Source: an uncultured Desulfovibrio sp. (lineage in GTDB: Bacteria > Desulfobacterota > Desulfovibrionia > Desulfovibrionales > Desulfovibrionaceae). From it: DNA of 40,000 nucleotides. Of the stretch, positions 1-40,000 are shown in pieces. The notes beneath the pieces were generated by a model. That model saw only the letters and a list, made by a program, of their open reading frames with translations, ran no database searches and was not told the origin of the DNA. Position 1 is the first letter of the stretch. The number at the start of each line of letters is the position of its first letter. The translations under genes were made by a program, and so were the position numbers. The stretch lies in contig CAZNXQ010000004.1 in the NCBI GenBank assembly GCA_964576895.1, positions 1-40,000 of the forward strand, written 5' to 3'.

Positions 1-307
1 TCCTCCAACTCGTAAGAAGTTATGCCGTGCTCATGCCGGAAATGGCGCGCCCCCCAGGGCATCGCGCGTTTCCGTTCGGAAAGGGAGTGCATGGCTTGCG
101 AAATTAGTAACAAGGGCTGGCGCTTTGCGTCAAGCCCCCCCTGAAAAATTTCCCGGCTACTTGCCGGCGACTGAAAGGAATACACGTTGTATTTCAACAG
201 GTTGCGGGTAAAGAAAAATTTCGTCGCGCGGGTCGAACGGCGCCCTGGGCCCATGCCGGTGCTGCCGCACAGGCGCAAACGCGCCGCCGGCGGTCGCGCG
301 CTGGCGG

Positions 308-341
308 CAAAAAAGAGGGCTGCCGGCAGTGCCGGCAGCCC
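308..341 (-). terminator. Rho-independent terminator downstream of argD
   Basis: Perfect 11-bp stem GGGCTGCCGGC / GCCGGCAGCCC (317-327 / 331-341) with a 3-nt loop. On the minus strand it is followed by TCTTTTTTG (316-308). It lies about 55 nt after the argD stop. Confidence 0.6.
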
Positions 342-395
342 GGAAAAAGCGGTGCGGGCCACGGCCCCGTGGGGCCGTAGTCCTGGGCGCGGGCC

Positions 396-1595
396 TCAGC
401 GGCCCGTGAGGATGTCCTCCAGCGTGACGGCGAAGCTGTCGAGGTCCACTTCCGGAATGGTCAGGGGCGGCAGGAGCCGCAGGGTCATGCCGTGGCAGAG
501 ATTGCAGATGAAGCCCCGCCGGAGGAGTTCCTCCCACACGGGTTTGCCTTCCACGGCGAGCTCCACGCCGATCATCAGGCCCATGCCGCGCACCTCGCGG
601 ATCTTTTCCGGCAGGCGCGCCTGGAGGGCGCGGAGCCTGTCCATGAGGGCCGCGCCAAGCCTGGCCGCGCGCGCCGGAATATCGTCGCGCAGCAGGATCT
701 CCACCACTTTGGCGGCCACGGCGCTGGTGAGCGCGCCGCCGCCGAAGGTGGTGGCGTGGCTGCCGGGCTCGAAGCCGCGCGCCGCCTCGTCCGTGGCGAG
801 CATGGCGCCCATGGGCAGGCCGTTGGCCAGGGATTTGGCCACGCTGATGGCGTCGGGCGTGAGGCCTGCGTGCTGGAAGGCCCAGAATTTGCCCGTGCGC
901 CCCATGCCGCACTGCACCTCGTCGCAGAGCAGGAGGGCGCCGCGCTCGCGGCACAGGGCCTCCACGCCGCGCAGGTAGTCGGCGGGCAGCGGCACGATGC
1001 CGCCCTCGCCCTGGACGCACTCGAGAAGGACGGCGGCCGTGGCCGGCGTCATGGCGGCCGCCAGGGCATCGAGGTCGCACGACGGGACCTGGCGGAAGCC
1101 CTCGGGCAGCGGCGTGAACCCGTCGGAAAGGCTTTCGCGTCCCGTGGCGGCGAGCGTGCCCAGGGTGCGGCCGTGGAAGCAGCCGGAAAGGGTGATGATC
1201 TCAAAGGCGTCGCGCCGCTGCACCTTGCGCATGTAGCGCCGGGCGAGCTTGATGCAGGCCTCGTTGGCCTCGGCGCCGGAATTGCAGAAGAACGCCTTGC
1301 CGTGGTGGGTGGTGGAGAGCAGGCGCCGCGCCAGTTCCAGCTGTTCCTCCTGATAGAAGAGATTGCTCACATGCCAGAGCTTGCGCGCCTGCGCCTCCAG
1401 GGCGGCGTTGACCTCAGGGTTGCAGTGGCCGAGGGCCGTCACGGCGATGCCCGCCAGAAGGTCCACATATTCTTTGCCGTCCGCGTCCCAGAGGCGCGCG
1501 CCCTCGCCCCGGACGATGGCCAGCGGGTAGCGGCTGTAGGAGCGGCAGAGCAGGCGCTCTTCCTCCGCCCGGATGGTGTCGAAGGCGTCCGACAT
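396..1595 (-). CDS. argD: Acetylornithine aminotransferase (class-III PLP aminotransferase)
   Basis: ORF 396-1637(-). The product has class-III aminotransferase hallmarks: GEGARLWDADGKEYVDLLAGIAV..LGH, FFCNSGAEANE, DEVQCGMGRTGKFWA, SVAKSLANGLPMGA. I moved the start to Met15 (MSDAFD.., 1595) because the 14 upstream codons are Arg/Pro-rich. Confidence 0.88.
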   Translation of the reverse strand: MSDAFDTIRAEEERLLCRSYSRYPLAIVRGEGARLWDADGKEYVDLLAGIAVTALGHCNPEVNAALEAQARKLWHVSNLFYQEEQLELARRLLSTTHHGKAFFCNSGAEANEACIKLARRYMRKVQRRDAFEIITLSGCFHGRTLGTLAATGRESLSDGFTPLPEGFRQVPSCDLDALAAAMTPATAAVLLECVQGEGGIVPLPADYLRGVEALCRERGALLLCDEVQCGMGRTGKFWAFQHAGLTPDAISVAKSLANGLPMGAMLATDEAARGFEPGSHATTFGGGALTSAVAAKVVEILLRDDIPARAARLGAALMDRLRALQARLPEKIREVRGMGLMIGVELAVEGKPVWEELLRRGFICNLCHGMTLRLLPPLTIPEVDLDSFAVTLEDILTGR

Positions 1596-1684
1596 GATGA
1601 AACTCCTTTGCGGCGGCGTGCGCCGGCTGCGGTTCAATGAACGGGGAAGGCCGGGATTTCCGGCGGGGCTGTCGCGGCCCGGAC

Positions 1685-2185
1685 TCAGAGGCCGGTATGG
1701 CCGAAGCCGCCCGCGCCGCGCTCCGTGGGCCGGAGCTTCGGCACCTCTTCCCAGGCCGGGCGGGCATAGGGCTGGAACACGAGCTGGGCCACGCGGTCGC
1801 CCCGCCTGAGGAGCCGCTCCTCCCCGGAGGTATTCAGGAGGATGACAAGGATCTCGCCGGTATAGTCGGGATCGATGACGCCCACGCCCTGGGCCACCAC
1901 AAGGCCGTCCCGCGCGCCGAGGCCGCTGCGGGAATAGATGAAGCCCGCATAGCCCGGTCTGGCGGGCTGGATGCTGAGGCCCGCGGGCACGGTCAGGCGG
2001 CCGCCGGGGGCGATGCGCGCCGTTTCCTCCGCAAGGCAGGCGCGAAGGTCCATGCCGGCGGAAAGGGGCGTGGCCGGCGCGGGCAGGCCGCCATCGGCGC
2101 GGGCGTAGAGTTCGCGCGCGCCGGGGCGCACGAAGGCGATGCGGACAGGGAGCGTGGCGTCAGCCGGGGGACAGGAGATGTTCAT
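1685..2185 (-). CDS. dut: dUTP diphosphatase (dUTPase)
   Basis: dUTPase motifs are present: AGMDLRA, SRSGLGARDG, GVIDPDYTGEI, and C-terminal RGAGGFGHTG. The start is taken at the internal Met (MNISCPP.., ATG at 2185) rather than the ORF-track start at 2287. Confidence 0.85.
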   Translation of the reverse strand: MNISCPPADATLPVRIAFVRPGARELYARADGGLPAPATPLSAGMDLRACLAEETARIAPGGRLTVPAGLSIQPARPGYAGFIYSRSGLGARDGLVVAQGVGVIDPDYTGEILVILLNTSGEERLLRRGDRVAQLVFQPYARPAWEEVPKLRPTERGAGGFGHTGL

Positions 2186-2307
2186 GCCGCGTTGTAGCGC
2201 AGCGCACGGCGGACTGCAAGCGCCGGCGCCCCGCGCGGCGGCATGGGCATTGACCGTACCGCTTCCCCCGGCGTATGGAAGGGGCAACCTTCAGCCGGGG
2301 AGCACGC

Positions 2308-3141
2308 ATGCCCGCACCGCATCTTCCTGAGGCGCTGTATGGCGTCATCGGCTGGCCGCTGGGCCAGAGCCTTTCGCCGCTCGTCCACAATACGGGGTTC
2401 CGGGCCCTGGGCATACCGGCCGTCTACCTGCGCTGGGAGATCCCCCCGGAGCGCCTCGGCGCGTTCATGGACGCCCTGCGCCTGCTGGACATCCGGGGCT
2501 GCTCCGTGACCATCCCGCACAAGCAGGCCGTCATGCCCTTTCTGGATGTGGTGAGCGAGCGGGCCACCCTGGCCTGCGCGGCCAATACCCTCTACTGGAA
2601 GGACGGCGCCCTGTGCGGGGACAATACCGACGTTGCCGGCTTTCTCGCGCCGCTCGGCGCCGAGCCGCTGGACCGGAGGGACGCGCTCCTGCTGGGCGCG
2701 GGCGGGGCGGCGCACGCCGTGGCGGCGGCCCTGCGCCTGCGGGGCTGCCAGCGCGTCCGGGTCTGTACGCCGGGCAACCGCCGCCATCTCGACCTGGCCG
2801 AGCGCTTCGGCTTTACGCCCGTGACTTGGGAGCAACGGTACGACCTGCCCGCGGGGCTGGTCATCAATGCCACGCTCCTGGGCATGCGCGGGAAACACGA
2901 GGACGAAACGCCCTACGACTTTGCCCGCGCTCCCGGCGCGCCCGGCGGCATTGCCTATGACATCGTCTACAATCCCGCGCGCACGCGCTTTCTTCGCGAG
3001 GCGGCCCAGGCGGGGCGGCGGTGCGTCAACGGCGTGGAAATGTTCCTTGGCCAGGCCGACGCCCAGTTCCGCATCTGGACGGGACAGGCCCTGCCGGAGG
3101 AAGCGCGGGCGGCGCTGGAAGCCGCGCTTGGGGCGCGCTGA
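2308..3141 (+). CDS. aroE: Shikimate 5-dehydrogenase
   Basis: LYGVIGWPLGQSLSPLVHN.., RGCSVTIPHK and NTDVAGF match AroE signatures, and a GAGGAA Rossmann motif is present. The start is taken at Met12 (2308); the exact start is uncertain. Confidence 0.85.
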   Translation: MPAPHLPEALYGVIGWPLGQSLSPLVHNTGFRALGIPAVYLRWEIPPERLGAFMDALRLLDIRGCSVTIPHKQAVMPFLDVVSERATLACAANTLYWKDGALCGDNTDVAGFLAPLGAEPLDRRDALLLGAGGAAHAVAAALRLRGCQRVRVCTPGNRRHLDLAERFGFTPVTWEQRYDLPAGLVINATLLGMRGKHEDETPYDFARAPGAPGGIAYDIVYNPARTRFLREAAQAGRRCVNGVEMFLGQADAQFRIWTGQALPEEARAALEAALGAR

Positions 3142-3263
3142 CGCCCGCATGGTTTCAATGGTTCTAATGGCTGTTTTTGACGGAGAATTTCGGCAGTACC
3201 CACACAGCGCAGGCGCGTCATCAATTAATTCAAAAGCATAACAAGCCTTTTCAGGGAGACAGC

Positions 3264-3698
3264 ATGACCGTTCTTGTCCTGCACGGCGTCAACCTCAACA
3301 TGTTCGGCAGGCGCGACCCGGCCCAGTACGGCACGGCCACGCTGGAGGACATCAATGCCGCGCTGGCGGCCCTGGCCGGGGAGCTGGGCGTGGAACTCGC
3401 CACCTTCCAGACCAACCACGAGGGCGACATGGTGGAGCGCATCCACGCGGCCCTGGACGACGGCACCTCCGCCGTGGTCATCAATGCGGGCGCGTGGACG
3501 CACACCAGCCACGCCATCGCCGACGCCCTGGCCATCCTGTCCGTGCCCGTGGTGGAGGTGCACATGTCCAACGTGCACGCGCGCGAGCCCTTCCGGCATG
3601 AGAGCGTGCTGGCGCGCGTCTGCGCCGGGAGCATCGCGGGCTTCGGCGTGCAGAGCTACCTGCTGGGCCTGCGCGCGGCGTGCGCGCTGGCCCGCTGA
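3264..3698 (+). CDS. aroQ: 3-dehydroquinate dehydratase, type II
   Basis: MTVLVLHGVNLNMFGRRDPAQYG, FQTNHEG, INAGAWTHTS and VEVHMSNVHAREPFRH are type-II DHQase signatures. ATG at 3264. Confidence 0.9.
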   Translation: MTVLVLHGVNLNMFGRRDPAQYGTATLEDINAALAALAGELGVELATFQTNHEGDMVERIHAALDDGTSAVVINAGAWTHTSHAIADALAILSVPVVEVHMSNVHAREPFRHESVLARVCAGSIAGFGVQSYLLGLRAACALAR

Positions 3699-3854
3699 CG
3701 TTCCGCCCCCGCTTCCCCCGCGGCGCGGGGCTCCGGGAGAAAGTTCTTCCGGAGGCAAGGGGCTGGATTTTCATTTGTGCTTCCTGTACGGTGGCGGGAA
3801 CTGCGGTGGTTCCCCTTCCCGGTTGTTCAACCTGCGACCAGCTCCGGAGTTGCC

Positions 3855-4439
3855 ATGAACAATGCCATCTCCCTTGGCCGGATGCGCGACCCGGCCTTCA
3901 CCCGCGAGGTGGAGGAGCGCAGCGGCCAGAACATCTCCACCTGCTACCAGTGCGGCAACTGCACGGCGGGCTGCCCGGCGGGCTTTGTCTATGACCGCCA
4001 GGTGAGCCAGATCATGCGCGGCGTCCAGCTTGGCCTCAGGGACCAGGTGCTCAGGTCCAATGCCATCTGGTACTGCCTGGGCTGTTCCATGTGCAGCCAG
4101 CGCTGCCCCAACAATATCGACGTGGCGCGCGTCATGGAGACCCTGCGCCACATGGCCCGCCACGAGGGTGACGTGGCCGTGCCGAAGGTGGAGAAGTTCT
4201 GGTTCTCCTTCCTTGATACGGTGCGCGCCTTCGGCCGCACCTACGAGATCGGCACCATGGCGCTCTACATGCTCCGTTCCCTGCGCCTGACCACTGATGT
4301 GGACCTCGCGCCGGCCGCGCTCAAGCGGCACAAGCTGCCCTTCATTCCCAAGGGCGCGCCTGACGGCGGGGCCGCCGCCGCGGGCCGCATCCTGGCGCGC
4401 TACAAGGCCAGGGCCAAAGCCGAGGGGGTGCGGCCATGA
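3855..4439 (+). CDS. hdrC: Heterodisulfide reductase subunit C-like (2x[4Fe-4S])
   Basis: CYQCGNCTAGCP and CLGCSMCSQRCP motifs. ATG at 3855 (MNNAIS..). The stop overlaps the hdrB start (4436-4439, ATGA). Confidence 0.85.
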   Translation: MNNAISLGRMRDPAFTREVEERSGQNISTCYQCGNCTAGCPAGFVYDRQVSQIMRGVQLGLRDQVLRSNAIWYCLGCSMCSQRCPNNIDVARVMETLRHMARHEGDVAVPKVEKFWFSFLDTVRAFGRTYEIGTMALYMLRSLRLTTDVDLAPAALKRHKLPFIPKGAPDGGAAAAGRILARYKARAKAEGVRP

Positions 4440-5356
4440 AGTACGCCTATTATCCGGGCTGCTCGCAGGAGGGCTCGGCTCTTGATTACGGCAAGTCCAC
4501 GGGCGCGCTCTGCGCGGCGCTGGGCATCGAGCTTGCGGAAATCGCGGGCTGGAGCTGCTGCGGCTCCACCCCGGCGCATGCCGTGGATACCGAACTTTCG
4601 GCCGCGCTCTGCGCGCGCAACCTTGACCTTGCGGCGCGGGACGGCGCCGAACAGGTGGTCACGCCCTGTCCGAGCTGTCTTTCCAATCTGCGTCTGGCGG
4701 CCGACCGGATGAAAGAACCCGTGTTCCGCGCCCGTGTCAACGAGTTGCTGGACGCGCCCGCCGCCGAGTGTCTGCCGGAGTCCACCTCGGTCATGCAGCT
4801 CATCGGCCGCCTCTACGATGCGGACAGCCTCGCGGCGCGGGTGACGCGGCCCCTCACGGGCCTGAAGGTCGCGGCCTATTACGGCTGCCTCATGAGCCGC
4901 CCGGCGGATGTCATGCAGTTCGGCGACCCGGAAAATCCCACGCTCATGGAGAGCCTGCTTGCGGCCTGCGGCGCCGAGATGCTGGAGTTTCCGCTCAAGA
5001 CGGTCTGCTGCGGCGCGTCCTTCGGCATTCCGGAGCGGCCGCTCACGGCGCGCAACTCCGGGCGTATCCTCGACCTGGCGACAAAGCTCGGCGCGGACGT
5101 CATTGCCGTGGCCTGCCCGCTCTGCCAGATGAATCTTGACCTGCGCCAGAAGCAGGCGGCCAGGGCCGAGGACGCCTTTTTCCACATGCCGGTGCTCTAT
5201 TTCACCCAGCTCATGGGCCTTGCCATGGGCATCGCGCCTGAGCATCTCGGTCTGGATCAGCTCTGCGTGAGCGCCGAGCCCCTCCTGCGCAAGATGGAGG
5301 CCGCGCGGGCGGCCGCCGGCGCCAAGGGCACGGAAGCCAAGGGAGGCAAGGCATGA
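4436..5356 (+). CDS. hdrB: Heterodisulfide reductase subunit B-like (two CCG domains)
   Basis: MKYAYYPGCS.., WSCCGSTPAH, PCPSCLSNL, YYGC and ACPLCQMNLD are cysteine-rich CCG-domain signatures. A 4-nt overlap with hdrA (5353-5356) indicates translational coupling. Confidence 0.85.
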   Translation: MKYAYYPGCSQEGSALDYGKSTGALCAALGIELAEIAGWSCCGSTPAHAVDTELSAALCARNLDLAARDGAEQVVTPCPSCLSNLRLAADRMKEPVFRARVNELLDAPAAECLPESTSVMQLIGRLYDADSLAARVTRPLTGLKVAAYYGCLMSRPADVMQFGDPENPTLMESLLAACGAEMLEFPLKTVCCGASFGIPERPLTARNSGRILDLATKLGADVIAVACPLCQMNLDLRQKQAARAEDAFFHMPVLYFTQLMGLAMGIAPEHLGLDQLCVSAEPLLRKMEAARAAAGAKGTEAKGGKA

Positions 5357-7314
5357 GAATCGGCGTCTTTATCTGCCACTGCGGCAGCAATATCGCGGGC
5401 ACCGTGGACGTGGCCCAGGTGGCGGAACGCGCCCGCCATTACCCGGACGTGGTCTATGCGGACGACCCCATGTACACCTGCGCCGAACCGGGCCAGGCCG
5501 GCATTGAGGCCGCCATCAAGGAATACCGGCTCGACGGCGTGGTGGTGGCCTCCTGCACGCCGCGCATGCACGAGCCCACCTTCCGCCGCACCGTGGCGCG
5601 GGCCGGGCTCAACCCCTACATGTTCGAGATGGCCAATATCCGCGAGCATGTCTCGTGGATCGGCAAGGACAGGGAGGCCAATACCAACAAGGCCGCCGAG
5701 CTCGTCCTCATGGCCGTGGAAAAGCTGCGCCGCAACCGGCCGCTGGCGCCCAAGTCCTTTGACGTGACCAAGAAGGTGCTCATCATCGGCGGCGGCGTGG
5801 CGGGCATCCAGGCCGCGCTCGACTGCGCGGACGGCGGGGTGCCGGTCATCCTGGTGGAGCGCGAGGCCACCATCGGCGGCAAGATGGCCAAGCTGGACAA
5901 GACCTTTCCCACGGTGGACTGCTCGGCCTGCATCCTCGGCCCCAAGATGGTGGACGTGGCCCAGCATCCGCTCATCACGCTCTACGCCTATTCCGAGGTG
6001 GAGGACATTTCCGGCTATGTGGGCAACTTCCAGGTGAAGATCCGCAAGAAGACGCCCTATGTGGACTGGAGCAAGTGCACGGGCTGCGGCGCCTGCACCG
6101 AAAAATGCCCCAGCAGGAAAACGCCGGACGCCTTCAACGAATTCACGGGCGAGACCACGGCCATCACCATCGCCTTTCCGCAGGCCATCCCCAAGAAGGC
6201 GGTCATCAACGCCCCCTACTGCCGCAAGCTCACCAGCGGCAAGTGCGGCATCTGCGCCAAGGTCTGTCCCACCGGGGCCGTCAATTACGAGCTGAAGGAC
6301 GAGATCGTCAGCGAGACCGTGGGTTCCATCGTGGCGGCCACGGGCTATGACCTCATGGACTGGTCAGTCTACGAGGAATACGGCGGCGGCAAATATCCGG
6401 ACGTCATCACGGCCCTCCAGTACGAGCGGCTGCTCAACGCCTCCGGCCCCACGGGAGGCCACATCGTGCGCCCGTCCGACGGCCGCGAGCCGAAGGACGT
6501 GGTCTTCATCCAGTGCGTGGGCTCGCGCGACAGGTCCGTGGGGCGCCCCTACTGCTCCGGCTTCTGCTGCATGTATACGGCCAAGCAGGCCGTGCTCACC
6601 AAGGACCATCTGCCCGACTCGCAGTCCTACGTCTTCTATATGGACATCCGCGCCGCGGGCAAGCTCTATGACGAGTTCACGCGCCGCGCCATGGAGGAAT
6701 ACGGCACCCACTACATCCGGGGCCGCGTCTCGGCCATCTATCCCGACGGCGAGGGCCGCTATGTGGTCATGGGCGCCGATACCCTCATGGGCGAGCCCAT
6801 TGAGATCAGGGCCGACCTCGTGGTGCTGGCCGTGGGCATCGAGGCCAGCGAGGGCGCGTCCAAGCTGGCGGAAAAGCTGCGTATCTCCTACGACAGCTAC
6901 GGCTTTTTCATGGAAAGCCACGTCAAGCTCAAGCCTGTGGAGACCAATACCGCAGGTGTCTTCCTGGCGGGCGTCTGCCAGGGGCCCAAGGACATCCCGG
7001 CCTCCGTGGCGCAGGGCTCGGCGGCGGCGGCCAAGGTGCTTGATCTGTTCGCCAAACCGAAACTCCAGAGCGACCCGCAGATCGCCCATGTGGACATCCG
7101 CCGCTGTGTGGACTGCGGCAAGTGCATCCGCTGCTGTCCCTTCGGCGCCATCGAGGAAGTGAACGTGCGCGGCGAAAACAAGGCCCAGGTCATCGAGACG
7201 GTCTGCCAGGGCTGCGGCCTCTGCGTGGCGACCTGTCCGCAGGGCGCCATCCAGCTCTCGCATTCCACCGACAATCAGATTCTCGCGGAGGTCAACGCGC
7301 TATGCCGGTTCTAG
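5353..7314 (+). CDS. hdrA: Heterodisulfide reductase subunit A-like flavoprotein (FAD + multiple [4Fe-4S])
   Basis: N-terminal MRIGVFICHCGSNIAG, FAD motif VLIIGGGVAGIQAALD, and four CxxCxxCxxxCP motifs (CTGCGACTEKCP, CGICAKVCP, CVDCGKCIRCCP, CQGCGLCVATCP). Confidence 0.9.
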   Translation: MRIGVFICHCGSNIAGTVDVAQVAERARHYPDVVYADDPMYTCAEPGQAGIEAAIKEYRLDGVVVASCTPRMHEPTFRRTVARAGLNPYMFEMANIREHVSWIGKDREANTNKAAELVLMAVEKLRRNRPLAPKSFDVTKKVLIIGGGVAGIQAALDCADGGVPVILVEREATIGGKMAKLDKTFPTVDCSACILGPKMVDVAQHPLITLYAYSEVEDISGYVGNFQVKIRKKTPYVDWSKCTGCGACTEKCPSRKTPDAFNEFTGETTAITIAFPQAIPKKAVINAPYCRKLTSGKCGICAKVCPTGAVNYELKDEIVSETVGSIVAATGYDLMDWSVYEEYGGGKYPDVITALQYERLLNASGPTGGHIVRPSDGREPKDVVFIQCVGSRDRSVGRPYCSGFCCMYTAKQAVLTKDHLPDSQSYVFYMDIRAAGKLYDEFTRRAMEEYGTHYIRGRVSAIYPDGEGRYVVMGADTLMGEPIEIRADLVVLAVGIEASEGASKLAEKLRISYDSYGFFMESHVKLKPVETNTAGVFLAGVCQGPKDIPASVAQGSAAAAKVLDLFAKPKLQSDPQIAHVDIRRCVDCGKCIRCCPFGAIEEVNVRGENKAQVIETVCQGCGLCVATCPQGAIQLSHSTDNQILAEVNALCRF

Positions 7315-8750
7315 AAGGCAAGGAACTGCGGATCGTCGGCTTTCTCTGCAACTGGTGCTCCTACGGCGGCGCGGACACGGCCGGCGTGGCGCGCGCCGGG
7401 CAGCCCACCGACCTGCGCGTCATCCGCGTGCCCTGCACGGGCCGCGTGGACCCGCTCTTCATCGTCAAGGCCCTGCTGGAAGGCGCGGACGGCGTTCTCG
7501 TTTCCGGCTGTCACCCGCGCGACTGCCACTACGCCGTGGGCAATTTTTACGCCCGCCGCCGTCTGGAGGTGGTGCGCGAATTTTTGCCCGTGCTCGGCAT
7601 CGACCAGCGCCGCTTCGCCTACACCTGGGTCTCGGCCTCGGAGGGGCAGCGCTGGCAGGAGGTGGTGCAGAAGTTCACCGCCGAGATCCATGCCCTGGGC
7701 CCGGCCCCGCGTCTGGAAGACGCCAGGCCGCTGCTCCGCCTGGCCGACATGGCGCTTTCCTCTCTGCATCCGCTGGGCACCGGCCAGAAGGCGCCCCTGG
7801 ACGAGCTCAAAGCCGCCATCAGGGCCAAACTGCCCGAACTGGAATGCGTCATCGGCTGGCAGCAGGGCTATGACGCGGCCCATGTGGTGCCGCTGTTCAT
7901 GAAGACCCCCGAAGACGTGGACAAGCTCGTGTGGGGGCCGTTCAACGTCAACAATCCCGCGGTCTATCTGCCGCAGTTCAAGGGCAAAAAGGTCGGCGTG
8001 GTGGTCAAGGGCTGCGACTCGCGCTCCATTGCCGAGCTCCTGCAGGAGCAGCTCATCAGCCGTGAGGACGTGACCATTTTTTCCATCCCCTGCGAAGGGG
8101 TGCTGGACATGGCCCGCGTCAACACGGAACTGGGCCGCTACACGAAGATCGACGGCGTGAGCATGGACGAGGCCGGCGTGACCATCACGGCCGACGGCAG
8201 GGAGCACCGCTTCTGCATGACCGAGTGCGCCCAGGGCAAGTGCTACGGCTGCACCACGCCCGGCGCGGTCATTGCGGACCAGCGCTTCGGCGCGCCCGTG
8301 GAGGTGACGCCCGGCGCGCACACGCCGCCGGAGCTCGCCATGCTTGACGCCATGAGCCTGGAAGAGCGCATGGGCTTCTGGAAGGCGCAGATGGAACGCT
8401 GCCTGCGCTGCTATGCCTGCCGCAACGCCTGCCCCATGTGCGTCTGCCGCGACCACTGCATTTCCGACTCCCGCGAGCCGCACTGGATGAGCCAGGCCGA
8501 CAGCGCGCGCGACAAGCTCTTTTTCCAGGCCATCCACGCGCTGCATCTGGCCGGGCGCTGCACGGGTTGCGGCGAATGCCAGCGCGCCTGCCCGGTGGGC
8601 ATTCCCATCCTCGCGTTGCGCCAGCAGATCGCCCGCGCGGTGGGCAATCTCTTTGACGGCTACAAGGCCGGCATCGACCCCGCGGCCGTGCCGCCGCTGC
8701 TCACCTACGCGGTGGACGAAACGCATATCCATGAGAGGGAGTGGAAATGA
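7302..8750 (+). CDS. flxD: Fused MvhD-like (FlxD) domain + FlxC-type Fe-S domain protein
   Basis: The N-terminal ~140 aa match MvhD/FlpD (RIVGFLCNWCSYGGADTAG..RVPCTGRVDP..VSGCHPRDCHY). The C-terminal ~330 aa carry CLRCYACRNACPMCVC and CTGCGECQRACP. ATG at 7302 overlaps the hdrA end by 13 nt. The ORF-track start at 7122 lies inside hdrA and was rejected. Confidence 0.75.
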   Translation: MPVLEGKELRIVGFLCNWCSYGGADTAGVARAGQPTDLRVIRVPCTGRVDPLFIVKALLEGADGVLVSGCHPRDCHYAVGNFYARRRLEVVREFLPVLGIDQRRFAYTWVSASEGQRWQEVVQKFTAEIHALGPAPRLEDARPLLRLADMALSSLHPLGTGQKAPLDELKAAIRAKLPELECVIGWQQGYDAAHVVPLFMKTPEDVDKLVWGPFNVNNPAVYLPQFKGKKVGVVVKGCDSRSIAELLQEQLISREDVTIFSIPCEGVLDMARVNTELGRYTKIDGVSMDEAGVTITADGREHRFCMTECAQGKCYGCTTPGAVIADQRFGAPVEVTPGAHTPPELAMLDAMSLEERMGFWKAQMERCLRCYACRNACPMCVCRDHCISDSREPHWMSQADSARDKLFFQAIHALHLAGRCTGCGECQRACPVGIPILALRQQIARAVGNLFDGYKAGIDPAAVPPLLTYAVDETHIHEREWK

Positions 8751-9826
8751 GCATGATCCGTTTTGTCGCTTCGGACGGGCTGCCGGGTCTTGCGGCCTCC
8801 CTCGCCAAGGGCGGCCGCCGTGTGCTCGTGCCCGTGGAAAAGCCCGCCGCCTCCAAGCCCTCCGTGGTCTTTGCGCCCTGGGAGCCGGGCATTGCCATGA
8901 CCCTTGCCAAGGCCACGGTGCCCCCCAAGGAGGCCGTTCTGCCTGAGTGCGAGACGCTCATGACCTTCAGGAAGAACCGGGACGCGGCGGATCTCAACCA
9001 GACCACCGTGGAGCTGGCCCCGGTGGAGGCGGCGCAGCCGACGGTGGTCTTTGCCTGCCGCCCCTGTGATGCGCGCGGCTTTGCCGCGCTGGACAAGCCC
9101 TTTCTCGAAGGCGTCTATGCCGACCCGTATTACCGGGCGCGGCGCGAGGCCCTGACGGTGGTCAGCCTCACCTGCGCCACGGGCTGCGAGACCTGTTTCT
9201 GCCACTGGGTGGGCGGCGGCCCCACCTCGCCCGTGGGCTCGGACGTTCTCATCACGGAGATCGAGGGCGGCTATGTGCTTCAGGCCATGACGCCGCGCGG
9301 CGAGGAGCTGCTGGGCGCAACCGACCTCGCGGACGGCGCGGACAAATTCCCGCTGGCCGAGGCCGCGCGCAAGGCCGCCTGGGCCAGCCTTGTTCCCGCG
9401 CCGGACCTGAAGGATGCCGCGGCGAGCCTCAGGGCCGTTTTCGACGACGCGGCCTTCTGGGAAGCGGAGACCGCGCGCTGCCTTTCCTGCGGGGCCTGCA
9501 CCTATTTCTGCCCCACCTGCTACTGCTTCAACATCACCGACGAGGGCGAGCCGGAAAGTCCCTGCGGCGGCAAACGCCTGCGGAGCTGGGACAACTGCAT
9601 GTCCTCCCGCTATACGCGCGAGGCCAGCGGCCACAACCCGCGCCCCCTGAAGTTCCAGCGCATGCGCAACCGCGTTTCGCACAAGTTCTGGACCTACCCG
9701 GAAAACTGGGGTTCCTTCCTGTGCAGCGGTTGCGGCCGGTGCATCGCCAACTGCCCGGTCTGTCTGGATATCCGCGCCATCGTGCTGGATGCCGTGGCGG
9801 CGGCCAGGGGCAAGGCGGGCGCCTAG
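8747..9826 (+). CDS. flxB: FlxB/FlxC-type (AsrA / sulfhydrogenase-beta-like) Fe-S protein
   Basis: CLSCGACTYFCPTCYCF and CSGCGRCIANCPVC motifs, with the same cysteine architecture as the C-terminal half of the upstream gene (paralogue). ATG at 8747 forms an ATGA overlap with the upstream stop, preceded by GAGGGAG. Confidence 0.7.
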   Translation: MSMIRFVASDGLPGLAASLAKGGRRVLVPVEKPAASKPSVVFAPWEPGIAMTLAKATVPPKEAVLPECETLMTFRKNRDAADLNQTTVELAPVEAAQPTVVFACRPCDARGFAALDKPFLEGVYADPYYRARREALTVVSLTCATGCETCFCHWVGGGPTSPVGSDVLITEIEGGYVLQAMTPRGEELLGATDLADGADKFPLAEAARKAAWASLVPAPDLKDAAASLRAVFDDAAFWEAETARCLSCGACTYFCPTCYCFNITDEGEPESPCGGKRLRSWDNCMSSRYTREASGHNPRPLKFQRMRNRVSHKFWTYPENWGSFLCSGCGRCIANCPVCLDIRAIVLDAVAAARGKAGA

Positions 9827-9878
9827 GCGGTTTTCGCCGGCATCTCTTGAAGTCCATTTGCGTGAAAGGAGCTGATTC

Positions 9879-11000
9879 ATGGCAACCAAGAAGACTTCCG
9901 GAAAGGCCAAGGCCGCTCCCAGGGCTTCGGACGCCGAACCCAAAAAGACCAGGGGCGCCGTCGCCTCCGGAACAAAGGGCGGCAAGGCCGCCGCGTCCGC
10001 TGCCAAAGCCCGGCCTGAAGAGGCGCGCGCGCCGCTGACGGAAGTGAAGGACGCTCCGGTTCCGCCCGCGGAACCCGATGCCCCGGCCTCTCCGGCGGCC
10101 GCCGCGGCCGCCCCCGCGCATGCCAAGGCCGGCCCGCGCATGCCCGCGGGCATCAGCCCGCGCCCGCTCCTCGCGGGCAATCCCTATCTGCCGCAGGTGG
10201 CCACTGTGGCGGAGATCATCCAGGAAACGCGGAACATCCGCACCCTGCGCGTGGTGCTTGACGATGCCGAGGCCATGCAAAACTTCACCTTCGAGCCGGG
10301 ACAGGTGGGCCAGGTTTCGGTATTCGGCGCGGGCGAGGCGACCTTTGTCATCAATTCGCCGCCGTCCCTGAAAGACTGGCTCCAGTTTTCCGTCATGGCG
10401 GCGGGCGAGGTCACGGACGCCATCCACCGCCTTTCGCCCGGCGACAAGGTGGGCGTGCGCGCCCCCCTGGGGAATTTCTTTCCCTGGCGGGAATGGAAGG
10501 GGAAGAACGTCTTCTTCATCGGCGGCGGCATCGGCATGGCGCCCATCCGCACCATCATGCTCCACCTGCTGGAGCGCAAGGCCGACTATGGCAAAATCAG
10601 CCTGCTCTACGGCGCGCGCAGCCCGCAGGACATGGCCTACAGCTACGAGCTGGACGACTGGAAGCGGAACCCCGACCTGGACTGCACGCTCTGCATCGAC
10701 AATCCCTGCGAGGACTGGCCGCACAGGGTGGGCCTGATCCCCAAGGTGCTGGAAGAGCTTGCCCCCTCGCCGGAGAACACCGTGGCCGTGCTCTGCGGGC
10801 CGCCCATCATGATCAAATTCACGCTCCAGGCGCTGGGGAAGCTCGGCTTTGCGCCGGAAAACATCGTGACCACGCTGGAAAAGCGCATGAAATGCGGCAT
10901 CGGCATCTGCGGGCGCTGCAATATCGGCAGCCACTACGTCTGTGTGGACGGCCCGGTCTTCACCCTGAAGGAATTGCAGGCCCTGCCCCCGGATATGTGA
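9879..11000 (+). CDS. flxA: FlxA-type FAD/NAD(P)H-binding oxidoreductase with C-terminal [2Fe-2S] (AsrB/PyrK-like) and an N-terminal Lys/Ala/Pro-rich extension
   Basis: Ferredoxin-reductase-type core (..FEPGQVGQVSVFG.., FFIGGGIGMAPIRTIM, LCGPPIM) and C-terminal CGIGICGRCN..YVCVDGPVF. A strong AAGGAG lies 7 nt before the ATG at 9879. There is no SD before the internal Met at 10140, so the ~90-aa low-complexity tail looks translated. Confidence 0.75.
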   Translation: MATKKTSGKAKAAPRASDAEPKKTRGAVASGTKGGKAAASAAKARPEEARAPLTEVKDAPVPPAEPDAPASPAAAAAAPAHAKAGPRMPAGISPRPLLAGNPYLPQVATVAEIIQETRNIRTLRVVLDDAEAMQNFTFEPGQVGQVSVFGAGEATFVINSPPSLKDWLQFSVMAAGEVTDAIHRLSPGDKVGVRAPLGNFFPWREWKGKNVFFIGGGIGMAPIRTIMLHLLERKADYGKISLLYGARSPQDMAYSYELDDWKRNPDLDCTLCIDNPCEDWPHRVGLIPKVLEELAPSPENTVAVLCGPPIMIKFTLQALGKLGFAPENIVTTLEKRMKCGIGICGRCNIGSHYVCVDGPVFTLKELQALPPDM

Positions 11001-11036
11001 TCTGTCATGGCCCCGGAGCGCCGGGCGCCGTTTGCA

Positions 11037-11073
11037 GGCCGGTTTTGCGGAGGCTCCGCGAAGCCGGCCTTTT
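11037..11073 (+). terminator. Rho-independent terminator of the hdr-flx operon
   Basis: GGCCGGTTTTGCGGAG-G-CTCCGCGAAGCCGGCC forms a 16-bp stem with two G-U pairs, followed by TTTT (11070-11073). It lies 37 nt after the flxA stop. Confidence 0.65.
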
Positions 11074-11242
11074 CATGCCCGGCCCCGCGCCCGTACCGGT
11101 GGGAAAAAGGCCCTGTGGATGTCCGTGGGATGCTCGTGGCTGGAGGTCTGGCACTGGTCTTGCATACTTATGGACGTCCCCGCGCATGCGGCAAATTTGA
11201 CGCCCTCCGCCAGCGGCGGTTTTGGACCAAAGGAGAAAGACC

Positions 11243-11491
11243 ATGGAAATTTCCGGCATCCGTTCCGCGCTTCCCTTCGCCTTCCCCACGCCTGAAAAGG
11301 ACGGCGGCGACGCCGCGCCCGCCGCGGTGCGGGACATGGTTGACATCCACATGCCCAGCCTGCTGGCCGATGACGAGGTGGACGGCGTTCTGGACGAGAC
11401 CCTCGGCATGATCGCCCAGGACAATGTGGCCGCGCTTTCCGTGCATGGCGGCCTGTCTGAAAGCCGCGTCTTTGCCCTGCTCGGCATGTAG
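11243..11491 (+). CDS. Small acidic hypothetical protein (82 aa)
   Basis: AAAGGAG lies 7 nt upstream of the ATG at 11243. It occupies an otherwise empty intergenic region and is followed by a hairpin/T-run terminator. I recognise no family. Confidence 0.45.
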
Positions 11492-11571
11492 CGCCGTCCT
11501 TCCGCCCGGAGCGTTTTTGCCTTTCGGGCGCCGGGCATTTGACAGCCACAACGGCGAAAGAGTATCAGAAT

Positions 11572-11615
11572 GCCGGATCGTTCCGTCGCGGTGACGGGAC
11601 GACCGGCATTTTTTT
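11572..11615 (+). terminator. Intrinsic-terminator-like hairpin + U7 between the small ORF and tyrS
   Basis: GCCGGATCGTTCCGTC-gcggt-GACGGGACGACCGGC (one bulge, one mismatch), followed by A and seven T (11609-11615). It lies 80 nt after the small-ORF stop and 95 nt before the tyrS ATG. Confidence 0.55.
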
Positions 11616-11709
11616 CCGCCCTGTGCGACGCGGGGGCCATGCCGTCGGCCGGCCCGGCTGCCGCGACAGAGGGTTTTCGGTTCACGTCAAGACTCCGGCA
11701 GGAACGACA

Positions 11710-12906
11710 ATGACGGACATTGACCGCCAGATGGCGCTCATCCGGCGCGGCGCCGCGGAAATCATCGACGAGGACGAGCTGCGCGCCAAGCTCGGCGCGG
11801 GCCGCCCCCTGCGCGTCAAGGTGGGCTTTGACCCCACGGCGCCCGACCTGCATCTCGGCCATACGGTGGTCATGCACAAGATGCGCCACTTCCAGGAGCT
11901 GGGGCACACGGTCGTCTTTCTCATCGGCGACTTCACCGGGCGTATCGGCGACCCCACGGGCCGCAGCGAAACGCGGCCGCCGCTCACGGAAGAGCAGGTG
12001 CTCGCCAATGCCGAGACGTACAAGAGCCAGGTCTTCAAGATCCTGGACCCGGAAAAGACCGTGGTGGAATTCAATTCCCGCTGGCTCGGCGGCATGAACG
12101 CGGCGGACTTCATCCGCCTGGCCGCCAACACCACCGTGGCCCGCATGCTGGAGCGCGACGATTTTGAAAAGCGCTTCCGCGAGCAGCGGCCCATCTCCAT
12201 CCATGAATTCCTCTATCCGCTCTGCCAGGGCTATGACTCGGTGGCGCTCAGGGCGGATGTGGAAATGGGCGGCACGGACCAGAAATTCAACCTGCTCATG
12301 GGGCGCAACCTTCAGGGCCACTACGGACAGGCGGGCCAGACCATCATCACCATGCCGCTGCTGGAAGGCACGGACGGCGTGCGCAAGATGTCCAAGTCCT
12401 ACGGCAACTATGTGGGCATCAGCGAGGCGCCGGAGCAGATGTTCGGCAAGCTCATGGCCATTTCCGACGAGCTCATGTGGCGGTATTACGAGCTGCTGTC
12501 GGCCCGGAGCCTGGAGGAGATCGCCGGGCTGCGCGCCCGTGTGGAGGACGGAAGCCTCCACCCCAAGGCGGCCAAGGAAGACCTTGCCGCCGAAATGGTG
12601 GCCCGCTATCACGGCGAGGACGCGGCGAAAGACGCCCGGCAGGGCTTCAACGCCGTTTTTGCCGGCGGCTCCTTCCCTGAGGACGCGCCCGTCCATGCCT
12701 GCGACGCGGGGGAGGCCAGCGCGCCCGTTGCCGTTCTTGAGGCCGCGGGCCTGGTCAAAAGCCGCGCCGAGGCCAAGCGCCTGGTGAAGGAAGGGGCGCT
12801 GAGCATCAACGGCCAGCGCTGCGGCGACGCTGCCGCGCCGCTGGCCCCCGGCAGTTACGAGATCCGGCTCGGCAAGAAACGCTTTCTCAGGCTCACGGTG
12901 CGCTGA
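11710..12906 (+). CDS. tyrS: Tyrosine--tRNA ligase (with C-terminal S4-like domain)
   Basis: Class-I HIGH motif (PDLHLGH), KMSKS present literally ([14 protein letters not shown]), [12 protein letters not shown], and a C-terminal S4-like segment ([19 protein letters not shown]). ATG at 11710. Confidence 0.92.
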
Positions 12907-12976
12907 CGGGCATGGGGCCGCATGCCGGCCCGTGCCGATGGCGGCGTTTGCGCGCAGACTCTGGGCGGAGGACAGG

Positions 12977-14239
12977 ATGCACAAGCTCTATGTGGCCATG
13001 GTCGGTCTGCCGGGACGGGGAAAATCCACCATGGCGCGCCGCATCCGCGACGGGCTCCTGGCGGAAGGCATTGCGGCCAAAATTTTCAATAACGGCGACG
13101 TGCGCCGCCAGCTTCTGGGCTCGGAATCCACGGAGCCGGATTTCTACAATCCGGACAACAGCTTCGGCCGTCAGGCGCGGGAGCTCATCTGCCGCCGCAA
13201 TCTGGAAGAGGCGCAGACATGGATGGCCGGGGAAGGCGAGGTGGCCATCCTCGACGCCACCAACGCCAGCCGCGCCCGGCGCCAGTTCATCGAGGCCACG
13301 CTCAGGGACCATCCCGTCCTCTTTCTGGAGTGCGTCAACGAGGACCCGCTCCTGCTCAACGCCTGCATCCGCCGCAAGGCCGATCTGCCCGAATACGCGG
13401 CTTACAGCAAGGAAGAGGCGCTGGCGAGCTTCATGAAGCGCATCGAGTATTACGAGACCATCTACGATCCGCTTTCGGACGAGCACTACTGGATGTGCGT
13501 GGACTCCACGGCCAACCGCGTCCTGGCCGAGCACCCGTGCGAAAGTTCGCCCTTTTACGCGGCCATCCGCGAGATCGTGGTCAGCGTGTGGACGCCGTGC
13601 CTCTATCTCGCCCGCCACGGCCAGACCGAGTTCAACGTTCAGGGCCGCATCGGCGGCGACCCGCCGCTCACTGCCAAGGGGCGCGCCCAGGCGCTGGCGC
13701 TGGCGCAACACATGGAGGGCAAACCCATCGACTGGGTGTTCACCTCCACGCGCATGCGCGCCCACGAAACCGCGGCGCCGCTGCTGGAACGGCACCCGGA
13801 AGCCCATGTCATGGCGCTGCGGGAATTTGACGAGATCTGGGCGGGCGATTGCGAAAACATGCTCTATTCCGAGATCCGTGAGAAAATGCCCGAAGTCACG
13901 GCGGCCCGCAACGCGGACAAATACAGCTACGCCTACCCCAACGGCGAAAGTTACGCCATCCTGCGTGAGCGCGTGCAGCGCGGCCTCAGGCGGGCGCTCT
14001 TTCTCGCGGGCGACCAGCCGCTGCTCATCCTCGGCCATCAGGCCATCAACCGCGTCCTCATCTCGCTCTTTCTGCGCCAGCGCACCGAGGATGTGCCCTA
14101 TATCCACATCCCGCAGAACCAGTATTTCCACATCGCGCTCACGCCGCACCGCAAGCTCTTTGAGCGCGTTCCCTATGAGGGCATCGGCGCGCCCGCCGAC
14201 AAGGACACCGCGCTCAAGGACCCGCAGATCTACGCCTGA
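12977..14239 (+). CDS. 6-phosphofructo-2-kinase / fructose-2,6-bisphosphatase-like bifunctional protein
   Basis: N-terminal half: P-loop VGLPGRGKST, FNNGDVRR, AILDATNASRARR, FLECVNEDP. C-terminal half: histidine-phosphatase RHG motif (YLARHGQTEFN..GRIGGDPPLT), a second His in LILGHQAINR, and a catalytic-Glu context WAGDCENMLYSEI. GGAGG lies 5 nt before the ATG at 12977. Confidence 0.8.
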   Translation: MHKLYVAMVGLPGRGKSTMARRIRDGLLAEGIAAKIFNNGDVRRQLLGSESTEPDFYNPDNSFGRQARELICRRNLEEAQTWMAGEGEVAILDATNASRARRQFIEATLRDHPVLFLECVNEDPLLLNACIRRKADLPEYAAYSKEEALASFMKRIEYYETIYDPLSDEHYWMCVDSTANRVLAEHPCESSPFYAAIREIVVSVWTPCLYLARHGQTEFNVQGRIGGDPPLTAKGRAQALALAQHMEGKPIDWVFTSTRMRAHETAAPLLERHPEAHVMALREFDEIWAGDCENMLYSEIREKMPEVTAARNADKYSYAYPNGESYAILRERVQRGLRRALFLAGDQPLLILGHQAINRVLISLFLRQRTEDVPYIHIPQNQYFHIALTPHRKLFERVPYEGIGAPADKDTALKDPQIYA

Positions 14240-14389
14240 GCGCCCCGGCCGGCAGCCTCGCATGGCCGCTCCAGTCCGGAGGCGCGTGTCTTTGCGTGGA
14301 ACAGCGACGGAGTGGGAGGCGGATTTCCTGCCTGGCGGGAACGCGAAAGATCCTGAACAGAAGTTTTCCGGTTGTCCGGGAATGATGCG

Positions 14390-15220
14390 CTATGGATGTT
14401 CATTAATCTTCATGCAGTATTTCAGTACACATTTTTCTGTTGTTCCGCAAATGATATACGATGCCATGTCGTAGCCGTAACAATCCCCTGTTGGCGTTAA
14501 TCCATTTCTGGCAAACTCCGCAAAAAAGGTGTTGGCGAACGCCCGATGGCTTGGGCCATCGCCCTGATGCATTGCCACAAGATAGCGCCCTGCCGGTTTT
14601 CTGTGCAGCATTTCGGCCGGGGTGTCGTTTCCTGCCCGGCTGAAGTACGCGGTTTCACTGTAGTTTCCCTGTGAAAGTCCGTTCCCGTCAATGACCAGTC
14701 CCACGGGAAGTTCAGGATAGCGCTCCTGTTCCGCATAGTGATTCAGGTACGCGGCATACGCCGCTATGTACTCGCCATCGTTGCACGGTGGCGCCTCATT
14801 GGCTGATGGCAGAGCCTCAAGGAGTTCCTCCGGCATTTCTACGATTTCAAACCGGTCGTAGGCGCAGGAGAGCGCATGGGTTATTTGTGCAAGCAGTTCG
14901 CCGATGAAACGTTCACGAAAGGTTAATCGCAACAATTCCCGTCTGAGGGATTCCCTCTTCTCCAGAAGCAGAGCAACCGTCTTTTCTGCATCAGGGCATG
15001 TCTTGTGGCGCTTGATTTCCCCAAGCGAGGCGCCCGCATCTTTCAGCATGGAAATCATGTCGAAATCAAGGAACTGCTCCAGGCCATAACGGCGGTAGCC
15101 ATTGGCGGCGACGTGCCGGGGCTTGAGGAGCCCCAGCTGGTCATAATGGAACAGTGTTGCCTTGGTCGTTTTGCACAGCCTGGCGAACTGGCCGGTGGTG
15201 AACAATCTTTTGGGATCCAT
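14390..15220 (-). CDS. MerR-family transcriptional regulator with C-terminal GyrI-like effector-binding domain (BmrR-like)
   Basis: N-terminal MerR HTH (FTTGQFARLCKTTKATLFHYDQLGLLKP..NGYRRY), a coiled-coil linker, and a C-terminal ~150 aa GyrI-like segment (GRYLVAMHQGDGPSH..). Visibly lower G+C than its neighbours. Confidence 0.85.
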   Translation of the reverse strand: MDPKRLFTTGQFARLCKTTKATLFHYDQLGLLKPRHVAANGYRRYGLEQFLDFDMISMLKDAGASLGEIKRHKTCPDAEKTVALLLEKRESLRRELLRLTFRERFIGELLAQITHALSCAYDRFEIVEMPEELLEALPSANEAPPCNDGEYIAAYAAYLNHYAEQERYPELPVGLVIDGNGLSQGNYSETAYFSRAGNDTPAEMLHRKPAGRYLVAMHQGDGPSHRAFANTFFAEFARNGLTPTGDCYGYDMASYIICGTTEKCVLKYCMKINEHP

Positions 15221-15230
15221 CGGAAAGCTC

Positions 15231-15261
15231 TTGACTCTAAGGTTACCTGATACTTTATGCT
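15231..15261 (+). promoter_or_regulatory. MerR-type promoter (19-bp spacer) for the efflux operon
   Basis: TTGACT (15231-15236), a 19-nt spacer, then TATGCT (15256-15261). The spacer contains the dyad AGGT-T-ACCT (15240-15248). It lies in the 90-bp divergent intergenic region between the MerR gene and the MFP gene. Confidence 0.5.
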
Positions 15262-15310
15262 ATCCCCACTGTATCGATTTTTCAAGCCACGCTGAACAAG
15301 GAGCCGACCC

Positions 15311-16531
15311 GTGCGTTGCCGCAGTCAGGTGTTCCGGACGCGCATAACGAAGTTTCCCGGAGGCGGCATCCTCCTTCTCCTGATGCTTGTCCTGGCTGGG
15401 TGCGGCGGCGGGGAACAGGCGGAAAAGGCCCGTGAGACGCTGGTCTACACAGAGGTGCGGCCTGTGCCCGTGACGCTCACGAGCAGGCTGCCGGGCAGGG
15501 TGTCCGCGCGCGTGGTTTCCGAGGTGCGGCCCCAGGTGAACGGCATCATCCAGAAAAGGCTCTTTGCCGAGGGGACGGATGTGGCGCAGGGGCAGCCGCT
15601 GTATCAGATAGACCCGGCCCTCTACAGGGCGGCGTTGAAGACCGCCCGCGCCCTGCTGGCGGAAACCGAGGCCAGGATAGAGGAGCTCGCGGCCCGGAAG
15701 CGGCGCCGCGAAAACCTGGTCAGGGCCAAGGCCGTGAGCAGGCAGGATCTGGAAACTGCCGTTTCCGAATATGCCCAGGCGCTCGCGCAGCGGGACAAGG
15801 CCAGGGCCGAGGTGGAAACGGCGGCCATCAATCTTGACTATACCACAATCAAGGCCCCGGTGGCGGGCCGCATAGGCCCTTCCCGCGTGACCGAGGGGGC
15901 GCTGGTCACGGCAAATCAGGCGGAGCCGCTGGCAAAAATCCAGCAGACCGGCACGGTCTATGTGGATATCAGCCAGTCCAGCGCCCATATCCTGCGCTTG
16001 CGGCGCGCCTTGGCAAGCGGGGGACGCCGCGGCGGGGAAGCGCCGGTGCATCTCATCCTGGAAGACGGCGCCCCGTACACGAACGCCGACGGAAGCCCCG
16101 TGGCGGGGCGTCTGCTTCTGTCGGACATTTCCGTTGACAGGGAAACCGGCAGCGTGACCCTGCGCGCGCTGTTTCCCAATCCCGATGGGCTGCTCCTGCC
16201 CGGCATGTATGTCTCCGCGCTCGTGGGCGAAGGCGAAAGACCGGCGCTGCTTGTGCCGCAGCGCAGCGTATTTCTGGACAGCGGGGGCGGCCATCAGGTC
16301 TGTGTGCTCAGACGCGATCCGCAAAACGCGGGAGAATTCTTCGTCGAGAAGCGCGACGTGGACATCGAAAGGGCGCATGGCACGCACTGGATCATCAGAA
16401 GCGGGCTGGAACCGGGAGATCTGGTGGTGGTGGAAGGGCTGCAAAAAGCCCGTGCAGGGAACAGGGTGCGCGGCCGCGTGTGGGATGGCGCGCCGCAAGG
16501 CACAGTCTGGCTCAGGGAAGAGGAACGCTAG
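15311..16531 (+). CDS. RND efflux membrane-fusion (periplasmic adaptor) lipoprotein, AcrA/MexA family
   Basis: Lipoprotein signal with lipobox LLMLVLAGC, and adaptor signatures (YQIDPALYRAAL.., LDYTTIKAPVAGRIG). GTG start at 15311; the start is uncertain. Confidence 0.85.
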   Translation: MRCRSQVFRTRITKFPGGGILLLLMLVLAGCGGGEQAEKARETLVYTEVRPVPVTLTSRLPGRVSARVVSEVRPQVNGIIQKRLFAEGTDVAQGQPLYQIDPALYRAALKTARALLAETEARIEELAARKRRRENLVRAKAVSRQDLETAVSEYAQALAQRDKARAEVETAAINLDYTTIKAPVAGRIGPSRVTEGALVTANQAEPLAKIQQTGTVYVDISQSSAHILRLRRALASGGRRGGEAPVHLILEDGAPYTNADGSPVAGRLLLSDISVDRETGSVTLRALFPNPDGLLLPGMYVSALVGEGERPALLVPQRSVFLDSGGGHQVCVLRRDPQNAGEFFVEKRDVDIERAHGTHWIIRSGLEPGDLVVVEGLQKARAGNRVRGRVWDGAPQGTVWLREEER

Positions 16532-16680
16532 ACGCCAACCCGTTTCACGGGAAAGGCCGCCTCCGTCAGTGAAGGCGCGCGACGCGGGGGAAGAGCGTCG
16601 GGGAGGCGCCGGAAGCCATATTCTCCACGAGGGGTGTTTTTCCTCCAGCCCTTGGACTGGAGGGGAAATTGAGGTGCTGT

Positions 16681-19600
16681 ATGGCCGAGTTTTTCATCGA
16701 TCGTCCCATTTTCGCCTGGGTCATCGCCATCCTCATCATGCTTGCCGGCGCCATCTGCCTGCGCAGTCTGCCGGTGGCGCAGTATCCGGAGATCGCTCTG
16801 CCCCAGATAGGCATTTACGGAACCTATCCGGGCGCGGCCGCAAAAACCGTTGACCAGAGCGTGGTGCAGGTCATCGAGCAGCAGATGAACGGCATTGACC
16901 ATCTGATCCATATGCGGTCAAGCAGCGATTCCAGCGGCAACATTGAAATGTTCTTCACCTTCGCATCCGGGACGGACAGCGATGCCGCCCAGGTGCAGGT
17001 GCAGAACCGGCTGCAGCAGGCCATGCCCCAGTTGCCGGAAGCCGTGCAGCGCCAGGGTATCCAGGTCTACAAGGCGGTGGAAAACTCGTTCATGGTCATC
17101 GCCTTTTATGCGGACGATGCGTCCATAAGCTCGGATACCATCAGCGATTATGTGGCCAGCAATGTGCGCGAAGCCCTGGGCCGCGTGCAGGGCGTCGGCT
17201 CAACAACGCTGTATGGCGGCCAGAACGCCATGCGGATCTGGCTGGATCCAGAAAAAATGCGTCAGTTTGCGCTCAATCCCCAGGATATTTCCCAGGCGGT
17301 GCGGGAACAGAACGCGCAGGTGACGGGCGGCCAGGTCGGGGGGGCGCCCGCGCCGTCCGGACAGGAAGTGAGCTATACCGTCAATGCGGCCTCCCGGCTG
17401 GAAACGGTGGAGGACTTTGCGAACATTCGTCTGAAAATTCTGGAAAACGGTTCCGTGCTGCGCCTTCGCGATGTGGCCAGGGTCGAGCTGGGCAGCGAAA
17501 ATTTTACGGGAGGCACCTGGTATAACGGCCATCCGGGCGTGGGGCTGGCCATCAAGCTGGCTACCGGGGCCAACGTGATTGAGGCTACGAAAAATATCAA
17601 GGCGGAAATGAAGGAGCTTTCCCGGTTTTTTCCTCCCTGGCTCAGATATGCGTACGCCGACGACCGCGCGCCCATCGTCGAGAAATCCATCGCCGCCGTG
17701 CAGCGCACGCTGGTGGAAGCCATCGTGCTGGTGGTCGCCGTCATGTTCGTCTTCCTGCAGAACTTCCGGGCGACGGTCATCCCCACCATCACTGTTCCCG
17801 TGGTGGTGCTGCTGCTGGGGGTCTTTGCCGTGCTTCAGGCGGCGGGTTTTTCCATCAATACCCTGACCATGTTCGGGCTTGTGCTGGCCATCGGTCTGCT
17901 GGTGGACGACGCCATCGTGGTGGTGGAAAATGTGGAGCGCCTGATGCTGGTGGAAAGGCTTTCGCCGAGGGAAGCCGCGGTAAGGTCCATGCGCCAGATC
18001 ACCGGCGCGCTCATCGGCGTGGCGGCCGTCATTTCTGCGGTTTTTGTGCCCATGGCCTTTATGGGCGGCTCCACCGGCGTCATTTATCGCCAGTTTTCCC
18101 TGACCATCGTCAGCGCCATGCTGCTTTCGGTCATCGTGGCCATTGTGCTGACTCCGGCCCTGTGCGCCACCATGCTCGACGCGCGGGCGCATGCCTGCCG
18201 CAACGGCGTCTTCGGCGCGTTCAACGAACTGCTGGACAGATCCACGCGCAGGTATGTCATCGGAGTCAGGCGGATGTTCAGAGCCAGGAAACGCTGGCTG
18301 GCGGCCTATGCCCTGCTTGTGGCCGTGAGCGGCGCACTTTTTCTGCAACTGCCGTCCGCCTTTCTGCCCGACGAGGATCAGAGGCTGCTGCTGGTGGATG
18401 TGCAGTTGCCGCCGGGCGCCACTTTCGAGCGCACCGAGCGGATCCTTGCGGAAATCGACGCCTGGTTTCGCACAGAGGAAAACGATGCCGTAAAAAGCGT
18501 GCTGACCGTTATGGGCTGGGGATTCAGCGGAACAGGACAAAACTCCGCCATGGTCATCCCCATGCTCAGGGACTGGAGCGAACGCGGAAGCAGCCAGAGC
18601 GCCTTTGCCGTCAGGGAGCGTGCGGCCGAGCGTTTGAGCGCCATACCCGGCGCGGAGATCTTCGTGCTCACGCCGCCGGCCGTGCTTGAGCTTGGCAATT
18701 CCTCAGGGTTTGAGCTGGAACTCATGGACAGGGGAAATCTTGGTCATGCAGCCTTGCTGGCGGCCAGGGAGCAACTGCTGGCCGGGGCGTCCCGGCGCCC
18801 GGAAATCGCCTCCGCCAGATACAGCGGCATGGAGGATTCGGAACAGTACGAGCTCGCCATCGACACGGACAAGGCCGGCGCCTTTCATTTAAGCAAGGGC
18901 GACATCAACGGGGCGATTTCCGGCTACTGGGGCAGCGAGTACATCAATGATTTTTCGGACAAGGGCAGGACGAAAAAGGTCTTCATGCAGGCGGCGCCGG
19001 AATTTCGCACGAACATACAGGATTTTGAGCGGTACTATCTGCGGAATGGCAGAGGAGAAATGGTGCCGTTCCGGAATTTCCTCACGGCCCGTTCCCTCAT
19101 GGCCTCGCCCAAGCTGACCCGTTTTCAGGGGCTGCCTTCCCTGAAAATAGAAGGCGAGGCCGCGCCGGGAAAAAGCTCAGGGCAGGCCATGGACGCCATG
19201 GCCCAGGCGGCCGGAGAACTGCCGGAAGGATTCGGCTTCGCCTGGACAGGCCTTTCCTGGCAGGAGATGACGAGCGGGCAGCAGGCGCCGTTCCTCTATC
19301 TGCTGTCGCTGCTCGCCATCTTTCTCTGCCTGGCGGCCCTGTATGAAAGCTGGAGCGTGCCGCTGGCGGTGCTGCTGACGGCCCCCACGGGGATCATCGG
19401 GGCCGTTGCCGGGATGTATCTTCGCGGCATGAACAACGATATATATTTTCAGATCGCCATCCTGACCATTATCGGGCTTTCGGCAAAGAATGCGATCCTG
19501 ATCGTGGAGTTCGCCAGACAACTGCATAAAGGCGGCGAAGATCTTATCCGGGCCACGGCGGAAGCCTGCAGGCTTCGCTTGCGGCCCATCCTGATGACGT

Positions 19601-19824
19601 CATTGTGCTTCATCCTGGGGGTCGTTCCCCTGGCCGCAAGCTCAGGAGCCGGCTCCGGAGCGCAGAATGCGCTCGGCACGGCCGTCATCGCGGGCATGCT
19701 TACAGCCACGGGGCTGGGGTTGTATTGCACGCCGCTCTTTTTTGTCCTGATAACGGAACTCTTCAGCAGAAAAGGGCACCGGCGGCCGGGGAATGCGGCG
19801 CTGCGGCAGACGGCGCAGGCGTAA
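16681..19824 (+). CDS. RND multidrug efflux transporter, AcrB/MexB (HAE1) family
   Basis: MAEFFIDRPIFAWVIAILIML..LPVAQYPEI N-terminus, 1047 aa, and the typical 12-TM/large-loop layout (..DDAIVVVENVER.., ..AKNAILIVEFA..). ATG at 16681 follows GAGGTG. Confidence 0.92.
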   Translation: MAEFFIDRPIFAWVIAILIMLAGAICLRSLPVAQYPEIALPQIGIYGTYPGAAAKTVDQSVVQVIEQQMNGIDHLIHMRSSSDSSGNIEMFFTFASGTDSDAAQVQVQNRLQQAMPQLPEAVQRQGIQVYKAVENSFMVIAFYADDASISSDTISDYVASNVREALGRVQGVGSTTLYGGQNAMRIWLDPEKMRQFALNPQDISQAVREQNAQVTGGQVGGAPAPSGQEVSYTVNAASRLETVEDFANIRLKILENGSVLRLRDVARVELGSENFTGGTWYNGHPGVGLAIKLATGANVIEATKNIKAEMKELSRFFPPWLRYAYADDRAPIVEKSIAAVQRTLVEAIVLVVAVMFVFLQNFRATVIPTITVPVVVLLLGVFAVLQAAGFSINTLTMFGLVLAIGLLVDDAIVVVENVERLMLVERLSPREAAVRSMRQITGALIGVAAVISAVFVPMAFMGGSTGVIYRQFSLTIVSAMLLSVIVAIVLTPALCATMLDARAHACRNGVFGAFNELLDRSTRRYVIGVRRMFRARKRWLAAYALLVAVSGALFLQLPSAFLPDEDQRLLLVDVQLPPGATFERTERILAEIDAWFRTEENDAVKSVLTVMGWGFSGTGQNSAMVIPMLRDWSERGSSQSAFAVRERAAERLSAIPGAEIFVLTPPAVLELGNSSGFELELMDRGNLGHAALLAAREQLLAGASRRPEIASARYSGMEDSEQYELAIDTDKAGAFHLSKGDINGAISGYWGSEYINDFSDKGRTKKVFMQAAPEFRTNIQDFERYYLRNGRGEMVPFRNFLTARSLMASPKLTRFQGLPSLKIEGEAAPGKSSGQAMDAMAQAAGELPEGFGFAWTGLSWQEMTSGQQAPFLYLLSLLAIFLCLAALYESWSVPLAVLLTAPTGIIGAVAGMYLRGMNNDIYFQIAILTIIGLSAKNAILIVEFARQLHKGGEDLIRATAEACRLRLRPILMTSLCFILGVVPLAASSGAGSGAQNALGTAVIAGMLTATGLGLYCTPLFFVLITELFSRKGHRRPGNAALRQTAQA

Positions 19825-19830
19825 TGCGGC

Positions 19831-21534
19831 CTAGACGTCGCTGATGCGCTCGTCCGCTCCCACCTCATTGCCGGTGAGGGTGCGGATCCAGTCCCTGATG
19901 GCGGCGTGGGCCGCCGGGCGCTGCTGCCGCTTCTTGTGGCGCATGGCCTCGTCGGCTCTTGCCAGGACATCGCTCATGCGCTCCTCCCGGCTTTCGGCGC
20001 AGGCCACGGCAAAGGCCGCATAGACGGGGAAACGGCCCTGCTGGCTGTTGTATTCCGCAAAGCGCGCCTCGATCTTGGCGAGGAGCTTCTCCCCGCGCGA
20101 CAGCGGACAGCGCGGCAGGAACACGAGAAACTCATCGCCGCCCATGCGCGCCACGCAGTCCGAGGCCCGCAACGAACCGCGCAGCAGGCTGGCCGCCTTG
20201 GTCAGCAGTTCGTCGCCAAAGGCGTGACCAAGATTGTCGTTGATCATCTTGAGGCCGGTCACATCGCCCGCGATGAGGCAGACCGGGCGCACGCCGTTCT
20301 GTTCCGCATGCTCCATCTCCAGATTGCAGAAGGCCCGGCTGCGCAGGCCGGTGAGCATGTCGCGGCGGACAAGCTCTTCCAGCCGGTCGCGTTCGGCCTG
20401 GGCCGTGGTGATATTGGTGATGGAACCCACAAGGTGGCCGGCGGTGCCGTCGGCATCGCGCCAGATGACGCAGCTGCGGTCAAAAAGCCAGGCCCAGCCG
20501 CCATCGGCGCGGCGCATGCGGTAGGTGCACTCAAAGGTGTCGCCGTGTTCGGGGGAGCTGATGACCGCCTTGTGGAGGGCCAGGACCTTGTCGCGATCAT
20601 CGGGATGGATGCGCTCCCGCCACTGCTCCACCGAGGCCGGCCCGCTCTCCTGCGCATCGCCCAGCATGGCCCGGTAGCGCGGGCAGAAAAAGACCAGGCC
20701 GCTGCGCGTGTCCCAGCTCCATTGGCCGCAGCCCATGACGCTCAGGGCCTGGGCGAGGCGTTCCTCCTCCGGGGGGAGGATGCCGCACGGCGCCAGCTGC
20801 GCGGGCGTGATGATGCCGCCCATGAGGACGATGCGCCCGTGCGCGTCCCGCTCAAGCACCGAGGCGCGGATGAGCATGGGCGCATAGCTGCCGTCGGCCT
20901 GACGCAGACGCAGAATGTCGGTGATGCTGTCGCCGGTGAAGTCGCCGCGCATGAAGAGTTCATAGTGGCGGCGCAGGGCCTCGCGTTCGGCGGGATGCAC
21001 ATCGGCGGTGCCGGTTTCAAAGTCCAGGGCGCGCAGGGGCGGCGTGCCGCCGGAAAAGCCGTTGCAGGCGGCATCGCGCCAGATGCGGCCGTCAAGGGGG
21101 GAATAGAGCCAGAGGCCGAATTCCGGGAGCACGCGGTTTCCCCTGCCGCCGCGCGGGCGCCTGCCCCCCTGCTGGAGGCGCGTCACCTCAAGGCGGCAGA
21201 GCACGCGCGTGGCGTTGCCCGCGGCGTCGCGCGCCAGCACCAGCGGGTGTTCGCGGATCCAGAGCTGGCCCAGACGATAGTCACAGGCCGGCGGGGGGCC
21301 GTCCATGGTGCCGCAGGCCCGCGCGCGGGCCATGACAAGGCCCCGCGCGGCGTCAGGGTCCATCAGGCCCAGCAGGCCGGCCATGGTGGCAGGTGACGTG
21401 GCAAGATCGAGCGCGGCGCGCGCCCCCCGGCTGAGGTGGAGGGTATCCGAGGCGAGATCCCATTCCCAGAGCGGCTCGTCGGAATCCGGCAGGCCCATGC
21501 ACATGGGCGGAGGGGAAACGTTGGCTTCGGGCAT
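19831..21534 (-). CDS. PAS-domain diguanylate cyclase (GGDEF with RxxD I-site)
   Basis: The C-terminal GGDEF domain (..GLKMINDNLGHAFGDELL.., RASDCVARMGGDEFLVFL) carries an RxxD motif 5 residues before GGDEF. PAS-like repeats lie upstream (..WSWDTRSGLVFF..IHPDDR..). The start is uncertain: Met28 at 21534 is used, and 21615 is possible. Confidence 0.8.
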   Translation of the reverse strand: MPEANVSPPPMCMGLPDSDEPLWEWDLASDTLHLSRGARAALDLATSPATMAGLLGLMDPDAARGLVMARARACGTMDGPPPACDYRLGQLWIREHPLVLARDAAGNATRVLCRLEVTRLQQGGRRPRGGRGNRVLPEFGLWLYSPLDGRIWRDAACNGFSGGTPPLRALDFETGTADVHPAEREALRRHYELFMRGDFTGDSITDILRLRQADGSYAPMLIRASVLERDAHGRIVLMGGIITPAQLAPCGILPPEEERLAQALSVMGCGQWSWDTRSGLVFFCPRYRAMLGDAQESGPASVEQWRERIHPDDRDKVLALHKAVISSPEHGDTFECTYRMRRADGGWAWLFDRSCVIWRDADGTAGHLVGSITNITTAQAERDRLEELVRRDMLTGLRSRAFCNLEMEHAEQNGVRPVCLIAGDVTGLKMINDNLGHAFGDELLTKAASLLRGSLRASDCVARMGGDEFLVFLPRCPLSRGEKLLAKIEARFAEYNSQQGRFPVYAAFAVACAESREERMSDVLARADEAMRHKKRQQRPAAHAAIRDWIRTLTGNEVGADERISDV

Positions 21535-21711
21535 GGGCCCCCCAGGTCTTGCGGCGGCCGCCAGAGACGCCGGACCGGCCACCGCCGGACGCGCCTGGCA
21601 TCTTCCTTTGGGCAAGGATAGCGGAGGAGGTGGCGTCTGGCAAGACGAAGGCGCCGTTCCGGTGCCCGCGTCACCGCCGCGGCGACGGGCGCCCCCGAAA
21701 ACGGTGGGGGT

Positions 21712-22149
21712 TCAGGCGTTGCGCGTCTCTTCCCCTTCTTCCTCGTCTTCGGATTTGAGGTATTTCAGCAGCTCCCGGTCATGCCCGATGATATGCCTGT
21801 TGAGCCATTTCTCGCACACGTTCAGGAACAGGGTGATGGTTTCGTCGGAATAGTTGGCGCTCTCCATCTGCGAATAGAGGCGCGGAACGATCTTGTCGCG
21901 CATGCCATCGTGGATGGATTTGTGCATCTCGTAGTCCCTGAAGCCGATGGAGAGCATGTATTGCTCCTCATCATGGAAGTGCTTCAGGACGTATGTTTTC
22001 AGGTATTTGACGGCTTCGGCGGCGGCCCATCTGGTGTTGCCCCCGACACGTATCATCTTGTGCAGCCTGTTGATGACGCGGAAAATTTCCTTGTGGGCGT
22101 TGTCGATGCTTTCCACACCGACTTCATAGCGTTCGTGCCATTCCAGCAT
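21712..22149 (-). CDS. Hemerythrin-like (bacteriohemerythrin) protein
   Basis: MLEWHERYEVGVESIDNAHKEIF.. plus the His/Glu/Asp ligand pattern (HFHDEE, HKSIHDG, HIIGHD). GAGGG precedes the ATG at 22149. It is directly upstream of, and co-oriented with, the GGDEF gene. Confidence 0.8.
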   Translation of the reverse strand: MLEWHERYEVGVESIDNAHKEIFRVINRLHKMIRVGGNTRWAAAEAVKYLKTYVLKHFHDEEQYMLSIGFRDYEMHKSIHDGMRDKIVPRLYSQMESANYSDETITLFLNVCEKWLNRHIIGHDRELLKYLKSEDEEEGEETRNA

Positions 22150-22289
22150 GGATCCCTCGGAAGCGGCAGGGGCCGGGAAAAAGAGAAAAGCGGGGAGAGA
22201 CGCTTTCCCCCCTACCACGGGGGAAACAGAGCGTCAAGCAGGGCCGGGATTTTGCGGCGCTTTCGCGTCAGGCGTCCCGCGAGACGTCA

Positions 22290-22310
22290 CTAGAGCATTT
22301 TGCGATTGAA
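22290..22310 (+). repeat. Left fragment of structured repeat copy A; ends in the attL core GCGATTGAA (22302-22310)
   Basis: CTAGAGCATTT matches the left terminus of the intact copy at 36806. GCGATTGAA is repeated at 31610-31618. Confidence 0.6.
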
Positions 22311-22336
22311 GTTACTCAAACAGTTTCAGAAAATCC

Positions 22337-22385
22337 AAGTATGTCCAGTTAGCATGTTATTTCAGCATGTTAACTGGACATACTT
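22337..22385. repeat. 20-bp imperfect inverted repeat just inside attL
   Basis: AAGTATGTCCAGTTAGCATG (22337-22356) and CATGTTAACTGGACATACTT (22366-22385) match at 19 of 20 positions, with a 9-nt loop. Confidence 0.7.
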
Positions 22386-22649
22386 GTCTTATGCCATCCA
22401 CCAAAATCCCTCTGAATCCGGAAAATCCGTTGGTAGACATGCTGGTAGTCTTTTGGTAGGTCAGAGCCGTCGATGATGGCATTTCCCAAGGCCGGACAGT
22501 GCGCCCCCGCCCCGGGGAAATCGGGAGGAGTGATTCCTCCCGCTATCGGCATATTTTCTGTAATCCATTGTGGTAAAAGTATTTTTCAGAAATATGCTGG
22601 TAGCAGTTAGTCCACCCGTACCAAAAAACACCACTCTGGAGGTGGATGG

Positions 22650-24035
22650 ATGAAACTGACCGACACATTCATACGGCATGTCGCGGCCAACGGCAAGGTT
22701 CAGAAGCACTCGGACGGCGGGGGGCTGTTCCTCTATGTCACGCCCACGGGCAAAAAGTCATGGCGGTTGGCGTACCGCTTCGCGGGCAGGCAGAAGCTCA
22801 TTTCCCTTGGGCCGTATCCGTCCGTGAGCCTGCGCGAAGCGCGGGAAAAGCGGGAAGACGCCAAAAAGCTGCTGCGGGAGCATATTGACCCCAGCCAGGC
22901 ACGACGGCAGGCCAGAGAAGCGGCGGCGGAAGCGGCCCGCAATTCCTTTGAGGACGTGGCGCGGGAATGGCATGCCAAGTATTCGCCAAAGTGGGTTCCT
23001 TCATACCGGAAAACGGTCATCCGCATCCTGGAGGAAAACCTCTTCCCCTATGTGGGCAAACGTCCCATCAACACCATCACGTCAAGGGAGTTGCTGACCG
23101 TTCTTCGGCGGGTGGAGGAACGGGGCGCGCTGACCATTGCCCACAAGGCGTTGCGTGATACCGGACGGATATTCCGCTATGCCGTTGTTACCGGCAGGGC
23201 GGAACACGACATTGCCGCCGATTTGCGCGGCGCGCTCGCCCCTGCCGCCAACGGCCATCATGCGGCCATTACCGACCCCGCCGGCGTGGGTGAACTGCTG
23301 CGTAACATTTACGCCTATGAGGGAAACTTTTTCATCTCCCGCGCCCTGCGTCTTGCGCCATTGGTGTTCGTCCGGGGCAATGAGCTGATCCGCGCGGAGT
23401 GGGCGGAAATCAATCTTGAGACGGCGGAATGGCGCATTCCGGCGGAACGGATGAAGATGAAGCAGATCCATATGGTGCCGCTCTCGCGGCAGGCCCTGGC
23501 GATTTTCCGGGAACTGCACGAGAAAAGTGGCGAAGGACGTTTTGTCTTTCCGGGCAGCCGTGTGGGAAACGACGACCCCATGTACAGGGGAGGCCCGCTA
23601 CGCGTTCTGCGGCAAATCGGCTGCGCCACCGGCGAACATACCTTTCACGGCTTCCGATCCATGGCGTCCACGCTCCTGAACGAGCTTGGCTATAACTCGG
23701 ACTGGATAGAGCGACAGCTTGCCCACTGCGAACGCAACGGCGTCCGCGCCGCGTACAATTATGCCGAGTATCTGCCGGAACGGCGGCGCATGGTTCAGGA
23801 GTACGCTGACTATCTCGACAGTCTGCGAGTGGCATCTGACAGTGCCGGAGCGGAAAAACAGAGCGACAAGCCGGAAGACGTTTTCAGAGAAATGAACACC
23901 GATGTCGCCATCGGGAAGAGAGACGAGCGCGCCCAAATCACGGAAAAGGACACGGGCTGGAGCGAGGCGTATCGGGAGAAACTGCGGGCCGCCGGGTATG
24001 ACGGCATGGACATTCTGCAAGCTTGGTACGGGTAG
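22650..24035 (+). CDS. int: Tyrosine recombinase, P4/CP4-57-type integrase (N-terminal DUF4102-type arm-binding domain)
   Basis: MKLTDTFIRHV..GGGLFLYVTPTGKKSWRLAYRFAGRQKLISLGPYP is the typical N-terminus. Catalytic region: FHGFRSMAST.., LAHCE.., VRAAYNYAEY. GGAGG lies 7 nt before the ATG. Confidence 0.92.
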   Translation: MKLTDTFIRHVAANGKVQKHSDGGGLFLYVTPTGKKSWRLAYRFAGRQKLISLGPYPSVSLREAREKREDAKKLLREHIDPSQARRQAREAAAEAARNSFEDVAREWHAKYSPKWVPSYRKTVIRILEENLFPYVGKRPINTITSRELLTVLRRVEERGALTIAHKALRDTGRIFRYAVVTGRAEHDIAADLRGALAPAANGHHAAITDPAGVGELLRNIYAYEGNFFISRALRLAPLVFVRGNELIRAEWAEINLETAEWRIPAERMKMKQIHMVPLSRQALAIFRELHEKSGEGRFVFPGSRVGNDDPMYRGGPLRVLRQIGCATGEHTFHGFRSMASTLLNELGYNSDWIERQLAHCERNGVRAAYNYAEYLPERRRMVQEYADYLDSLRVASDSAGAEKQSDKPEDVFREMNTDVAIGKRDERAQITEKDTGWSEAYREKLRAAGYDGMDILQAWYG

Positions 24036-24142
24036 CGAAAGAGTCCGGCCTGTGCGGAATCCGTGGCCGTTTCTGTGCCGCTCTCCGCCCTGACAGCAAA
24101 TCAAAAGCCTGAAACCTGGCGGCGGGGTTGCACTTTTCCTGA

Positions 24143-24361
24143 CCTCGCCGTCCCCTTTTTCTCTTCGCTGGACACTTCTTCTCCCTCCGCCGCTTCGCTG
24201 AGGAAAGCACATGGTGGCAGGGCTGCAAAGACGGACGTTATCCCAAACCCATAAAGTTGGGGCCACGCACAACCGTCTGGCGGTCAGCGGACATTTCCGC
24301 CCTCGTCAGGGGACTTTCCGGCCAGAACATAACAGGGGAAAATACCGAATCACAGGACTGA
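24143..24361 (+). pseudogene. Degenerate AlpA/excisionase-family (HTH_17-like) remnant
   Basis: This open frame translates to ..ESTWWQGCKDGRYPKPIKLGPRTTVWRSADISALV... It aligns without gaps to the AlpA C-terminal consensus as I recall it (..RSTIYRLMKEGKFPKPVKLG.R.V.W...EI..W). However, there is no ATG/GTG/TTG between the upstream in-frame stop (24140) and the motif, and the N-terminal helix region looks shortened. Confidence 0.4.
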
Positions 24362-25163
24362 AATGCCTTTCCCCTCTGACCGGTTTCCCAAACGCGGCGC
24401 GACCAGGGTATGAACCTTGACCGCGCCGCTTTCTTTTTGCCTCATGCACAATTTTCCGCTATGGTTCCCGAAAAACGGACGAACAAAACAGCCCATTCGC
24501 TTGCCGCAAATGATACGGCTTTTTCCCGAAAACGGGGCGGGTTCTTCGTGGCAGGATGGGGGGTGTGCTACGCACAGCCCCTCATCCTGCCAAAGGCTTC
24601 GCCTCTGGACTCCAAAGAGCGTTCGGCGCTTCGCTTCTCACGCTCGCAAAAAGGCAGGAAAGGCAAAAACGGGAAAGGAATGGGAAGAACTGGAAAGGCG
24701 ACCAAAAAACGCCGTGAAGCGGCCACGGCGAGTCTTGCTTCGCACGGGTTTTCCATATTGAACATTGCCCGGCATTTCCTGAAAGACCAGGAGAAGAAAA
24801 AGAACGGCGTTGCGGGACAGACAAGATCAAGCGAAAACGAGGCATATCTGATTGTTCCCGTGGGGGGCAAGAAGCGAGAGTTCGGCCCCGCCGTATGCTG
24901 TCTACCGGGAAATGGTCAAAAGGCGTTTCCCGAAACAGATGGACGAATCAAGGCTGAAGCGGTCATTGCTCTGTACATGCGCTGTGCCGGATAGACGCCG
25001 CAGGAGATAGCCAACGAAGTATTCAGACACACCCCCGCCCCAAGGGCAAAAACGCAAAACGGATAGACTATGGCCGCAAGGCGCGGCTGGTACACTTGTT
25101 TCCTCCTTATGGCTACCGTGGCTATATGGGCATACCAACCTCAACCATTCGCAGGAGTGATAT

Positions 25164-25919
25164 ATGGCTTCCATTTTCGATGTGTTTGGCAACGGCTCCG
25201 TGGGATCAATATTGAATACATTAGCCAGACAAGCTGGCTCAATGGCCAGCCAGGCTGGTTCTGCAACATCTGATTTTACGCGCAAGGTGCCTGGCGGTGT
25301 GGGTGGTCTTCTTGGCGCGGGCGCTTTGGGCGCATTGCTTGGGAATCTGGCATCAACAGATGTTCTTAAAAATGTCGGCTTGGTCGGCGCAGGTGCGGTT
25401 GCCTGGAACTTTTATAAAAAGTGGGCTGCCAAACAGGAAGGCCAGCAGGCGCAGACAACCAGGGGAGCTACATACGGGGAAAGCTCATGGCCGATCCAAG
25501 CATCAACAGCAGCACCATCTGAAGAAATGGTTGTGATGCAAATTGACCCAACATCCGAGTTGATTATGCGTTGCATGATTTATGCTGCAAAGGCGGACGG
25601 CAACATTGATGCTTCAGAGAAAACTCGCATAAACGCCATTTTAAAAAATATGATGGGCGGAAAAGACGTATCCGCGCTTCTTGCAAAAATGGAAGAAGAA
25701 ACTATTGACCCTTCAAAAATTGTCGCCGCCGCCCTGCCCCAACAGGCTGATGACATCTATCGGCTTTCCTGCTCTGTAATTGACATAGATCATTTTATGG
25801 AGCGTGGTTATCTGGATGCACTGGCTAATGCTCTGCATATTGCGCCCGCTATGCAGCGTGAAATTGAAGAAGAAGCCGGAGCGGCACGCAAGCAACTTGC
25901 CGCTTACATTGAAAGTTAG
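25164..25919 (+). CDS. DUF533 / TerB-like (YebE-family) membrane protein
   Basis: Gly/Ala-rich N-terminal region with a hydrophobic segment (GGLLGAGALGALLGNL..VGLVGAGAVAW), and a C-terminal TerB-like helical domain (..MIYAAKADGNIDASEK..IYRLSCSVIDIDH..ERGYLDALANAL). AGGAG precedes the ATG. Confidence 0.75.
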   Translation: MASIFDVFGNGSVGSILNTLARQAGSMASQAGSATSDFTRKVPGGVGGLLGAGALGALLGNLASTDVLKNVGLVGAGAVAWNFYKKWAAKQEGQQAQTTRGATYGESSWPIQASTAAPSEEMVVMQIDPTSELIMRCMIYAAKADGNIDASEKTRINAILKNMMGGKDVSALLAKMEEETIDPSKIVAAALPQQADDIYRLSCSVIDIDHFMERGYLDALANALHIAPAMQREIEEEAGAARKQLAAYIES

Positions 25920-25927
25920 GAAATCAA

Positions 25928-25973
25928 TGTATTAAACACTCCACAGATTAAATCCTGTGGAGTGTTCAATACA
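25928..25973. terminator. Long hairpin between the convergent DUF533 and Fe-S membrane genes
   Basis: TGTATT-A-AACACTCCACAG, loop attaaatc, CTGTGGAGTGTT-C-AATACA gives 18 paired positions with one mismatch. There is no clear U-run on either side. Confidence 0.45.
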
Positions 25974-26007
25974 TAGTACACAAATCGAGACAAGAGATAC
26001 GGTGAAG

Positions 26008-26604
26008 TCAGGAAGCGTTTATTGAAACCTTGCTTCTCCTGTGGCGAAGCTGACATATCCACTGCGTCATGGTGCCCATAGGGCAGAAGGCGCACCAGGT
26101 TCGCGGCTTGTACAGCGCCATCATGACGAGGCCCAGGAGAAAGGAGGTGAGCATGATGCTGTAAAAACCGAAGCTGAATTGGGCCACCCATTTCGGTACG
26201 GATGTTTCCGTATATGCCCAGTGCCAGGGGAGCTGGAATGTCCAGAACAGGCTGACGGTCTGGCGCAGAGACGTTGCTCCAGCCCCCACCAGCCACGTCT
26301 GAAAGAGCATATTCCCAAAGACCGCCAGGAAGAAAAACAGAAAACCATATCTGAACCAGCGGGAATACAACCACGCAGGCGTCGGTCTGTTGCGTGAATA
26401 CTTCAGCTCATGGCCGAGCTTCATGCACAACTGGCCGCGCCCGCAAAAATGATTGCAGAACAGCTTGTTCCCCCCGAAGATGGCGAAGCCAAGCGGTACA
26501 AGGAAGTCGATCATTCCCAGCCAGGCGAAGAGGATATTGAAGAAGCCCAGGCTGAAATACAGGATCGTCCATATCCACAGATAGTCATACCAATGTCGCT
26601 TCAT
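26008..26604 (-). CDS. Polytopic membrane protein with CxxxC/CxxCP motifs (Fer4_5 / NapH-MauN-like membrane core)
   Basis: There are several hydrophobic helices. Cysteine motifs FCNHFCGRG and WCAFCPMGT fall at loop positions, as in the NapH/MauN/RdhC-type family. An ATGA overlap with the upstream ferredoxin gene is present (26601-26604). Confidence 0.7.
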   Translation of the reverse strand: MKRHWYDYLWIWTILYFSLGFFNILFAWLGMIDFLVPLGFAIFGGNKLFCNHFCGRGQLCMKLGHELKYSRNRPTPAWLYSRWFRYGFLFFFLAVFGNMLFQTWLVGAGATSLRQTVSLFWTFQLPWHWAYTETSVPKWVAQFSFGFYSIMLTSFLLGLVMMALYKPRTWCAFCPMGTMTQWICQLRHRRSKVSINAS

Positions 26605-26813
26605 TGGGCGTCCCGCCTTTGCCTTTCCACAAGTTCAATGCAGTTTGCCGGACACAATGCGGCGCACCTCCCGCAGCCGACACAGGCGTCGGCCCTGATT
26701 TCGGCCCAGCAGCCATGCACGACTGTAGCGGCATGGCGCGGGCAAACGCTTTCACAGGTGCCACAGGCGACACAATTTTTTTGATTGACCACGGCATGAC
26801 GTCTGGATGGCAT
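26601..26813 (-). CDS. 2x[4Fe-4S] ferredoxin (70 aa)
   Basis: CVACGTCESVCP and CVGCGRCAALCP motifs. The start overlaps the DUF134 stop (TGATG at 26811-26815). Confidence 0.8.
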   Translation of the reverse strand: MPSRRHAVVNQKNCVACGTCESVCPRHAATVVHGCWAEIRADACVGCGRCAALCPANCIELVERQRRDAQ

Positions 26814-27193
26814 CAGTATTCTCCCCTGGTTGCCGGGCTATTTTCCGGAGATTGGCGCGGGTTCCCGAATCTGCGGCAGCCATGACCACAGTGCGGCCCT
26901 CCTTCGCACAACCGATAGTCGCCCCCCTCAATAATCAGCAGTTTTCCATTCACAAGCATGTCGGCCAGTTTCTTCCTGGCGCTGGCATAGGTTGCCTGAA
27001 TGCTGGTGCGGACAACATTCATTTTTTCGGCGCATTCCTGCTGCGTCATATCCTCAAGATCTATGAGGCGGATGGACTCGTATTCATCAACAGTCAGGAT
27101 GACAGGCGTTGCTGCTGAACGGAACCCCAGAGGCGCAAATCGCGTATTCTCCGGGAGGCAGCAGACTTTTCTGCATTTTCTGGGTCGTGGCAT
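26813..27193 (-). CDS. DUF134 (UPF0251) predicted DNA-binding protein
   Basis: [19 protein letters not shown].., [57 protein letters not shown] matches the DUF134 pattern. The start is taken at the second Met (27193; AGGA 6 nt upstream); 27199 is possible. Confidence 0.8.
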
Positions 27194-27302
27194 TGGCATT
27201 CCTGCAAAAAGCTAAAATGAAACTTTTTTCATAGGCGTTTCTTGCCGACATGGCATGGGGCATAGGAAAATATCGAATCCCATGATGGGAAAGGACAATG
27301 TC

Positions 27303-27335
27303 AGGGCGGTTTACGATTCTCTCGTAAACCGCCCT
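27303..27335 (-). terminator. Perfect 13-bp hairpin just after the DUF5320 stop
   Basis: AGGGCGGTTTACG, loop attctct, CGTAAACCGCCCT. The downstream sequence on the minus strand is only weakly U-rich, so it could be a terminator or a processing/stability element. Confidence 0.4.
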
Positions 27336-27340
27336 TGAGA

Positions 27341-27568
27341 CTACCGTGAAGAAAGCAGTTCATTTATCCGCGAAAGTTCCCCTTCAAGGGCTTTTTTCCT
27401 TTGGATCAGCCGTTCGGTTCCATCTTCGCGGGAGAATTGTTTTCCATAATTCATGCAGCAAGGCCCCTGGCCGTTTTGAGCGCCGAAGCCCGACTGGGCG
27501 CCCATATGCCGGAACCGTCTGCAATGTTGCCTTGCCCCACGCGCTCCTGCTCCATTTTGTCCTGGCAT
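27341..27568 (-). CDS. DUF5320-family small protein (Gly-rich N-terminus, C-terminal coiled coil)
   Basis: MPGQNGAGARGA..C.. followed by ..LIQRKKALEGELSRINELL resembles the DUF5320 layout that often accompanies DUF134 genes in anaerobes (from memory). AAGGAG lies 6 nt before the ATG at 27568. Confidence 0.65.
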   Translation of the reverse strand: MPGQNGAGARGARQHCRRFRHMGAQSGFGAQNGQGPCCMNYGKQFSREDGTERLIQRKKALEGELSRINELLSSR

Positions 27569-27581
27569 GGCGTACTCCTTT

Positions 27582-27638
27582 GTTATTGACATATGCCGTT
27601 AACTTTTTGTGGCAAACTTTATGACATATGTCAATAAC
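27582..27638. promoter_or_regulatory. 14-bp perfect inverted repeat pair upstream of the DUF5320/DUF134 genes (candidate operator)
   Basis: GTTATTGACATATG (27582-27595) and CATATGTCAATAAC (27625-27638) are separated by 29 nt. The pair starts 14 nt upstream of the DUF5320 ATG, and each half contains a TTGACA-like hexamer. Confidence 0.4.
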
Positions 27639-27644
27639 TATGCG

Positions 27645-27689
27645 ATAAAAATTCAAATGCCTCCCCCGGTATCCGGGAGAGGCATTTTT
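27645..27689 (-). terminator. Bidirectional-looking intrinsic terminator after the multiheme cytochrome gene
   Basis: GCCTCCCCCGG-tat-CCGGGAGAGGC (27659-27683). The minus strand continues ATTTGAATTTTTAT and the plus strand continues ATTTTT. It lies 26 nt after the cytochrome stop. Confidence 0.6.
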
Positions 27690-27708
27690 CTCAATTCAAG
27701 TCAGTGTG

Positions 27709-30180
27709 TTAGCAATCTTTCCTGGCACGACGGCGTCGAATGATCCAGATCAGCACGGGCAACGCCAGCACCGCAGCCACGATACCCAAGACCTTGACCC
27801 AGGCAATGCTGATGTTGTTCTCGCGCAATAAGCCCGCGTGCGCCTGTGGCGACGCGAAATCCAGGTCAAGGACTTCCGCCATTTTGCCCAGCATGGCGAT
27901 GGGAATGGCCCCCTGAGGGATGTCCTGATGGCAGGCAAGGCAGGTGTCACTGCGTTCCAGCGCATTGCGCTGTTCAGGCGTCAACGGCATGGAGTCGGGC
28001 CAGTGCGTATCCACGGTCTGCACCTGTGTTCCATCCGTGCGCAACACCTGCATGAAGTCGCCGTGCAAGCCCCGGATAGCCTGAATCTGGGGCTGGGTGA
28101 AGCGGCTCACGTTGCGACCGTCGGGGGTACGCACGTCTGCATAGCGAACCTTTTCGGGATGCAGGCCATACCGACCGCCATCGATCCCGTAGCCCATAGC
28201 CGCCGCATTGCCGTGGCAGTCCGCGCAGTTGCGGCTTTCACGCGAGGAAGTATGCGGGTTGAGCGGGGCCAACTCCATAGCGTTATAGCCCTTTTCGGTT
28301 TTAGCCACCTTATTCCAGGCAAGGGTCTTGCCGTCCGGACCGATGACCGTGCCCACGGTCTGGATGACGCCCACCAGCGGGGTGACACGCCCTTCGCCGT
28401 TGATGCCCAGCGGCGGGTTTTCCCAGCGTACATGACTGTAGTCCCAGGAAGTCGGCGCGCCGGGCTGATCGCTCATCTGTCCCTTGCGATCCGCCGGGCT
28501 GCCGTCAGGCAGACTCCGCTCCGCCGTCTTCAGCCAGTCTGTGGAACGCTGCCTGTAGTCCAGAGCATACTGATAGCCATAATACTGAGCTGCCCAAGTG
28601 GAGTGGCAGGCATAGCATTCCAGCTTTTCCATATGGCGGCCCACACCAACCATAGCTGTGGTGGCCAGGGCGGGATTGGCCCACTTGTTGGCCTGGCGCA
28701 GCCCCTTGAGGGGAATCAGCTCAAAATCATGACCATTGGCCGAATGCACGATGACCTTGTCCCCCCGGCGCACCACATTGCCAAAGGGATTGCCGCGTGC
28801 GGAAAGCAGGTAGCCATCCTCAGCATCGGAGGTATGGGCAAAGTCCTTTGTGACCTTCATGGCTTCCCGGCTCACACCGCGCGGCTTGTTCCAGTCCACA
28901 GGCTTGCCGAATTCATCGCCATAGCCAAGTGGCAGCTCCCAGGGATACTTGTCTGGCGTTCCATGACAGTCCGCGCATTCCACTTCGATGGTGGCCAGGG
29001 TGGTCGCGCCGATATTGCCATTACCATGCATGGACGTGCTCAGATGACAATCCTGGCACAACAGGCCTGCTTCCGTGCCGTTAACATCCTTGAGAGCGAA
29101 ATGGGCATCCTCACGGATATACTTGAACACATAGCCGCCATTGGCCTTTTGGGGTTCCCCCTGAGCATCAAAGGGACCTCGATGGTCACCATGACCGAAG
29201 GCCATAAGGCCCTGATAGGCGTGGCCGATACGCCTGCCAGCCGCATGGCAGGCCGCGCAGGTATTGACCTGGATTCCCGAGAACGACGCCCCGTTCACCG
29301 TTGTTACGGAATGGCGTGTTCCCTGCATGGCGTGGGTCATCAGATGGCCGGGCTGATCCTTGGGCAGCGCCTTGTCGCCGCCTTCGTAATACCCTTCGTT
29401 GCTGTACAGCGTATGGCAGGCGGCGCAGCCCACACCCCGGAAATGTCCCCTGTCCTGATAGCCCTTGCCGCTCAGATGACAGGCATTGCAGTTGCGCAGA
29501 TAGGTGAACGCGGCCTGTTCCGGCTGTTCGGCCAGCTTCGCCATGTCCACTTCAGGGATCTGTTGCAATTTTTCCGGGAACTGTCCGGGAAAACGCCCGG
29601 CCAGATCCTTCATGTAGGCCCTGTACGCCTCCGTTCCAAGGCGCGGCGTCATACCGTCCGGGTCATCAAGATCGTGGTCGCCGTAAATGTGGTCATGGTT
29701 CCGGGTTCCGATGCCCCAGCTCCAGGTGATGGCCTTCATTTTACCCGCATCCGTGTTCATGTGCGAACGTCTGACCGCATAGACATGATCCGCGTGACAC
29801 TGACCGCAGGTCGCGTCATTGAGTTGCAAAGCGCCGGGTGTGGCTGTGAAGGTCGTCAGCCGACTCCCCGCCGGGGCCAGGCTGTGTGCGATGTCCTTGT
29901 TCTGCACTTCCGCAGGCGTTCCGGCATGGCAGACAACACAGCCGTTGGGGTCGCCCAGCTCCCTGCCTTTAGCGAAAATGGCCTGCATCATGCCGGATTC
30001 CGGCGGGCGGGGCGGCTCAATTCCCTGATGACAGGCAAGACAATACTGATTTTCAGCGGGAAAAATTTTTGCGGCTCCGGTTGTTGCCGCTGTTGCCGCT
30101 CCAGCGGTATCCGCAGAGCCCGGATTCATAGCGAACATCAGGGAGACACATAAAAACAGCAGAGGCAATGGCGATTGCAT
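27709..30180 (-). CDS. Undecaheme c-type cytochrome, periplasmic with C-terminal membrane anchor (823 aa)
   Basis: There are eleven CxxCH motifs, with first Cys at residues 47, 81, 125, 231, 252, 308, 375, 402, 522, 652 and 747. An N-terminal signal peptide (..LFLCVSLMFAMNPGSA) and a C-terminal hydrophobic helix plus a basic stop-transfer (IAWVKVLGIVAAVLALPVLIWIIRRRRARK) are present. A strong AAGGAGG precedes the ATG at 30180. Confidence 0.9.
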   Translation of the reverse strand: MQSPLPLLFLCVSLMFAMNPGSADTAGAATAATTGAAKIFPAENQYCLACHQGIEPPRPPESGMMQAIFAKGRELGDPNGCVVCHAGTPAEVQNKDIAHSLAPAGSRLTTFTATPGALQLNDATCGQCHADHVYAVRRSHMNTDAGKMKAITWSWGIGTRNHDHIYGDHDLDDPDGMTPRLGTEAYRAYMKDLAGRFPGQFPEKLQQIPEVDMAKLAEQPEQAAFTYLRNCNACHLSGKGYQDRGHFRGVGCAACHTLYSNEGYYEGGDKALPKDQPGHLMTHAMQGTRHSVTTVNGASFSGIQVNTCAACHAAGRRIGHAYQGLMAFGHGDHRGPFDAQGEPQKANGGYVFKYIREDAHFALKDVNGTEAGLLCQDCHLSTSMHGNGNIGATTLATIEVECADCHGTPDKYPWELPLGYGDEFGKPVDWNKPRGVSREAMKVTKDFAHTSDAEDGYLLSARGNPFGNVVRRGDKVIVHSANGHDFELIPLKGLRQANKWANPALATTAMVGVGRHMEKLECYACHSTWAAQYYGYQYALDYRQRSTDWLKTAERSLPDGSPADRKGQMSDQPGAPTSWDYSHVRWENPPLGINGEGRVTPLVGVIQTVGTVIGPDGKTLAWNKVAKTEKGYNAMELAPLNPHTSSRESRNCADCHGNAAAMGYGIDGGRYGLHPEKVRYADVRTPDGRNVSRFTQPQIQAIRGLHGDFMQVLRTDGTQVQTVDTHWPDSMPLTPEQRNALERSDTCLACHQDIPQGAIPIAMLGKMAEVLDLDFASPQAHAGLLRENNISIAWVKVLGIVAAVLALPVLIWIIRRRRARKDC

Positions 30181-30250
30181 GAGACCTCCTTATACCACTA
30201 TATCATTATCTGGACTTACTATACCAGCAAAAAAGTGTCCAGAGGAGGTT

Positions 30251-30350
30251 CCATCAACTCAGGGGAATTTTATGGAACTGCATCATAAAAAATATATAAT
30301 TATTCCAACATATTATTTATCAGCGCAATCACTGTGACCATCAACTCAGG
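30251..30350. repeat. 13-bp direct repeat CCATCAACTCAGG x2 (30251-30263, 30338-30350)
   Basis: The two copies are exact and 87 bp apart. They bracket the AT-rich region between the mobC stop and the cytochrome RBS, and the second copy overlaps the mobC stop codon. Confidence 0.7.
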
Positions 30351-30699
30351 ATACATGCCCGACCTTCAGTCCATTTTCCGCTGAAGCACAGGATGCGAAC
30401 TCGGCAATACGCCGCTCGATGCCCGCCAGCGCCGCCAATACCTCCACGGCTTCCGCCGCCCGTTTGCAGGTATTGGCCCATCTCGCAAGCTGATTGATGT
30501 TCGCGCCGATGCGGGCCAGCTCTCGCAGCCACCGTTTCTCTTCCGGCGTTTTTCGCAGGCGGATGCCAAGGCAGGTCGGGCGGACATACTCCGACATACT
30601 CATGCCGTGCAGCCCGGCGTTGAAGCGGAGGATGTCGCGCTCCTCCGGGAACACGCGCACGATGACGGCGGCGGTGCGGACGGGCTTGACGCGCTTCAC
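30346..30699 (-). CDS. mobC: MobC-family relaxosome accessory protein (orphan; no relaxase follows)
   Basis: ..AAVIVRVFPEERDILRFNAGLHGMSMSEYVR.. and the family motif L.ELARIGANINQLARWAN. GTG start at 30699. Confidence 0.75.
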   Translation of the reverse strand: MKRVKPVRTAAVIVRVFPEERDILRFNAGLHGMSMSEYVRPTCLGIRLRKTPEEKRWLRELARIGANINQLARWANTCKRAAEAVEVLAALAGIERRIAEFASCASAENGLKVGHVS

Positions 30700-31609
30700 C
30701 GCTTTCCCTGCCTTTGGGCTTTCCGGGGTTCAAAGGGGCAGCGCCCCTTGCCAGCCGTGAGTCCATACGCGCAGCGTATAGACGAAACGTAGGCTGGCCC
30801 TCGGAGACAATGCCGGACGAATGAACAGGCATCCGCGCAAAAACGGGGACGCATGATGCGGGCACCAAGAATATGGCGGGTGCGTATCAGACGTGGAGCG
30901 GAGTTGTATCCGGCGTGTCGCTGGTGGGTATGACGGCGGCATCCAGTAAGCATTCGGCTTGCAGGAAAATGGTATGTGAGGAACGCCTGAACACTATGCG
31001 GAAGCCGTGCAGTCAGTATCTGACACAAGACAAGGTCAGCATGATGCGCATGACGGAGCGGGCATCTGAAGCAGGGCGGGAGGCAACGCTATATGTATCG
31101 GGAAAACTCTGTGGAGCATACGCCGGGACAGATTTGCATGTATCGTTTCCGCCGCGTGTCAATATGCGGGAAAACCGTGAACGGCGAGAAACGCTTTTTT
31201 TATGTCTTTGTGCTTCTGGTCTGCGAACTTCCTTTGACCGAGCCCCCGCCGGAGGCTTCCTCGTCCGTCGCCCGCGAGTGTATGAGGCCGGAAGCCAGGG
31301 CATGAACGTCAAGGCCCGCGAAGCGGCCCAACAGGGCTTGGCCTTGACGGAATGCCCGCTTCCGGCATCCATGCGGGAGTGACGGACGAAGAGCCGGGAT
31401 TTCCCATTTCCCGGCAAGGATACATGAGAAATGTATGGCAAATGAAAATGCCGGGAGGCTTTCACCTGCCCGGCATGTGGAGACTGACCATTGAAGGCTG
31501 ATACAGTCCTCTACAAGCCAGAAAGAATGTTGGTACTATAGTTGGTATAAATATTTCATAAAAATATTTTCATAATATATTTCATTATATTATAAAAATA
31601 ACACAACTC

Positions 31610-31750
31610 GCGATTGAAAATATCCATTTTCAATCGCGGCGTCGCCTGCCATTTCGCGTCCAGAACGCGGTCTGGACGCTTATTCGGCGCGGGCGTCTGC
31701 TCACGCAGCCGCCAGCGCGTTTACGCAATTTCATTGCGAAAACGCGCTGG
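31610..31750 (+). repeat. Right part of structured repeat copy A (attR core GCGATTGAA at 31610-31618, hairpins, conserved 65-nt core)
   Basis: Hairpin 1: CGCGATTGAAAAT-atcc-ATTTTCAATCGCG (31609-31638). Hairpin 2: GCGTCCAGA-acgcgg-TCTGGACGC (31655-31678). The terminal hairpin is CCAGCGCGTTT-A-CGCAAT-ttc-ATTGCG-A-AAACGCGCTGG (31712-31750). By hand alignment, roughly 85-90% identical to 36873-36938. Confidence 0.7.
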
Positions 31751-32561
31751 CGCGCGACAGTCCGGGGCTGGTGCCGAAGATGACGAGTTCCATCCAGTCC
31801 AGGGCAAAATCCAGCGCGGCCGCATCGCCCTCCGCGCTGTCTTCCATGATGCGCGCCTGGAGGTCGGGGGCCACCGTCACCCGCGAAAAGATGCGCATGG
31901 CGCTGATGAGCTCGCGGAATTTGTCCAGCTGGTACAGGCAGAGCACGGCCATGGTGGCCAGCCGGGGTTCCAGCGGTTTTTCCGTGGCGCGCACCATGGC
32001 CATGAGGCGCATGTAGCGGTCATTGAAGCGCGAGTACGGCTCCATGCCCTGGTCGGCAAACCATTGGGCGGGCGTGCGCGCCGTGCCCTGGTCAAAGCCG
32101 CGGCAATGCTCCTCCCGCACCAGGAAGAAGCGTTCGGCCACCCCCTCCATGCCCATCCGGGTGCCGCGGCCCAGGGGATAGCAGCGGCAGGCGCCGGGGC
32201 GGTCGTCATAGACCGAGCAGCCGGCCGGGGTCACGAAGGGGCAGGGGGCGTCCGGGCTTTCGAGCATCCGCAGGAGTGGCAGGGGAAAGCCCGTGTCCGG
32301 GAAGGAACGCAGGGTGGTGAAGGTGTGCAGGAAATCGTCACCGGCCATGCCGAGCTGGCGGCGCAGCCGCAGGACGTCATAGGGCGTGAGCGGCAGGGTC
32401 AGCTCCGCGCAGCAGCGGTTGAAGCAGGGCATGTGCGGCCCGCAGTCGAACACGAAGGTTTCGTCCGGCCCGATTTCGGGCAGGCTTTCCAGGAGCTCGC
32501 GGCTCTTGTCGTTGCCGGAATGTTCCGCGTCGGAGGGGGCGGGGGTGGGGGTGCCGTCCAT
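31731..32561 (-). CDS. YkgJ-family (UPF0153, CxxCxxCC) cysteine-cluster protein
   Basis: FDCGPHMPCFNRCCAEL and CPFV..GCSVYDDRPGACRCYP motifs. ATG at 32561 (MDGTPTP..). The last ~7 codons and the stop lie inside the repeat hairpin. Confidence 0.75.
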   Translation of the reverse strand: MDGTPTPAPSDAEHSGNDKSRELLESLPEIGPDETFVFDCGPHMPCFNRCCAELTLPLTPYDVLRLRRQLGMAGDDFLHTFTTLRSFPDTGFPLPLLRMLESPDAPCPFVTPAGCSVYDDRPGACRCYPLGRGTRMGMEGVAERFFLVREEHCRGFDQGTARTPAQWFADQGMEPYSRFNDRYMRLMAMVRATEKPLEPRLATMAVLCLYQLDKFRELISAMRIFSRVTVAPDLQARIMEDSAEGDAAALDFALDWMELVIFGTSPGLSRASAFSQ

Positions 32562-32586
32562 GGATGCTCCCGTGGGCCGCCTGGGG

Positions 32587-33411
32587 TCAGAACGCAAGCC
32601 GGCGGCGTTCGCGGTTGATGAAGATGACCGAGTCCGTGAAGCCGAAGGAGCGGGCGTAGTCGCCCAGCCGGTCGAACTGGCGGCCCACATCCTCCGGGGC
32701 ATGCGCGTCCGAGCCGAAGCAGATGTCCACGCCCGCTTCCCGCGCAAGGCGCATGACGGGCGGCGCCGGATACGGTTCCGCAAAGCCCTGGCGCAGCCCG
32801 GCGGCGGAAACCTCCATGGCCGTGCCGCTGGCGGCCAGCGCCTCCAGCGCCGTCATGAGGGGCGCGCGGCTTTCCGGACCTTCCAGCCAGGCGTGAAAAT
32901 CGTCCCAGGCGCGCAGCTTGATGAAATCCGGATGCGAGGCCACCTGGACAAGACCGCTGCGCGCCATGGAGGCCATTTCGTAAAAATAGGCGGCAAAGCG
33001 GGCGCGGCGTTCCGCCGTGCTGACGCGGGCGTCCCAGCTGGCGGGGGCGCCCACGGACATTCCGTCCAGATAGTGGAGCGAACCCAGCACATAATCAAAG
33101 GGCCACGCCGCCACAAGCTCGCGCATATATGCCAGCCGCGAGGGCAGCCAGTCCAGTTCCAGGCCGAGGAGAACGCGCGGGCCGTCCGGGGGCGCCGTTT
33201 CCCTGAGCCGCAGCACTTCAGCCGCATAGCGGGGAAAGTCGCGCGCAAGGTCGCCCGTGTAGAGCGCGCAGTGGAAGCCCTCCGGCAGGGGCGAATGCTC
33301 GGAAAGGCCGAACCACGCGAGCCCGGCGGCGCGGGCGGCGGCCACCATGCCCCCGGCGCTCGCCGTGCCGTGCGAGGCCAGGGTGTGGTTGTGCAGGTCG
33401 GCGCAGATCAT
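32587..33411 (-). CDS. PHP-family phosphoesterase (histidinol-phosphatase HisJ/HisK-like)
   Basis: MICADLHNHTLASHG.., SEHSP, GLELDW and GSDAH are metal-binding His/Asp motifs of the PHP family. ATGA overlap with the ribF stop. Confidence 0.75.
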   Translation of the reverse strand: MICADLHNHTLASHGTASAGGMVAAARAAGLAWFGLSEHSPLPEGFHCALYTGDLARDFPRYAAEVLRLRETAPPDGPRVLLGLELDWLPSRLAYMRELVAAWPFDYVLGSLHYLDGMSVGAPASWDARVSTAERRARFAAYFYEMASMARSGLVQVASHPDFIKLRAWDDFHAWLEGPESRAPLMTALEALAASGTAMEVSAAGLRQGFAEPYPAPPVMRLAREAGVDICFGSDAHAPEDVGRQFDRLGDYARSFGFTDSVIFINRERRRLAF

Positions 33412-34388
33412 GGCCGGCCCCCGCAGGCGGCAGCCGGGACATCAGGCGCGGGGGGCGCGCCCCGACCGTCCCCCGTGGCGAGGAGACGGCGCGCGGCGGC
33501 CACATCGGCGCCGATCTGGCGGCTGAGCGCCCCGGCATCGGCAAAGCGCCGCTCCCCGCGCAGCCGCGCCACAAATTCCAGGCGCAGCTCCTGGCCGTAG
33601 AAATCTCCCGACGCCTCCAGCAGAAAGCTCTCCACCGTCAGCCGGCCGCCGCCGAAGGTGGGCTTGCAGCCGATATTGGTGACAGCGTCGAAGGTTTGGC
33701 CGCCGCAGCGGGCGCGCGTGGCGTAGACGCCGTTGCCGGGCGGTAGGGTCGTGGCGCCGTCCAGATTGGCCGTGGGAAAGCCCAGGCCCGCGCCGCGCCC
33801 CTCGCCGTGCGCCACCGTGCCGGAAAGCGCATAGGGGCGCCCCAGCAGGCGCTGCGCCAGGGCCACGTCGCCTTCCGCGAGGCAGTGCCTGAGCCGCGTG
33901 GAGCTGACCGGGGCGCCGTCGGCCAGTACCGCCGGCACCTGCTCCACCCCGAAGCCGAGCTCGCGGCCGATGCGCCGCAGCAGGTCGGGATGCCCGCTCC
34001 GGCCCCTGCCCAGGGTGAAATCATGCCCCACCACCAGCTCGCGCGGCGCGAGCGGCAGGAGATATTCGCGCACAAAGGCTTCCGGCGGCAGGGCGGCCAG
34101 TTGGCGGGTGAACGGCAGTTCCAGGATATGCCGGACGCCGAGGTCCTCCAGCAGGGCGAAGCGCTGCTCCCGCGTGCTCAGCGGCGCGTGCGGGCGCTCC
34201 GGCGTGAGCACGGTGCGCGGATGCGGCCGGAAGGTCACCACCACGCAGGCAAGGCCGCTGGCGCGGCAAACGTCGAGCGTGCGCCGGATCAGGGCCTGAT
34301 GGCCCAGATGGACGCCGTCGAAATTGCCGATGGTCACGGCGGAGTTTCCCAGAGAGGCGAAGACGGCGGCGGAATCTGCAATCTGCAT
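33408..34388 (-). CDS. ribF: Bifunctional riboflavin kinase / FMN adenylyltransferase
   Basis: VTIGNFDGVHLGHQALI, VVTFRPHP, a C-terminal kinase domain (GRGAGLGFPTANL.., GVYA.., TNIGCKPTF, ESFLL..DFYGQELRLEF) and the conserved F..L.. motif. Confidence 0.9.
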   Translation of the reverse strand: MQIADSAAVFASLGNSAVTIGNFDGVHLGHQALIRRTLDVCRASGLACVVVTFRPHPRTVLTPERPHAPLSTREQRFALLEDLGVRHILELPFTRQLAALPPEAFVREYLLPLAPRELVVGHDFTLGRGRSGHPDLLRRIGRELGFGVEQVPAVLADGAPVSSTRLRHCLAEGDVALAQRLLGRPYALSGTVAHGEGRGAGLGFPTANLDGATTLPPGNGVYATRARCGGQTFDAVTNIGCKPTFGGGRLTVESFLLEASGDFYGQELRLEFVARLRGERRFADAGALSRQIGADVAAARRLLATGDGRGAPPAPDVPAAACGGRP

Positions 34389-34419
34389 GGCAAGGGCTCA
34401 GGAACGCGGCTTGCGGCCG

Positions 34420-34464
34420 GGGACGCTGGAGCGTTCGCGCGATTTCATCGCCAAACCGCTCTAG
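34420..34464 (+). repeat. Partial, diverged copy C of the structured repeat (terminal hairpin only)
   Basis: GACGCTGGAGCGTTCGCGCGATTTCATCGCCAAACCGCTCTAG aligns to the last ~45 nt of copies A and B at roughly 80% by hand. The hairpin is retained by compensatory changes. The terminal CTAG provides the stop codon of the minus-strand gene 34461-34934. Confidence 0.55.
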
Positions 34465-34934
34465 ATCAGCCTGTCGAAAATGAAACGGTACGTCCCGCGA
34501 ATGTGGAGCGCGAGCTTGAGCGTCAGCGTGCGGCGCGCCTTTTCATCCCGATCGGTAAAGGACGTGAGATGCCGCGCCACTTCGTTGAAATCCGCGTCGC
34601 CCGTGGGCTGGAGCATGCCCCAGTATTGCCGCGCCCGTTCCGCCGCGAGCCTGGCCCCCTTGTCCGGATGCCGCGTCAGATAGCCGTGAAGGAAGGTGGC
34701 GAACATGGCATCCGCGTCGCTGGGGAAGGAGCGGGCGAGCGCAAGGCGCCAGAGCGCCATATGCAGCCCGCGCAGTTCCAGGATCATCTGGCGGCGGCGC
34801 AGGAACTGAAAACGCCCGATGCCCGCGAGCTCCAGCTCGGCCGTGAAATCCGCGTCTTCCAGAAGGGCGGCGAAATTGTCCAGCGCCACCTGGGCAATGC
34901 CGGGTGCATCGTCGAGTTCCGCAAGATTCTGCAT
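34461..34934 (-). CDS. Hypothetical protein (157 aa)
   Basis: The ORF has coding-like composition and an ATG at 34934 preceded by GGAG. I recognise no family. Confidence 0.5.
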   Translation of the reverse strand: MQNLAELDDAPGIAQVALDNFAALLEDADFTAELELAGIGRFQFLRRRQMILELRGLHMALWRLALARSFPSDADAMFATFLHGYLTRHPDKGARLAAERARQYWGMLQPTGDADFNEVARHLTSFTDRDEKARRTLTLKLALHIRGTYRFIFDRLI

Positions 34935-35039
34935 GGCGCTCCGTCCGATTAACAACTGGCGGGATCCTGAAGAAATGCCCGGAGTCCCGCGCGAGTTTCG
35001 GCGGCACGGGTGCCGCCGTTCCCACCTGCGGGAGTGTGG

Positions 35040-36761
35040 TCAGTCTTCGCCGGCGTCGGGCGTGGCCGCGCCGCTGGGTGCGCCGCCATGGCCTTCGCCG
35101 TTCCTGCGGCCCCTGGAACGGCGCCGCCGCTTGCGCGCGGGCCGTTCCCCTGCGTCGGTCCCTGCCGTTGCTTCCGCGGCCTCCGCGGGGCCGGATGCGG
35201 GCGCTTCGGCGCGGGCGCCGCGCCTCCCGCGGGAGCGGCCCCCCCTGCCGCCGCCGCGCCCTCCGGACGCCCTGCCGCCCTCCGGCGCGGGCCCGGCTTC
35301 CGGGAAAAAGCGGCCTTCGCGCAGGCGTTCCTGGTGGCAGGCATCCAGAAGCATGGCGAGCAGGAGCAGGTTGTCATTTTCCTCGCCCTCGGCCTGACCG
35401 GGGGTGGGCTCCTGGCGGGCAAGGTCGCGCGCGAGGTCGGCATAGCGCGCCACGCGCATGCGCTCAAGGCCGGTCAGGCCGCGGTAGCGCGCTTCGAGAA
35501 CGGCCATGAGGCGCGCGGAGGCGGCCTGCGCCACATCGGCGTCCGTGGGCGCGGCAAGCTCGATGAGATTGATCTTGTAATGCCGGGCGATGCGCTCCAG
35601 TTCCATGCGCTGCATGACGTCCACCAGGGAAATGACCGTCCCCGCCGAACCCGCGCGGCCGGTGCGCCCGGCGCGGTGGATGTAGCTTTCGTGGTCTTCC
35701 GGCGGTTCATAGAGAAACACATGGGAAAGGGCCGGGATGTCGATGCCGCGCGCGGCAACGTCCGTGGCCACGAGGTACTGGAGCGTGCCCTGGCGCACCT
35801 TTTCCAGCACGGCCTCGCGCCTGCTCTGGGTGAGGTCGGCCGAAAGGCCGTCCGCGCTGTAGCCGAAGCCCTGGAGCACGCCCGCCACATAGTGAACGTT
35901 GGCCTTGGTATTGCAGAAAATGATGGCCGAGGCCGGGTTTTCCGTCTCCAGCAGGCGCACGAGGGCGCGGTCCTTGTCCATGGGCTTGACTTCGCAGAAG
36001 AGGTGCTGCACCTCGGCCACATGGACTTCCCTGCGGGAGAGGGAGAGCATGTCCGGCTCGGTCATGAATTCCGCCGCGAGCCGCAGCACATGAGGCGGAT
36101 AGGTGGCCGAGAAAAGGCAGGTGTGGCGCCGGGCGGGCAGGTAGCGCTGGATCTCCTTCATGTCCGGATAAAAGCCGATGGAGAGCATGCGGTCCGCCTC
36201 GTCGAAAACGAGCAGGCGCACCTGGCCGAGATCAAGGGTATGCCGGAGCAGATGGTCGAGCACGCGCCCCGGCGTGCCCACGATGACCTGGACCCCGGCG
36301 CGCAGGGCGTCCATCTGCTTTTTGTAGCCCACGCCGCCATAGATGGCGCAGACGTCGATGCCGGTCCCGGAGAAAAGGGTGGCCGCCTCGCGTTCCACCT
36401 GCAGGGCGAGCTCGCGCGTGGGCGCCAGCACCAGGGCCTGCGGCGCCTTGAGCTCCGGGGACAGGGCGGCGAGCATGGGCAGAAGATAGCAGCCTGTCTT
36501 GCCGCTGCCTGTGCGCGACTGCACCATGATGTCGCGCCCGGCGAGCAGATAGGGCAGGGCCAGGGACTGGACGGGCATGAGCTGTTGCCAGCCGGCCCGC
36601 GCGCAGGCGGCCTGAAGGGCGGGCGCAAGCCCGGCGAGCGTCACGCCGGGGAGCGAGTTTTCCGGTTCGCTGACGGAAACGCCCGCGAGCTCGTCATGCG
36701 CGGCGGGCGCGCTCCCGGCGGGCACCTCCTCCGGGGGCAGGGAAGACGGGGAATCCGGCAT
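35040..36761 (-). CDS. DEAD-box ATP-dependent RNA helicase with Arg/Gly-rich C-terminal tail
   Basis: Q-motif region (..[10 protein letters not shown]), motif I (SRTGSGKTG), PTRELA, DEAD (FDEADRML), SAT and [10 protein letters not shown]. The C-terminal tail is [31 protein letters not shown]. The first ATG is at 36761. Confidence 0.9.
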
Positions 36762-36805
36762 ACAACGACCTTTACGCGCAGGGCGCGCCAAAATCGGGAA
36801 GAACG

Positions 36806-36938
36806 CTAGAGCATTTGGCTGATGAACATATCTGTCTCACAGATATTTTCATCAGGTTTCGCCGCCTCATTACGGCGCGGGCGTCCGCTCCCGCGTCCGC
36901 CAGAGCGTTCACGCAATTTCATTGCGAAAACGCTCTAG
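36806..36938 (+). repeat. Intact copy B of the structured ~130-bp intergenic repeat
   Basis: Termini are CTAGAGCATTT .. AAAACGCTCTAG (imperfect terminal inverted repeats). Internal hairpin: GATGAAcATATCTGT-ctc-ACAGATATtTTCATC. Terminal hairpin: AGAGCGTT-ca-CGCAAT-ttc-ATTGCG-aa-AACGCTCT. It lies between the divergent helicase and hisI genes. Confidence 0.7.
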
Positions 36939-37111
36939 GGCGGCGGCTTCCTCGGACTGTGTGGGCTGCACCCTACGCCATTCCCGCCGGTTTCGCAAGG
37001 CGCCGGGCGGGGAAATGCGGCTTGCCCGTCGCGGGGAATGCGCTTAGAACAGGGGGCGGTGCGCGGGCGCGCATTCCGGCGCAAAGAATTTCGCGGCCTG
37101 GAGGAGGGAAC

Positions 37112-37588
37112 ATGGGCAAGGGGCACGAGACGGCGGCCACAACGGGCACGGGGGCGCGGGCGCTCCCCGGCGCGGAGTTCGCCCCGGCGTTCGGGGGCGG
37201 CCTGCTTCCGGCAGTGGTGCAGGACGCCGCCAGCGGCGAGGTGCTCATGCTCGCCTGGATGAACGAGGAGGCGTGGCGCAGGACGCTGGAGAGCGGGGAA
37301 GCCCATTTCTGGAGCCGCAGCCGCCGCGAGCTCTGGCACAAGGGCGCCACATCGGGGCATGTGCAGCGCGTGCGCGCCGTGCGCCTTGATTGCGACAGCG
37401 ACGCCATTCTTCTGCTTGTGGAACAGGCGGGCGGCGCGGCCTGCCATACCGGGCACCGCACCTGCTTTTTCCGGGAATGGCGCGAGGGCGCGCTTGCCGT
37501 GTGCGCCCCCATGGTTTTTGACCCTGCGGCCGTCTATGGCGCGGCCGCCGCATCCGGCCCCAACCCCAGTCAAGGGAGCGACGCATGA
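37112..37588 (+). CDS. hisI: Phosphoribosyl-AMP cyclohydrolase
   Basis: [24 protein letters not shown].., FWSRSR.ELWHKG.TSGH.Q.V..V.LDCD.D.ILL.V.Q.G.ACHTG..CFF. GGAGGAGGG precedes the ATG at 37112. The ORF-track start at 36815 lies in the repeat and was rejected. Confidence 0.85.
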
Positions 37589-38478
37589 GCGCCCAGAATC
37601 GTCCCATCCTCAAGCTCGGCGTGCCCAAGGGCTCGCTTGAGGACGCCACCATCCACCTGTTTGAACGCGCCGGCTGGAAGATCCGCAAGCATGCGCGCAA
37701 CTATTTTCCGGAAATCAACGATCCTGAGCTTTCGGCCTCGCTCTGCCGCGTGCAGGAGATCGGCGGCTATGTGGCCGCCGGTGTTCTGGATGTGGGCATT
37801 ACCGGGCTGGACTGGCTGGGCGAGCGCGGTCATGAGGGGGCCGTGGTGCGCGTGGCCGATCTCGTCTATTCCAAGACCTCGTCGCGGCCCTGCCGCTGGG
37901 TGCTGGCCGTGGCCGGGGATGCGCCCTACACCTGCGCGGCCGACCTGGCGGGCAGGCGCGTGGCCACGGAACTGGAAGGGCTCACCCGGCGCTATTTCGC
38001 CAGCAAGGGCGTGAACGCCGAGATCTTCTATTCCTACGGCGCCACCGAGGCCAAGGTGGTGGAAGGGCTGGCGGACGGCATCGTGGAGGTGACGGAAACC
38101 GGGACCACCATCCGCGCCCACGGGCTCAAAATCATTGACGAGGTCATGATTTCGTATCCGGTGCTCATCGCCAACAGGGAGGCCTGGGCCGATGCGCGTA
38201 AGCGCGCCAAGATCGACCAGATCACGCTCCTGCTCCAGGGCGCCCTGCGCGCCGAAAACCTCGTGGCGCTCAAGATGAACGCGCCCGCCGACCGCCTGGA
38301 TGCCATTCTGGAAATGCTGCCCTCGCTCAACTCGCCCACGGTTTCGCCGTTGCGCGACACGGCGTGGCTTTCGCTGGAAACCGTGGTGGAGGTGGGCATC
38401 GTGCGCGACCTCATCCCGCGCCTGCGGGCCGCCGGGGCCGAAGGCATCATCGAGTACGCGCTGAACAAGGTGATCTGA
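37585..38478 (+). CDS. hisG: ATP phosphoribosyltransferase (long form)
   Basis: [22 protein letters not shown].., [32 protein letters not shown], and the C-terminal regulatory domain. ATGA overlap with hisI. Confidence 0.9.
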
Positions 38479-38607
38479 GGAGGCTCCCGTTGCCTGCGGT
38501 TTTGCCGGAATGGGGCCTGCGGCTGCCGGACGGCCAGCCCTCCTGGGGAAGATTGCGGGAATGCCGCTCGCCATGCCGTCACGGCCGTAGGCCACGGGCG
38601 CGGAAGC

Positions 38608-39417
38608 TCAGGACAGGAACGCCTGGACTTCCTGCCGGTTGCGCCAATAGGGCAGGGCGGCAGGGAACGTCTCCCGCCAAGGTTTGCGCCAGGAATAATG
38701 GAGGAGTTTTCCGCGAAGCGCCGTTTCGCCGAGGAGGAGGCGCCTGCCGTATTCCATCTGGAAATTCGCCTTTGCGGATAACGTGCCGGCGAGCCCGGAA
38801 ATCCCGAACTGAAAATTGAGGGCGTCCTGGTCCGGAAACTGCAATTCCGGCCTTGCCCTGAGAATCGAAAGAACAGTCCTGGGAAAATCGGGAAACAGCC
38901 TGTTCACCTCGGCATTCCTGAAAACCAGCACGCCGGAGTTGAAATAGCCGTCATATTCCCCAAAGACCGCCCTGATGTAGTCCCGAAAGCGCGGGCGATG
39001 CACCGGGGCGGTGTCCCGGACGGCCCAGAGCGGAGGCCCGTCCCCCCTTGACAGCGCTTCCGAAAAAAGGGGAGCGGCGTCCCCCGTGGCGATGATGTCG
39101 CTATCCAGGTAGATCACGTTTTCTTGCGGCAAAAGTTGCGGCAGCAACAGGCGGAACAGGCAGCCCTTGCTGAAGCGCTGGAGCGTGGGGATCTCCGGGA
39201 ATCCGGCGGCTTCTTTTGCTATATTGTGGAATACGGCTTCGCCGCCCGAATGGGCGGCCACGTTTTGAAACGCGTTCTGCTCTCCGGCGCCGAGCGTGCC
39301 GTCGTGCAGGATGTGCGCCACAACAGGCGCGCTGGAGTTTTTCATCAGCGAGCGCATGGACGCGAGGCTGTGGAGATAATAGCCGTTCCTGTTGTGGATA
39401 CCGTAAGCGATGTGCAT
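38608..39417 (-). CDS. Glycosyltransferase family 8-like protein
   Basis: MHIAYGIHNRNGYYLH.., VIYLDSDII (DxD), YFNSGVLVF, PDQDALN and LHYS..KPW resemble LPS/lipooligosaccharide GT8 enzymes. ATG at 39417; the longer ORF-track N-terminus is Ala/Arg/Pro-rich and was rejected. Confidence 0.75.
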   Translation of the reverse strand: MHIAYGIHNRNGYYLHSLASMRSLMKNSSAPVVAHILHDGTLGAGEQNAFQNVAAHSGGEAVFHNIAKEAAGFPEIPTLQRFSKGCLFRLLLPQLLPQENVIYLDSDIIATGDAAPLFSEALSRGDGPPLWAVRDTAPVHRPRFRDYIRAVFGEYDGYFNSGVLVFRNAEVNRLFPDFPRTVLSILRARPELQFPDQDALNFQFGISGLAGTLSAKANFQMEYGRRLLLGETALRGKLLHYSWRKPWRETFPAALPYWRNRQEVQAFLS

Positions 39418-39487
39418 GGGGGCGGCGTCCTTCTGGGGAAGCACTGTCGCCGCCCTGGAGCGGGAGAGGGAGGGCGGCCCGCGGCGC

Positions 39488-40000
39488 TTACTCTTCCCGG
39501 CTTTCCGGTTTGCGCTTGAGCAGTTCTTCCAGCTCGGCCGCGGCGCTCTCGCCGTCCATGCCCTGGCGGGCCGCAAGCTCCGGCAGATTCTCCGTGGCAT
39601 CGCACGAGCGGACGTAGGCCGGTTCGATGTCGCGCGGGAAGTAGTCGCCATGCCGGGCCAGCAGGGCCAGGGCCCCGGCGTCGGGGTCCACAAGTTCGGG
39701 CATGACCACGGCATCCGGCGCGCCCGCCGGGCCCCTGCCCGTGGCTTCCGGCTCAAAGAGGCGGCCATTGCGGGCGAGGCCGCTGCCGCAGACGTGGCAG
39801 GGCTGTTCGCCCATGAGGCGCAGGGCTTCCGCCGGGGGGATGAGGCGCACGGGTTCCAGCGGCTGCGCCGGGATCTGCGGGCCATAGGAGCAAAAGGGCC
39901 GGTAGTGGACAAGGTTGCGCCGGGCATGGGTGATGACCATGACCGGCGCCGGATAGAGCAGGCCCCGGCGCATGACGGCGCTGGTGGCCAGCGCCTGGAG
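39488..40000 (-). CDS. Partial CDS (N-terminus beyond the window), possibly the TsaB/YeaZ-like t6A accessory protein
   Basis: The frame stays open to position 40000 (..LQALATSAVMRRGLLYPAPVMV..). The C-terminal ..IEPAYVRSCDATENL resembles the P.Y.R.S.AE ending of TsaB proteins. This is weak, memory-based evidence. Confidence 0.35.
   Translation of the reverse strand, partial: LQALATSAVMRRGLLYPAPVMVITHARRNLVHYRPFCSYGPQIPAQPLEPVRLIPPAEALRLMGEQPCHVCGSGLARNGRLFEPEATGRGPAGAPDAVVMPELVDPDAGALALLARHGDYFPRDIEPAYVRSCDATENLPELAARQGMDGESAAAELEELLKRKPESREE

Follow-up and report, generated by a model that had tools for sequence, protein, structure and literature searches.

A P4-type integrase island placed within the terminal inverted repeat of an IS630-family MITE in Desulfovibrio

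The window analysed here is a stretch of 40,000 nucleotides from an uncultured gut Desulfovibrio sp. With a probability of about 0.85, its segment 22311-31609 is an integrated island from a family of integrative mobilizable elements, whose attachment site is the terminal inverted repeat of an IS630-family MITE and was chosen by a P4/CP4-57-type integrase. The data show where the island ends, that island-free alleles exist, what the repeat is, that insertion has happened independently many times and that outgroup integrases prefer tRNA genes. The MITE, a small non-autonomous transposon scattered through gut Desulfovibrionaceae genomes, provides dispersed landing sites for integrase islands. The features are collected in Table 1.

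Table 1. Features of the island and its surroundings, with positions in the window.
Feature	Position	Strand	Basis and remarks
Left flanking chromosomal gene, hemerythrin-domain protein, 145 aa	21712..22149	-	Pfam Hemerythrin, E 9.5e-14
Outer part of MITE left terminal inverted repeat, remaining at attL	22290..22310	+	sequence; same terminus in at least 17 contexts
attL copy of 9-bp direct repeat GCGATTGAA	22302..22310	+	sequence; N7+AA identity block in four islands
Island proper	22311..31609	+	9,299 bp; edges set by empty-site contigs L003, L008, L009
Inverted repeat, 21-bp arms, 25 bp inside attL	22336..22386	.	kept in all close relatives
Three direct repeats GTTGGTA / GCTGGTA / TTTGGTA, spacing 11-12 bp	22429..22458	+	candidate arm-type sites, P' arm
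P4/CP4-57-type tyrosine integrase, 461 aa, intact	22650..24035	+	Pfam Arm-DNA-bind_3, Phage_int_M, Phage_integrase
Degenerate relaxase gene remnant	24410..24994	+	blastn against L010; no Pfam domain
Cargo: DUF533 (TerB-like) protein	25164..25919	+	Pfam DUF533, E 3e-37
Cargo: 4Fe-4S binding domain protein (Fer4_5)	26008..26604	-	Pfam
Cargo: DUF134 DNA-binding protein, sigma-70 region-4-like domain	26813..27199	-	Pfam, NCBIfam
Cargo: multihaem c-type cytochrome, 823 aa	27709..30180	-	Pfam Cytochrome_C7, MtrC/MtrF-like domains
A+T-rich right island end (P arm)	31529..31609	+	GTTGGTA at 31529-31535 and 31541-31547; CAACTC at 31604-31609
attR copy of 9-bp direct repeat GCGATTGAA	31610..31618	+	sequence
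Remainder of split MITE	31619..31749	+	sequence; ends with degenerate right terminus GCGC-TG at 31749
Right flanking chromosomal ORF, CxxCxxCC-domain protein	31731..32783	-	Pfam CxxCxxCC; 3' end reaches into MITE; start as called
Unoccupied 39-bp palindromic unit, same repeat family	34426..34464	.	third family unit in window
Unoccupied composite MITE copy	36806..36938	.	TA at each end within CTAG; spacers GCTGATG, CGCAATG

The island differs in composition from its surroundings. Its G+C content is 55.8%, compared with 65.6% to the left (1-22310) and 68.3% to the right (31610-40000), and falls to 38% and 21% in the 100 bases just within the left and right edge. The abrupt drop and recovery described in an earlier note on this DNA, made from the sequence alone, are thus real, and so are the integrase gene just inside the left edge, 339 bp in, and the two copies of GCGATTGAA that it reported. 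A third copy lies on the reverse strand at 31629-31637, where it forms the opposite hairpin arm. Three matches in the window compare with 0.51 expected, and no shuffle reached three. We searched the sequence for longer or better direct repeats that would set other island edges and found none. ARAGORN detected no tRNA or tmRNA gene over the whole window, Rfam gave no match at gathering thresholds, so none near the island, and permissive RNA scans at the two junctions and at the empty site returned chance hairpin matches only. The earlier failure to find a tRNA-like sequence at the junctions therefore stands.

Island-free alleles of the hemerythrin locus were drawn from metagenome contigs, 12 of which encode a hemerythrin protein identical to that of the window. 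The locus exists in three states: without MITE and island, with the MITE alone, and with MITE and island as in the window. Contig L003 carries an uninterrupted MITE with intact hairpin and no island. The 40-nt junction CTAGAGCATTTTGCGATTGAAAATATCCATTTTCAATCGC, predicted for an empty site by the earlier note, is matched exactly in L003, L008 and L009, three contigs from three different samples, and in all of them the MITE terminus 22290-22310 is joined directly to the remaining repeat. Contig L001 reads gtcaCTGGCacgcgac and lacks both the island and the stretch 31619-31749. As called, the product of the CxxCxxCC-domain flank measures 278 aa in L001, which lacks the MITE, and 274 aa in L003, which has it. 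For an IS630-type target CTAG is expected, whereas the empty site of L001 is CTGG; the L001 state could be a secondary deletion instead of the ancestral state. Pattern scans of viral contigs for the excised circle or attP junction gave 0 matches, and the metagenome scan gave just one more integrated copy. Activity of the island is suggested by the population polymorphism.

The repeat is an IS630-family MITE with TA-flanked GAGCATTTT termini. At the left junction a C-TA-G target or duplication (TA at 22291-22292) is followed by GAGCATTTT at 22293-22301, which we take as the putative B half-site, by the spacer GCGATTG at 22302-22308 and by AA at 22309-22310. To the right of the island, the rest of the inner hairpin extends to 31637, followed by a second hairpin at 31656-31679 and a 39-bp palindromic unit at 31712-31750. 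As the last island base pairs too, the right-hand hairpin of the integrated state has 13 bp. Joining the flanks restores the element with the perfect 12-bp hairpin that the earlier note had predicted (DNA fold -13.4 kcal/mol, z = -5.0). It shares the CTAGAGCATTT terminus and an identical 22-nt core, ACGCAATTTCATTGCGAAAACG, with the unoccupied copy at 36806-36938. The spacers of the two other repeat units in the window differ from the GCGATTG of the island. A related genome contains a full-length IS with the same termini (L025, 1650-2643). It is about 1 kb long and encodes an HTH protein and a DDE_3 transposase (E 7e-37; HTH_Tnp_IS630 matched weakly). Its ends read GAGYATTTT... and agree in 15 of 15 terminal bases with a MITE copy, and the IS is inserted with a TA duplication. 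MITE copies have TA or TG at their flanks, often within CTAG, and 354 kb of related loci contain 19 unoccupied GAGCRTTTT-N7-AAMAT sites. Between repeat copies the hairpin sequence varies while the layout is constant.

The target recognised is the MITE terminal inverted repeat GAGCATTTT-N7-AAAAT, a dyad around a 7-bp spacer, and not the inner hairpin. The repeat end reads TA-GAGCATTTT-N7-AAAAT(G/A), that is, two short inverted half-sites around the spacer. Half-sites that flank a short spacer are the usual core site layout of tyrosine recombinases, and the 7-bp spacer is likely the crossover region. The earlier note had placed the recombination core in the 5' arm of the hairpin. For the window copy the two coincide, but they do so by chance: the targeted copies of L010, L019 and L080 have no inner hairpin.

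The integrase aligns over its full length with NCBIfam PRK09692, and for its N-terminal and middle domains the PDB has matching structures from CP4-like and CPS-53 integrases. Candidate active-site motifs read off the translation are VRGNEL, HGFR and a C-terminal AH..Y stretch. The GTTGGTA-type repeats are putative arm-type binding sites. The block 22429-22458 is invariant across relatives, further arm-like copies lie at 22596-22602(+) and 22619-22625(-), and KYTGGTA occurs 13 times in the window where 5.2 would be expected, with 7 of these matches within 320 bp of the island ends. The right island end shares 87% identity with its counterpart in L010 and about 82% with those in L019 and L080; its CAACTC is proposed as a core half-site. 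We propose that the integrase would pair the island site CAACTC-GCGATTG-AAGTTAC, with a spacer equal to that of the target, with the MITE end. Strand exchange would take place at the edges of the common 7-bp spacer. This spacer, together with two A's that both sites have (GCGATTGAA), would then flank the island as a 9-bp direct repeat, so that the attL copy would represent the overlap region plus two shared bases. The arm-type repeats at both ends would hold the N-terminal domain. Cleavage positions and half-sites are assigned here by analogy with lambda-type core sites, and the exact crossover positions and arm sites are likewise predictions.

Close relatives of the integrase are 88-94% identical to it, and the clade spans 59-94% identity. 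Its members occupy at least 17 unrelated chromosomal contexts. In all of these the island begins with GTT(A/G)C directly to the right of TAGAGC(A/G)TTTT-N7-AA; farther left, the contexts are unrelated. Even the L072 integrase (59% identity) adjoins such a MITE terminus, and L070 (67%) adjoins a degenerate version. For 4 of about 17 islands the right junction is available as well, and in all four the identity block comprises N7+AA. The attL/attR spacers are GCGATTG/GCGATTG for the window island, CGTTTTG/CGTTTTG for L019, GCATTTG/GCTTTTG for L010 and CAAAGCG/CACAGCG for L080. In L010 and L019 the repeat resumes 3' of attR and matches the uninterrupted copy at L010 21138-21321; the L019 island used the opposite terminal repeat of its MITE. 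The L080 target is a degenerate look-alike over a stop codon with a spacer that lacks the TTG end; the consensus thus draws the sequence rules too tightly. In Desulfovibrio sp. ZJ369, five intact integrase genes (94-97% identity among themselves) lie on as many scaffolds, each with a left flank of its own. One genome can thus hold five or more such islands. At 29 of 37 loci with outgroup integrases (35-49% identity), two Desulfovibrio MAGs among them, the same strand carries a tRNA or tmRNA gene whose end lies 150-600 nt upstream; no ingroup island lies beside a tRNA or tmRNA gene among the loci examined. These data support the assignment of the integrase to a whole clade with dispersed repeats as landing sites. 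The earlier note had proposed retargeting to a dispersed structured repeat and a search for the integrase beside other repeat copies; the 17 or more contexts, the five copies in ZJ369 and the habit of the outgroup bear out the retargeting to a dispersed repeat. It had also expected many landing sites per genome. Since the MITE is multi-copy, this holds for the clade, while any single island can probably use only those copies that have its own spacer or differ from it by no more than one base.

The window island is a member of a mobilizable-island family, with its own transfer module damaged. Compared with the homologous islands of L010 and L016, a nikA-like gene and the relaxase N-terminus are deleted. 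In blastn, window 24541-24665 corresponds to L010 12085-12207 and window 24667-24806 to L010 13483-13622, and the remnant is 37% identical to residues 337-458 of the L010 relaxase. With nikA and most of the relaxase gene lost, the mobilization module no longer looks functional. The island could plausibly still excise because the integrase is intact and the repeats are perfect. The multihaem cytochrome matches NCBIfam ExtM only partially, with 162 bits, far under the 800-bit cut-off.

The island together with both MITE ends might instead be one oversized non-autonomous transposon, moved in trans by an IS630-family transposase with the integrase uninvolved in placement. The island is indeed enclosed in a MITE with both termini preserved, related genomes contain an IS630-family transposase whose element ends match, and presence of the MITE is polymorphic at the hemerythrin locus. 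We nevertheless consider this quite improbable, as contigs with an intact MITE and no island read straight across the predicted junction at this very locus, and the island is bounded inside the MITE by a 9-bp repeat of its own. Moreover, the MITE copies that contain the four complete islands belong to different subfamilies or were entered at either terminal repeat, and every island has a matching spacer of its own. In addition, the junctions are flanked by arm-type repeats next to an intact integrase.

A role of the integrase still leaves the question of what it reads. It could recognise the folded hairpin as single-stranded DNA, as integron integrases do with attC. The strong fold of the window target, the many family members that are near-perfect palindromes of 29-53 bp (z = -7 to -9) and the preservation of hairpin layout despite differing sequence would fit such targeting. 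The targets without an inner hairpin (L010, L019, L080) do not, and with them nothing points to a folded structure as the cue. What all targets conserve is the sequence TAGAGCRTTTT-N7-AA, the reconstructed attP is unfolded (z = 0.08), and the combination of an arm-binding domain with arm-like repeats at both ends is what lambda/P4-type intasomes on double-stranded DNA typically have; structure-specific targeting is accordingly very improbable. That the normal site is a tRNA or tmRNA gene and the repeat a chance secondary site used once appears extremely improbable, given at least 17 independent contexts on the same repeat terminus and zero ingroup islands at tRNA genes, although distant relatives do target such genes and a repeat of 9 bp is short. 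In L067 the decayed remains of a close relative do lie 57 nt past tRNA-Met, but they lack the first 35 codons and attL, and in L010 a closely similar tRNA-Met precedes a normal MITE junction by 1.4 kb. This arrangement suggests that the L067 fragment arose by later deletion at the same locus as L010.

In domain architecture (Arm-DNA-bind_3, formerly DUF4102, plus catalytic domain), in the position of the gene about 340 bp inside attL and reading inward, and in the arm-like repeats at both ends, the system resembles P4/CP4-57/CPS-53-type integrases, whose nearest outgroup members are found at tRNA/tmRNA 3' ends. In contrast, the present site is a multi-copy MITE terminal repeat and several islands coexist per genome. 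The shared core has just 9 bp because, unlike at tRNA/tmRNA sites, there is no gene end to restore. The repeat itself is like other IS630-family IS and MITEs in being non-coding, 29-190 bp long, multi-copy and TA-flanked, with termini that agree 15/15 with a DDE_3/IS630-type IS. It is unlike them in its unusual heterogeneity, from 29-bp units (two overlapping ends) to composites of two palindromic units, and in the CTGG instead of CTAG at the empty hemerythrin site.

P4-like (DUF4102) integrases at non-tRNA sites are represented by dusA-specific integrases (PMC4482086) and SGI1-related islands at dusA (PMC8409611). They demonstrate that integrases of this lineage can abandon tRNA genes in favour of a different conserved sequence, but their target is a single-copy protein-coding gene with one site per genome, here replaced by a dispersed mobile repeat. 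Integrative mobilizable elements carry NikA-like and MOB relaxase modules (reviewed in PMC5704250), and streptococcal ones insert in oriT of ICEs (PMC7563843). Relatives of the window island similarly carry an integrase, a NikA-like protein, a relaxase and variable cargo, and likewise insert into a functional site of another mobile element. The host site here is a MITE end, however, and the window copy has lost nikA and most of its relaxase gene. Integron integrases recognise attC sites in folded, single-stranded form, and these sites are part of the cassette system. The integron integrase with VCR-type repeats is comparable as a tyrosine recombinase on many imperfect palindromic repeats per genome; in our case the sequence is conserved, the hairpin is dispensable in targets and the repeat stems from an unrelated transposon. 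IS1397/ISKpn1 and IS621 insert into REP/BIME sequences, IS4321/IS5075 into the 38-bp terminal repeats of Tn21-family transposons, and Neisseria Nf prophages into dRS3 repeats, all by DDE or DEDD (IS110/IS1111, Piv-like) transposases. These elements share with the present system the use of a dispersed repeat, or of another transposon's terminal inverted repeat, as specific site. Here, in contrast, a lambda/P4-type tyrosine integrase and a multi-kilobase mobilizable island make use of it.

The hemerythrin-domain gene to the left of the island has an identical product on 12 metagenome contigs, two of which span the entire intergenic region. Contig L001 carries neither repeat nor island (gtcaCTGGCacgcgac), and contig L003 carries the repeat without the island (CTAGAGCATTTTGCGATTGAAAATATCCATTTTCAATCGC...). 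In the window allele both are present and the island is inserted within the repeat. The 40-nt empty junction that the earlier note had predicted by joining the two flanks is matched exactly in L003 and in two further contigs, L008 and L009, all from different samples. The three allelic states together with this exact junction fix the island edges to the base, at 22311 and 31609. The remaining hemerythrin contigs end within the repeat with the hairpin still intact. The island is found on none of the 12 contigs, and an exact look-up of the window integrase and of the DUF134 protein in the contig index found neither on record. The same island was therefore not found at a second site, and the insertion looks uncommon among the sampled relatives. 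The empty site in L001 reads CTGG, and this allele may be a microhomology deletion instead of the ancestral state. The split repeat, hereafter MITE, occupies the extreme 3' end of a CxxCxxCC-domain gene. The called product has 278 aa without and 274 aa with the MITE, which thus gives the gene a new C-terminus and stop codon. The MITE of L003 lacks a stretch of ~57 nt that holds a 39-bp palindromic unit in the window, so the repeat is modular.

The boundary features read earlier from the sequence were all recovered. The 9-bp direct repeat GCGATTGAA is present at both junctions, G+C is 55.8% between its copies versus 65.6% in the left and 68.3% in the right flank, and the integrase ORF starts 339 bp inward from the left edge. 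Longer direct repeats giving other boundaries were looked for around the island and none were found. Both edges are very A+T-rich, with 38% and 21% G+C in the 100 bases just inside the left and the right edge, respectively. The integrase has the domain architecture of the P4/CP4-57 type, with Arm-DNA-bind_3/DUF4102, SAM-like core-binding (Phage_int_M) and tyrosine recombinase catalytic (Phage_integrase) domains at Pfam E-values of 3.7e-25, 6.3e-33 and 2.2e-16 in this order. The NCBIfam model PRK09692 aligns over its full length and covers residues 4-391, and residues 1-99 and 97-197 match the PDB entries 3ju0/3jtz (CP4-like) and 2kj8 (CPS-53). For the catalytic set expected of a tyrosine integrase (Arg, Lys, His-x-x-Arg, His/Trp, Tyr), the candidate motifs VRGNEL, HGFR and AH...YNYAEY were read from the translation.

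Targeting of tRNA/tmRNA 3' ends is the classical habit of P4/CP4-57-type integrases, not a strict definition. The window island does not use this classical attachment site. ARAGORN finds no tRNA or tmRNA anywhere in the window, as expected from the first inspection of the junctions, and Rfam at gathering thresholds gives zero matches in the window. Permissive Rfam scans of the junctions, the empty site and the other repeat copies returned chance hairpin matches only, to microRNA and sRNA models.

The proposal that this integrase was retargeted to a dispersed repeat, and should be found beside other repeat copies in other genomes, is borne out by its relatives. Exact-protein look-ups and a scan of species-representative genomes gathered at least 17 distinct contexts of the same integrase clade (59-94% identity), and every one of them abuts a MITE terminus; the outgroup of relatives at 35-49% identity is found mostly at tRNA/tmRNA genes. 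In these contexts the island starts with GTT(A/G)C right after TAGAGC(A/G)TTTT-N7-AA, where N7 is a 7-bp spacer inside the MITE terminal repeat, and there is no similarity farther left. The left neighbourhoods all differ (a DUF533 gene, an Ech hydrogenase/HypA cluster, DHDPS, flagellin, a sigma-54 activator, a chemoreceptor and a FAD oxidase, among others). Relatives at 88-94% identity are many and come chiefly from uncultured Desulfovibrio, and the host organisms include Candidatus Mailhella merdavium, a Bilophila MAG and several Desulfovibrio species. The more distant integrases at loci L072 (59% identity) and L070 (67%) also adjoin a MITE terminus, which is degenerate in L070. Desulfovibrio sp. 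ZJ369 carries five intact integrase genes with 94-97% mutual identity on five scaffolds with five different left flanks. Among the outgroup loci, which are mostly from Proteobacteria, a tRNA/tmRNA gene of the same strand ends 150-600 nt upstream in 29 of 37; two loci, one at tRNA-Leu and the other at tmRNA, come from Desulfovibrio MAGs. No ingroup island lies next to a tRNA/tmRNA gene.

A tRNA-Met gene is present at two loci of the clade. In the related island L010 it lies 1.4 kb upstream of attL, the left junction, which is a normal MITE junction. In L067, from Desulfovibrio sp. SGI.169, an integrase fragment starts 57 nt after a tRNA-Met closely resembling that of L010; the fragment is 5'-truncated, internally deleted and 96% identical over the remaining part. 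L067 is probably the L010 locus after deletion and not a case of tRNA targeting, and tRNA-Met was rejected as the true target on the distance in L010 and the damaged fragment in L067. In two unrelated contexts, with integrases 92% and 67% identical, the gene immediately upstream of attL is a DUF533 gene. The window island itself contains a homologue (75% nucleotide identity across 135 bp), so that the association recurs.

The structure of the repeat was reproduced as first described. Joining the flanks rebuilds a perfect 12-bp hairpin (-13.4 kcal/mol, z = -5.0), and the rebuilt element has the terminus CTAGAGCATTT and a 22-nt identical core in common with window copy 2. A third, unoccupied unit, missing from the earlier list, is a 39-bp palindrome (CTGGAGCGTTCGCGCGATTTCATCGCCAAACCGCTCTAG) just past a riboflavin kinase/FAD synthetase gene. 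In related loci the repeat occurs as near-perfect palindromes of 29, 37-39 and 50-53 bp and as composites of 130-190 bp, and all size classes have the same outer sequence. On L025, a ZJ369 scaffold, a ~1-kb IS with a TA duplication around it breaks one integrase copy near its 3' end. In two overlapping frames, this IS codes for an HTH protein and for a DDE_3 transposase (E 7e-37), with a weak HTH_Tnp_IS630 match in addition, which we take to be the IS630-family arrangement. Its ends are GAGTATTTTGCTTTT and GAGCATTTTCACTTT, the latter with 15-nt identity to MITE copies in loci L021 and L072. As the repeat termini match those of the IS, we conclude that the repeated intergenic element is an IS630-derived MITE family. 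Its members have terminal inverted repeats in common with an autonomous IS630-family element, and they are small, non-coding, multi-copy (three window loci; 19 termini free of an island across 354 kb of related loci) and polymorphic in presence, here at this locus. The L025 scaffold also illustrates that a full-length IS630-family IS, the parent transposon of the target MITE, has itself hit an island that targets MITEs, and it carries an IS200-like Y1 transposase gene just past another repeat end.

REP/BIME families are characterized by GTAG/CTAC tetranucleotide palindromes and a cognate Y1 (RAYT) transposase between REPs. Such a family was considered for the 29-50-bp palindromes and dropped, as their termini are those of the IS630-type IS. 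The target rule of the IS630 family is TA/CTAG. TA is found on both sides of window copy 2, of the L025 IS and of the copies in loci L010 and L066; several MITE copies have TG at one side, and many sit inside CTAG. The CTGG of the L001 empty site does not fit this rule well. The TAG stop codon within CTAG fits the frequent location of MITEs exactly at gene ends, as in L010 and in the related island L080. Among the contig sets L086-L089, L074-L079 and L002-L009, assembly stops ~135 nt past the integrase gene in the first and within the MITE in the last. Contig ends at these two places fit both being multi-copy in these genomes.

The crossover site was analysed in the four islands with both junctions. 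The spacers at attL and attR, the right junction, are identical in the window (GCGATTG) and in the related island L019 (CGTTTTG), and differ by one base in L010 (GCATTTG at attL, GCTTTTG at attR) and L080 (CAAAGCG at attL, CACAGCG at attR). The bases after the spacer are AA in all four, and spacer plus AA makes up the 9-bp direct repeat. The base before the spacer is T from the MITE versus C from the island, so that attL and attR differ there. Spacer positions 1-2 differ from island to island, and within each island they are the same at attL and attR; they must therefore lie within the segment where the partners must match, which places the left edge of the overlap region at the first spacer base. 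The invariant AA leaves some latitude for the right edge; the overlap is best read as 7 bp, with 9 bp as the possible maximum. The lone spacer mismatch of L010 and of L080 is compatible with integration despite one heterologous base in the overlap, after which the two junctions would segregate different alleles upon replication; it may equally stem from later mutation. For further islands (L016, L020-L027, L059, L074, L083, L085) the spacer search and right-end homology gave no convincing right junction, and most of these contigs stop earlier or have decayed ends.

Around the spacer, the chromosomal site reads GCATTTT-N7-AAAATAT, and consensus MITE copies contain a perfect 10-bp dyad, GAGCATTTTC...GAAAATGCTC. 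The island site CAACTC-N7-AAGTTAC is likewise a dyad (AACT/AGTT) and resembles the lambda core layout CAGCTTT-TTTATAC-TAAGTTG. Candidate core-binding half-sites would be GAGCATTTT/AAAATGCTC plus CAACTC/AAGTTAC. Upon excision, the island is predicted to form a circle with the junction ...TATAAAAATAACACAACTC-GCGATTG-AAGTTACTCAAACAG (attP), and the chromosomal site would be restored to CTAGAGCATTTTGCGATTGAAAATATCC. The attP junction pattern has no match in viral contigs, nor has the P'-arm pattern, which fits attL or attP; in JGI metagenomes the P'-arm pattern has one match, the integrated copy L069 in the same context as L019.

The earlier note had placed the recombination core in the 5' arm of the hairpin. 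The window hairpin is real; its role in recognition is not upheld. The inner hairpin was ruled out as a recognition element since it is missing from the copies targeted in L010, L019 and L080. L019 and L010 are inserted into opposite terminal repeats of one MITE subfamily, and L080 entered a degenerate look-alike that overlaps a stop codon. The integrase thus reads a sequence pattern and not one particular repeat copy. The reconstructed attP does not fold, which together with the hairpin-free targets makes the window hairpin incidental. The same targets argue against structure-specific recognition as in integron attC, as do the P4-type intasome features. An attC site is recognized as a folded single-stranded hairpin with extrahelical bases by an IntI-type integrase with a characteristic extra domain, whereas the integrase here is P4-type and the targeted copies have no common hairpin. 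A one-off insertion at an accidental secondary site is excluded by the 17 contexts. Movement of MITE plus island by an IS630 transposase is a possible additional route, since the MITE ends retained around the island could allow both to be shifted as one unit. This route does not account for an allele with the MITE alone at the exact junction, for the 9-bp repeat inside the MITE or for the use of different MITE subfamilies.

With integration into the MITE end by the integrase as the preferred reading, the spacer bears on the number of landing sites. The many sites per genome that were first expected hold for the clade, with 19 unoccupied GAGCRTTTT-N7-AAMAT sites in the 354 kb of related loci scanned; a single island is probably limited to MITE copies with a matching spacer. 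The spacer ends with TTG in 11 of the 19 unoccupied sites and in all but one of the occupied sites. In ZJ369, the spacer TTGATTG is common to three islands and occurs at five unoccupied sites within the 65 kb sampled. The other two window MITE loci have different spacers (GCTGATG, CGCAATG and others) and are thus probably not substrates for this island. Locus L022, from another species, has the window spacer GCGATTG with a different flank. It is conceivable, although we consider it unlikely, that the spacer is a changeable address, in that an island enters a MITE with a spacer differing by one base and excises with the new one, while an IS630 transposase moves MITE and island. Integration with a mismatch would make attL and attR different alleles, the situation in L010 and L080; spacer change would let the island walk stepwise across MITE subfamilies. 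If true, the island would have two independent ways to move, and the system would be a natural, multi-copy, re-addressable set of landing pads in which one element parasitises another.

The motif (G/T)(C/T)TGGTA occurs 13 times in the window versus 5.2 expected, and seven of these occurrences are no more than 320 bp from an island end. The left block does not vary among relatives, and these repeats are good candidates for arm-type sites of the integrase N-terminal domain. Another feature, an inverted repeat 25 bp inward of attL with arms of 21 bp (95% complementary) and a 9-nt spacer, is kept in all close relatives and might serve as an operator, bind an accessory protein or belong to an origin of transfer. 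In relatives the integrase is followed by a NikA-like protein and a MOB relaxase, in some also by an AlpA-type excisionase, and these relatives are therefore integrative mobilizable elements (IMEs) with variable cargo. The window island has the integrase, att sites and flanking direct repeats of an IME. An IME further carries its own relaxase or mobilization module and an oriT, with no full conjugation apparatus, and here the window copy falls short; a deletion has removed nikA and the N-terminal part of the relaxase, of which a degenerate remnant survives. It is best called an IME-family member with a damaged transfer module. The cargo resembles a small redox module. Its cytochrome is partly similar to ExtM, the cytochrome of the selenite/tellurite reduction operon, at 162 bits, far under the cut-off. 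In the related island L016, a run of ~18 AAG triplets lies within a very A+T-rich (~20% G+C) cargo segment.

Table. Positions of the features discussed, in the window and in loci of relatives
Feature	Position	Strand	Remark
Hemerythrin-domain gene	window 21712-22149	-	left flank
9-bp direct repeat, left copy	window 22302-22310
Inverted repeat	window 22336-22386
TGGTA-type motifs, left	window 22429-22458		three direct repeats
Integrase ORF	window 22650-24035	+
DUF533/TerB-like protein	window 25164-25919	+	island cargo
Fer4_5 protein	window 26008-26604	-	island cargo
DUF134 regulator	window 26813-27199	-	island cargo
Multihaem cytochrome, 823 aa	window 27709-30180	-	island cargo
TGGTA-type motifs, right	window 31529-31547		two
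9-bp direct repeat, right copy	window 31610-31618
MITE at 3' end of CxxCxxCC-domain gene	window 31731-31760; L001 1360-1410; L003 1560-1600
Riboflavin kinase/FAD synthetase gene	window 33408-34388	-
39-bp palindrome	window 34426-34464		unoccupied
Window copy 2 of MITE	window 36806-36938		TA on both sides
MITE copies	L010 21138-21321; L066 315-364		TA on both sides
MITE copies matching IS end	L021 5373; L072 9550
IS630-family IS	L025 1650-2643
IS200-like Y1 transposase gene	L025 2841-3200
tRNA-Met	L010 8208-8283
Integrase fragment	L067 9867-10230
DUF533 genes	L010 8952-9644; L070 8882-9523; L071 7089-7778
AAG triplet run	L016 14290-14345

P4-type genomic islands are usually assumed to be tied to one tRNA/tmRNA gene and hence to one copy per site. 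In this gut Desulfovibrionaceae clade (Desulfovibrio, Bilophila, Mailhella) the single address is exchanged for a multi-copy transposon-relic end, and one genome can gather at least five islands with different cargo. The result is a layered dependence, of the mobilizable island on the MITE and of the MITE on the IS630 transposase. The multi-copy repeat may partly account for the contig breaks at the MITE and just past the integrase gene, and island finders anchored on tRNA genes will probably overlook such elements. The MITE end, a short dyad around a free 7-bp spacer that occurs many times per genome, is attractive as a natural landing pad for genetic tools in hard-to-engineer sulfate-reducing gut bacteria, and the system is a testable model for target change by a tyrosine integrase.

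The stem-7-stem symmetry of the MITE end resembles the symmetry reported for tRNA loop sites. Other recombinase families offer parallels, with IS1397/IS621 inserting into REPs, IS4321/IS5075 into Tn21 ends and Nf prophages into dRS3. A literature keyword search returned no account of this repeat or of Desulfovibrio MITEs, and none of a P4-type integrase or mobilizable island targeting a MITE, REP or IS inverted repeat; PMC4755523 was rejected as a precedent, the repeat described there being unrelated. P4-like integrases have already moved from tRNA genes to single-copy genes such as dusA (PMC4482086, PMC8409611). Given these integrases and the parallels in other families, the targeting of a MITE end by a P4-type integrase is not a new category.

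Follow-up and report, generated by a model that had tools for sequence, protein, structure and literature searches.

The NapH/NosR/RdhC (PceC) module has four helices and, at its cytoplasmic side, two short cysteine motifs, one just behind helix 2 and one just behind helix 4; NapH and NosR have an associated 2x[4Fe-4S] unit. Quinol oxidation was proposed for the membrane segments of NapH, and the cysteine motifs of the NapH/NosR/RdhC families have no assigned role (PMC5928378). CcoG (FixG) combines a membrane module with two [4Fe-4S] clusters and two Cu sites and reduces its substrate, Cu(II), at the membrane with electrons from an unknown low-potential donor (PMC7558416). In ferredoxin:thioredoxin reductase (FTR) and the clostridial and archaeal ferredoxin-dependent disulfide reductases, electrons pass from ferredoxin, a one-electron donor, through a Cys/Fe-S centre to thioredoxin. 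Among the orange-protein (ORP) systems of anaerobes, the orp operons of Desulfovibrio vulgaris are described as being under the control of the sigma-54 activator OrpR (PMC8359166).

Here we compare these systems with a locus in a 40,000-nt stretch of DNA from an uncultured Desulfovibrio sp., referred to below as the window. In our best reading, about 1.7 kb of this DNA make up an autonomous cassette, which consists of an operator/promoter, a DUF5320-like gene, DUF134, a ferredoxin gene, a gene for a membrane protein with cysteine motifs, and a terminator.

Organization of the cassette

The features of the cassette and its border are as follows.

27655..27687, minus strand: outside the cassette, strong intrinsic terminator ending the cytochrome gene upstream (15-pair stem with 9 GC pairs, TTTTT tail)
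27582..27638, minus strand: promoter/operator region of the cassette (exact box at 27622-27633, partner at 27587-27598)
27341-27568, minus strand: DUF5320-like gene (75 aa; ATG start behind an AAGGAG ribosome-binding site)
27304..27334, minus strand: hairpin between the DUF5320-like gene and DUF134 (12-bp stem GGGCGGTTTACG...CGTAAACCGCCC, without a T-run)
26813-27199, minus strand: DUF134 gene (UPF0251; 128 aa, sigma-70 region-4-like HTH)
26601-26813, minus strand: ferredoxin gene (70 aa, 2x[4Fe-4S]; translationally coupled at both ends)
26008-26604, minus strand: membrane protein gene (198 aa, four TM helices; Fer4_5 match in the C-terminal half)
25928..25973, minus strand: intrinsic-terminator-like hairpin at the end of the cassette (20-pair stem, T-rich tail)

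The positions of the open reading frames agreed with the original prediction of four co-oriented minus-strand genes, and both translational couplings that it described were read in the sequence. The DUF134 stop and the ferredoxin start form TGATG with a 1-base overlap at 26813, and the ferredoxin stop and the membrane-protein start form ATGA with a 4-base overlap at 26601-26604. The cysteine motifs attributed to the two proteins were also present: one CxxxC (C50-NHF-C54) and one CxxCP (C171-AF-C174-P) in the membrane protein, and two CxxCxxCxxxCP clusters in the 70-aa ferredoxin. The 141 nt that separate the DUF5320-like gene from DUF134 contain the hairpin 27304..27334, which was absent from the list of terminator-like hairpins given by the terminator search.

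Properties of the ferredoxin and the membrane protein

The cysteine clusters of the ferredoxin are CVACGTCESVCP and CVGCGRCAALCP, at residues 14-25 and 44-55. The protein matched Pfam Fer4 (48.5 bits) and Fer4_21, and has the features of a bacterial-type 2x[4Fe-4S] ferredoxin, namely two CxxCxxCxxxCP clusters within about 55-80 aa.

The membrane protein passed the threshold of Fer4_5 (PF12801) with 30.9 bits against 22 (E 2.7e-7, residues 151-192), and the Pfam scan gave no Fer4_5 match in its N-terminal half. An internal duplication into two Fer4_5-like halves was rejected, with an hhalign probability of 1%. In an alignment of 108 sequences, C50, C54, C171, C174 and C184 were invariant, forming the motifs CX3C-G and CX2CP...C, and C60 was not conserved. 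CX3C follows TM2 and CX2CP...C follows TM4, both on the predicted cytoplasmic side, and the protein ends 14 residues past C184. An N-in/C-in topology was predicted from hydropathy, positive-inside counts and the cytoplasmic nature of the proteins fused to either end; the two Cys-bearing segments contain 7 and 6 K+R residues, compared with 2 in the outer loop. Conservation is very strong in the helices and in the outer loop, which is rich in aromatic residues, and these parts contain no conserved His or Cys able to hold a transmembrane cofactor. The AF2 model consisted of four long helices, among them residues 5-44, 82-107 and 138-164, at a moderate pLDDT of 66.7, and this model had no structural match in the PDB when searched with Foldseek. 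By sequence, the family had no match among solved structures, and no NCBIfam family matched the membrane protein. In-frame stops met in two homologues came from reading beyond the ends of their genes, and a reading as selenocysteine was rejected.

Comparison with NapH, CcoG and FTR

The original prediction regarded the ferredoxin and the membrane protein as a split NapH-like unit. The outline of the architecture supported this view: four TM helices with both termini in the cytoplasm, the Fer4_5 match, a 2x[4Fe-4S] protein encoded by a separate coupled gene, and a natural fusion (P0006) in which a ferredoxin is joined to the N-terminus of the membrane protein. Motif spacing and the NapH profile did not. 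NapH, NosR and RdhC carry two CX3CP motifs, and NapH-like proteins of Desulfovibrionaceae contain CxxxCP twice, whereas the membrane protein has CX3C-G, CX2CP and a fifth invariant cysteine. The 2x[4Fe-4S] domain of NapH is C-terminal in the same polypeptide; here the ferredoxin is a separate upstream gene and is N-terminal in the rare fusion. Further differences are the lack of an FMN domain and a neighbourhood of thiol-redox genes in place of nap, nos or rdh genes. A search of the genome with the NapH profile TIGR02163 (cut-off 213 bits) gave nothing at 26008-26604 and detected only ferredoxin-like stretches elsewhere. In hhalign against six NapH-like proteins of Desulfovibrionaceae, the probability was 24% over 38 columns covering one motif, and NapH membership was rejected. 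The best reading is that the membrane protein resembles the NapH/NosR/RdhC module but is not a member of NapH.

A membrane module with cysteine motifs and two [4Fe-4S] clusters is also common to CcoG (FixG)/YccM. CcoG is, however, a large protein of a single chain that includes an Ig-like domain in the periplasm and is encoded in a ccoGHIS cluster, while the protein here has 198 aa, no Fer4 or Ig-like domain, no NCBIfam match and no copper genes nearby. No cco genes were present among the island proteins scanned, and the membrane protein was not assigned to CcoG/FixG.

For FTR, the likeness lies in the proposed logic and in the gene order of ferredoxin, membrane protein and thioredoxin, for which fusions also exist. 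The sequences are unrelated: the CPC...CPC...CHC signature is missing, neither the membrane protein nor the ferredoxin matched FeThRed_B in Pfam, and the protein here is integral in the membrane. The FTR arrangement uses four cluster ligands and a disulfide, and the five invariant cysteines of the membrane protein are one fewer. In some loci a small FTR-catalytic-like gene is located directly upstream of the ferredoxin gene, indicating that FTR and the membrane protein are not equivalent. By analogy, we propose that the membrane protein may work like FTR, and do not claim it as a member of FTR.

Distribution and neighbours of the ferredoxin-membrane gene pair

In 79 of 80 loci, the gene immediately ahead of the membrane gene encoded a ferredoxin homologue; these loci belonged to Bacillota, Spirochaetota, Bacteroidota and Desulfovibrio. 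The ferredoxin and membrane genes form an obligate and very conserved module of two genes in strict anaerobes. We found more than 4500 homologues, with about 70% identity between phyla, and the hosts are anaerobes of the gut and rumen. Our search of the literature for this gene pair or its family found nothing.

The most frequent neighbours in the 80 loci were genes for a Crp-type regulator (25 loci), C_GCAxxG_C_C (19), thioredoxin (14) and CoADR-rhodanese (14), followed by a DUF134-NifX fusion (13), HxlR (13), rhodanese (9), TrxR (6) and an FTR-catalytic-like protein (2). At least one thiol-redox neighbour was present in 42/80 loci; the other 38 had none within 5 kb, on contigs of which many were short. 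No thioredoxin gene adjoins the pair in this window. One locus (L010) showed the order DUF134-NifX, Crp, rubrerythrin, desulfoferrodoxin, FeThRed_B-like, ferredoxin, membrane-thioredoxin fusion and rhodanese. Natural fusions with thioredoxin on the C-terminus of the membrane protein occurred in P0060 and about a dozen other clusters.

DUF134 and its palindromic box

The DUF134 protein matched Pfam DUF134 (PF02001) with 84.9 bits against a cut-off of 27, which was confirmed on genomic DNA, and it gave a weak Pfam match to Sigma70_r4_2. Five cysteines conserved in the family (C13, C56, C98, C104 and C108) are present. The protein had no sequence match among solved structures, and a literature search on the function of DUF134, UPF0251 or DUF5320 found nothing.

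The new observation here is a conserved palindrome, TGACATATGTCA, ahead of DUF134 genes, which we call the DUF134 box. The cassette has an exact box at 27622-27633 and a degenerate partner with 2 mismatches at 27587-27598, and both sit within 14-bp inverted repeats (GTTATTGACATATG / CATATGTCAATAAC). There were 89 sites of the box compared with 3 in shuffles, and 87 of the 89 were located 0-1.5 kb upstream of DUF134, paired at a spacing of 33-40 bp. The box was found upstream of DUF134 genes in 52/80 metagenome loci. Among the loci of the ferredoxin-membrane pair, it was present in 8 of 13 with DUF134 but in only 4 of 67 without it. The genome of this Desulfovibrio contains only two exact copies and only two DUF134 genes, matched one to one. 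The box statistics and the presence of one box per DUF134 gene suggest autoregulation by DUF134, and DUF134 is predicted to be the autoregulator of the cassette, acting via the TGACATATGTCA box. The earlier suggestion that DUF134 is a dedicated regulator gained support from a conserved operator.

DUF134 and DUF5320 are usually accompanied by NifX-like, MinD-FeS and Mrp genes, as in clusters of the ORP type, and the membrane gene was present in only 5 of 80 DUF134 loci. The cassette and the ORP clusters share the DUF5320-DUF134 pair and the box, which in many anaerobes precede NifX-like, MinD-FeS and Mrp genes. The ORP operons of D. vulgaris differ in being controlled by OrpR, not by DUF134, and the DUF134 unit in this window is predicted to control the ferredoxin-membrane pair, not ORP genes.

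The 75-aa product of the first gene is small and Gly/Arg-rich, with a coiled coil at the C-terminus. The match to Pfam DUF5320 (PF17253) was below threshold (18.7 bits, E=0.004, cut-off 27), as was that of the second copy in the genome (25.4 bits, cut-off 27), which is 49% identical. The position of the gene upstream of DUF134 agreed with a DUF5320 label, as canonical DUF5320 genes were directly upstream of DUF134 in 15/80 loci, and hhalign to canonical members gave a probability of 33%, limited to the C-terminal helix or coiled coil. We call the protein DUF5320-like because of the gene position and the C-terminal coiled-coil match, and it may be a partner of DUF134.

Second copy and origin of the cassette

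A second full cassette was found on another contig of the genome (C26), beside genes for alpha-2-macroglobulin and pbpC and with no cytochrome. The proteins of the two copies are 92, 78, 83 and 49% identical, and homology between the copies starts exactly at the inverted repeat of the operator region. In a related Desulfovibrio, the same site holds the ferredoxin and membrane genes only, and a homologue was present in 4 of 41 related genomes. In the tree, the Desulfovibrio clade was nested within Bacillota sequences, and the G+C content of the cassette was 52-54% compared with about 68% in the flanks. No tRNA that could mark an integration site was present in the window. The best reading of these data is that the cassette was acquired horizontally by gut Desulfovibrio from Bacillota, and that it rides on the integrase island beside the cytochrome gene by chance of assembly.

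Proposed function and alternative explanations

We consider the best explanation, with a probability of about 0.5, to be an autonomous DUF134-regulated cassette from Bacillota, of which the core is a ferredoxin-driven membrane-bound thiol/disulfide reductase. The 2x[4Fe-4S] ferredoxin would be loaded by reduced cytoplasmic electron carriers and would dock at the cytoplasmic face of the four-helix membrane protein. Electrons would then flow in this presumed direction to a redox centre of the five invariant cysteines, which may consist of an interfacial Fe-S cluster beside a pair of reactive thiols, or else only of redox-active thiols. This centre would reduce thioredoxin-type or other disulfide/persulfide substrates, so that the protein would be a membrane-bound analogue of ferredoxin:thioredoxin reductase and, by descent, a putative pared-down relative of the membrane module of NapH, NosR, RdhC and CcoG. 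The paired TGACATATGTCA boxes over the promoter are the predicted binding sites of DUF134, which would regulate its own cassette according to a redox signal from Fe-S or thiols. A point against the thiol-reductase reading is that no reason is evident for a thioredoxin reductase to be integral in the membrane.

The original prediction coupled the pair to the cytochrome encoded upstream, as a split NapH-type unit linking an 11-haem cytochrome by electron transfer to the cytoplasm or the quinone pool in a self-contained transmembrane system. The cytochrome contains 11 CxxCH motifs and ends in a hydrophobic anchor, its gene adjoins the cassette in the same orientation and on one island, and the membrane protein passes the Fer4_5 threshold; in addition, the NapH/NosR/RdhC module is thought to join quinol or cytoplasmic donors with periplasmic enzymes (PMC5928378). 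The genetic evidence, however, separates the two units. The cytochrome gene is closed by its own strong terminator (27655..27687), which is followed by the separate operator/promoter of the cassette, and the DNA of this terminator is missing from the second cassette copy, which has no cytochrome; the genome has only one cytochrome gene. None of the 80 ferredoxin-membrane loci contained a cytochrome homologue or an ORF with at least three CxxCH motifs, most of them being Bacillota or Treponema loci with no c-type cytochrome neighbours, and the nearest homologues of the cytochrome (87-89% and 71% identity) were encoded by solitary genes. The membrane protein itself lacks conserved His or Cys in the helices and outer loop for a transmembrane cofactor. 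The prediction had stated that a gene set widespread apart from cytochromes would make the adjacency coincidental, and the pair does recur independently of them. On the strength of neighbourhood counts in both directions, the second copy and the terminator, the link to the cytochrome was rejected, and this explanation is very improbable.

Reduction of metals or metalloids would be unlikely, too. The pair would then be a split minimal CcoG-like reductase of Cu(II), tellurite or selenite, with ferredoxin-fed cysteine motifs at the cytoplasmic membrane face, belonging to a metalloid-stress set with TerB/DUF533 and an ExtM-like cytochrome. Such neighbours exist on the island: a DUF533/TerB-like protein, and the cytochrome, of which the best NCBIfam match was ExtM of a selenite/tellurite operon (E 1.6e-47). 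Both matches were, however, sub-threshold, that of ExtM far below the cut-off. The Cu(II) reduction by CcoG, with its like module and two [4Fe-4S] clusters (PMC7558416), and an HMA-DsbD-like neighbour in one locus favour this view, but copper and metalloid genes were absent among the recurrent neighbours of the 80 loci, NCBIfam gave no match for the membrane protein, and it is thioredoxin that recurs in the fusions rather than a domain that binds metals. We give slightly less credence to a ferredoxin:quinone (or quinol:ferredoxin) oxidoreductase, in which a quinone site would be built from the four helices and the cysteine motifs would act as a relay. Many hosts (Lachnospiraceae, Butyrivibrio, Oribacterium and Treponema) are fermenters in which respiratory quinones are expected to be mostly absent, the neighbours are soluble thiol-redox proteins and not respiratory enzymes, and the similarity to NapH-like proteins is confined to one motif (hhalign probability 24%). 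In favour of this view are the very strong conservation of the helices and of the aromatic-rich outer loop, and the quinol oxidation proposed for NapH (PMC5928378). Doubtful to the same degree is a membrane-associated factor for Fe-S cluster handling or repair, tied to the ORP-type machinery that normally accompanies DUF134. NifX-like, MinD-FeS and Mrp genes are usually downstream of DUF134 and DUF5320, and DUF134-NifX fusions adjoin the pair in 13/80 loci. The pair is, however, far commoner without ORP-type genes (Mrp in 4 of the 80 pair loci, MinD-FeS not among their recurrent neighbour clusters), only 5/80 DUF134 loci have the membrane gene, and shared regulation alone can account for the link.

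Returning to the ferredoxin-driven thiol/disulfide reductase, a bolder form of it is offered only tentatively. The pair may be an unrecognised membrane-bound ferredoxin:thioredoxin (disulfide/persulfide) reductase of strict anaerobes, unrelated to FTR and giving a clue to the cysteine motifs of NapH/NosR/RdhC/CcoG, and DUF134 may be a new family of Fe-S/thiol-sensing autoregulators on TGACATATGTCA that also controls ORP-type Fe-S genes.

For this window, our results remove an attractive but unsupported story, in which a cytochrome was the basis of a mobile conduit for electrons. With the DUF134 box, a domain of unknown function becomes a regulator that has a defined operator and can be tested, and the box also ties this regulator to the orange-protein Fe-S machinery. 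The pair, abundant in human-gut and rumen anaerobes (>4500 homologues), has been without a name, a structure or a paper. Should the pair prove to be a ferredoxin-driven thiol reductase, it would offer the first functional handle on the conserved cysteine motifs of the NapH/NosR/RdhC/CcoG module, and would be a missing link between low-potential metabolism and thiol/persulfide homeostasis in gut anaerobes.

Organization of the four-gene cassette

The four genes are co-oriented on the minus strand with TGATG and ATGA overlaps, as was originally predicted and as is read in the sequence.

Genes of the cassette and terminators at its borders
27687-27655, minus strand: strong intrinsic terminator of the cytochrome gene, 15-pair stem with T tail
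27341-27568, minus strand: Gly/Arg-rich, DUF5320-like protein, 75 aa
26813-27199, minus strand: DUF134 protein, 128 aa (Pfam DUF134, 84.9 bits)
26601-26813, minus strand: 2x[4Fe-4S] ferredoxin, 70 aa (Pfam Fer4, 48.5 bits)
26008-26604, minus strand: membrane protein, 198 aa (Pfam Fer4_5, 30.9 bits, residues 151-192)
25973-25928, minus strand: intrinsic-terminator-like hairpin closing the cassette

The Pfam scan confirmed DUF134, Fer4 and Fer4_5, but DUF5320 stayed below threshold on the 75-aa protein (18.7 bits vs 27). Between the DUF5320-like gene and DUF134 there is a hairpin (27304-27334) with a 12-bp stem but no T tail, possibly a site of RNA processing or attenuation; the corresponding stretch of a second cassette copy is poorly conserved.

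The cassette sits on a low-G+C island (52-58% vs ~68%), together with genes for a P4-type integrase, NikA/MobC, a DUF533/TerB-like protein and a cytochrome of 823 aa that has 11 CxxCH motifs. The DUF533 gene with its weak TerB match (25164-25919) and the cytochrome gene (27709-30180; top NCBIfam match ExtM) each have a sub-threshold tie to tellurite/selenite biology. A metalloid-stress role for the whole island is conceivable but unsupported.

Relation of the cassette to the cytochrome

The second copy of all four genes was found in the window's own genome on contig C26 (L017:8540-10415), with protein identities of 49, 83, 78 and 92% in gene order. It directly follows alpha-2-macroglobulin and PBP1C (pbpC) genes in a high-G+C, chromosomal setting. 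Where the window has the ATGA overlap, a 127-nt gap separates its ferredoxin and membrane genes; the contig stops ~150 bp past the membrane gene. DNA similarity of the two copies begins exactly at the inverted repeat GTTATTGACATATG, leaving the cytochrome terminator outside, and the cytochrome gene is single-copy in this genome. The DUF5320-like protein (27341-27568 vs L017:8619-8843), the least similar of the four next to the 78-92% of the others, is either evolving much faster or less constrained.

In a related gut bacterium, uncultured Desulfovibrio sp. UMGS998 (L018/L021), the same place beside pbpC is occupied by the ferredoxin and membrane genes alone, the ferredoxin gene starting 19 nt past the pbpC stop. 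DUF5320, DUF134 and the DUF134 box described below are all absent from this site, which makes the regulator and redox pairs separable modules. A membrane-protein homologue was present in only 4 of the 41 related genomes searched. In a maximum-likelihood tree, the window, C26 and UMGS998 copies formed one clade (99/100) nested within Bacillota sequences, and two further Desulfovibrio copies were placed elsewhere on long branches; this placement fits horizontal acquisition.

The partnership of cassette and cytochrome proposed in the original prediction did not survive the neighbourhood test that came with it. Eighty ferredoxin-membrane loci were taken from Lachnospiraceae, Oscillospiraceae, Butyrivibrio, Oribacterium, Treponema, Phascolarctobacterium, Bacteroidota and Desulfovibrio, and no cytochrome homologue, nor any ORF with at least three CxxCH motifs, was found in them. 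The nearest cytochrome homologues (87-89% and 71% identity) were solitary genes in unrelated contexts. We consider it likely, with a probability of about 0.8, that the cassette is an autonomous redox unit independent of the cytochrome.

DUF134 and its putative operator

The literature search found no publication on DUF134 function. Among 80 metagenome loci of close DUF134 homologues (L106-L185), the membrane gene was present in only five. The usual partners were two MinD-like ATPases carrying ferredoxin inserts, in 35 loci, and NifX-like proteins, in 20 loci and in a further 26 as fusions to DUF134. Crp regulators (19) also occurred, as did a canonical DUF5320 gene immediately ahead of DUF134 (15) and Mrp/NBP35 (10). 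This set is of the orange-protein (ORP) cluster type (PMC6345978). In the cassette, DUF134 is combined with the ferredoxin-membrane module.

The window's inverted repeat contains a 12-bp palindrome, TGACATATGTCA (27622-27633). With at most one mismatch, it occurred 89 times in the 560 kb of DUF134 metagenome loci vs 3 times in shuffled DNA, and 87 of the 89 sites lay within 1.5 kb upstream of DUF134; the contigs with the box are many and unrelated to one another. The boxes were mostly paired, 33-40 bp apart, at a median of 70 nt ahead of the first gene, with the extended consensus TtAT-TGACATATGTCA-ATaA. In the window's own 2.19-Mb assembly the exact box has only two copies (window 27622-27633 and C26:19553-19564), each preceding one of the genome's only two DUF134 genes. 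Ferredoxin-membrane loci had the box in 8 of 13 cases with a DUF134 gene vs 4 of 67 without one. DUF134 is predicted to be an autoregulated regulator. Its proteins keep five cysteines (C13, C56, C98, C104 and C108), and it probably senses Fe-S or thiol state.

The ferredoxin-membrane pair and its neighbours

More than 4500 membrane-protein homologues were found, typically ~70% identical; clustering at 50% left few full-length representatives (870 with fragments counted). A ferredoxin homologue was directly upstream of the membrane gene in 79 of the 80 genome loci. ORFs around these loci were clustered and then Pfam-scanned.

Neighbours of the pair (loci out of 80)
Crp-type regulator: 25
C_GCAxxG_C_C "putative redox-active protein": 19
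Thioredoxin (Trx): 14
CoA-disulfide-reductase-rhodanese: 14
DUF134-NifX fusion: 13
HxlR regulator: 13
Rhodanese (Rhd): 9
Thioredoxin reductase (TrxR): 6
Small FTR-catalytic-like protein (FTRc-like): 2

Recurrent operon types (Fd, ferredoxin; Mem, membrane protein; CoADR, CoA-disulfide reductase; arrowheads, gene direction)
HxlR< Fd> Mem> GCAxxG>
DUF134-NifX> TrxR> Fd> Mem>
Trx> Rhd> CoADR> Crp< ... Fd> Mem> DUF134-NifX> Trx> TrxR>
DUF134-NifX> Crp> FTRc-like> Fd> Mem> Trx> CoADR>

Locus L010 resembles the last type, with a membrane-thioredoxin fusion. Such natural fusions, ending in a WCGPC thioredoxin at the C-terminus, account for roughly a dozen of the clusters in the top 120 matches (P0060, 307 aa, and similar), and one cluster (P0006, 277 aa) had an N-terminal 2x[4Fe-4S] ferredoxin. 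Directly upstream of the ferredoxin, L010 (5585-5788), L023 and L057 encode 65-70-aa proteins with CPC...CxC...CHC, the signature of the FTR catalytic subunit (FTR, ferredoxin:thioredoxin reductase).

At loci of Blautia/Oliverpabstia/Fusicatenibacter type (L033, L034, L040-L044), two uncharacterised genes open the operon ahead of ferredoxin, membrane protein and DUF134-NifX; the first of them is closely preceded by a DUF134 box with one mismatch. Of the two genes, one encodes 306 aa with no Pfam match; the other encodes 149 aa with a hydrophobic N-terminus and a sub-threshold DUF948/coiled-coil match. A more distant pair (59% identity) in Desulfovibrio G015 (L019:5086-11019) is immediately flanked by the genes for a GltD-like Fer4_20/Pyr_redox_2 protein on one side and a 236-aa ferredoxin-domain protein on the other. 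A hybrid-cluster-protein-like gene, called from N-terminal sequence only, lies ~3 kb upstream of the pair. The setting may be one of nitrosative or oxidative stress.

The membrane protein and a possible relay

C50, C54, C171, C174 and C184 were invariant in 108 sequences, and C60 was not conserved. Four helices are predicted from hydropathy, AF2 secondary structure and the positive-inside rule (K+R counts of 7 and 6 for the segments with the Cys motifs and 2 for the outer loop). These place both termini and both Cys motifs in the cytoplasm, in agreement with the cytoplasmic fusion partners. The helices and outer loop hold no conserved His or Cys, so nothing suggests haem or a transmembrane thiol relay.

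NapH, NosR and RdhC have a common membrane module of four segments and two CX3CP motifs, Cys motifs without assigned function (PMC5928378), and the cupric reductase CcoG contains two [4Fe-4S] clusters and two Cu sites (PMC7558416). The "split NapH-like" description stands as architectural resemblance, not as family membership. Kinship is only partial: the C-terminal motif region passes Fer4_5, but NapH profile TIGR02163 gave no match. By hhalign, NapH-like Desulfovibrionaceae proteins aligned with 24% probability over 38 columns. The two halves of the membrane protein had no detectable relation to each other, and no solved structure matched by sequence or fold.

We propose a relay on the basis of the order ferredoxin-membrane protein-thioredoxin, the fusions seen at each terminus and the thiol-redox genes nearby. 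Electrons from reduced ferredoxin would reach the membrane protein at its cytoplasmic Cys centre, and this centre would in turn reduce thioredoxin or some other disulfide or persulfide. The relay would share its logic with ferredoxin:thioredoxin reductase, with no sequence relationship. This specific thioredoxin-directed mechanism, drawn from genomic associations, is put forward tentatively, at somewhat below even odds. The remaining result is a very conserved, uncharacterised ferredoxin-membrane redox module together with a newly defined putative DUF134 operator.

Follow-up and report, generated by a model that had tools for sequence, protein, structure and literature searches.

Positions 27,709–30,180 of the window (the whole stretch of DNA that was analysed, 40,000 nucleotides in length) encode an 823-residue c-type cytochrome with eleven haem-binding motifs, which sits on an integrative or mobilisable island. 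Comparison with its homologues places the protein in a very large, strongly conserved and uncharacterised family, spread over many phyla of anaerobes from gut and sediment, and the nesting of its clade among Bacteroidales sequences indicates that the gene was acquired horizontally across phyla. We tentatively favour the view that the cytochrome is a self-contained, periplasm-facing reductase module whose acceptor would be a soluble anion, likeliest a sulfur or selenium species. Multihaem cytochromes define the electron acceptors that anaerobes can use; here, a large family under strong purifying selection lacks a characterised member, and its hosts include prominent human-gut genera otherwise poor in c-type cytochromes.

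Gene and protein organisation

The gene and the segments of its product are as follows.

27709..30180, minus strand: complete gene, stop codon included, for the 823-residue, 11-haem c-type cytochrome (open reading frame, motif count, homologues, dN/dS)
30112..30180, minus strand: predicted Sec signal peptide, residues 1–23 (read from the sequence; AlphaFold helix 5–18)
29791..30069, minus strand: N-terminal three-haem module, residues 38–130, haems 1–3 at C47, C81 and C125 (Cytochrome_C7)
29497..29790, minus strand: haem-free, chiefly helical segment, residues 131–228 (AlphaFold secondary structure)
28951..29496, minus strand: five-haem core, residues 229–410, haems 4–8 (conservation; part of the ExtM-like region 212–665)
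28228..28950, minus strand: beta-rich domain, residues 411–651, haem 9 at C522 (AlphaFold strands 457–488 and 530–639)
27805..28227, minus strand: C-terminal haem region, residues 652–792, haem 10 at C652 and haem 11 at C747 (motifs)
27709..27804, minus strand: C-terminal transmembrane helix (residues ~793–815), tail RRRRARKDC and stop codon (sequence; AlphaFold helix)

Full-length homologues in hundreds, together with dN/dS ratios of 0.08–0.10 (about 0.09) against the three closest homologues, lead us to conclude that the gene is real. A 771-residue open reading frame on the opposite strand (27838..30153) was rejected as a shadow frame. The protein contains eleven CxxCH motifs, at residues 47, 81, 125, 231, 252, 308, 375, 402, 522, 652 and 747; in 20,000 composition-preserving shuffles of the sequence, the mean number was 0.03 and the maximum 2. 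CxxCK and Cx3-4CH motifs are absent, and nowhere else in the 40-kb window does a reading-frame segment 100 residues or longer hold two or more CxxCH. Apart from the motif cysteines, the protein has just two, C11 within the signal peptide and C823 at the very end. The eleven motifs and the signal peptide place the protein among the multihaem c-type cytochromes, and the Pfam models Cytochrome_C7, c3_2 and c554 exceed their cutoffs. The longest intervals between motifs span 106, 120, 130 and 95 residues. A preliminary description of this DNA had reported the motif count, the restriction of cysteine to haem sites, the long haem-free stretches and a periplasm-facing protein with a signal peptide and a single basic-tailed C-terminal helix, and each of these is borne out by the count, by the sequence and by the AlphaFold model. 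That model, made from an alignment of 123 sequences, has a pLDDT of 87.8 (36 close homologues alone gave a pLDDT of 48).

The N-terminus, MQSPLPLLFLCVSLMFAMNPGSA followed by DT, resembles a Sec signal peptide, with cleavage predicted after GSA from reading of the sequence; equivalent signal peptides are present in close homologues. It leads into an Ala/Thr/Gly linker that is disordered in the AlphaFold model (pLDDT <50 at residues 20–35). Pfam Cytochrome_C7 covers residues 43–129 of the three-haem module, where conservation of H99 and M64 reaches 97% or more, as does that of M141, which lies slightly past the module end; in a sister subfamily, the haem 1 motif is CX4-5CH. The haem-free segment that follows has 17 positions at least 97% conserved and carries a conserved acidic loop, D-x-D-D-P-D-G, at 171–176. 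Best conserved of all is the five-haem core, with 49 such positions; its Pfam matches are weak and generic (MtrC/MtrF domain II/IV, c554 and NrfB-like). The beta-rich domain, to which a domain-wise scan assigned no Pfam family, bears the invariant loop RWENPPLGINGEGRV at 585–599.

Haem 11 is membrane-proximal and has H781 as a candidate distal ligand; the two are jointly present in 94% of family members and jointly missing in Campylobacterota. The hydrophobic stretch IAWVKVLGIVAAVLALPVLIWII (~793–815) and the ensuing RRRRARKDC fall within one long helix, 778–822, in the AlphaFold model, and an equivalent hydrophobic tail with Arg/Lys residues is found in most members. According to the positive-inside rule, a positively charged tail marks the cytoplasmic side, so that the bulk of the protein is predicted to be periplasmic.

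The haem ligands were also considered. Conservation across the family identifies 10 non-motif histidines for 11 haems, a census that allows one open haem. M64 and M141 are invariant, however, and each lies 12–13 residues past a proximal His; through them, haems 1 and 3 might have His/Met ligation, leaving no open haem.

Transcription unit and genetic context

The gene is flanked by its own signals, and its island carries two mobility genes.

30181..30345, minus strand: AT-rich upstream region (sequence; alignment with loci L001, L007 and L008)
27655..27687, minus strand: intrinsic-terminator-like hairpin with a 15-bp stem, 9 G-C pairs and a T-rich tail
30346..30699, minus strand: MobC/NikA mobilisation gene, directly upstream of the cytochrome gene (Pfam NikA-like, MobC)
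22650..24035, plus strand: tyrosine integrase of the island (Pfam Arm-DNA-bind_3, Phage_int_M, Phage_integrase)

A ribosome-binding site, AAGGAGG, lies at 30185–30191, four nucleotides upstream of the ATG, and the terminator hairpin begins 22 nucleotides past the stop codon. The upstream region contains a sigma-70-like match at 30340–30312 and a promoter-proximal block, TTTTTTGCTGG(c/t)AT, that is kept in the Desulfovibrio homologues at L001, L007 and L008. We conclude that the gene, with its own promoter region, ribosome-binding site and strong terminator, is monocistronic. Candidate Fur boxes and sigma-54 promoters, sought by eye upstream of the gene, were rejected as half-matches, and no Rfam element was found in this region.

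The G+C content is 0.49–0.61 over ~22–32 kb of the window, compared with 0.67–0.72 in the flanks. The integrase, the mobilisation gene and this deviant composition define an integrative or mobilisable island, in keeping with the preliminary description. Part of its cargo block is repeated at 98.7% identity beside another integrase (L087), and near-identical MobC/NikA proteins occur in Bilophila and gut Desulfovibrio. No relaxase gene follows mobC, and searches for att repeats and for a tRNA target of the island were negative. At the closest loci (L001, L007 and L008), homology is confined to the cytochrome coding sequence.

No neighbouring gene family is conserved around the cytochrome gene across 85 homologous loci, and the anchored form in particular has no conserved partner gene in ~70 loci across phyla. 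The DUF134, ferredoxin and membrane Fe-S genes beside the cytochrome gene, whose constant co-occurrence the preliminary description had put forward as a question, recur among the other loci retrieved only at L087, the copy of the same cargo block; at L026, a DUF134-type gene lies within three genes of the cytochrome homologue. Since a strong terminator also stands between, we rejected a partnership with DUF134, DUF5320 and Fer4_5. The ribosome-binding site and promoter, the terminator, the coding-only homology with the closest loci and the lack of a conserved neighbour together argue for a stand-alone unit.

Associations of a different kind are found in other lineages. At 14 Bacteroidales loci, the cytochrome gene is paired, mostly divergently, with a Porin_O_P anion-porin gene whose product has ~390 residues. 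Genes for soluble members lie either beside TauE/SafE permeases or in operons with a PhsA/Psr-like molybdoenzyme, a TtrB/DsrO-like Fe-S subunit and TorD; these operons specify a Tat-exported enzyme with its Fe-S subunit and have no NrfD/PsrC-type membrane subunit. The occurrence of anchor-less members in multi-gene respiratory clusters fits a partner protein and speaks against a reductase. The Desulfovibrio loci offer no hint of sulfur or selenium chemistry, and the flanks examined at the 85 loci contain no ext-type cluster (ExtKL/MccSep, ExtN, Rieske protein, cytochrome b).

Distribution and conservation of the family

The family is present in at least 554 species genomes and comprises thousands of protein clusters. 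Sequence identity to the 823-residue protein is 87–90% in gut Desulfovibrio, 61–70% in Bacteroidales (for example Parabacteroides, Alistipes and Odoribacter) and 41–50% in Desulfobacterales, Nitrospirota, Chlorobi and Campylobacterota; an exact look-up returned no identical record. Hosts include the gut genera Parabacteroides, Alistipes, Odoribacter and Bacteroides, as well as Desulfovibrio piger, and extend to marine Desulfobacterales and Nitrospirota. We found no description of the family in the literature on multihaem cytochromes of gut Bacteroidales or D. piger. Haems 1–10 are invariant among 81 full-length members, and 148 positions, including the haem-free loops RWENPPLGINGEGRV and DxDDPDG, are at least 97% conserved across phyla.

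In a neighbour-joining tree, the gut Desulfovibrio clade lies within a Bacteroidales-dominated clade, apart from most Desulfobacterota. This nesting points to inter-phylum transfer and agrees with the horizontal acquisition proposed in the preliminary description. The protein is no oddity of the island: it belongs to a very large conserved family, within which haem count and anchor topology both vary. Members from Campylobacterota carry 10 haems and lack the anchor, those from Desulfobacterales carry 12 haems, and several members from Nitrospirota and Desulfobacterota are soluble.

Relationship to ExtM and other multihaem proteins

The only significant named relatives of the cytochrome are ExtM and ExtN. 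The ExtM model (NCBIfam NF040943) aligns with residues 212–665, which hold haems 4–10 together with the beta-rich domain, at an E value of 1.6e-47, and residues 512–660 are shared with the ExtN and ExtO models. The score over residues 212–665 is 162.2 bits, against the 800-bit equivalog cutoff, and none of ten ExtM-like representatives reached the cutoff when scanned against the same model. Both ExtM and the cytochrome are periplasmic multihaem proteins, but the match extends neither to the three haems of the N-terminal module nor to haem 11 and the anchor at the C-terminus. ExtM (GSU2935) has 12 haems rather than 11, and its gene lies in the 11-gene extHIJKLMNOPQS cluster of Geobacter sulfurreducens with a bc-like complex and the polysulfide reductase MccSep, whereas the cytochrome gene is monocistronic. 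MccSep (ExtKL) is a periplasmic polysulfide/selenite reductase (bioRxiv 10.1101/2025.11.18.688581), and the cluster includes a Porin_O_P-type porin, ExtI (PMC5877670), a family found also beside the Bacteroidales cytochrome genes (the c1 family at those loci). ExtM has no demonstrated function, and its position makes a role as electron carrier more probable than one as enzyme.

Searches of Pfam, NCBIfam and the PDB (sequence and profile) and with Foldseek revealed no match to a characterised Desulfovibrio complex, as the preliminary description had anticipated, nor, beyond a marginal likeness to NrfA, to a solved multihaem enzyme. Foldseek comparison of the AlphaFold model with the PDB gave noise only, and phmmer and profile searches of the PDB gave marginal NrfA matches only.

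NrfA (Wolinella and Sulfurospirillum; PDB 1FS7 and 1QDB) is the sole solved protein found by the family profile, at a marginal E value of 0.002. The match is colinear and pairs haems 2, 3 and 5 of the cytochrome with NrfA haems 2, 3 and 4, with CGQCHADHVY aligned to CAQCHVEYYF and RGVGCAACHTLYSNEG to KGVSCADCHMPYTQEG. An hhalign comparison, in which the NrfA side came from short NrfA fragments, gave an E value of 6e-4 but a probability of just 28%, and the NrfA family PF02335 is unreported in the cytochrome even at E ≤10. The CxxCK active-site haem of NrfA is absent from the cytochrome and from all 81 family members, haem 1 being CxxCH. In the hhalign alignment, the catalytic Tyr that NrfA carries past its haem 3 is placed opposite H132/V133, which is variable in the family, and the QHPEYE segment of NrfA becomes EQPEQA, without the His; the Lys, Tyr and His active-site residues are thus unconserved. 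Unlike the pentahaem NrfA, the cytochrome carries 11 haems along with a beta-rich domain and a membrane anchor.

MtrC, OmcA and UndA share with the cytochrome the alternation of a beta-rich domain with haem domains, UndA has the same haem count of 11, and PF22113 (MtrC/MtrF domain II/IV) matches weakly, with a whole-protein score of 45.7 bits against a 30-bit cutoff, spread over three stretches of which the best scores 23.2 bits. PDB searches and Foldseek detected no sequence or fold match to these proteins. They are of the outer-membrane lipoprotein type, whereas the cytochrome has an inner-membrane C-terminal helix and no lipobox (LFLC at 8–11 is unfit, and C11 is conserved in only 9%).

NrfH, CymA and NapC provide a precedent for a multihaem quinol dehydrogenase anchored by a single helix. 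The NapC/NirT/NrfH/CymA proteins, like the cytochrome, are multihaem proteins of the periplasmic face with one transmembrane helix and a membrane-adjacent haem, a functional analogy for electron entry; they differ in being tetrahaem proteins of ~20 kDa with an N-terminal anchor. The NapC/NrfH model TIGR03153 gives an E value of 1e-6 (28.7 bits against a cutoff of 134), and NapC/NirT PF03264 gives 0.08–0.4 in the cytochrome, with weak precomputed matches in some homologues. Gram-positive Fe(III) reducers carry the surface cytochromes OcwA (nonahaem) and OmhA (undecahaem), which belong to the NrfA/c554 homologous group (PMC9250108). Both resemble the cytochrome as large multihaem proteins with electron-transfer and catalytic-type haems, 11 of them in OmhA, but they lie in the S-layer or at the cell surface without a transmembrane anchor, and we detected no sequence similarity even at E ≤10. 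OccP of 'Ca. Dechloromonas occultata', considered by description only, is a 922-residue undecahaem protein encoded in a 19-gene cluster (bioRxiv 10.1101/695007).

Proposed function and alternatives

On the reductase reading, Sec would export the cytochrome, the host cytochrome c maturation system would attach the 11 c-type haems and, once the signal peptide was cleaved, the single C-terminal helix would keep the protein on the inner membrane. Electrons would enter at the membrane-proximal end, at haem 11 beside the anchor, from menaquinol or, in Desulfovibrio, from a soluble cytochrome of the periplasm, for instance type I c3. We infer that they would then pass by way of the conserved five-haem core and the beta-rich domain to the N-terminal three-haem module, which would reduce a small soluble periplasmic acceptor, with inorganic sulfur or selenium species (polysulfide, tetrathionate, thiosulfate, sulfite or selenite) as the likeliest candidates. 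Having no need of dedicated partner genes, such a unit could travel as a one-gene cassette for respiration or detoxification. The invariance of haems 1–10, the 148 conserved positions and the low dN/dS are typical of selection on an enzyme-like protein, and the histidine census leaves room for one special haem. A soluble anion, and sulfur or selenium in particular, is suggested by the Porin_O_P pairing at the 14 Bacteroidales loci, by the ext-cluster relatives and by the neighbours of soluble members; the sulfur/selenium assignment is thus drawn entirely from gene neighbourhoods in other lineages. No catalytic site was identified in the cytochrome. A stand-alone reductase would represent an unrecognised respiratory or detoxifying reaction in the sulfur, selenium or nitrogen cycling of gut and sediment, and would demonstrate that mobile elements can transfer such a capacity in one gene. 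A more far-reaching version, which we consider unlikely, is that a full respiratory branch resides in one polypeptide: the anchored haem would oxidise menaquinol directly, the N-terminal module would use a novel type of multihaem active site to reduce an (oxy)anion of sulfur or selenium, and the whole, independent of partner genes, would travel as a one-gene mobile respiratory cassette among gut anaerobes of different phyla, with Bacteroidales to Desulfovibrio as one example.

Possible methionine ligation by M64 and M141, the marginal likeness to NrfA, the null Foldseek result and the probable carrier role of ExtM run against a reductase. A realistic, if doubtful, alternative is that the cytochrome acts as a membrane-tethered periplasmic haem wire, an electron-transfer hub that would draw on menaquinol or on a membrane complex and hand the electrons to other periplasmic reductases or carriers, in the manner of CymA, ImcH, CbcL and, presumably, ExtM. 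ExtM and ExtN, the sole significant named relatives, are encoded beside a bc-like complex and MccSep (PMC5877670; bioRxiv 10.1101/2025.11.18.688581). The family matches are all to generic electron-transfer proteins (c7, c3, NrfB-like and MtrC domain II/IV), the two methionines can complete the ligand census so that all haems are six-coordinate, and the molybdoenzyme operons of the soluble variants, having no NrfD/PsrC-type subunit, would need a cytochrome donor. Set against this, the anchored form moves as a single gene with no conserved partner in ~70 loci, whereas a contact-dependent hub should transfer poorly between phyla; its haem-free domains and loops are conserved beyond the usual needs of simple electron transfer, and the anion-porin pairing in Bacteroidales suggests a small-molecule substrate. 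Even as a hub only, the cytochrome would be a useful marker of a so far unstudied pathway of periplasmic electron transfer with a relationship to Geobacter ExtM/ExtN.

The remaining explanations carry much less weight. That the protein diverged within the NrfA/ONR/OTR/HAO superfamily and reduces nitrite, hydroxylamine or NO at haem 1 seems improbable to us: the colinear NrfA match over haems 2, 3 and 5 is the only PDB match of the family profile (hhalign E 6e-4), and the family is found in many nitrite-to-ammonium reducers of the Bacteroidales and Campylobacterota, but the hhalign probability is 28%, PF02335 is unmatched, haem 1 is CxxCH rather than CxxCK, the catalytic Tyr and His positions are unconserved, and OcwA and OmhA go undetected. 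There is slightly less to be said for a component of an extracellular porin–cytochrome conduit, analogous to MtrC, OmcA or UndA and serving insoluble or extracellular acceptors. The PF22113 score above cutoff, the beta-rich domain between haem domains, the haem count of UndA and the porin gene adjoining in Bacteroidales accord with such a role; that score, however, adds together three generic stretches that each stay below the threshold, MtrC, OmcA and UndA were not matched in PDB sequences or by Foldseek, and the C-terminal helix and positive cytoplasmic tail, without a lipobox, point to the inner membrane. Porin_O_P-type anion channels, such as the adjoining ~390-residue porin, are too small to sheathe a cytochrome. 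Finally, it is extremely improbable that the gene is decaying or non-functional island cargo, as the mosaic nature of the mobile element and the adjoining mobC without a relaxase might suggest: the reading frame is intact, all 11 motifs are kept, dN/dS is 0.08–0.10, and the ribosome-binding site and terminator are strong. The reading frame also exceeds 700 residues at 81 of the 85 homologous loci; among the other four, only that at L084 is clearly split into two reading frames.

Sequence and membrane topology of the cytochrome

The cytochrome gene occupies a single reading frame of the window:

27709..30180, minus strand: cytochrome ORF, 823 residues

Its ATG start codon lies 4 nt 3' of an AAGGAGG ribosome-binding site. 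The protein contains exactly 11 CxxCH motifs, at residues 47, 81, 125, 231, 252, 308, 375, 402, 522, 652 and 747, and neither a CxxCK nor a longer-spaced haem motif is present in it; its only non-motif cysteines are C11 and the terminal C823. Over 20,000 shuffles of the same residues the motif occurred 0.03 times on average and at most twice, compared with the 11 observed, and among the window's other reading-frame segments of 100 aa or longer, none contains two or more. The chain has haem-free gaps of 106, 120, 130 and 95 residues. The N-terminus is plausibly a Sec signal peptide, after which comes a disordered Ala/Thr/Gly linker; at the C-terminus a hydrophobic helix is followed by RRRRARKDC. 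The established positive-inside rule places the haem domain in the periplasm and the tail in the cytoplasm. The preliminary description had reported 11 haem motifs with this cysteine inventory, long haem-free stretches, and an N-terminal signal with a C-terminal helix and RRRRARK; the gaps are real, and the observation was correct in every detail. A 771-aa ORF antisense to the cytochrome gene (27838-30153, plus strand), which has no CxxCH motif, was dismissed as a shadow ORF and not a gene; ORFs of this kind are typical in GC-rich DNA.

A widespread and strongly conserved family

A search over 5.8 billion proteins produced over 1,600 matches, the best 120 of which share 60-89% identity with the query and, in all but one case, span at least 91% of it. 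A profile of divergent members matched 2,689 clusters at E <= 1e-20, a 50%-identity representative library gave 192 clusters at E <= 1e-30, and a scan of GTDB species yielded at least 554 confirmed loci. The window cytochrome is not unique to its island; it belongs to a widespread family. Among the matches, the closest are from Desulfovibrio piger and gut Desulfovibrio MAGs (87-90% identity to the window protein), followed by those of Desulforegulaceae (70-71%) and many from Bacteroidales (61-70%), among them Parabacteroides gordonii, leei and hominis, Alistipes, Odoribacter, Bacteroides and Prevotella. The family also occurs in Anaerobiospirillum, Propionivibrio, Acidobacteria and Ignavibacteria, and a second clade (41-50%) comprises members from Desulfobacterales, Nitrospirota, Chlorobi, Kiritimatiellia and Campylobacter/Wolinella/Helicobacter. 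A neighbour-joining tree places the window protein with gut Desulfovibrio and Desulforegulaceae inside a Bacteroidales-dominated clade, away from most Desulfobacterota, and this nesting supports inter-phylum transfer. All members are named 'hypothetical protein', 'cytochrome C' or 'multiheme c-type cytochrome' in their sources. The earlier reading of the gene as uncharacterised and horizontally acquired is supported. Multihaem families that lack characterisation are common; what sets this one apart is that it is large and strongly conserved, occurs in abundant gut genera and moves as a one-gene unit.

Haems 1-10 are present in every one of 81 full-length members, and 94% of these have haem 11 together with H781. 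Conservation reaches at least 97% at 148 positions, which include motifs in the haem-free regions:

residues 171-176: DxDDPDG
residues 461-470: ARGNPxGNVV
residues 585-599: RWENPPLGINGEGRV

Comparison with the three closest genes gave dN/dS values of 0.08-0.10, and it is extremely improbable that the cytochrome is non-functional cargo of the island. The architecture varies at its margins. Campylobacterota members have 10 haems and no anchor, and several from Nitrospirota and Desulfobacterota retain haem 11 while the transmembrane helix is absent. In a sister subfamily from Desulfobacterales and Nitrospirota (P0345, P0347, P0348 and P0364; alignment A2), haem 1 has a non-canonical CX4CH or CX5CH motif and an extra CYGCH directly past haem 9 brings the number of haem sites to 12. 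In one Desulfobacterales MAG (locus L084) the homologue is broken into a 228-aa and a 553-aa ORF, through either a frameshift that made it a pseudogene or a fault in the assembly.

Relationship to known cytochromes

Pfam returned only generic multihaem families for the cytochrome, namely c7 (residues 43-129), c3_2, c554 and MtrC/MtrF domain II/IV, and no family for the beta-rich region 415-650. Searched domain by domain, the protein has no MtrC-type stretch above 23 bits, and a role as an outer-membrane conduit is very improbable. PDB sequence searches found NrfA only, and marginally (E 0.002), with colinearity at haems 2, 3 and 5; profile-profile comparison with an NrfA fragment alignment gave a probability of 28%. 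The same comparison shows that neither the Lys-ligated haem of NrfA nor its catalytic Tyr or His is conserved in the family, and we consider an NrfA-type nitrite reductase very improbable.

The sole informative NCBIfam match is to ExtM, a model of a Geobacter ext-cluster cytochrome, at E 1.6e-47 over residues 212-665; it scores 162 bits, where the cutoff is 800. The ExtN and ExtO models match as well, over residues 512-660. Ten further ExtM-like representatives, each about 600 aa long, all fall far below the ExtM cutoff too, which indicates that ExtM marks a broad superfamily with the cytochrome family as one branch. The family is best described as a variant within multihaem cytochrome c, in an ExtM-like superfamily. 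ExtM itself (GSU2935) is a predicted 12-haem periplasmic cytochrome to which no function has been assigned, and its gene lies directly downstream of ExtKL (PMC5877670). ExtKL was later shown to be MccSep, which reduces polysulfide (and selenite) in the periplasm and without which sulfur respiration fails (bioRxiv 10.1101/2025.11.18.688581).

The mobile island and the transcription unit

Over roughly 22-32 kb of the window the GC content drops from about 0.67-0.72 to 0.49-0.61. This low-GC segment carries, besides the cytochrome gene:

22650-24035: tyrosine integrase
low-GC segment: DUF533/TerB-like gene
26008-27592, minus strand: membrane Fer4_5, DUF134 and DUF5320 gene set, 3' of the cytochrome terminator
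30346-30699: MobC/NikA mobilisation gene, with no relaxase gene after it

We found no tRNA and no convincing att repeat for the island. Close relatives of the integrase, MobC and Fer4_5 proteins (90%-identity clusters) occur in uncultured gut Desulfovibrio, and in the case of MobC also in Bilophila. A Logan contig, L087 (1-4516), matches window 24204-28713 at 98.7% identity, a block that begins in the 3' portion of the cytochrome gene and takes in DUF5320, DUF134, Fer4_5 and DUF533; because on that contig it adjoins a different integrase (400 aa) and an AlpA-like gene, the cargo appears to be exchanged among different integrative elements. The three closest homologous loci have only the coding sequence in common with the window, at about 84% nucleotide identity.

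A hairpin with a 15-bp stem and a T-rich tail begins 22 nt past the cytochrome stop codon, and the AT-rich region 5' of the gene contains one block conserved with Desulfovibrio homologues. The gene is therefore monocistronic and set off from the DUF5320, DUF134 and Fe-S genes. The suggested link between the cytochrome and its DUF134/Fe-S neighbours is refuted by the terminator between them and by the lack of linkage in other genomes, the one exception being L026, a Bacteroidales locus where a DUF134-type gene is found three genes from the cytochrome. A second long terminator-like hairpin (25928-25973, minus strand) has a 20-bp stem and separates the DUF533 gene from Fer4_5, with which it converges.

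The sequence CCTGAGTTGATGG forms a 13-nt direct repeat on the minus strand, with copies at 30340-30352 and 30256-30268, 84 nt apart. The first copy spans the mobC/nikA stop codon, and the two flank an AT-rich stretch immediately 5' of the cytochrome promoter region. A mobC gene ordinarily precedes a relaxase gene, and the repeat may be a junction scar left where the cytochrome cassette displaced one. Elsewhere in the window, a block encoding a MerR regulator, an HlyD-type adaptor and an AcrB-type RND efflux pump (14390-19824) has a GC content of 0.57-0.63, compared with about 0.67-0.70 around it, and may be a second acquired segment.

Neighbours of the gene in other genomes

Clustering of the proteins from all ORF calls at 85 loci revealed no partner gene conserved family-wide, and the Desulfovibrio loci, the window included, have no functional neighbour. 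At 14 Bacteroidales loci (including L009, L011, L013, L014, L027-L033, L036 and L040) a homologue of the Porin_O_P (OprO/OprP-family) outer-membrane anion porins lies upstream, usually divergently; the Geobacter ext cluster also encodes a member of this Pfam family, ExtI. Six Parabacteroides loci have another signal-peptide protein, of about 380 aa, as the upstream neighbour. A fused ResB/CcsB-CcsA (CcsBA) system II cytochrome c synthase/haem lyase of about 800 aa adjoins the cytochrome at nine Bacteroidales loci, downstream in L009, L010, L013, L021, L024, L038 and L072 and upstream in L032 and L036, which suggests a dedicated maturation gene.

The anchor-less genes of Nitrospirota and Desulfobulbaceae (L045, L049, L071 and L052) are last in an operon encoding a 508-aa 11-haem cytochrome, a TtrB/DsrO-like Fe-S protein, a PhsA/DmsA-like Tat molybdoenzyme and a TorD chaperone; the DNA fetched for these four loci showed no membrane subunit of the NrfD/PsrC type. 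Those of Desulfobacteraceae follow FmdE, molybdenum-cofactor genes and a TauE/SafE permease and precede a CBS-GAF histidine kinase, with cytochrome b561 and further cytochromes upstream.

Possible role of the cytochrome

We tentatively favour the reading that the cytochrome is a self-contained periplasmic reductase module, because it moves as a single gene across phyla, has no conserved partners, shows enzyme-like conservation in its haem-free regions and possesses ten conserved non-motif histidines for eleven haems. Electrons would enter at the membrane end, where haem 11 and H781 immediately precede the transmembrane helix, travel from haem to haem and, at the N-terminal module, be handed to a small soluble acceptor. 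The arrangement of the membrane-side haem is analogous to that in the single-helix quinol dehydrogenases NrfH and CymA, to which there is no homology. The main rival, doubtful yet substantial, is that the protein is a hub distributing electrons. The relationship to ExtM and the molybdoenzyme operons devoid of a membrane subunit point that way, as do the invariant M64 and M141, each 12-13 residues past a proximal histidine, which could make haems 1 and 3 six-coordinate.

For a reductase module, the acceptor is most likely a sulfur or selenium species, on circumstantial grounds drawn from other lineages: the pairing with Porin_O_P, the parallel with ExtM, ExtI and MccSep, and the Psr/Phs-like and TauE neighbours.

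Follow-up and report, generated by a model that had tools for sequence, protein, structure and literature searches.

The TA within 5'-CTAG-3' is said to have been described by Tenzen and Ohtsubo in 1991 as the target of IS630. Elements of the IS630 family insert at, and duplicate, a TA dinucleotide, and only their ends are needed in cis (PMC2170065). The closest precedent for the repeat described here is RUP (repeat unit of pneumococcus), a 107-bp MITE that has been attributed to IS630-Spn1 (PMC2229807).

Our subject is a repeat family found in 40,000 nucleotides of an uncultured Desulfovibrio sp. (the window), which comes from contig C4 of an assembly, here G000, of 2.19 Mb in 272 contigs, with 65% G+C and 84% completeness. 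An earlier note on the window had described three copies (A, B and C) of a structured intergenic repeat of about 130 bp, with compensatory substitutions in its stems. We find that the repeat is very probably a non-autonomous MITE of the IS630/Tc1-mariner type, inserted at the TA of CTAG or YTAR sites in the genomes of gut Desulfovibrio. The anatomy of the element, its TA flanks, its filled and empty sites and the match of its ends to an IS630-family insertion sequence (IS) can all be seen directly.

Results

Anatomy of the element

Copy B (36806-36938, plus strand) is an intact MITE with both ends, laid out as C-TA-[element, 36809-36935]-TA-G, with the sequence CTAGAGCATTTGG…AAAACGCTCTAG; it matches positions 2-165 of the nhmmer model with 118.5 bits. 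Downstream of the TA at 36807-36808 lies the left terminal inverted repeat, GAGCATTTGG (36809-36818), which is followed by hairpin 1 (HP1; 36819-36855), folding into a 16-bp A+T-rich stem with a 5-nt loop. Hairpin 3 (HP3, GGCGCGGGCGTCCGCTCCCGCGTCCGCC; 36874-36901) is the most widely kept module and lies inside the core model R1. The outer arm of hairpin 4 (HP4; 36902-36936) is the right terminal inverted repeat, next to the TA at 36936-36937; all of these features are given on the plus strand. The imperfect terminal inverted repeats that had led to the description of copy B as MITE-like (GAGCATTTTG… / …CAAAACGCTC, 10-13 nt) are present both in this copy and in the family consensus.

A full family copy is longer, at about 165 bp and up to about 185 bp, and the copies as a whole measure 133-185 bp, within the limit of 300 bp taken for a MITE of this type. 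Its order is TA and the left end GAGCATTTTG, HP1 with its 16-bp A+T-rich stem, a short linker, HP2 (GGCGGAAAAGCGTGGTTTTCCGCC), HP3 (GGCGCGGGCGTCYGCTCCCGCNNCCGCC), HP4 (AGAGCGTTTACGCAATTTCATTGCGAAAACGCTCT) and TA. In the nearest species, represented by the human-gut MAG UMGS998 (G017), the ortholog of copy B on contig C140 (URHE01000140.1) is 51 nt longer, and window positions 35178-37700 align with that contig in one piece at 91%. From this alignment copy B reads as an internal deletion derivative that lost 51 nt, comprising the HP2 region, between CCGCCT direct repeats. One HP1 pair differs between the two orthologs, being T-A in copy B but G-C in G017. Since paralogues commonly show either state, the difference can be explained simply by gene conversion between copies.

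The non-coding interior is a mosaic of four to five interchangeable hairpin modules, and indels between copies are not multiples of 3. Copy A and the copies on contigs C5, C38, C9 and C66 carry a different HP1 (GCGATTGAAAATATCCATTTTCAATCGC) and a module HP2b (GCGTCCAGAACGCGGTCTGGACGC), an additional hairpin (CCCCGCAGAGCGGGAC) is found in some copies, and the copy at C62:4346 is a recombinant that combines a B-type HP1 with HP2b. The 5' hairpins of copies A and B, which the earlier note found completely different in sequence, are two such alternative modules. HP4 consists of two end sequences placed face to face, its inner arm oriented like the left end. Among full G000 copies the HP1 loop occurs in two reverse-complementary forms, CTG-TCTTA-CAG and CTG-TAAGA-CAG (alignment columns 30-34); a loop present in both orientations, as if the palindrome flips, is the behaviour of a DNA palindrome.

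Copy number and distribution

All three copies in the window were confirmed by sequence at the positions first assigned to them, but a family of three was a large underestimate: BLAST, together with an nhmmer profile of 14 full copies, found 71 distinct loci in G000, about 20 of them full length and many at contig ends, and copy B itself derives by deletion from the element of about 165-185 bp. Because the assembly is fragmented, this copy number is a lower bound.

With a full copy as BLAST query, 11 of 24 congeners were matched; the 16 genomes searched outside the genus but within the order gave no match. The earlier note had proposed scanning relatives with a covariance model, and such a scan with R1 (82 positions, 22 pairs) matched 26 of 111 congeners, seven of them at high copy (G000, G002, G017, G068, G095, G102 and G103). 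The exact HP3 pattern, searched in the genomes of 185,579 species, was confined to MAGs and isolates of gut Desulfovibrio and to Ca. Mailhella merdigallinarum. More distant congeners have elements built to the same plan from other modules: a left end, an A+T-rich hairpin, G+C-rich hairpins, HP3 and a face-to-face pair of ends. Our literature search found no paper describing a Desulfovibrio MITE, and a 2024 review of MITEs names neither Desulfovibrio nor IS630; the element is of an ordinary kind, and its family is apparently undescribed.

A second repeat, of about 135 nt, was also noticed. It has two hairpins (CTTCAGCCGT…ACGGCTGAAG and CCGTAAGCnnGCAAAGCnnGCTAACGG, the latter with a covarying apical stem) and is found in G000 at C153:~683-818 and C2:~29290-29425 (minus strand), with many copies in Desulfovibrio sp. 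ZJ369 (L036, L037, L052, L059, L060 and L075) and in MGBC126123 (L081, L093 and L104). It is placed inside MITE copies, between HP2b and HP3, and in C2 it lies in frame within a helicase-like ORF. A group II intron was considered as its identity and set aside, there being no Rfam match.

Insertion sites

Flanking TA dinucleotides were found on the left in 12 of 18 and on the right in 12 of 18 G000 copies, and in other genomes on each side in 27 of 36, against a TA share of 1.4% among all dinucleotides of the genome. Beyond the flanking TA the bases vary, being mostly Y on the left and R on the right (in other genomes, C precedes the left TA in 16 of 27 cases and G follows the right TA in 10 of 27), and the inner G and C are invariant. 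These flanks fit the duplication of a TA within YTAR/CTAG targets, as reported for IS630.

We compared 20 G017 copies, with their flanks, against G000. Two sites filled in G017 are empty in G000: one at C38:~9305, and one at C201:~2357, where G000 has GTAA, spanning a stop codon, and G017 has GTA-GAGC…. At C11:~29010 (29008-29019), also filled in G017, G000 has only a short remnant (TAGAGTAGAGCAGTTTA, TAGAG-TAGAGCAGTTTA), which would have been left either by excision or by an internal deletion of nearly the whole element. In the opposite direction, the copies at C14:11388 and C14:11703 of G000 are absent from G017:C12. The second of these sites is clean, reading CTCTAGTTGG in G017 and GTC-TA-[GAGC…GCTC]-TA-GTTGG in G000. 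At the position orthologous to the copy on C62 the G017 assembly breaks. From differences in both directions between the two genomes, we infer that the element has moved.

The tetranucleotide CTAG is about 15-fold under-represented in G000 (474 sites, where base composition predicts about 7,000). Of 435 CTAG sites outside the elements, 154 coincide with stop codons and 190 lie between genes. Of 93 complete element ends, 17 fall exactly on a stop codon, 13 of them among 51 ends on the HP4 side and four among 42 on the HP1 side; these gene-context statistics use gene calls from a GC3-based ORF filter. The contacts follow from the supply of CTAG targets and from the G and C at the element's ends, which rebuild TAG, and with 154 of 344 non-genic CTAG sites being stops, special targeting of stop codons is unnecessary to account for 17 of 93 ends. 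Because the first base of the element is G and its last is C, CTAG is restored at either side of every insertion; where the target is a TAA or TAG stop codon, a TAG stop is restored, so that copies can sit exactly on gene ends without harm.

The stop codons that two minus-strand genes were said to take from the repeat agree with the ORF list. In copy C, the TAG stop of a hypothetical ORF (34461-34955, minus strand) is the terminal CTA at 34461-34463. In copy A, the right flanking TA has decayed to TG, and a ykgJ-like ORF (31731-32783, minus strand) consequently takes in six codons of the element before it stops at a TGA of the HP4 loop (31731-31733).

The IS630-family relative

Twelve DDE_3 transposases were found in G002, which is Desulfovibrio sp. 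ZJ369 (its contig L023 is 100% identical to NZ_JAAKEI010000004.1), and none in G000, G017, G019 or G022. The best-placed ZJ369 IS (L136:1033-2026) is 994 bp long, has 39% G+C, is TA-flanked within ATAG and carries two overlapping ORFs across an A-run. Its transposase scores 136.8 bits against the NCBIfam IS630 model NF033545 (cut-off 100) and about 1e-37 to 7e-37 against Pfam DDE_3, with HTH motifs upstream. The right end of this IS, GAGCATTTTGCTTTT, equals the left end of the ZJ369 MITE over 15 nt and the G000 consensus over 12 nt; in other copies of the IS the right end reads GAGCATTTTGCTTTTAAC…, to be compared with GAGCATTTTGCTTTTGAA… in the ZJ369 MITE (15/15) and GAGCATTTTGCTGA… in the G000 consensus (12/12). 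MITE and IS have no similarity beyond their terminal 12-16 nt, so that the MITE does not derive from the IS by simple deletion. More distant IS630-family ISs in G051, G113, G125, G074 and G013 all end in TA followed by GAGC(A/G)…, and some resemble HP4 variants. The ZJ369 IS copy itself has an IS200-like Y1 transposase gene (L136:476-835, minus strand) on one side and, on the other, a P4-type integrase gene (L136:2026-3261, minus strand) with its 3' end towards the IS. The right TA-G of the IS abuts the end of the integrase gene, and 110 bp to the left of the IS there is a solo end sequence.

Transposase homologues of more than 80% identity occur only in G002 and G102. A partner IS was not found in G000 by PF13358, by tblastn with the ZJ369 transposase or by blastn with the IS DNA, in an assembly that is 84% complete and of a kind in which repeats often go unassembled. 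Three other high-copy genomes that are at least 91% complete (G095, G103 and G068) have no close homologue of the transposase, and G068 has only remnants of 45% identity. MITE copies are 98.8% alike in ZJ369 and 87.8% alike in G000, which points to a recent burst where the IS is present and to older copies where it is not. With no matching transposase assembled and copies only about 88% alike, those of G000 are most likely older and now stranded.

Together, the ends, the targets and the filled and empty sites suggest that the element was moved by a ZJ369-type IS630-family transposase. A DDE transposase of this family, supplied in trans, would bind both ends, excise the element and paste it into a TA, preferably inside CTAG or YTAR, and the target TA would be duplicated on insertion. 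In G000, copy B has lost its 51 nt between short direct repeats, and copy A was later taken as the landing site of an integrase island.

Copies A and C

Copy A is split by this island, which occupies 22311-31609, is 9.3 kb long and low in GC, and is inserted in HP1. To its left, 22290-22310 (plus strand; CTAGAGCATTTTGCGATTGAA) holds CTA, the left terminal inverted repeat and the first arm of an A-type HP1, cut by the island; to its right, 31610-31750 (plus strand) holds A-type HP1, HP2b (GCGTCCAGAACGCGGTCTGGACGC), HP3 and HP4, with a match to R1 at 31637-31719. The 9-bp sequence GCGATTGAA is duplicated across the island (22302-22310 and 31610-31618). Intact A-type elements exist elsewhere in the genome (C5:24551-24699, C38, C9 and C66), the integrase of the island (22650-24035) has Arm-DNA-bind_3 and Phage_integrase domains, and the ortholog of copy A on G017:C67 is unsplit and has no island. 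Among the functions that the earlier note had entertained, that of a recombination target is real for copy A, which served the integrase island as a landing site.

Two further A-type left ends in G000 are cut after GCGATTGAA or a variant of it, at C267:1238 and C83:4360, and continue into a conserved island end, …GTTTCAGAAAA…ATGTCC. These junctions suggest that other islands occupy similar sites. The short contigs C267 and C83 have no assembled integrase.

Copy C, placed by the earlier note at 34420-34464, is a solo HP4 mini-element (34427-34464, plus strand), TG-GAGCG…CGCTC-TA-G, with an nhmmer match at 34417-34463, and the same solo palindrome occurs at C14:13257-13294 and C236:178-218. Solo hairpins of this kind are explained by HP4 being two ends placed face to face: they may have moved on their own as mini-elements or may have arisen by internal deletion. 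G000:C113, orthologous to a filled G017 site, holds an internally deleted copy in which the left end is joined to the HP4 loop, a deletion that shows one route to solo hairpins. At G000:C236:178-379 a solo HP4 mini-element and a full MITE share one TA (…GCGAAAACGCCC-TA-GAGCATTTTG…), a tandem that is to be expected if every insertion recreates a CTAG target at its ends.

One feature of the element sits less easily with the IS630 reading: its interior shares the high G+C of the host and keeps its stems, for which a purely selfish element has no obvious need. The hairpins might be meaningful cargo, through which the MITE spreads structure-specific landing sites (A-type HP1 for the island, the interior for the second repeat of about 135 nt), or they might be needed for transposition of the element itself or for stabilising neighbouring mRNAs. 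We regard this extension as rather unlikely; if it is true, an IS630-type hitch-hiker seeds attachment sites on which other mobile elements depend.

Structure conservation and the rival readings

The earlier note had estimated by hand that the cores of copies A and B are about 85-90% identical, and the right part of copy A matches copy B at 90.2% over 61 nt. Both of the compensatory pairs that it had seen in the terminal hairpin are present: an outer-stem pair (AGCGCG/CGCGCT in A, AGAGCG/CGCTCT in B and C) and an inner-stem pair (CGCAAT/ATTGCG in A and B, CGCGAT/ATCGCC in C). Across 17 full copies, 97.2% of cells are paired against 95.5% in shuffles, and seven pairs show two-sided changes against 2.5 in shuffles, values that 0 of 500 shuffles reached in either case. 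Paired columns vary by 3.9% and unpaired columns by 14.1% (Mann-Whitney p = 3e-8), which makes the stems 3.6 times less variable. Part of the covariation signal comes from subfamily descent and gene conversion, because the copies are related and exchange whole modules. Some structural constraint on the hairpins is real, yet it is not diagnostic of RNA. The contention that the hairpins are kept despite sequence drift stands, but nothing indicates a dedicated RNA, a terminator or a REP/RAYT system. An IS or MITE end free of structural constraint, which the earlier note had named as one of two contrary outcomes, describes half of what we see: the ends match an IS630-family IS, but constraint is present in the interior.

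These data bear on the proposal that the repeat is primarily a functional RNA (a terminator, a 3'-end stabiliser or a small RNA) kept for gene expression. Such an RNA would account for the strong folding (z about -7 to -8), for compensatory changes beyond those in shuffles, for the low variability of the stems and for the 17 element ends that abut a stop codon, 13 of them at the HP4 end. However, both strands fold equally well, as for DNA palindromes (in copy B, against shuffles, the plus strand gives z = -7.2 and the minus strand z = -8.1). The elements lie in either orientation, the spacers that hold them are convergent (9), tandem (13) or divergent (5), their presence differs between sister species at orthologous sites, and the stop contacts match the target supply of non-genic CTAG (154/344). 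The Rfam search that had been advised gave 0 matches in the window at the gathering score and 0 at E <= 1 on three full copies. The signature of a G+C-rich hairpin followed by a T-tract was found in neither B nor C, and its sole match in A is HP1 followed by island DNA; for want of a T-tract an intrinsic terminator was ruled out. A functional RNA is thus a very unlikely primary identity for the repeat, and the dedicated terminator, 3' stabiliser or REP hairpin that had been favoured at the outset is not supported as its primary nature: it lacks an Rfam match, a T-tract in B and C and, in three high-copy genomes, a RAYT gene, and contacts with stop codons follow CTAG supply.

Still less probable are REP/BIME-like palindromes, bound by a host protein, spread by a RAYT and assembled into mosaics. 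The family is indeed a mosaic of G+C-rich imperfect palindromes with conserved stems, its modules recombine between subfamilies, and HP2b and HP3 contain CGTC/GACG, which recalls the CGTC-tagged REPs (PMC3733652). Against this, REPs lack terminal inverted repeats and a TA duplication, both of which mark the elements, and CGTC is paired within the stems rather than forming an unpaired tag; by inspection, the stems also lack the starting A-T pairs of the CGTC families (PMC3733652). A Y1/RAYT gene (PF01797) is absent from the high-copy genomes G000, G017 and G068, and the PF01797 genes of G095 and G103 are ordinary IS200-like copies. The REP/RAYT explanation was rejected on the lack of a Y1 transposase in three high-copy genomes and on inspection of the stems against REPs as defined in PMC3733652, palindromes of 20-40 bp that carry an unpaired GTAG or CGTC tag.

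A MITE from a family with a 4-bp target duplication (CTAG), such as the relatives of IS5 or IS1380, has hardly any probability left, for although the commonest flanks are CTAG…CTAG and C14:11703 fits 4 bp as well as 2 bp, it is ruled out by the variable outer flank bases, only TA being constant outside (C on the left in 16/27, G on the right in 10/27) while the inner G and C never vary, and moreover GTAA at C201 became GTA-G… and not GTAA-A…, and the matching IS belongs to the IS630 family (NCBIfam, Pfam) and is itself TA-flanked in ATAG.

Discussion

The IS630-type MITE family accounts for many of the contig breaks in gut Desulfovibrio MAGs, for a good share of the TAG stop codons and CTAG sites, and for cases in which a gene is slightly prolonged at its end, the six final codons of the ykgJ-like gene among them. 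It opens no new kind of system. It is, rather, a tidy example of an IS630-type MITE, in which the end bases make insertion at stop codons harmless, the copies outlast the transposase and the hairpins are reused as landing sites.

RUP resembles the Desulfovibrio element in being small, non-coding and high-copy, with IS630-like terminal inverted repeats and insertion at TA, and in both cases mobilisation in trans is deduced from the similarity of ends (PMC2229807). The two differ in that their sequences and host phyla are unrelated, and in that the Desulfovibrio element is 133-185 bp long and modular, with a G+C-rich interior, strongly prefers CTAG/YTAR, and has a presumed partner IS that is absent from the G000 assembly.

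With IS630 of Shigella sonnei and ISY100 of Synechocystis the element shares TA duplication and short terminal inverted repeats, which suffice in cis (PMC2170065). Like IS630 it prefers CTAG, and its relative in ZJ369 encodes a transposase with HTH and DDE_3 domains (NF033545). Unlike IS630 and ISY100, it encodes nothing. With the IS of its congener it has only 12-16 terminal nucleotides in common.

The Correia/NEMIS elements of Neisseria (see also PMC2229807) are likewise TA-flanked MITEs, of about 100-155 bp, that form long hairpins when transcribed and are often gene-adjacent; their sequence is unrelated, and Correia elements fold through long terminal inverted repeats, whereas the Desulfovibrio element folds through separate internal hairpins. 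RIME/BIME mosaics and CGTC-tagged REPs (PMC3733652), finally, are similar in their variable combinations of palindromic modules and their G+C-rich stems, and the Desulfovibrio element is set apart from them by its terminal inverted repeats, its TA duplication, the lack of a RAYT and the pairing of its CGTC.
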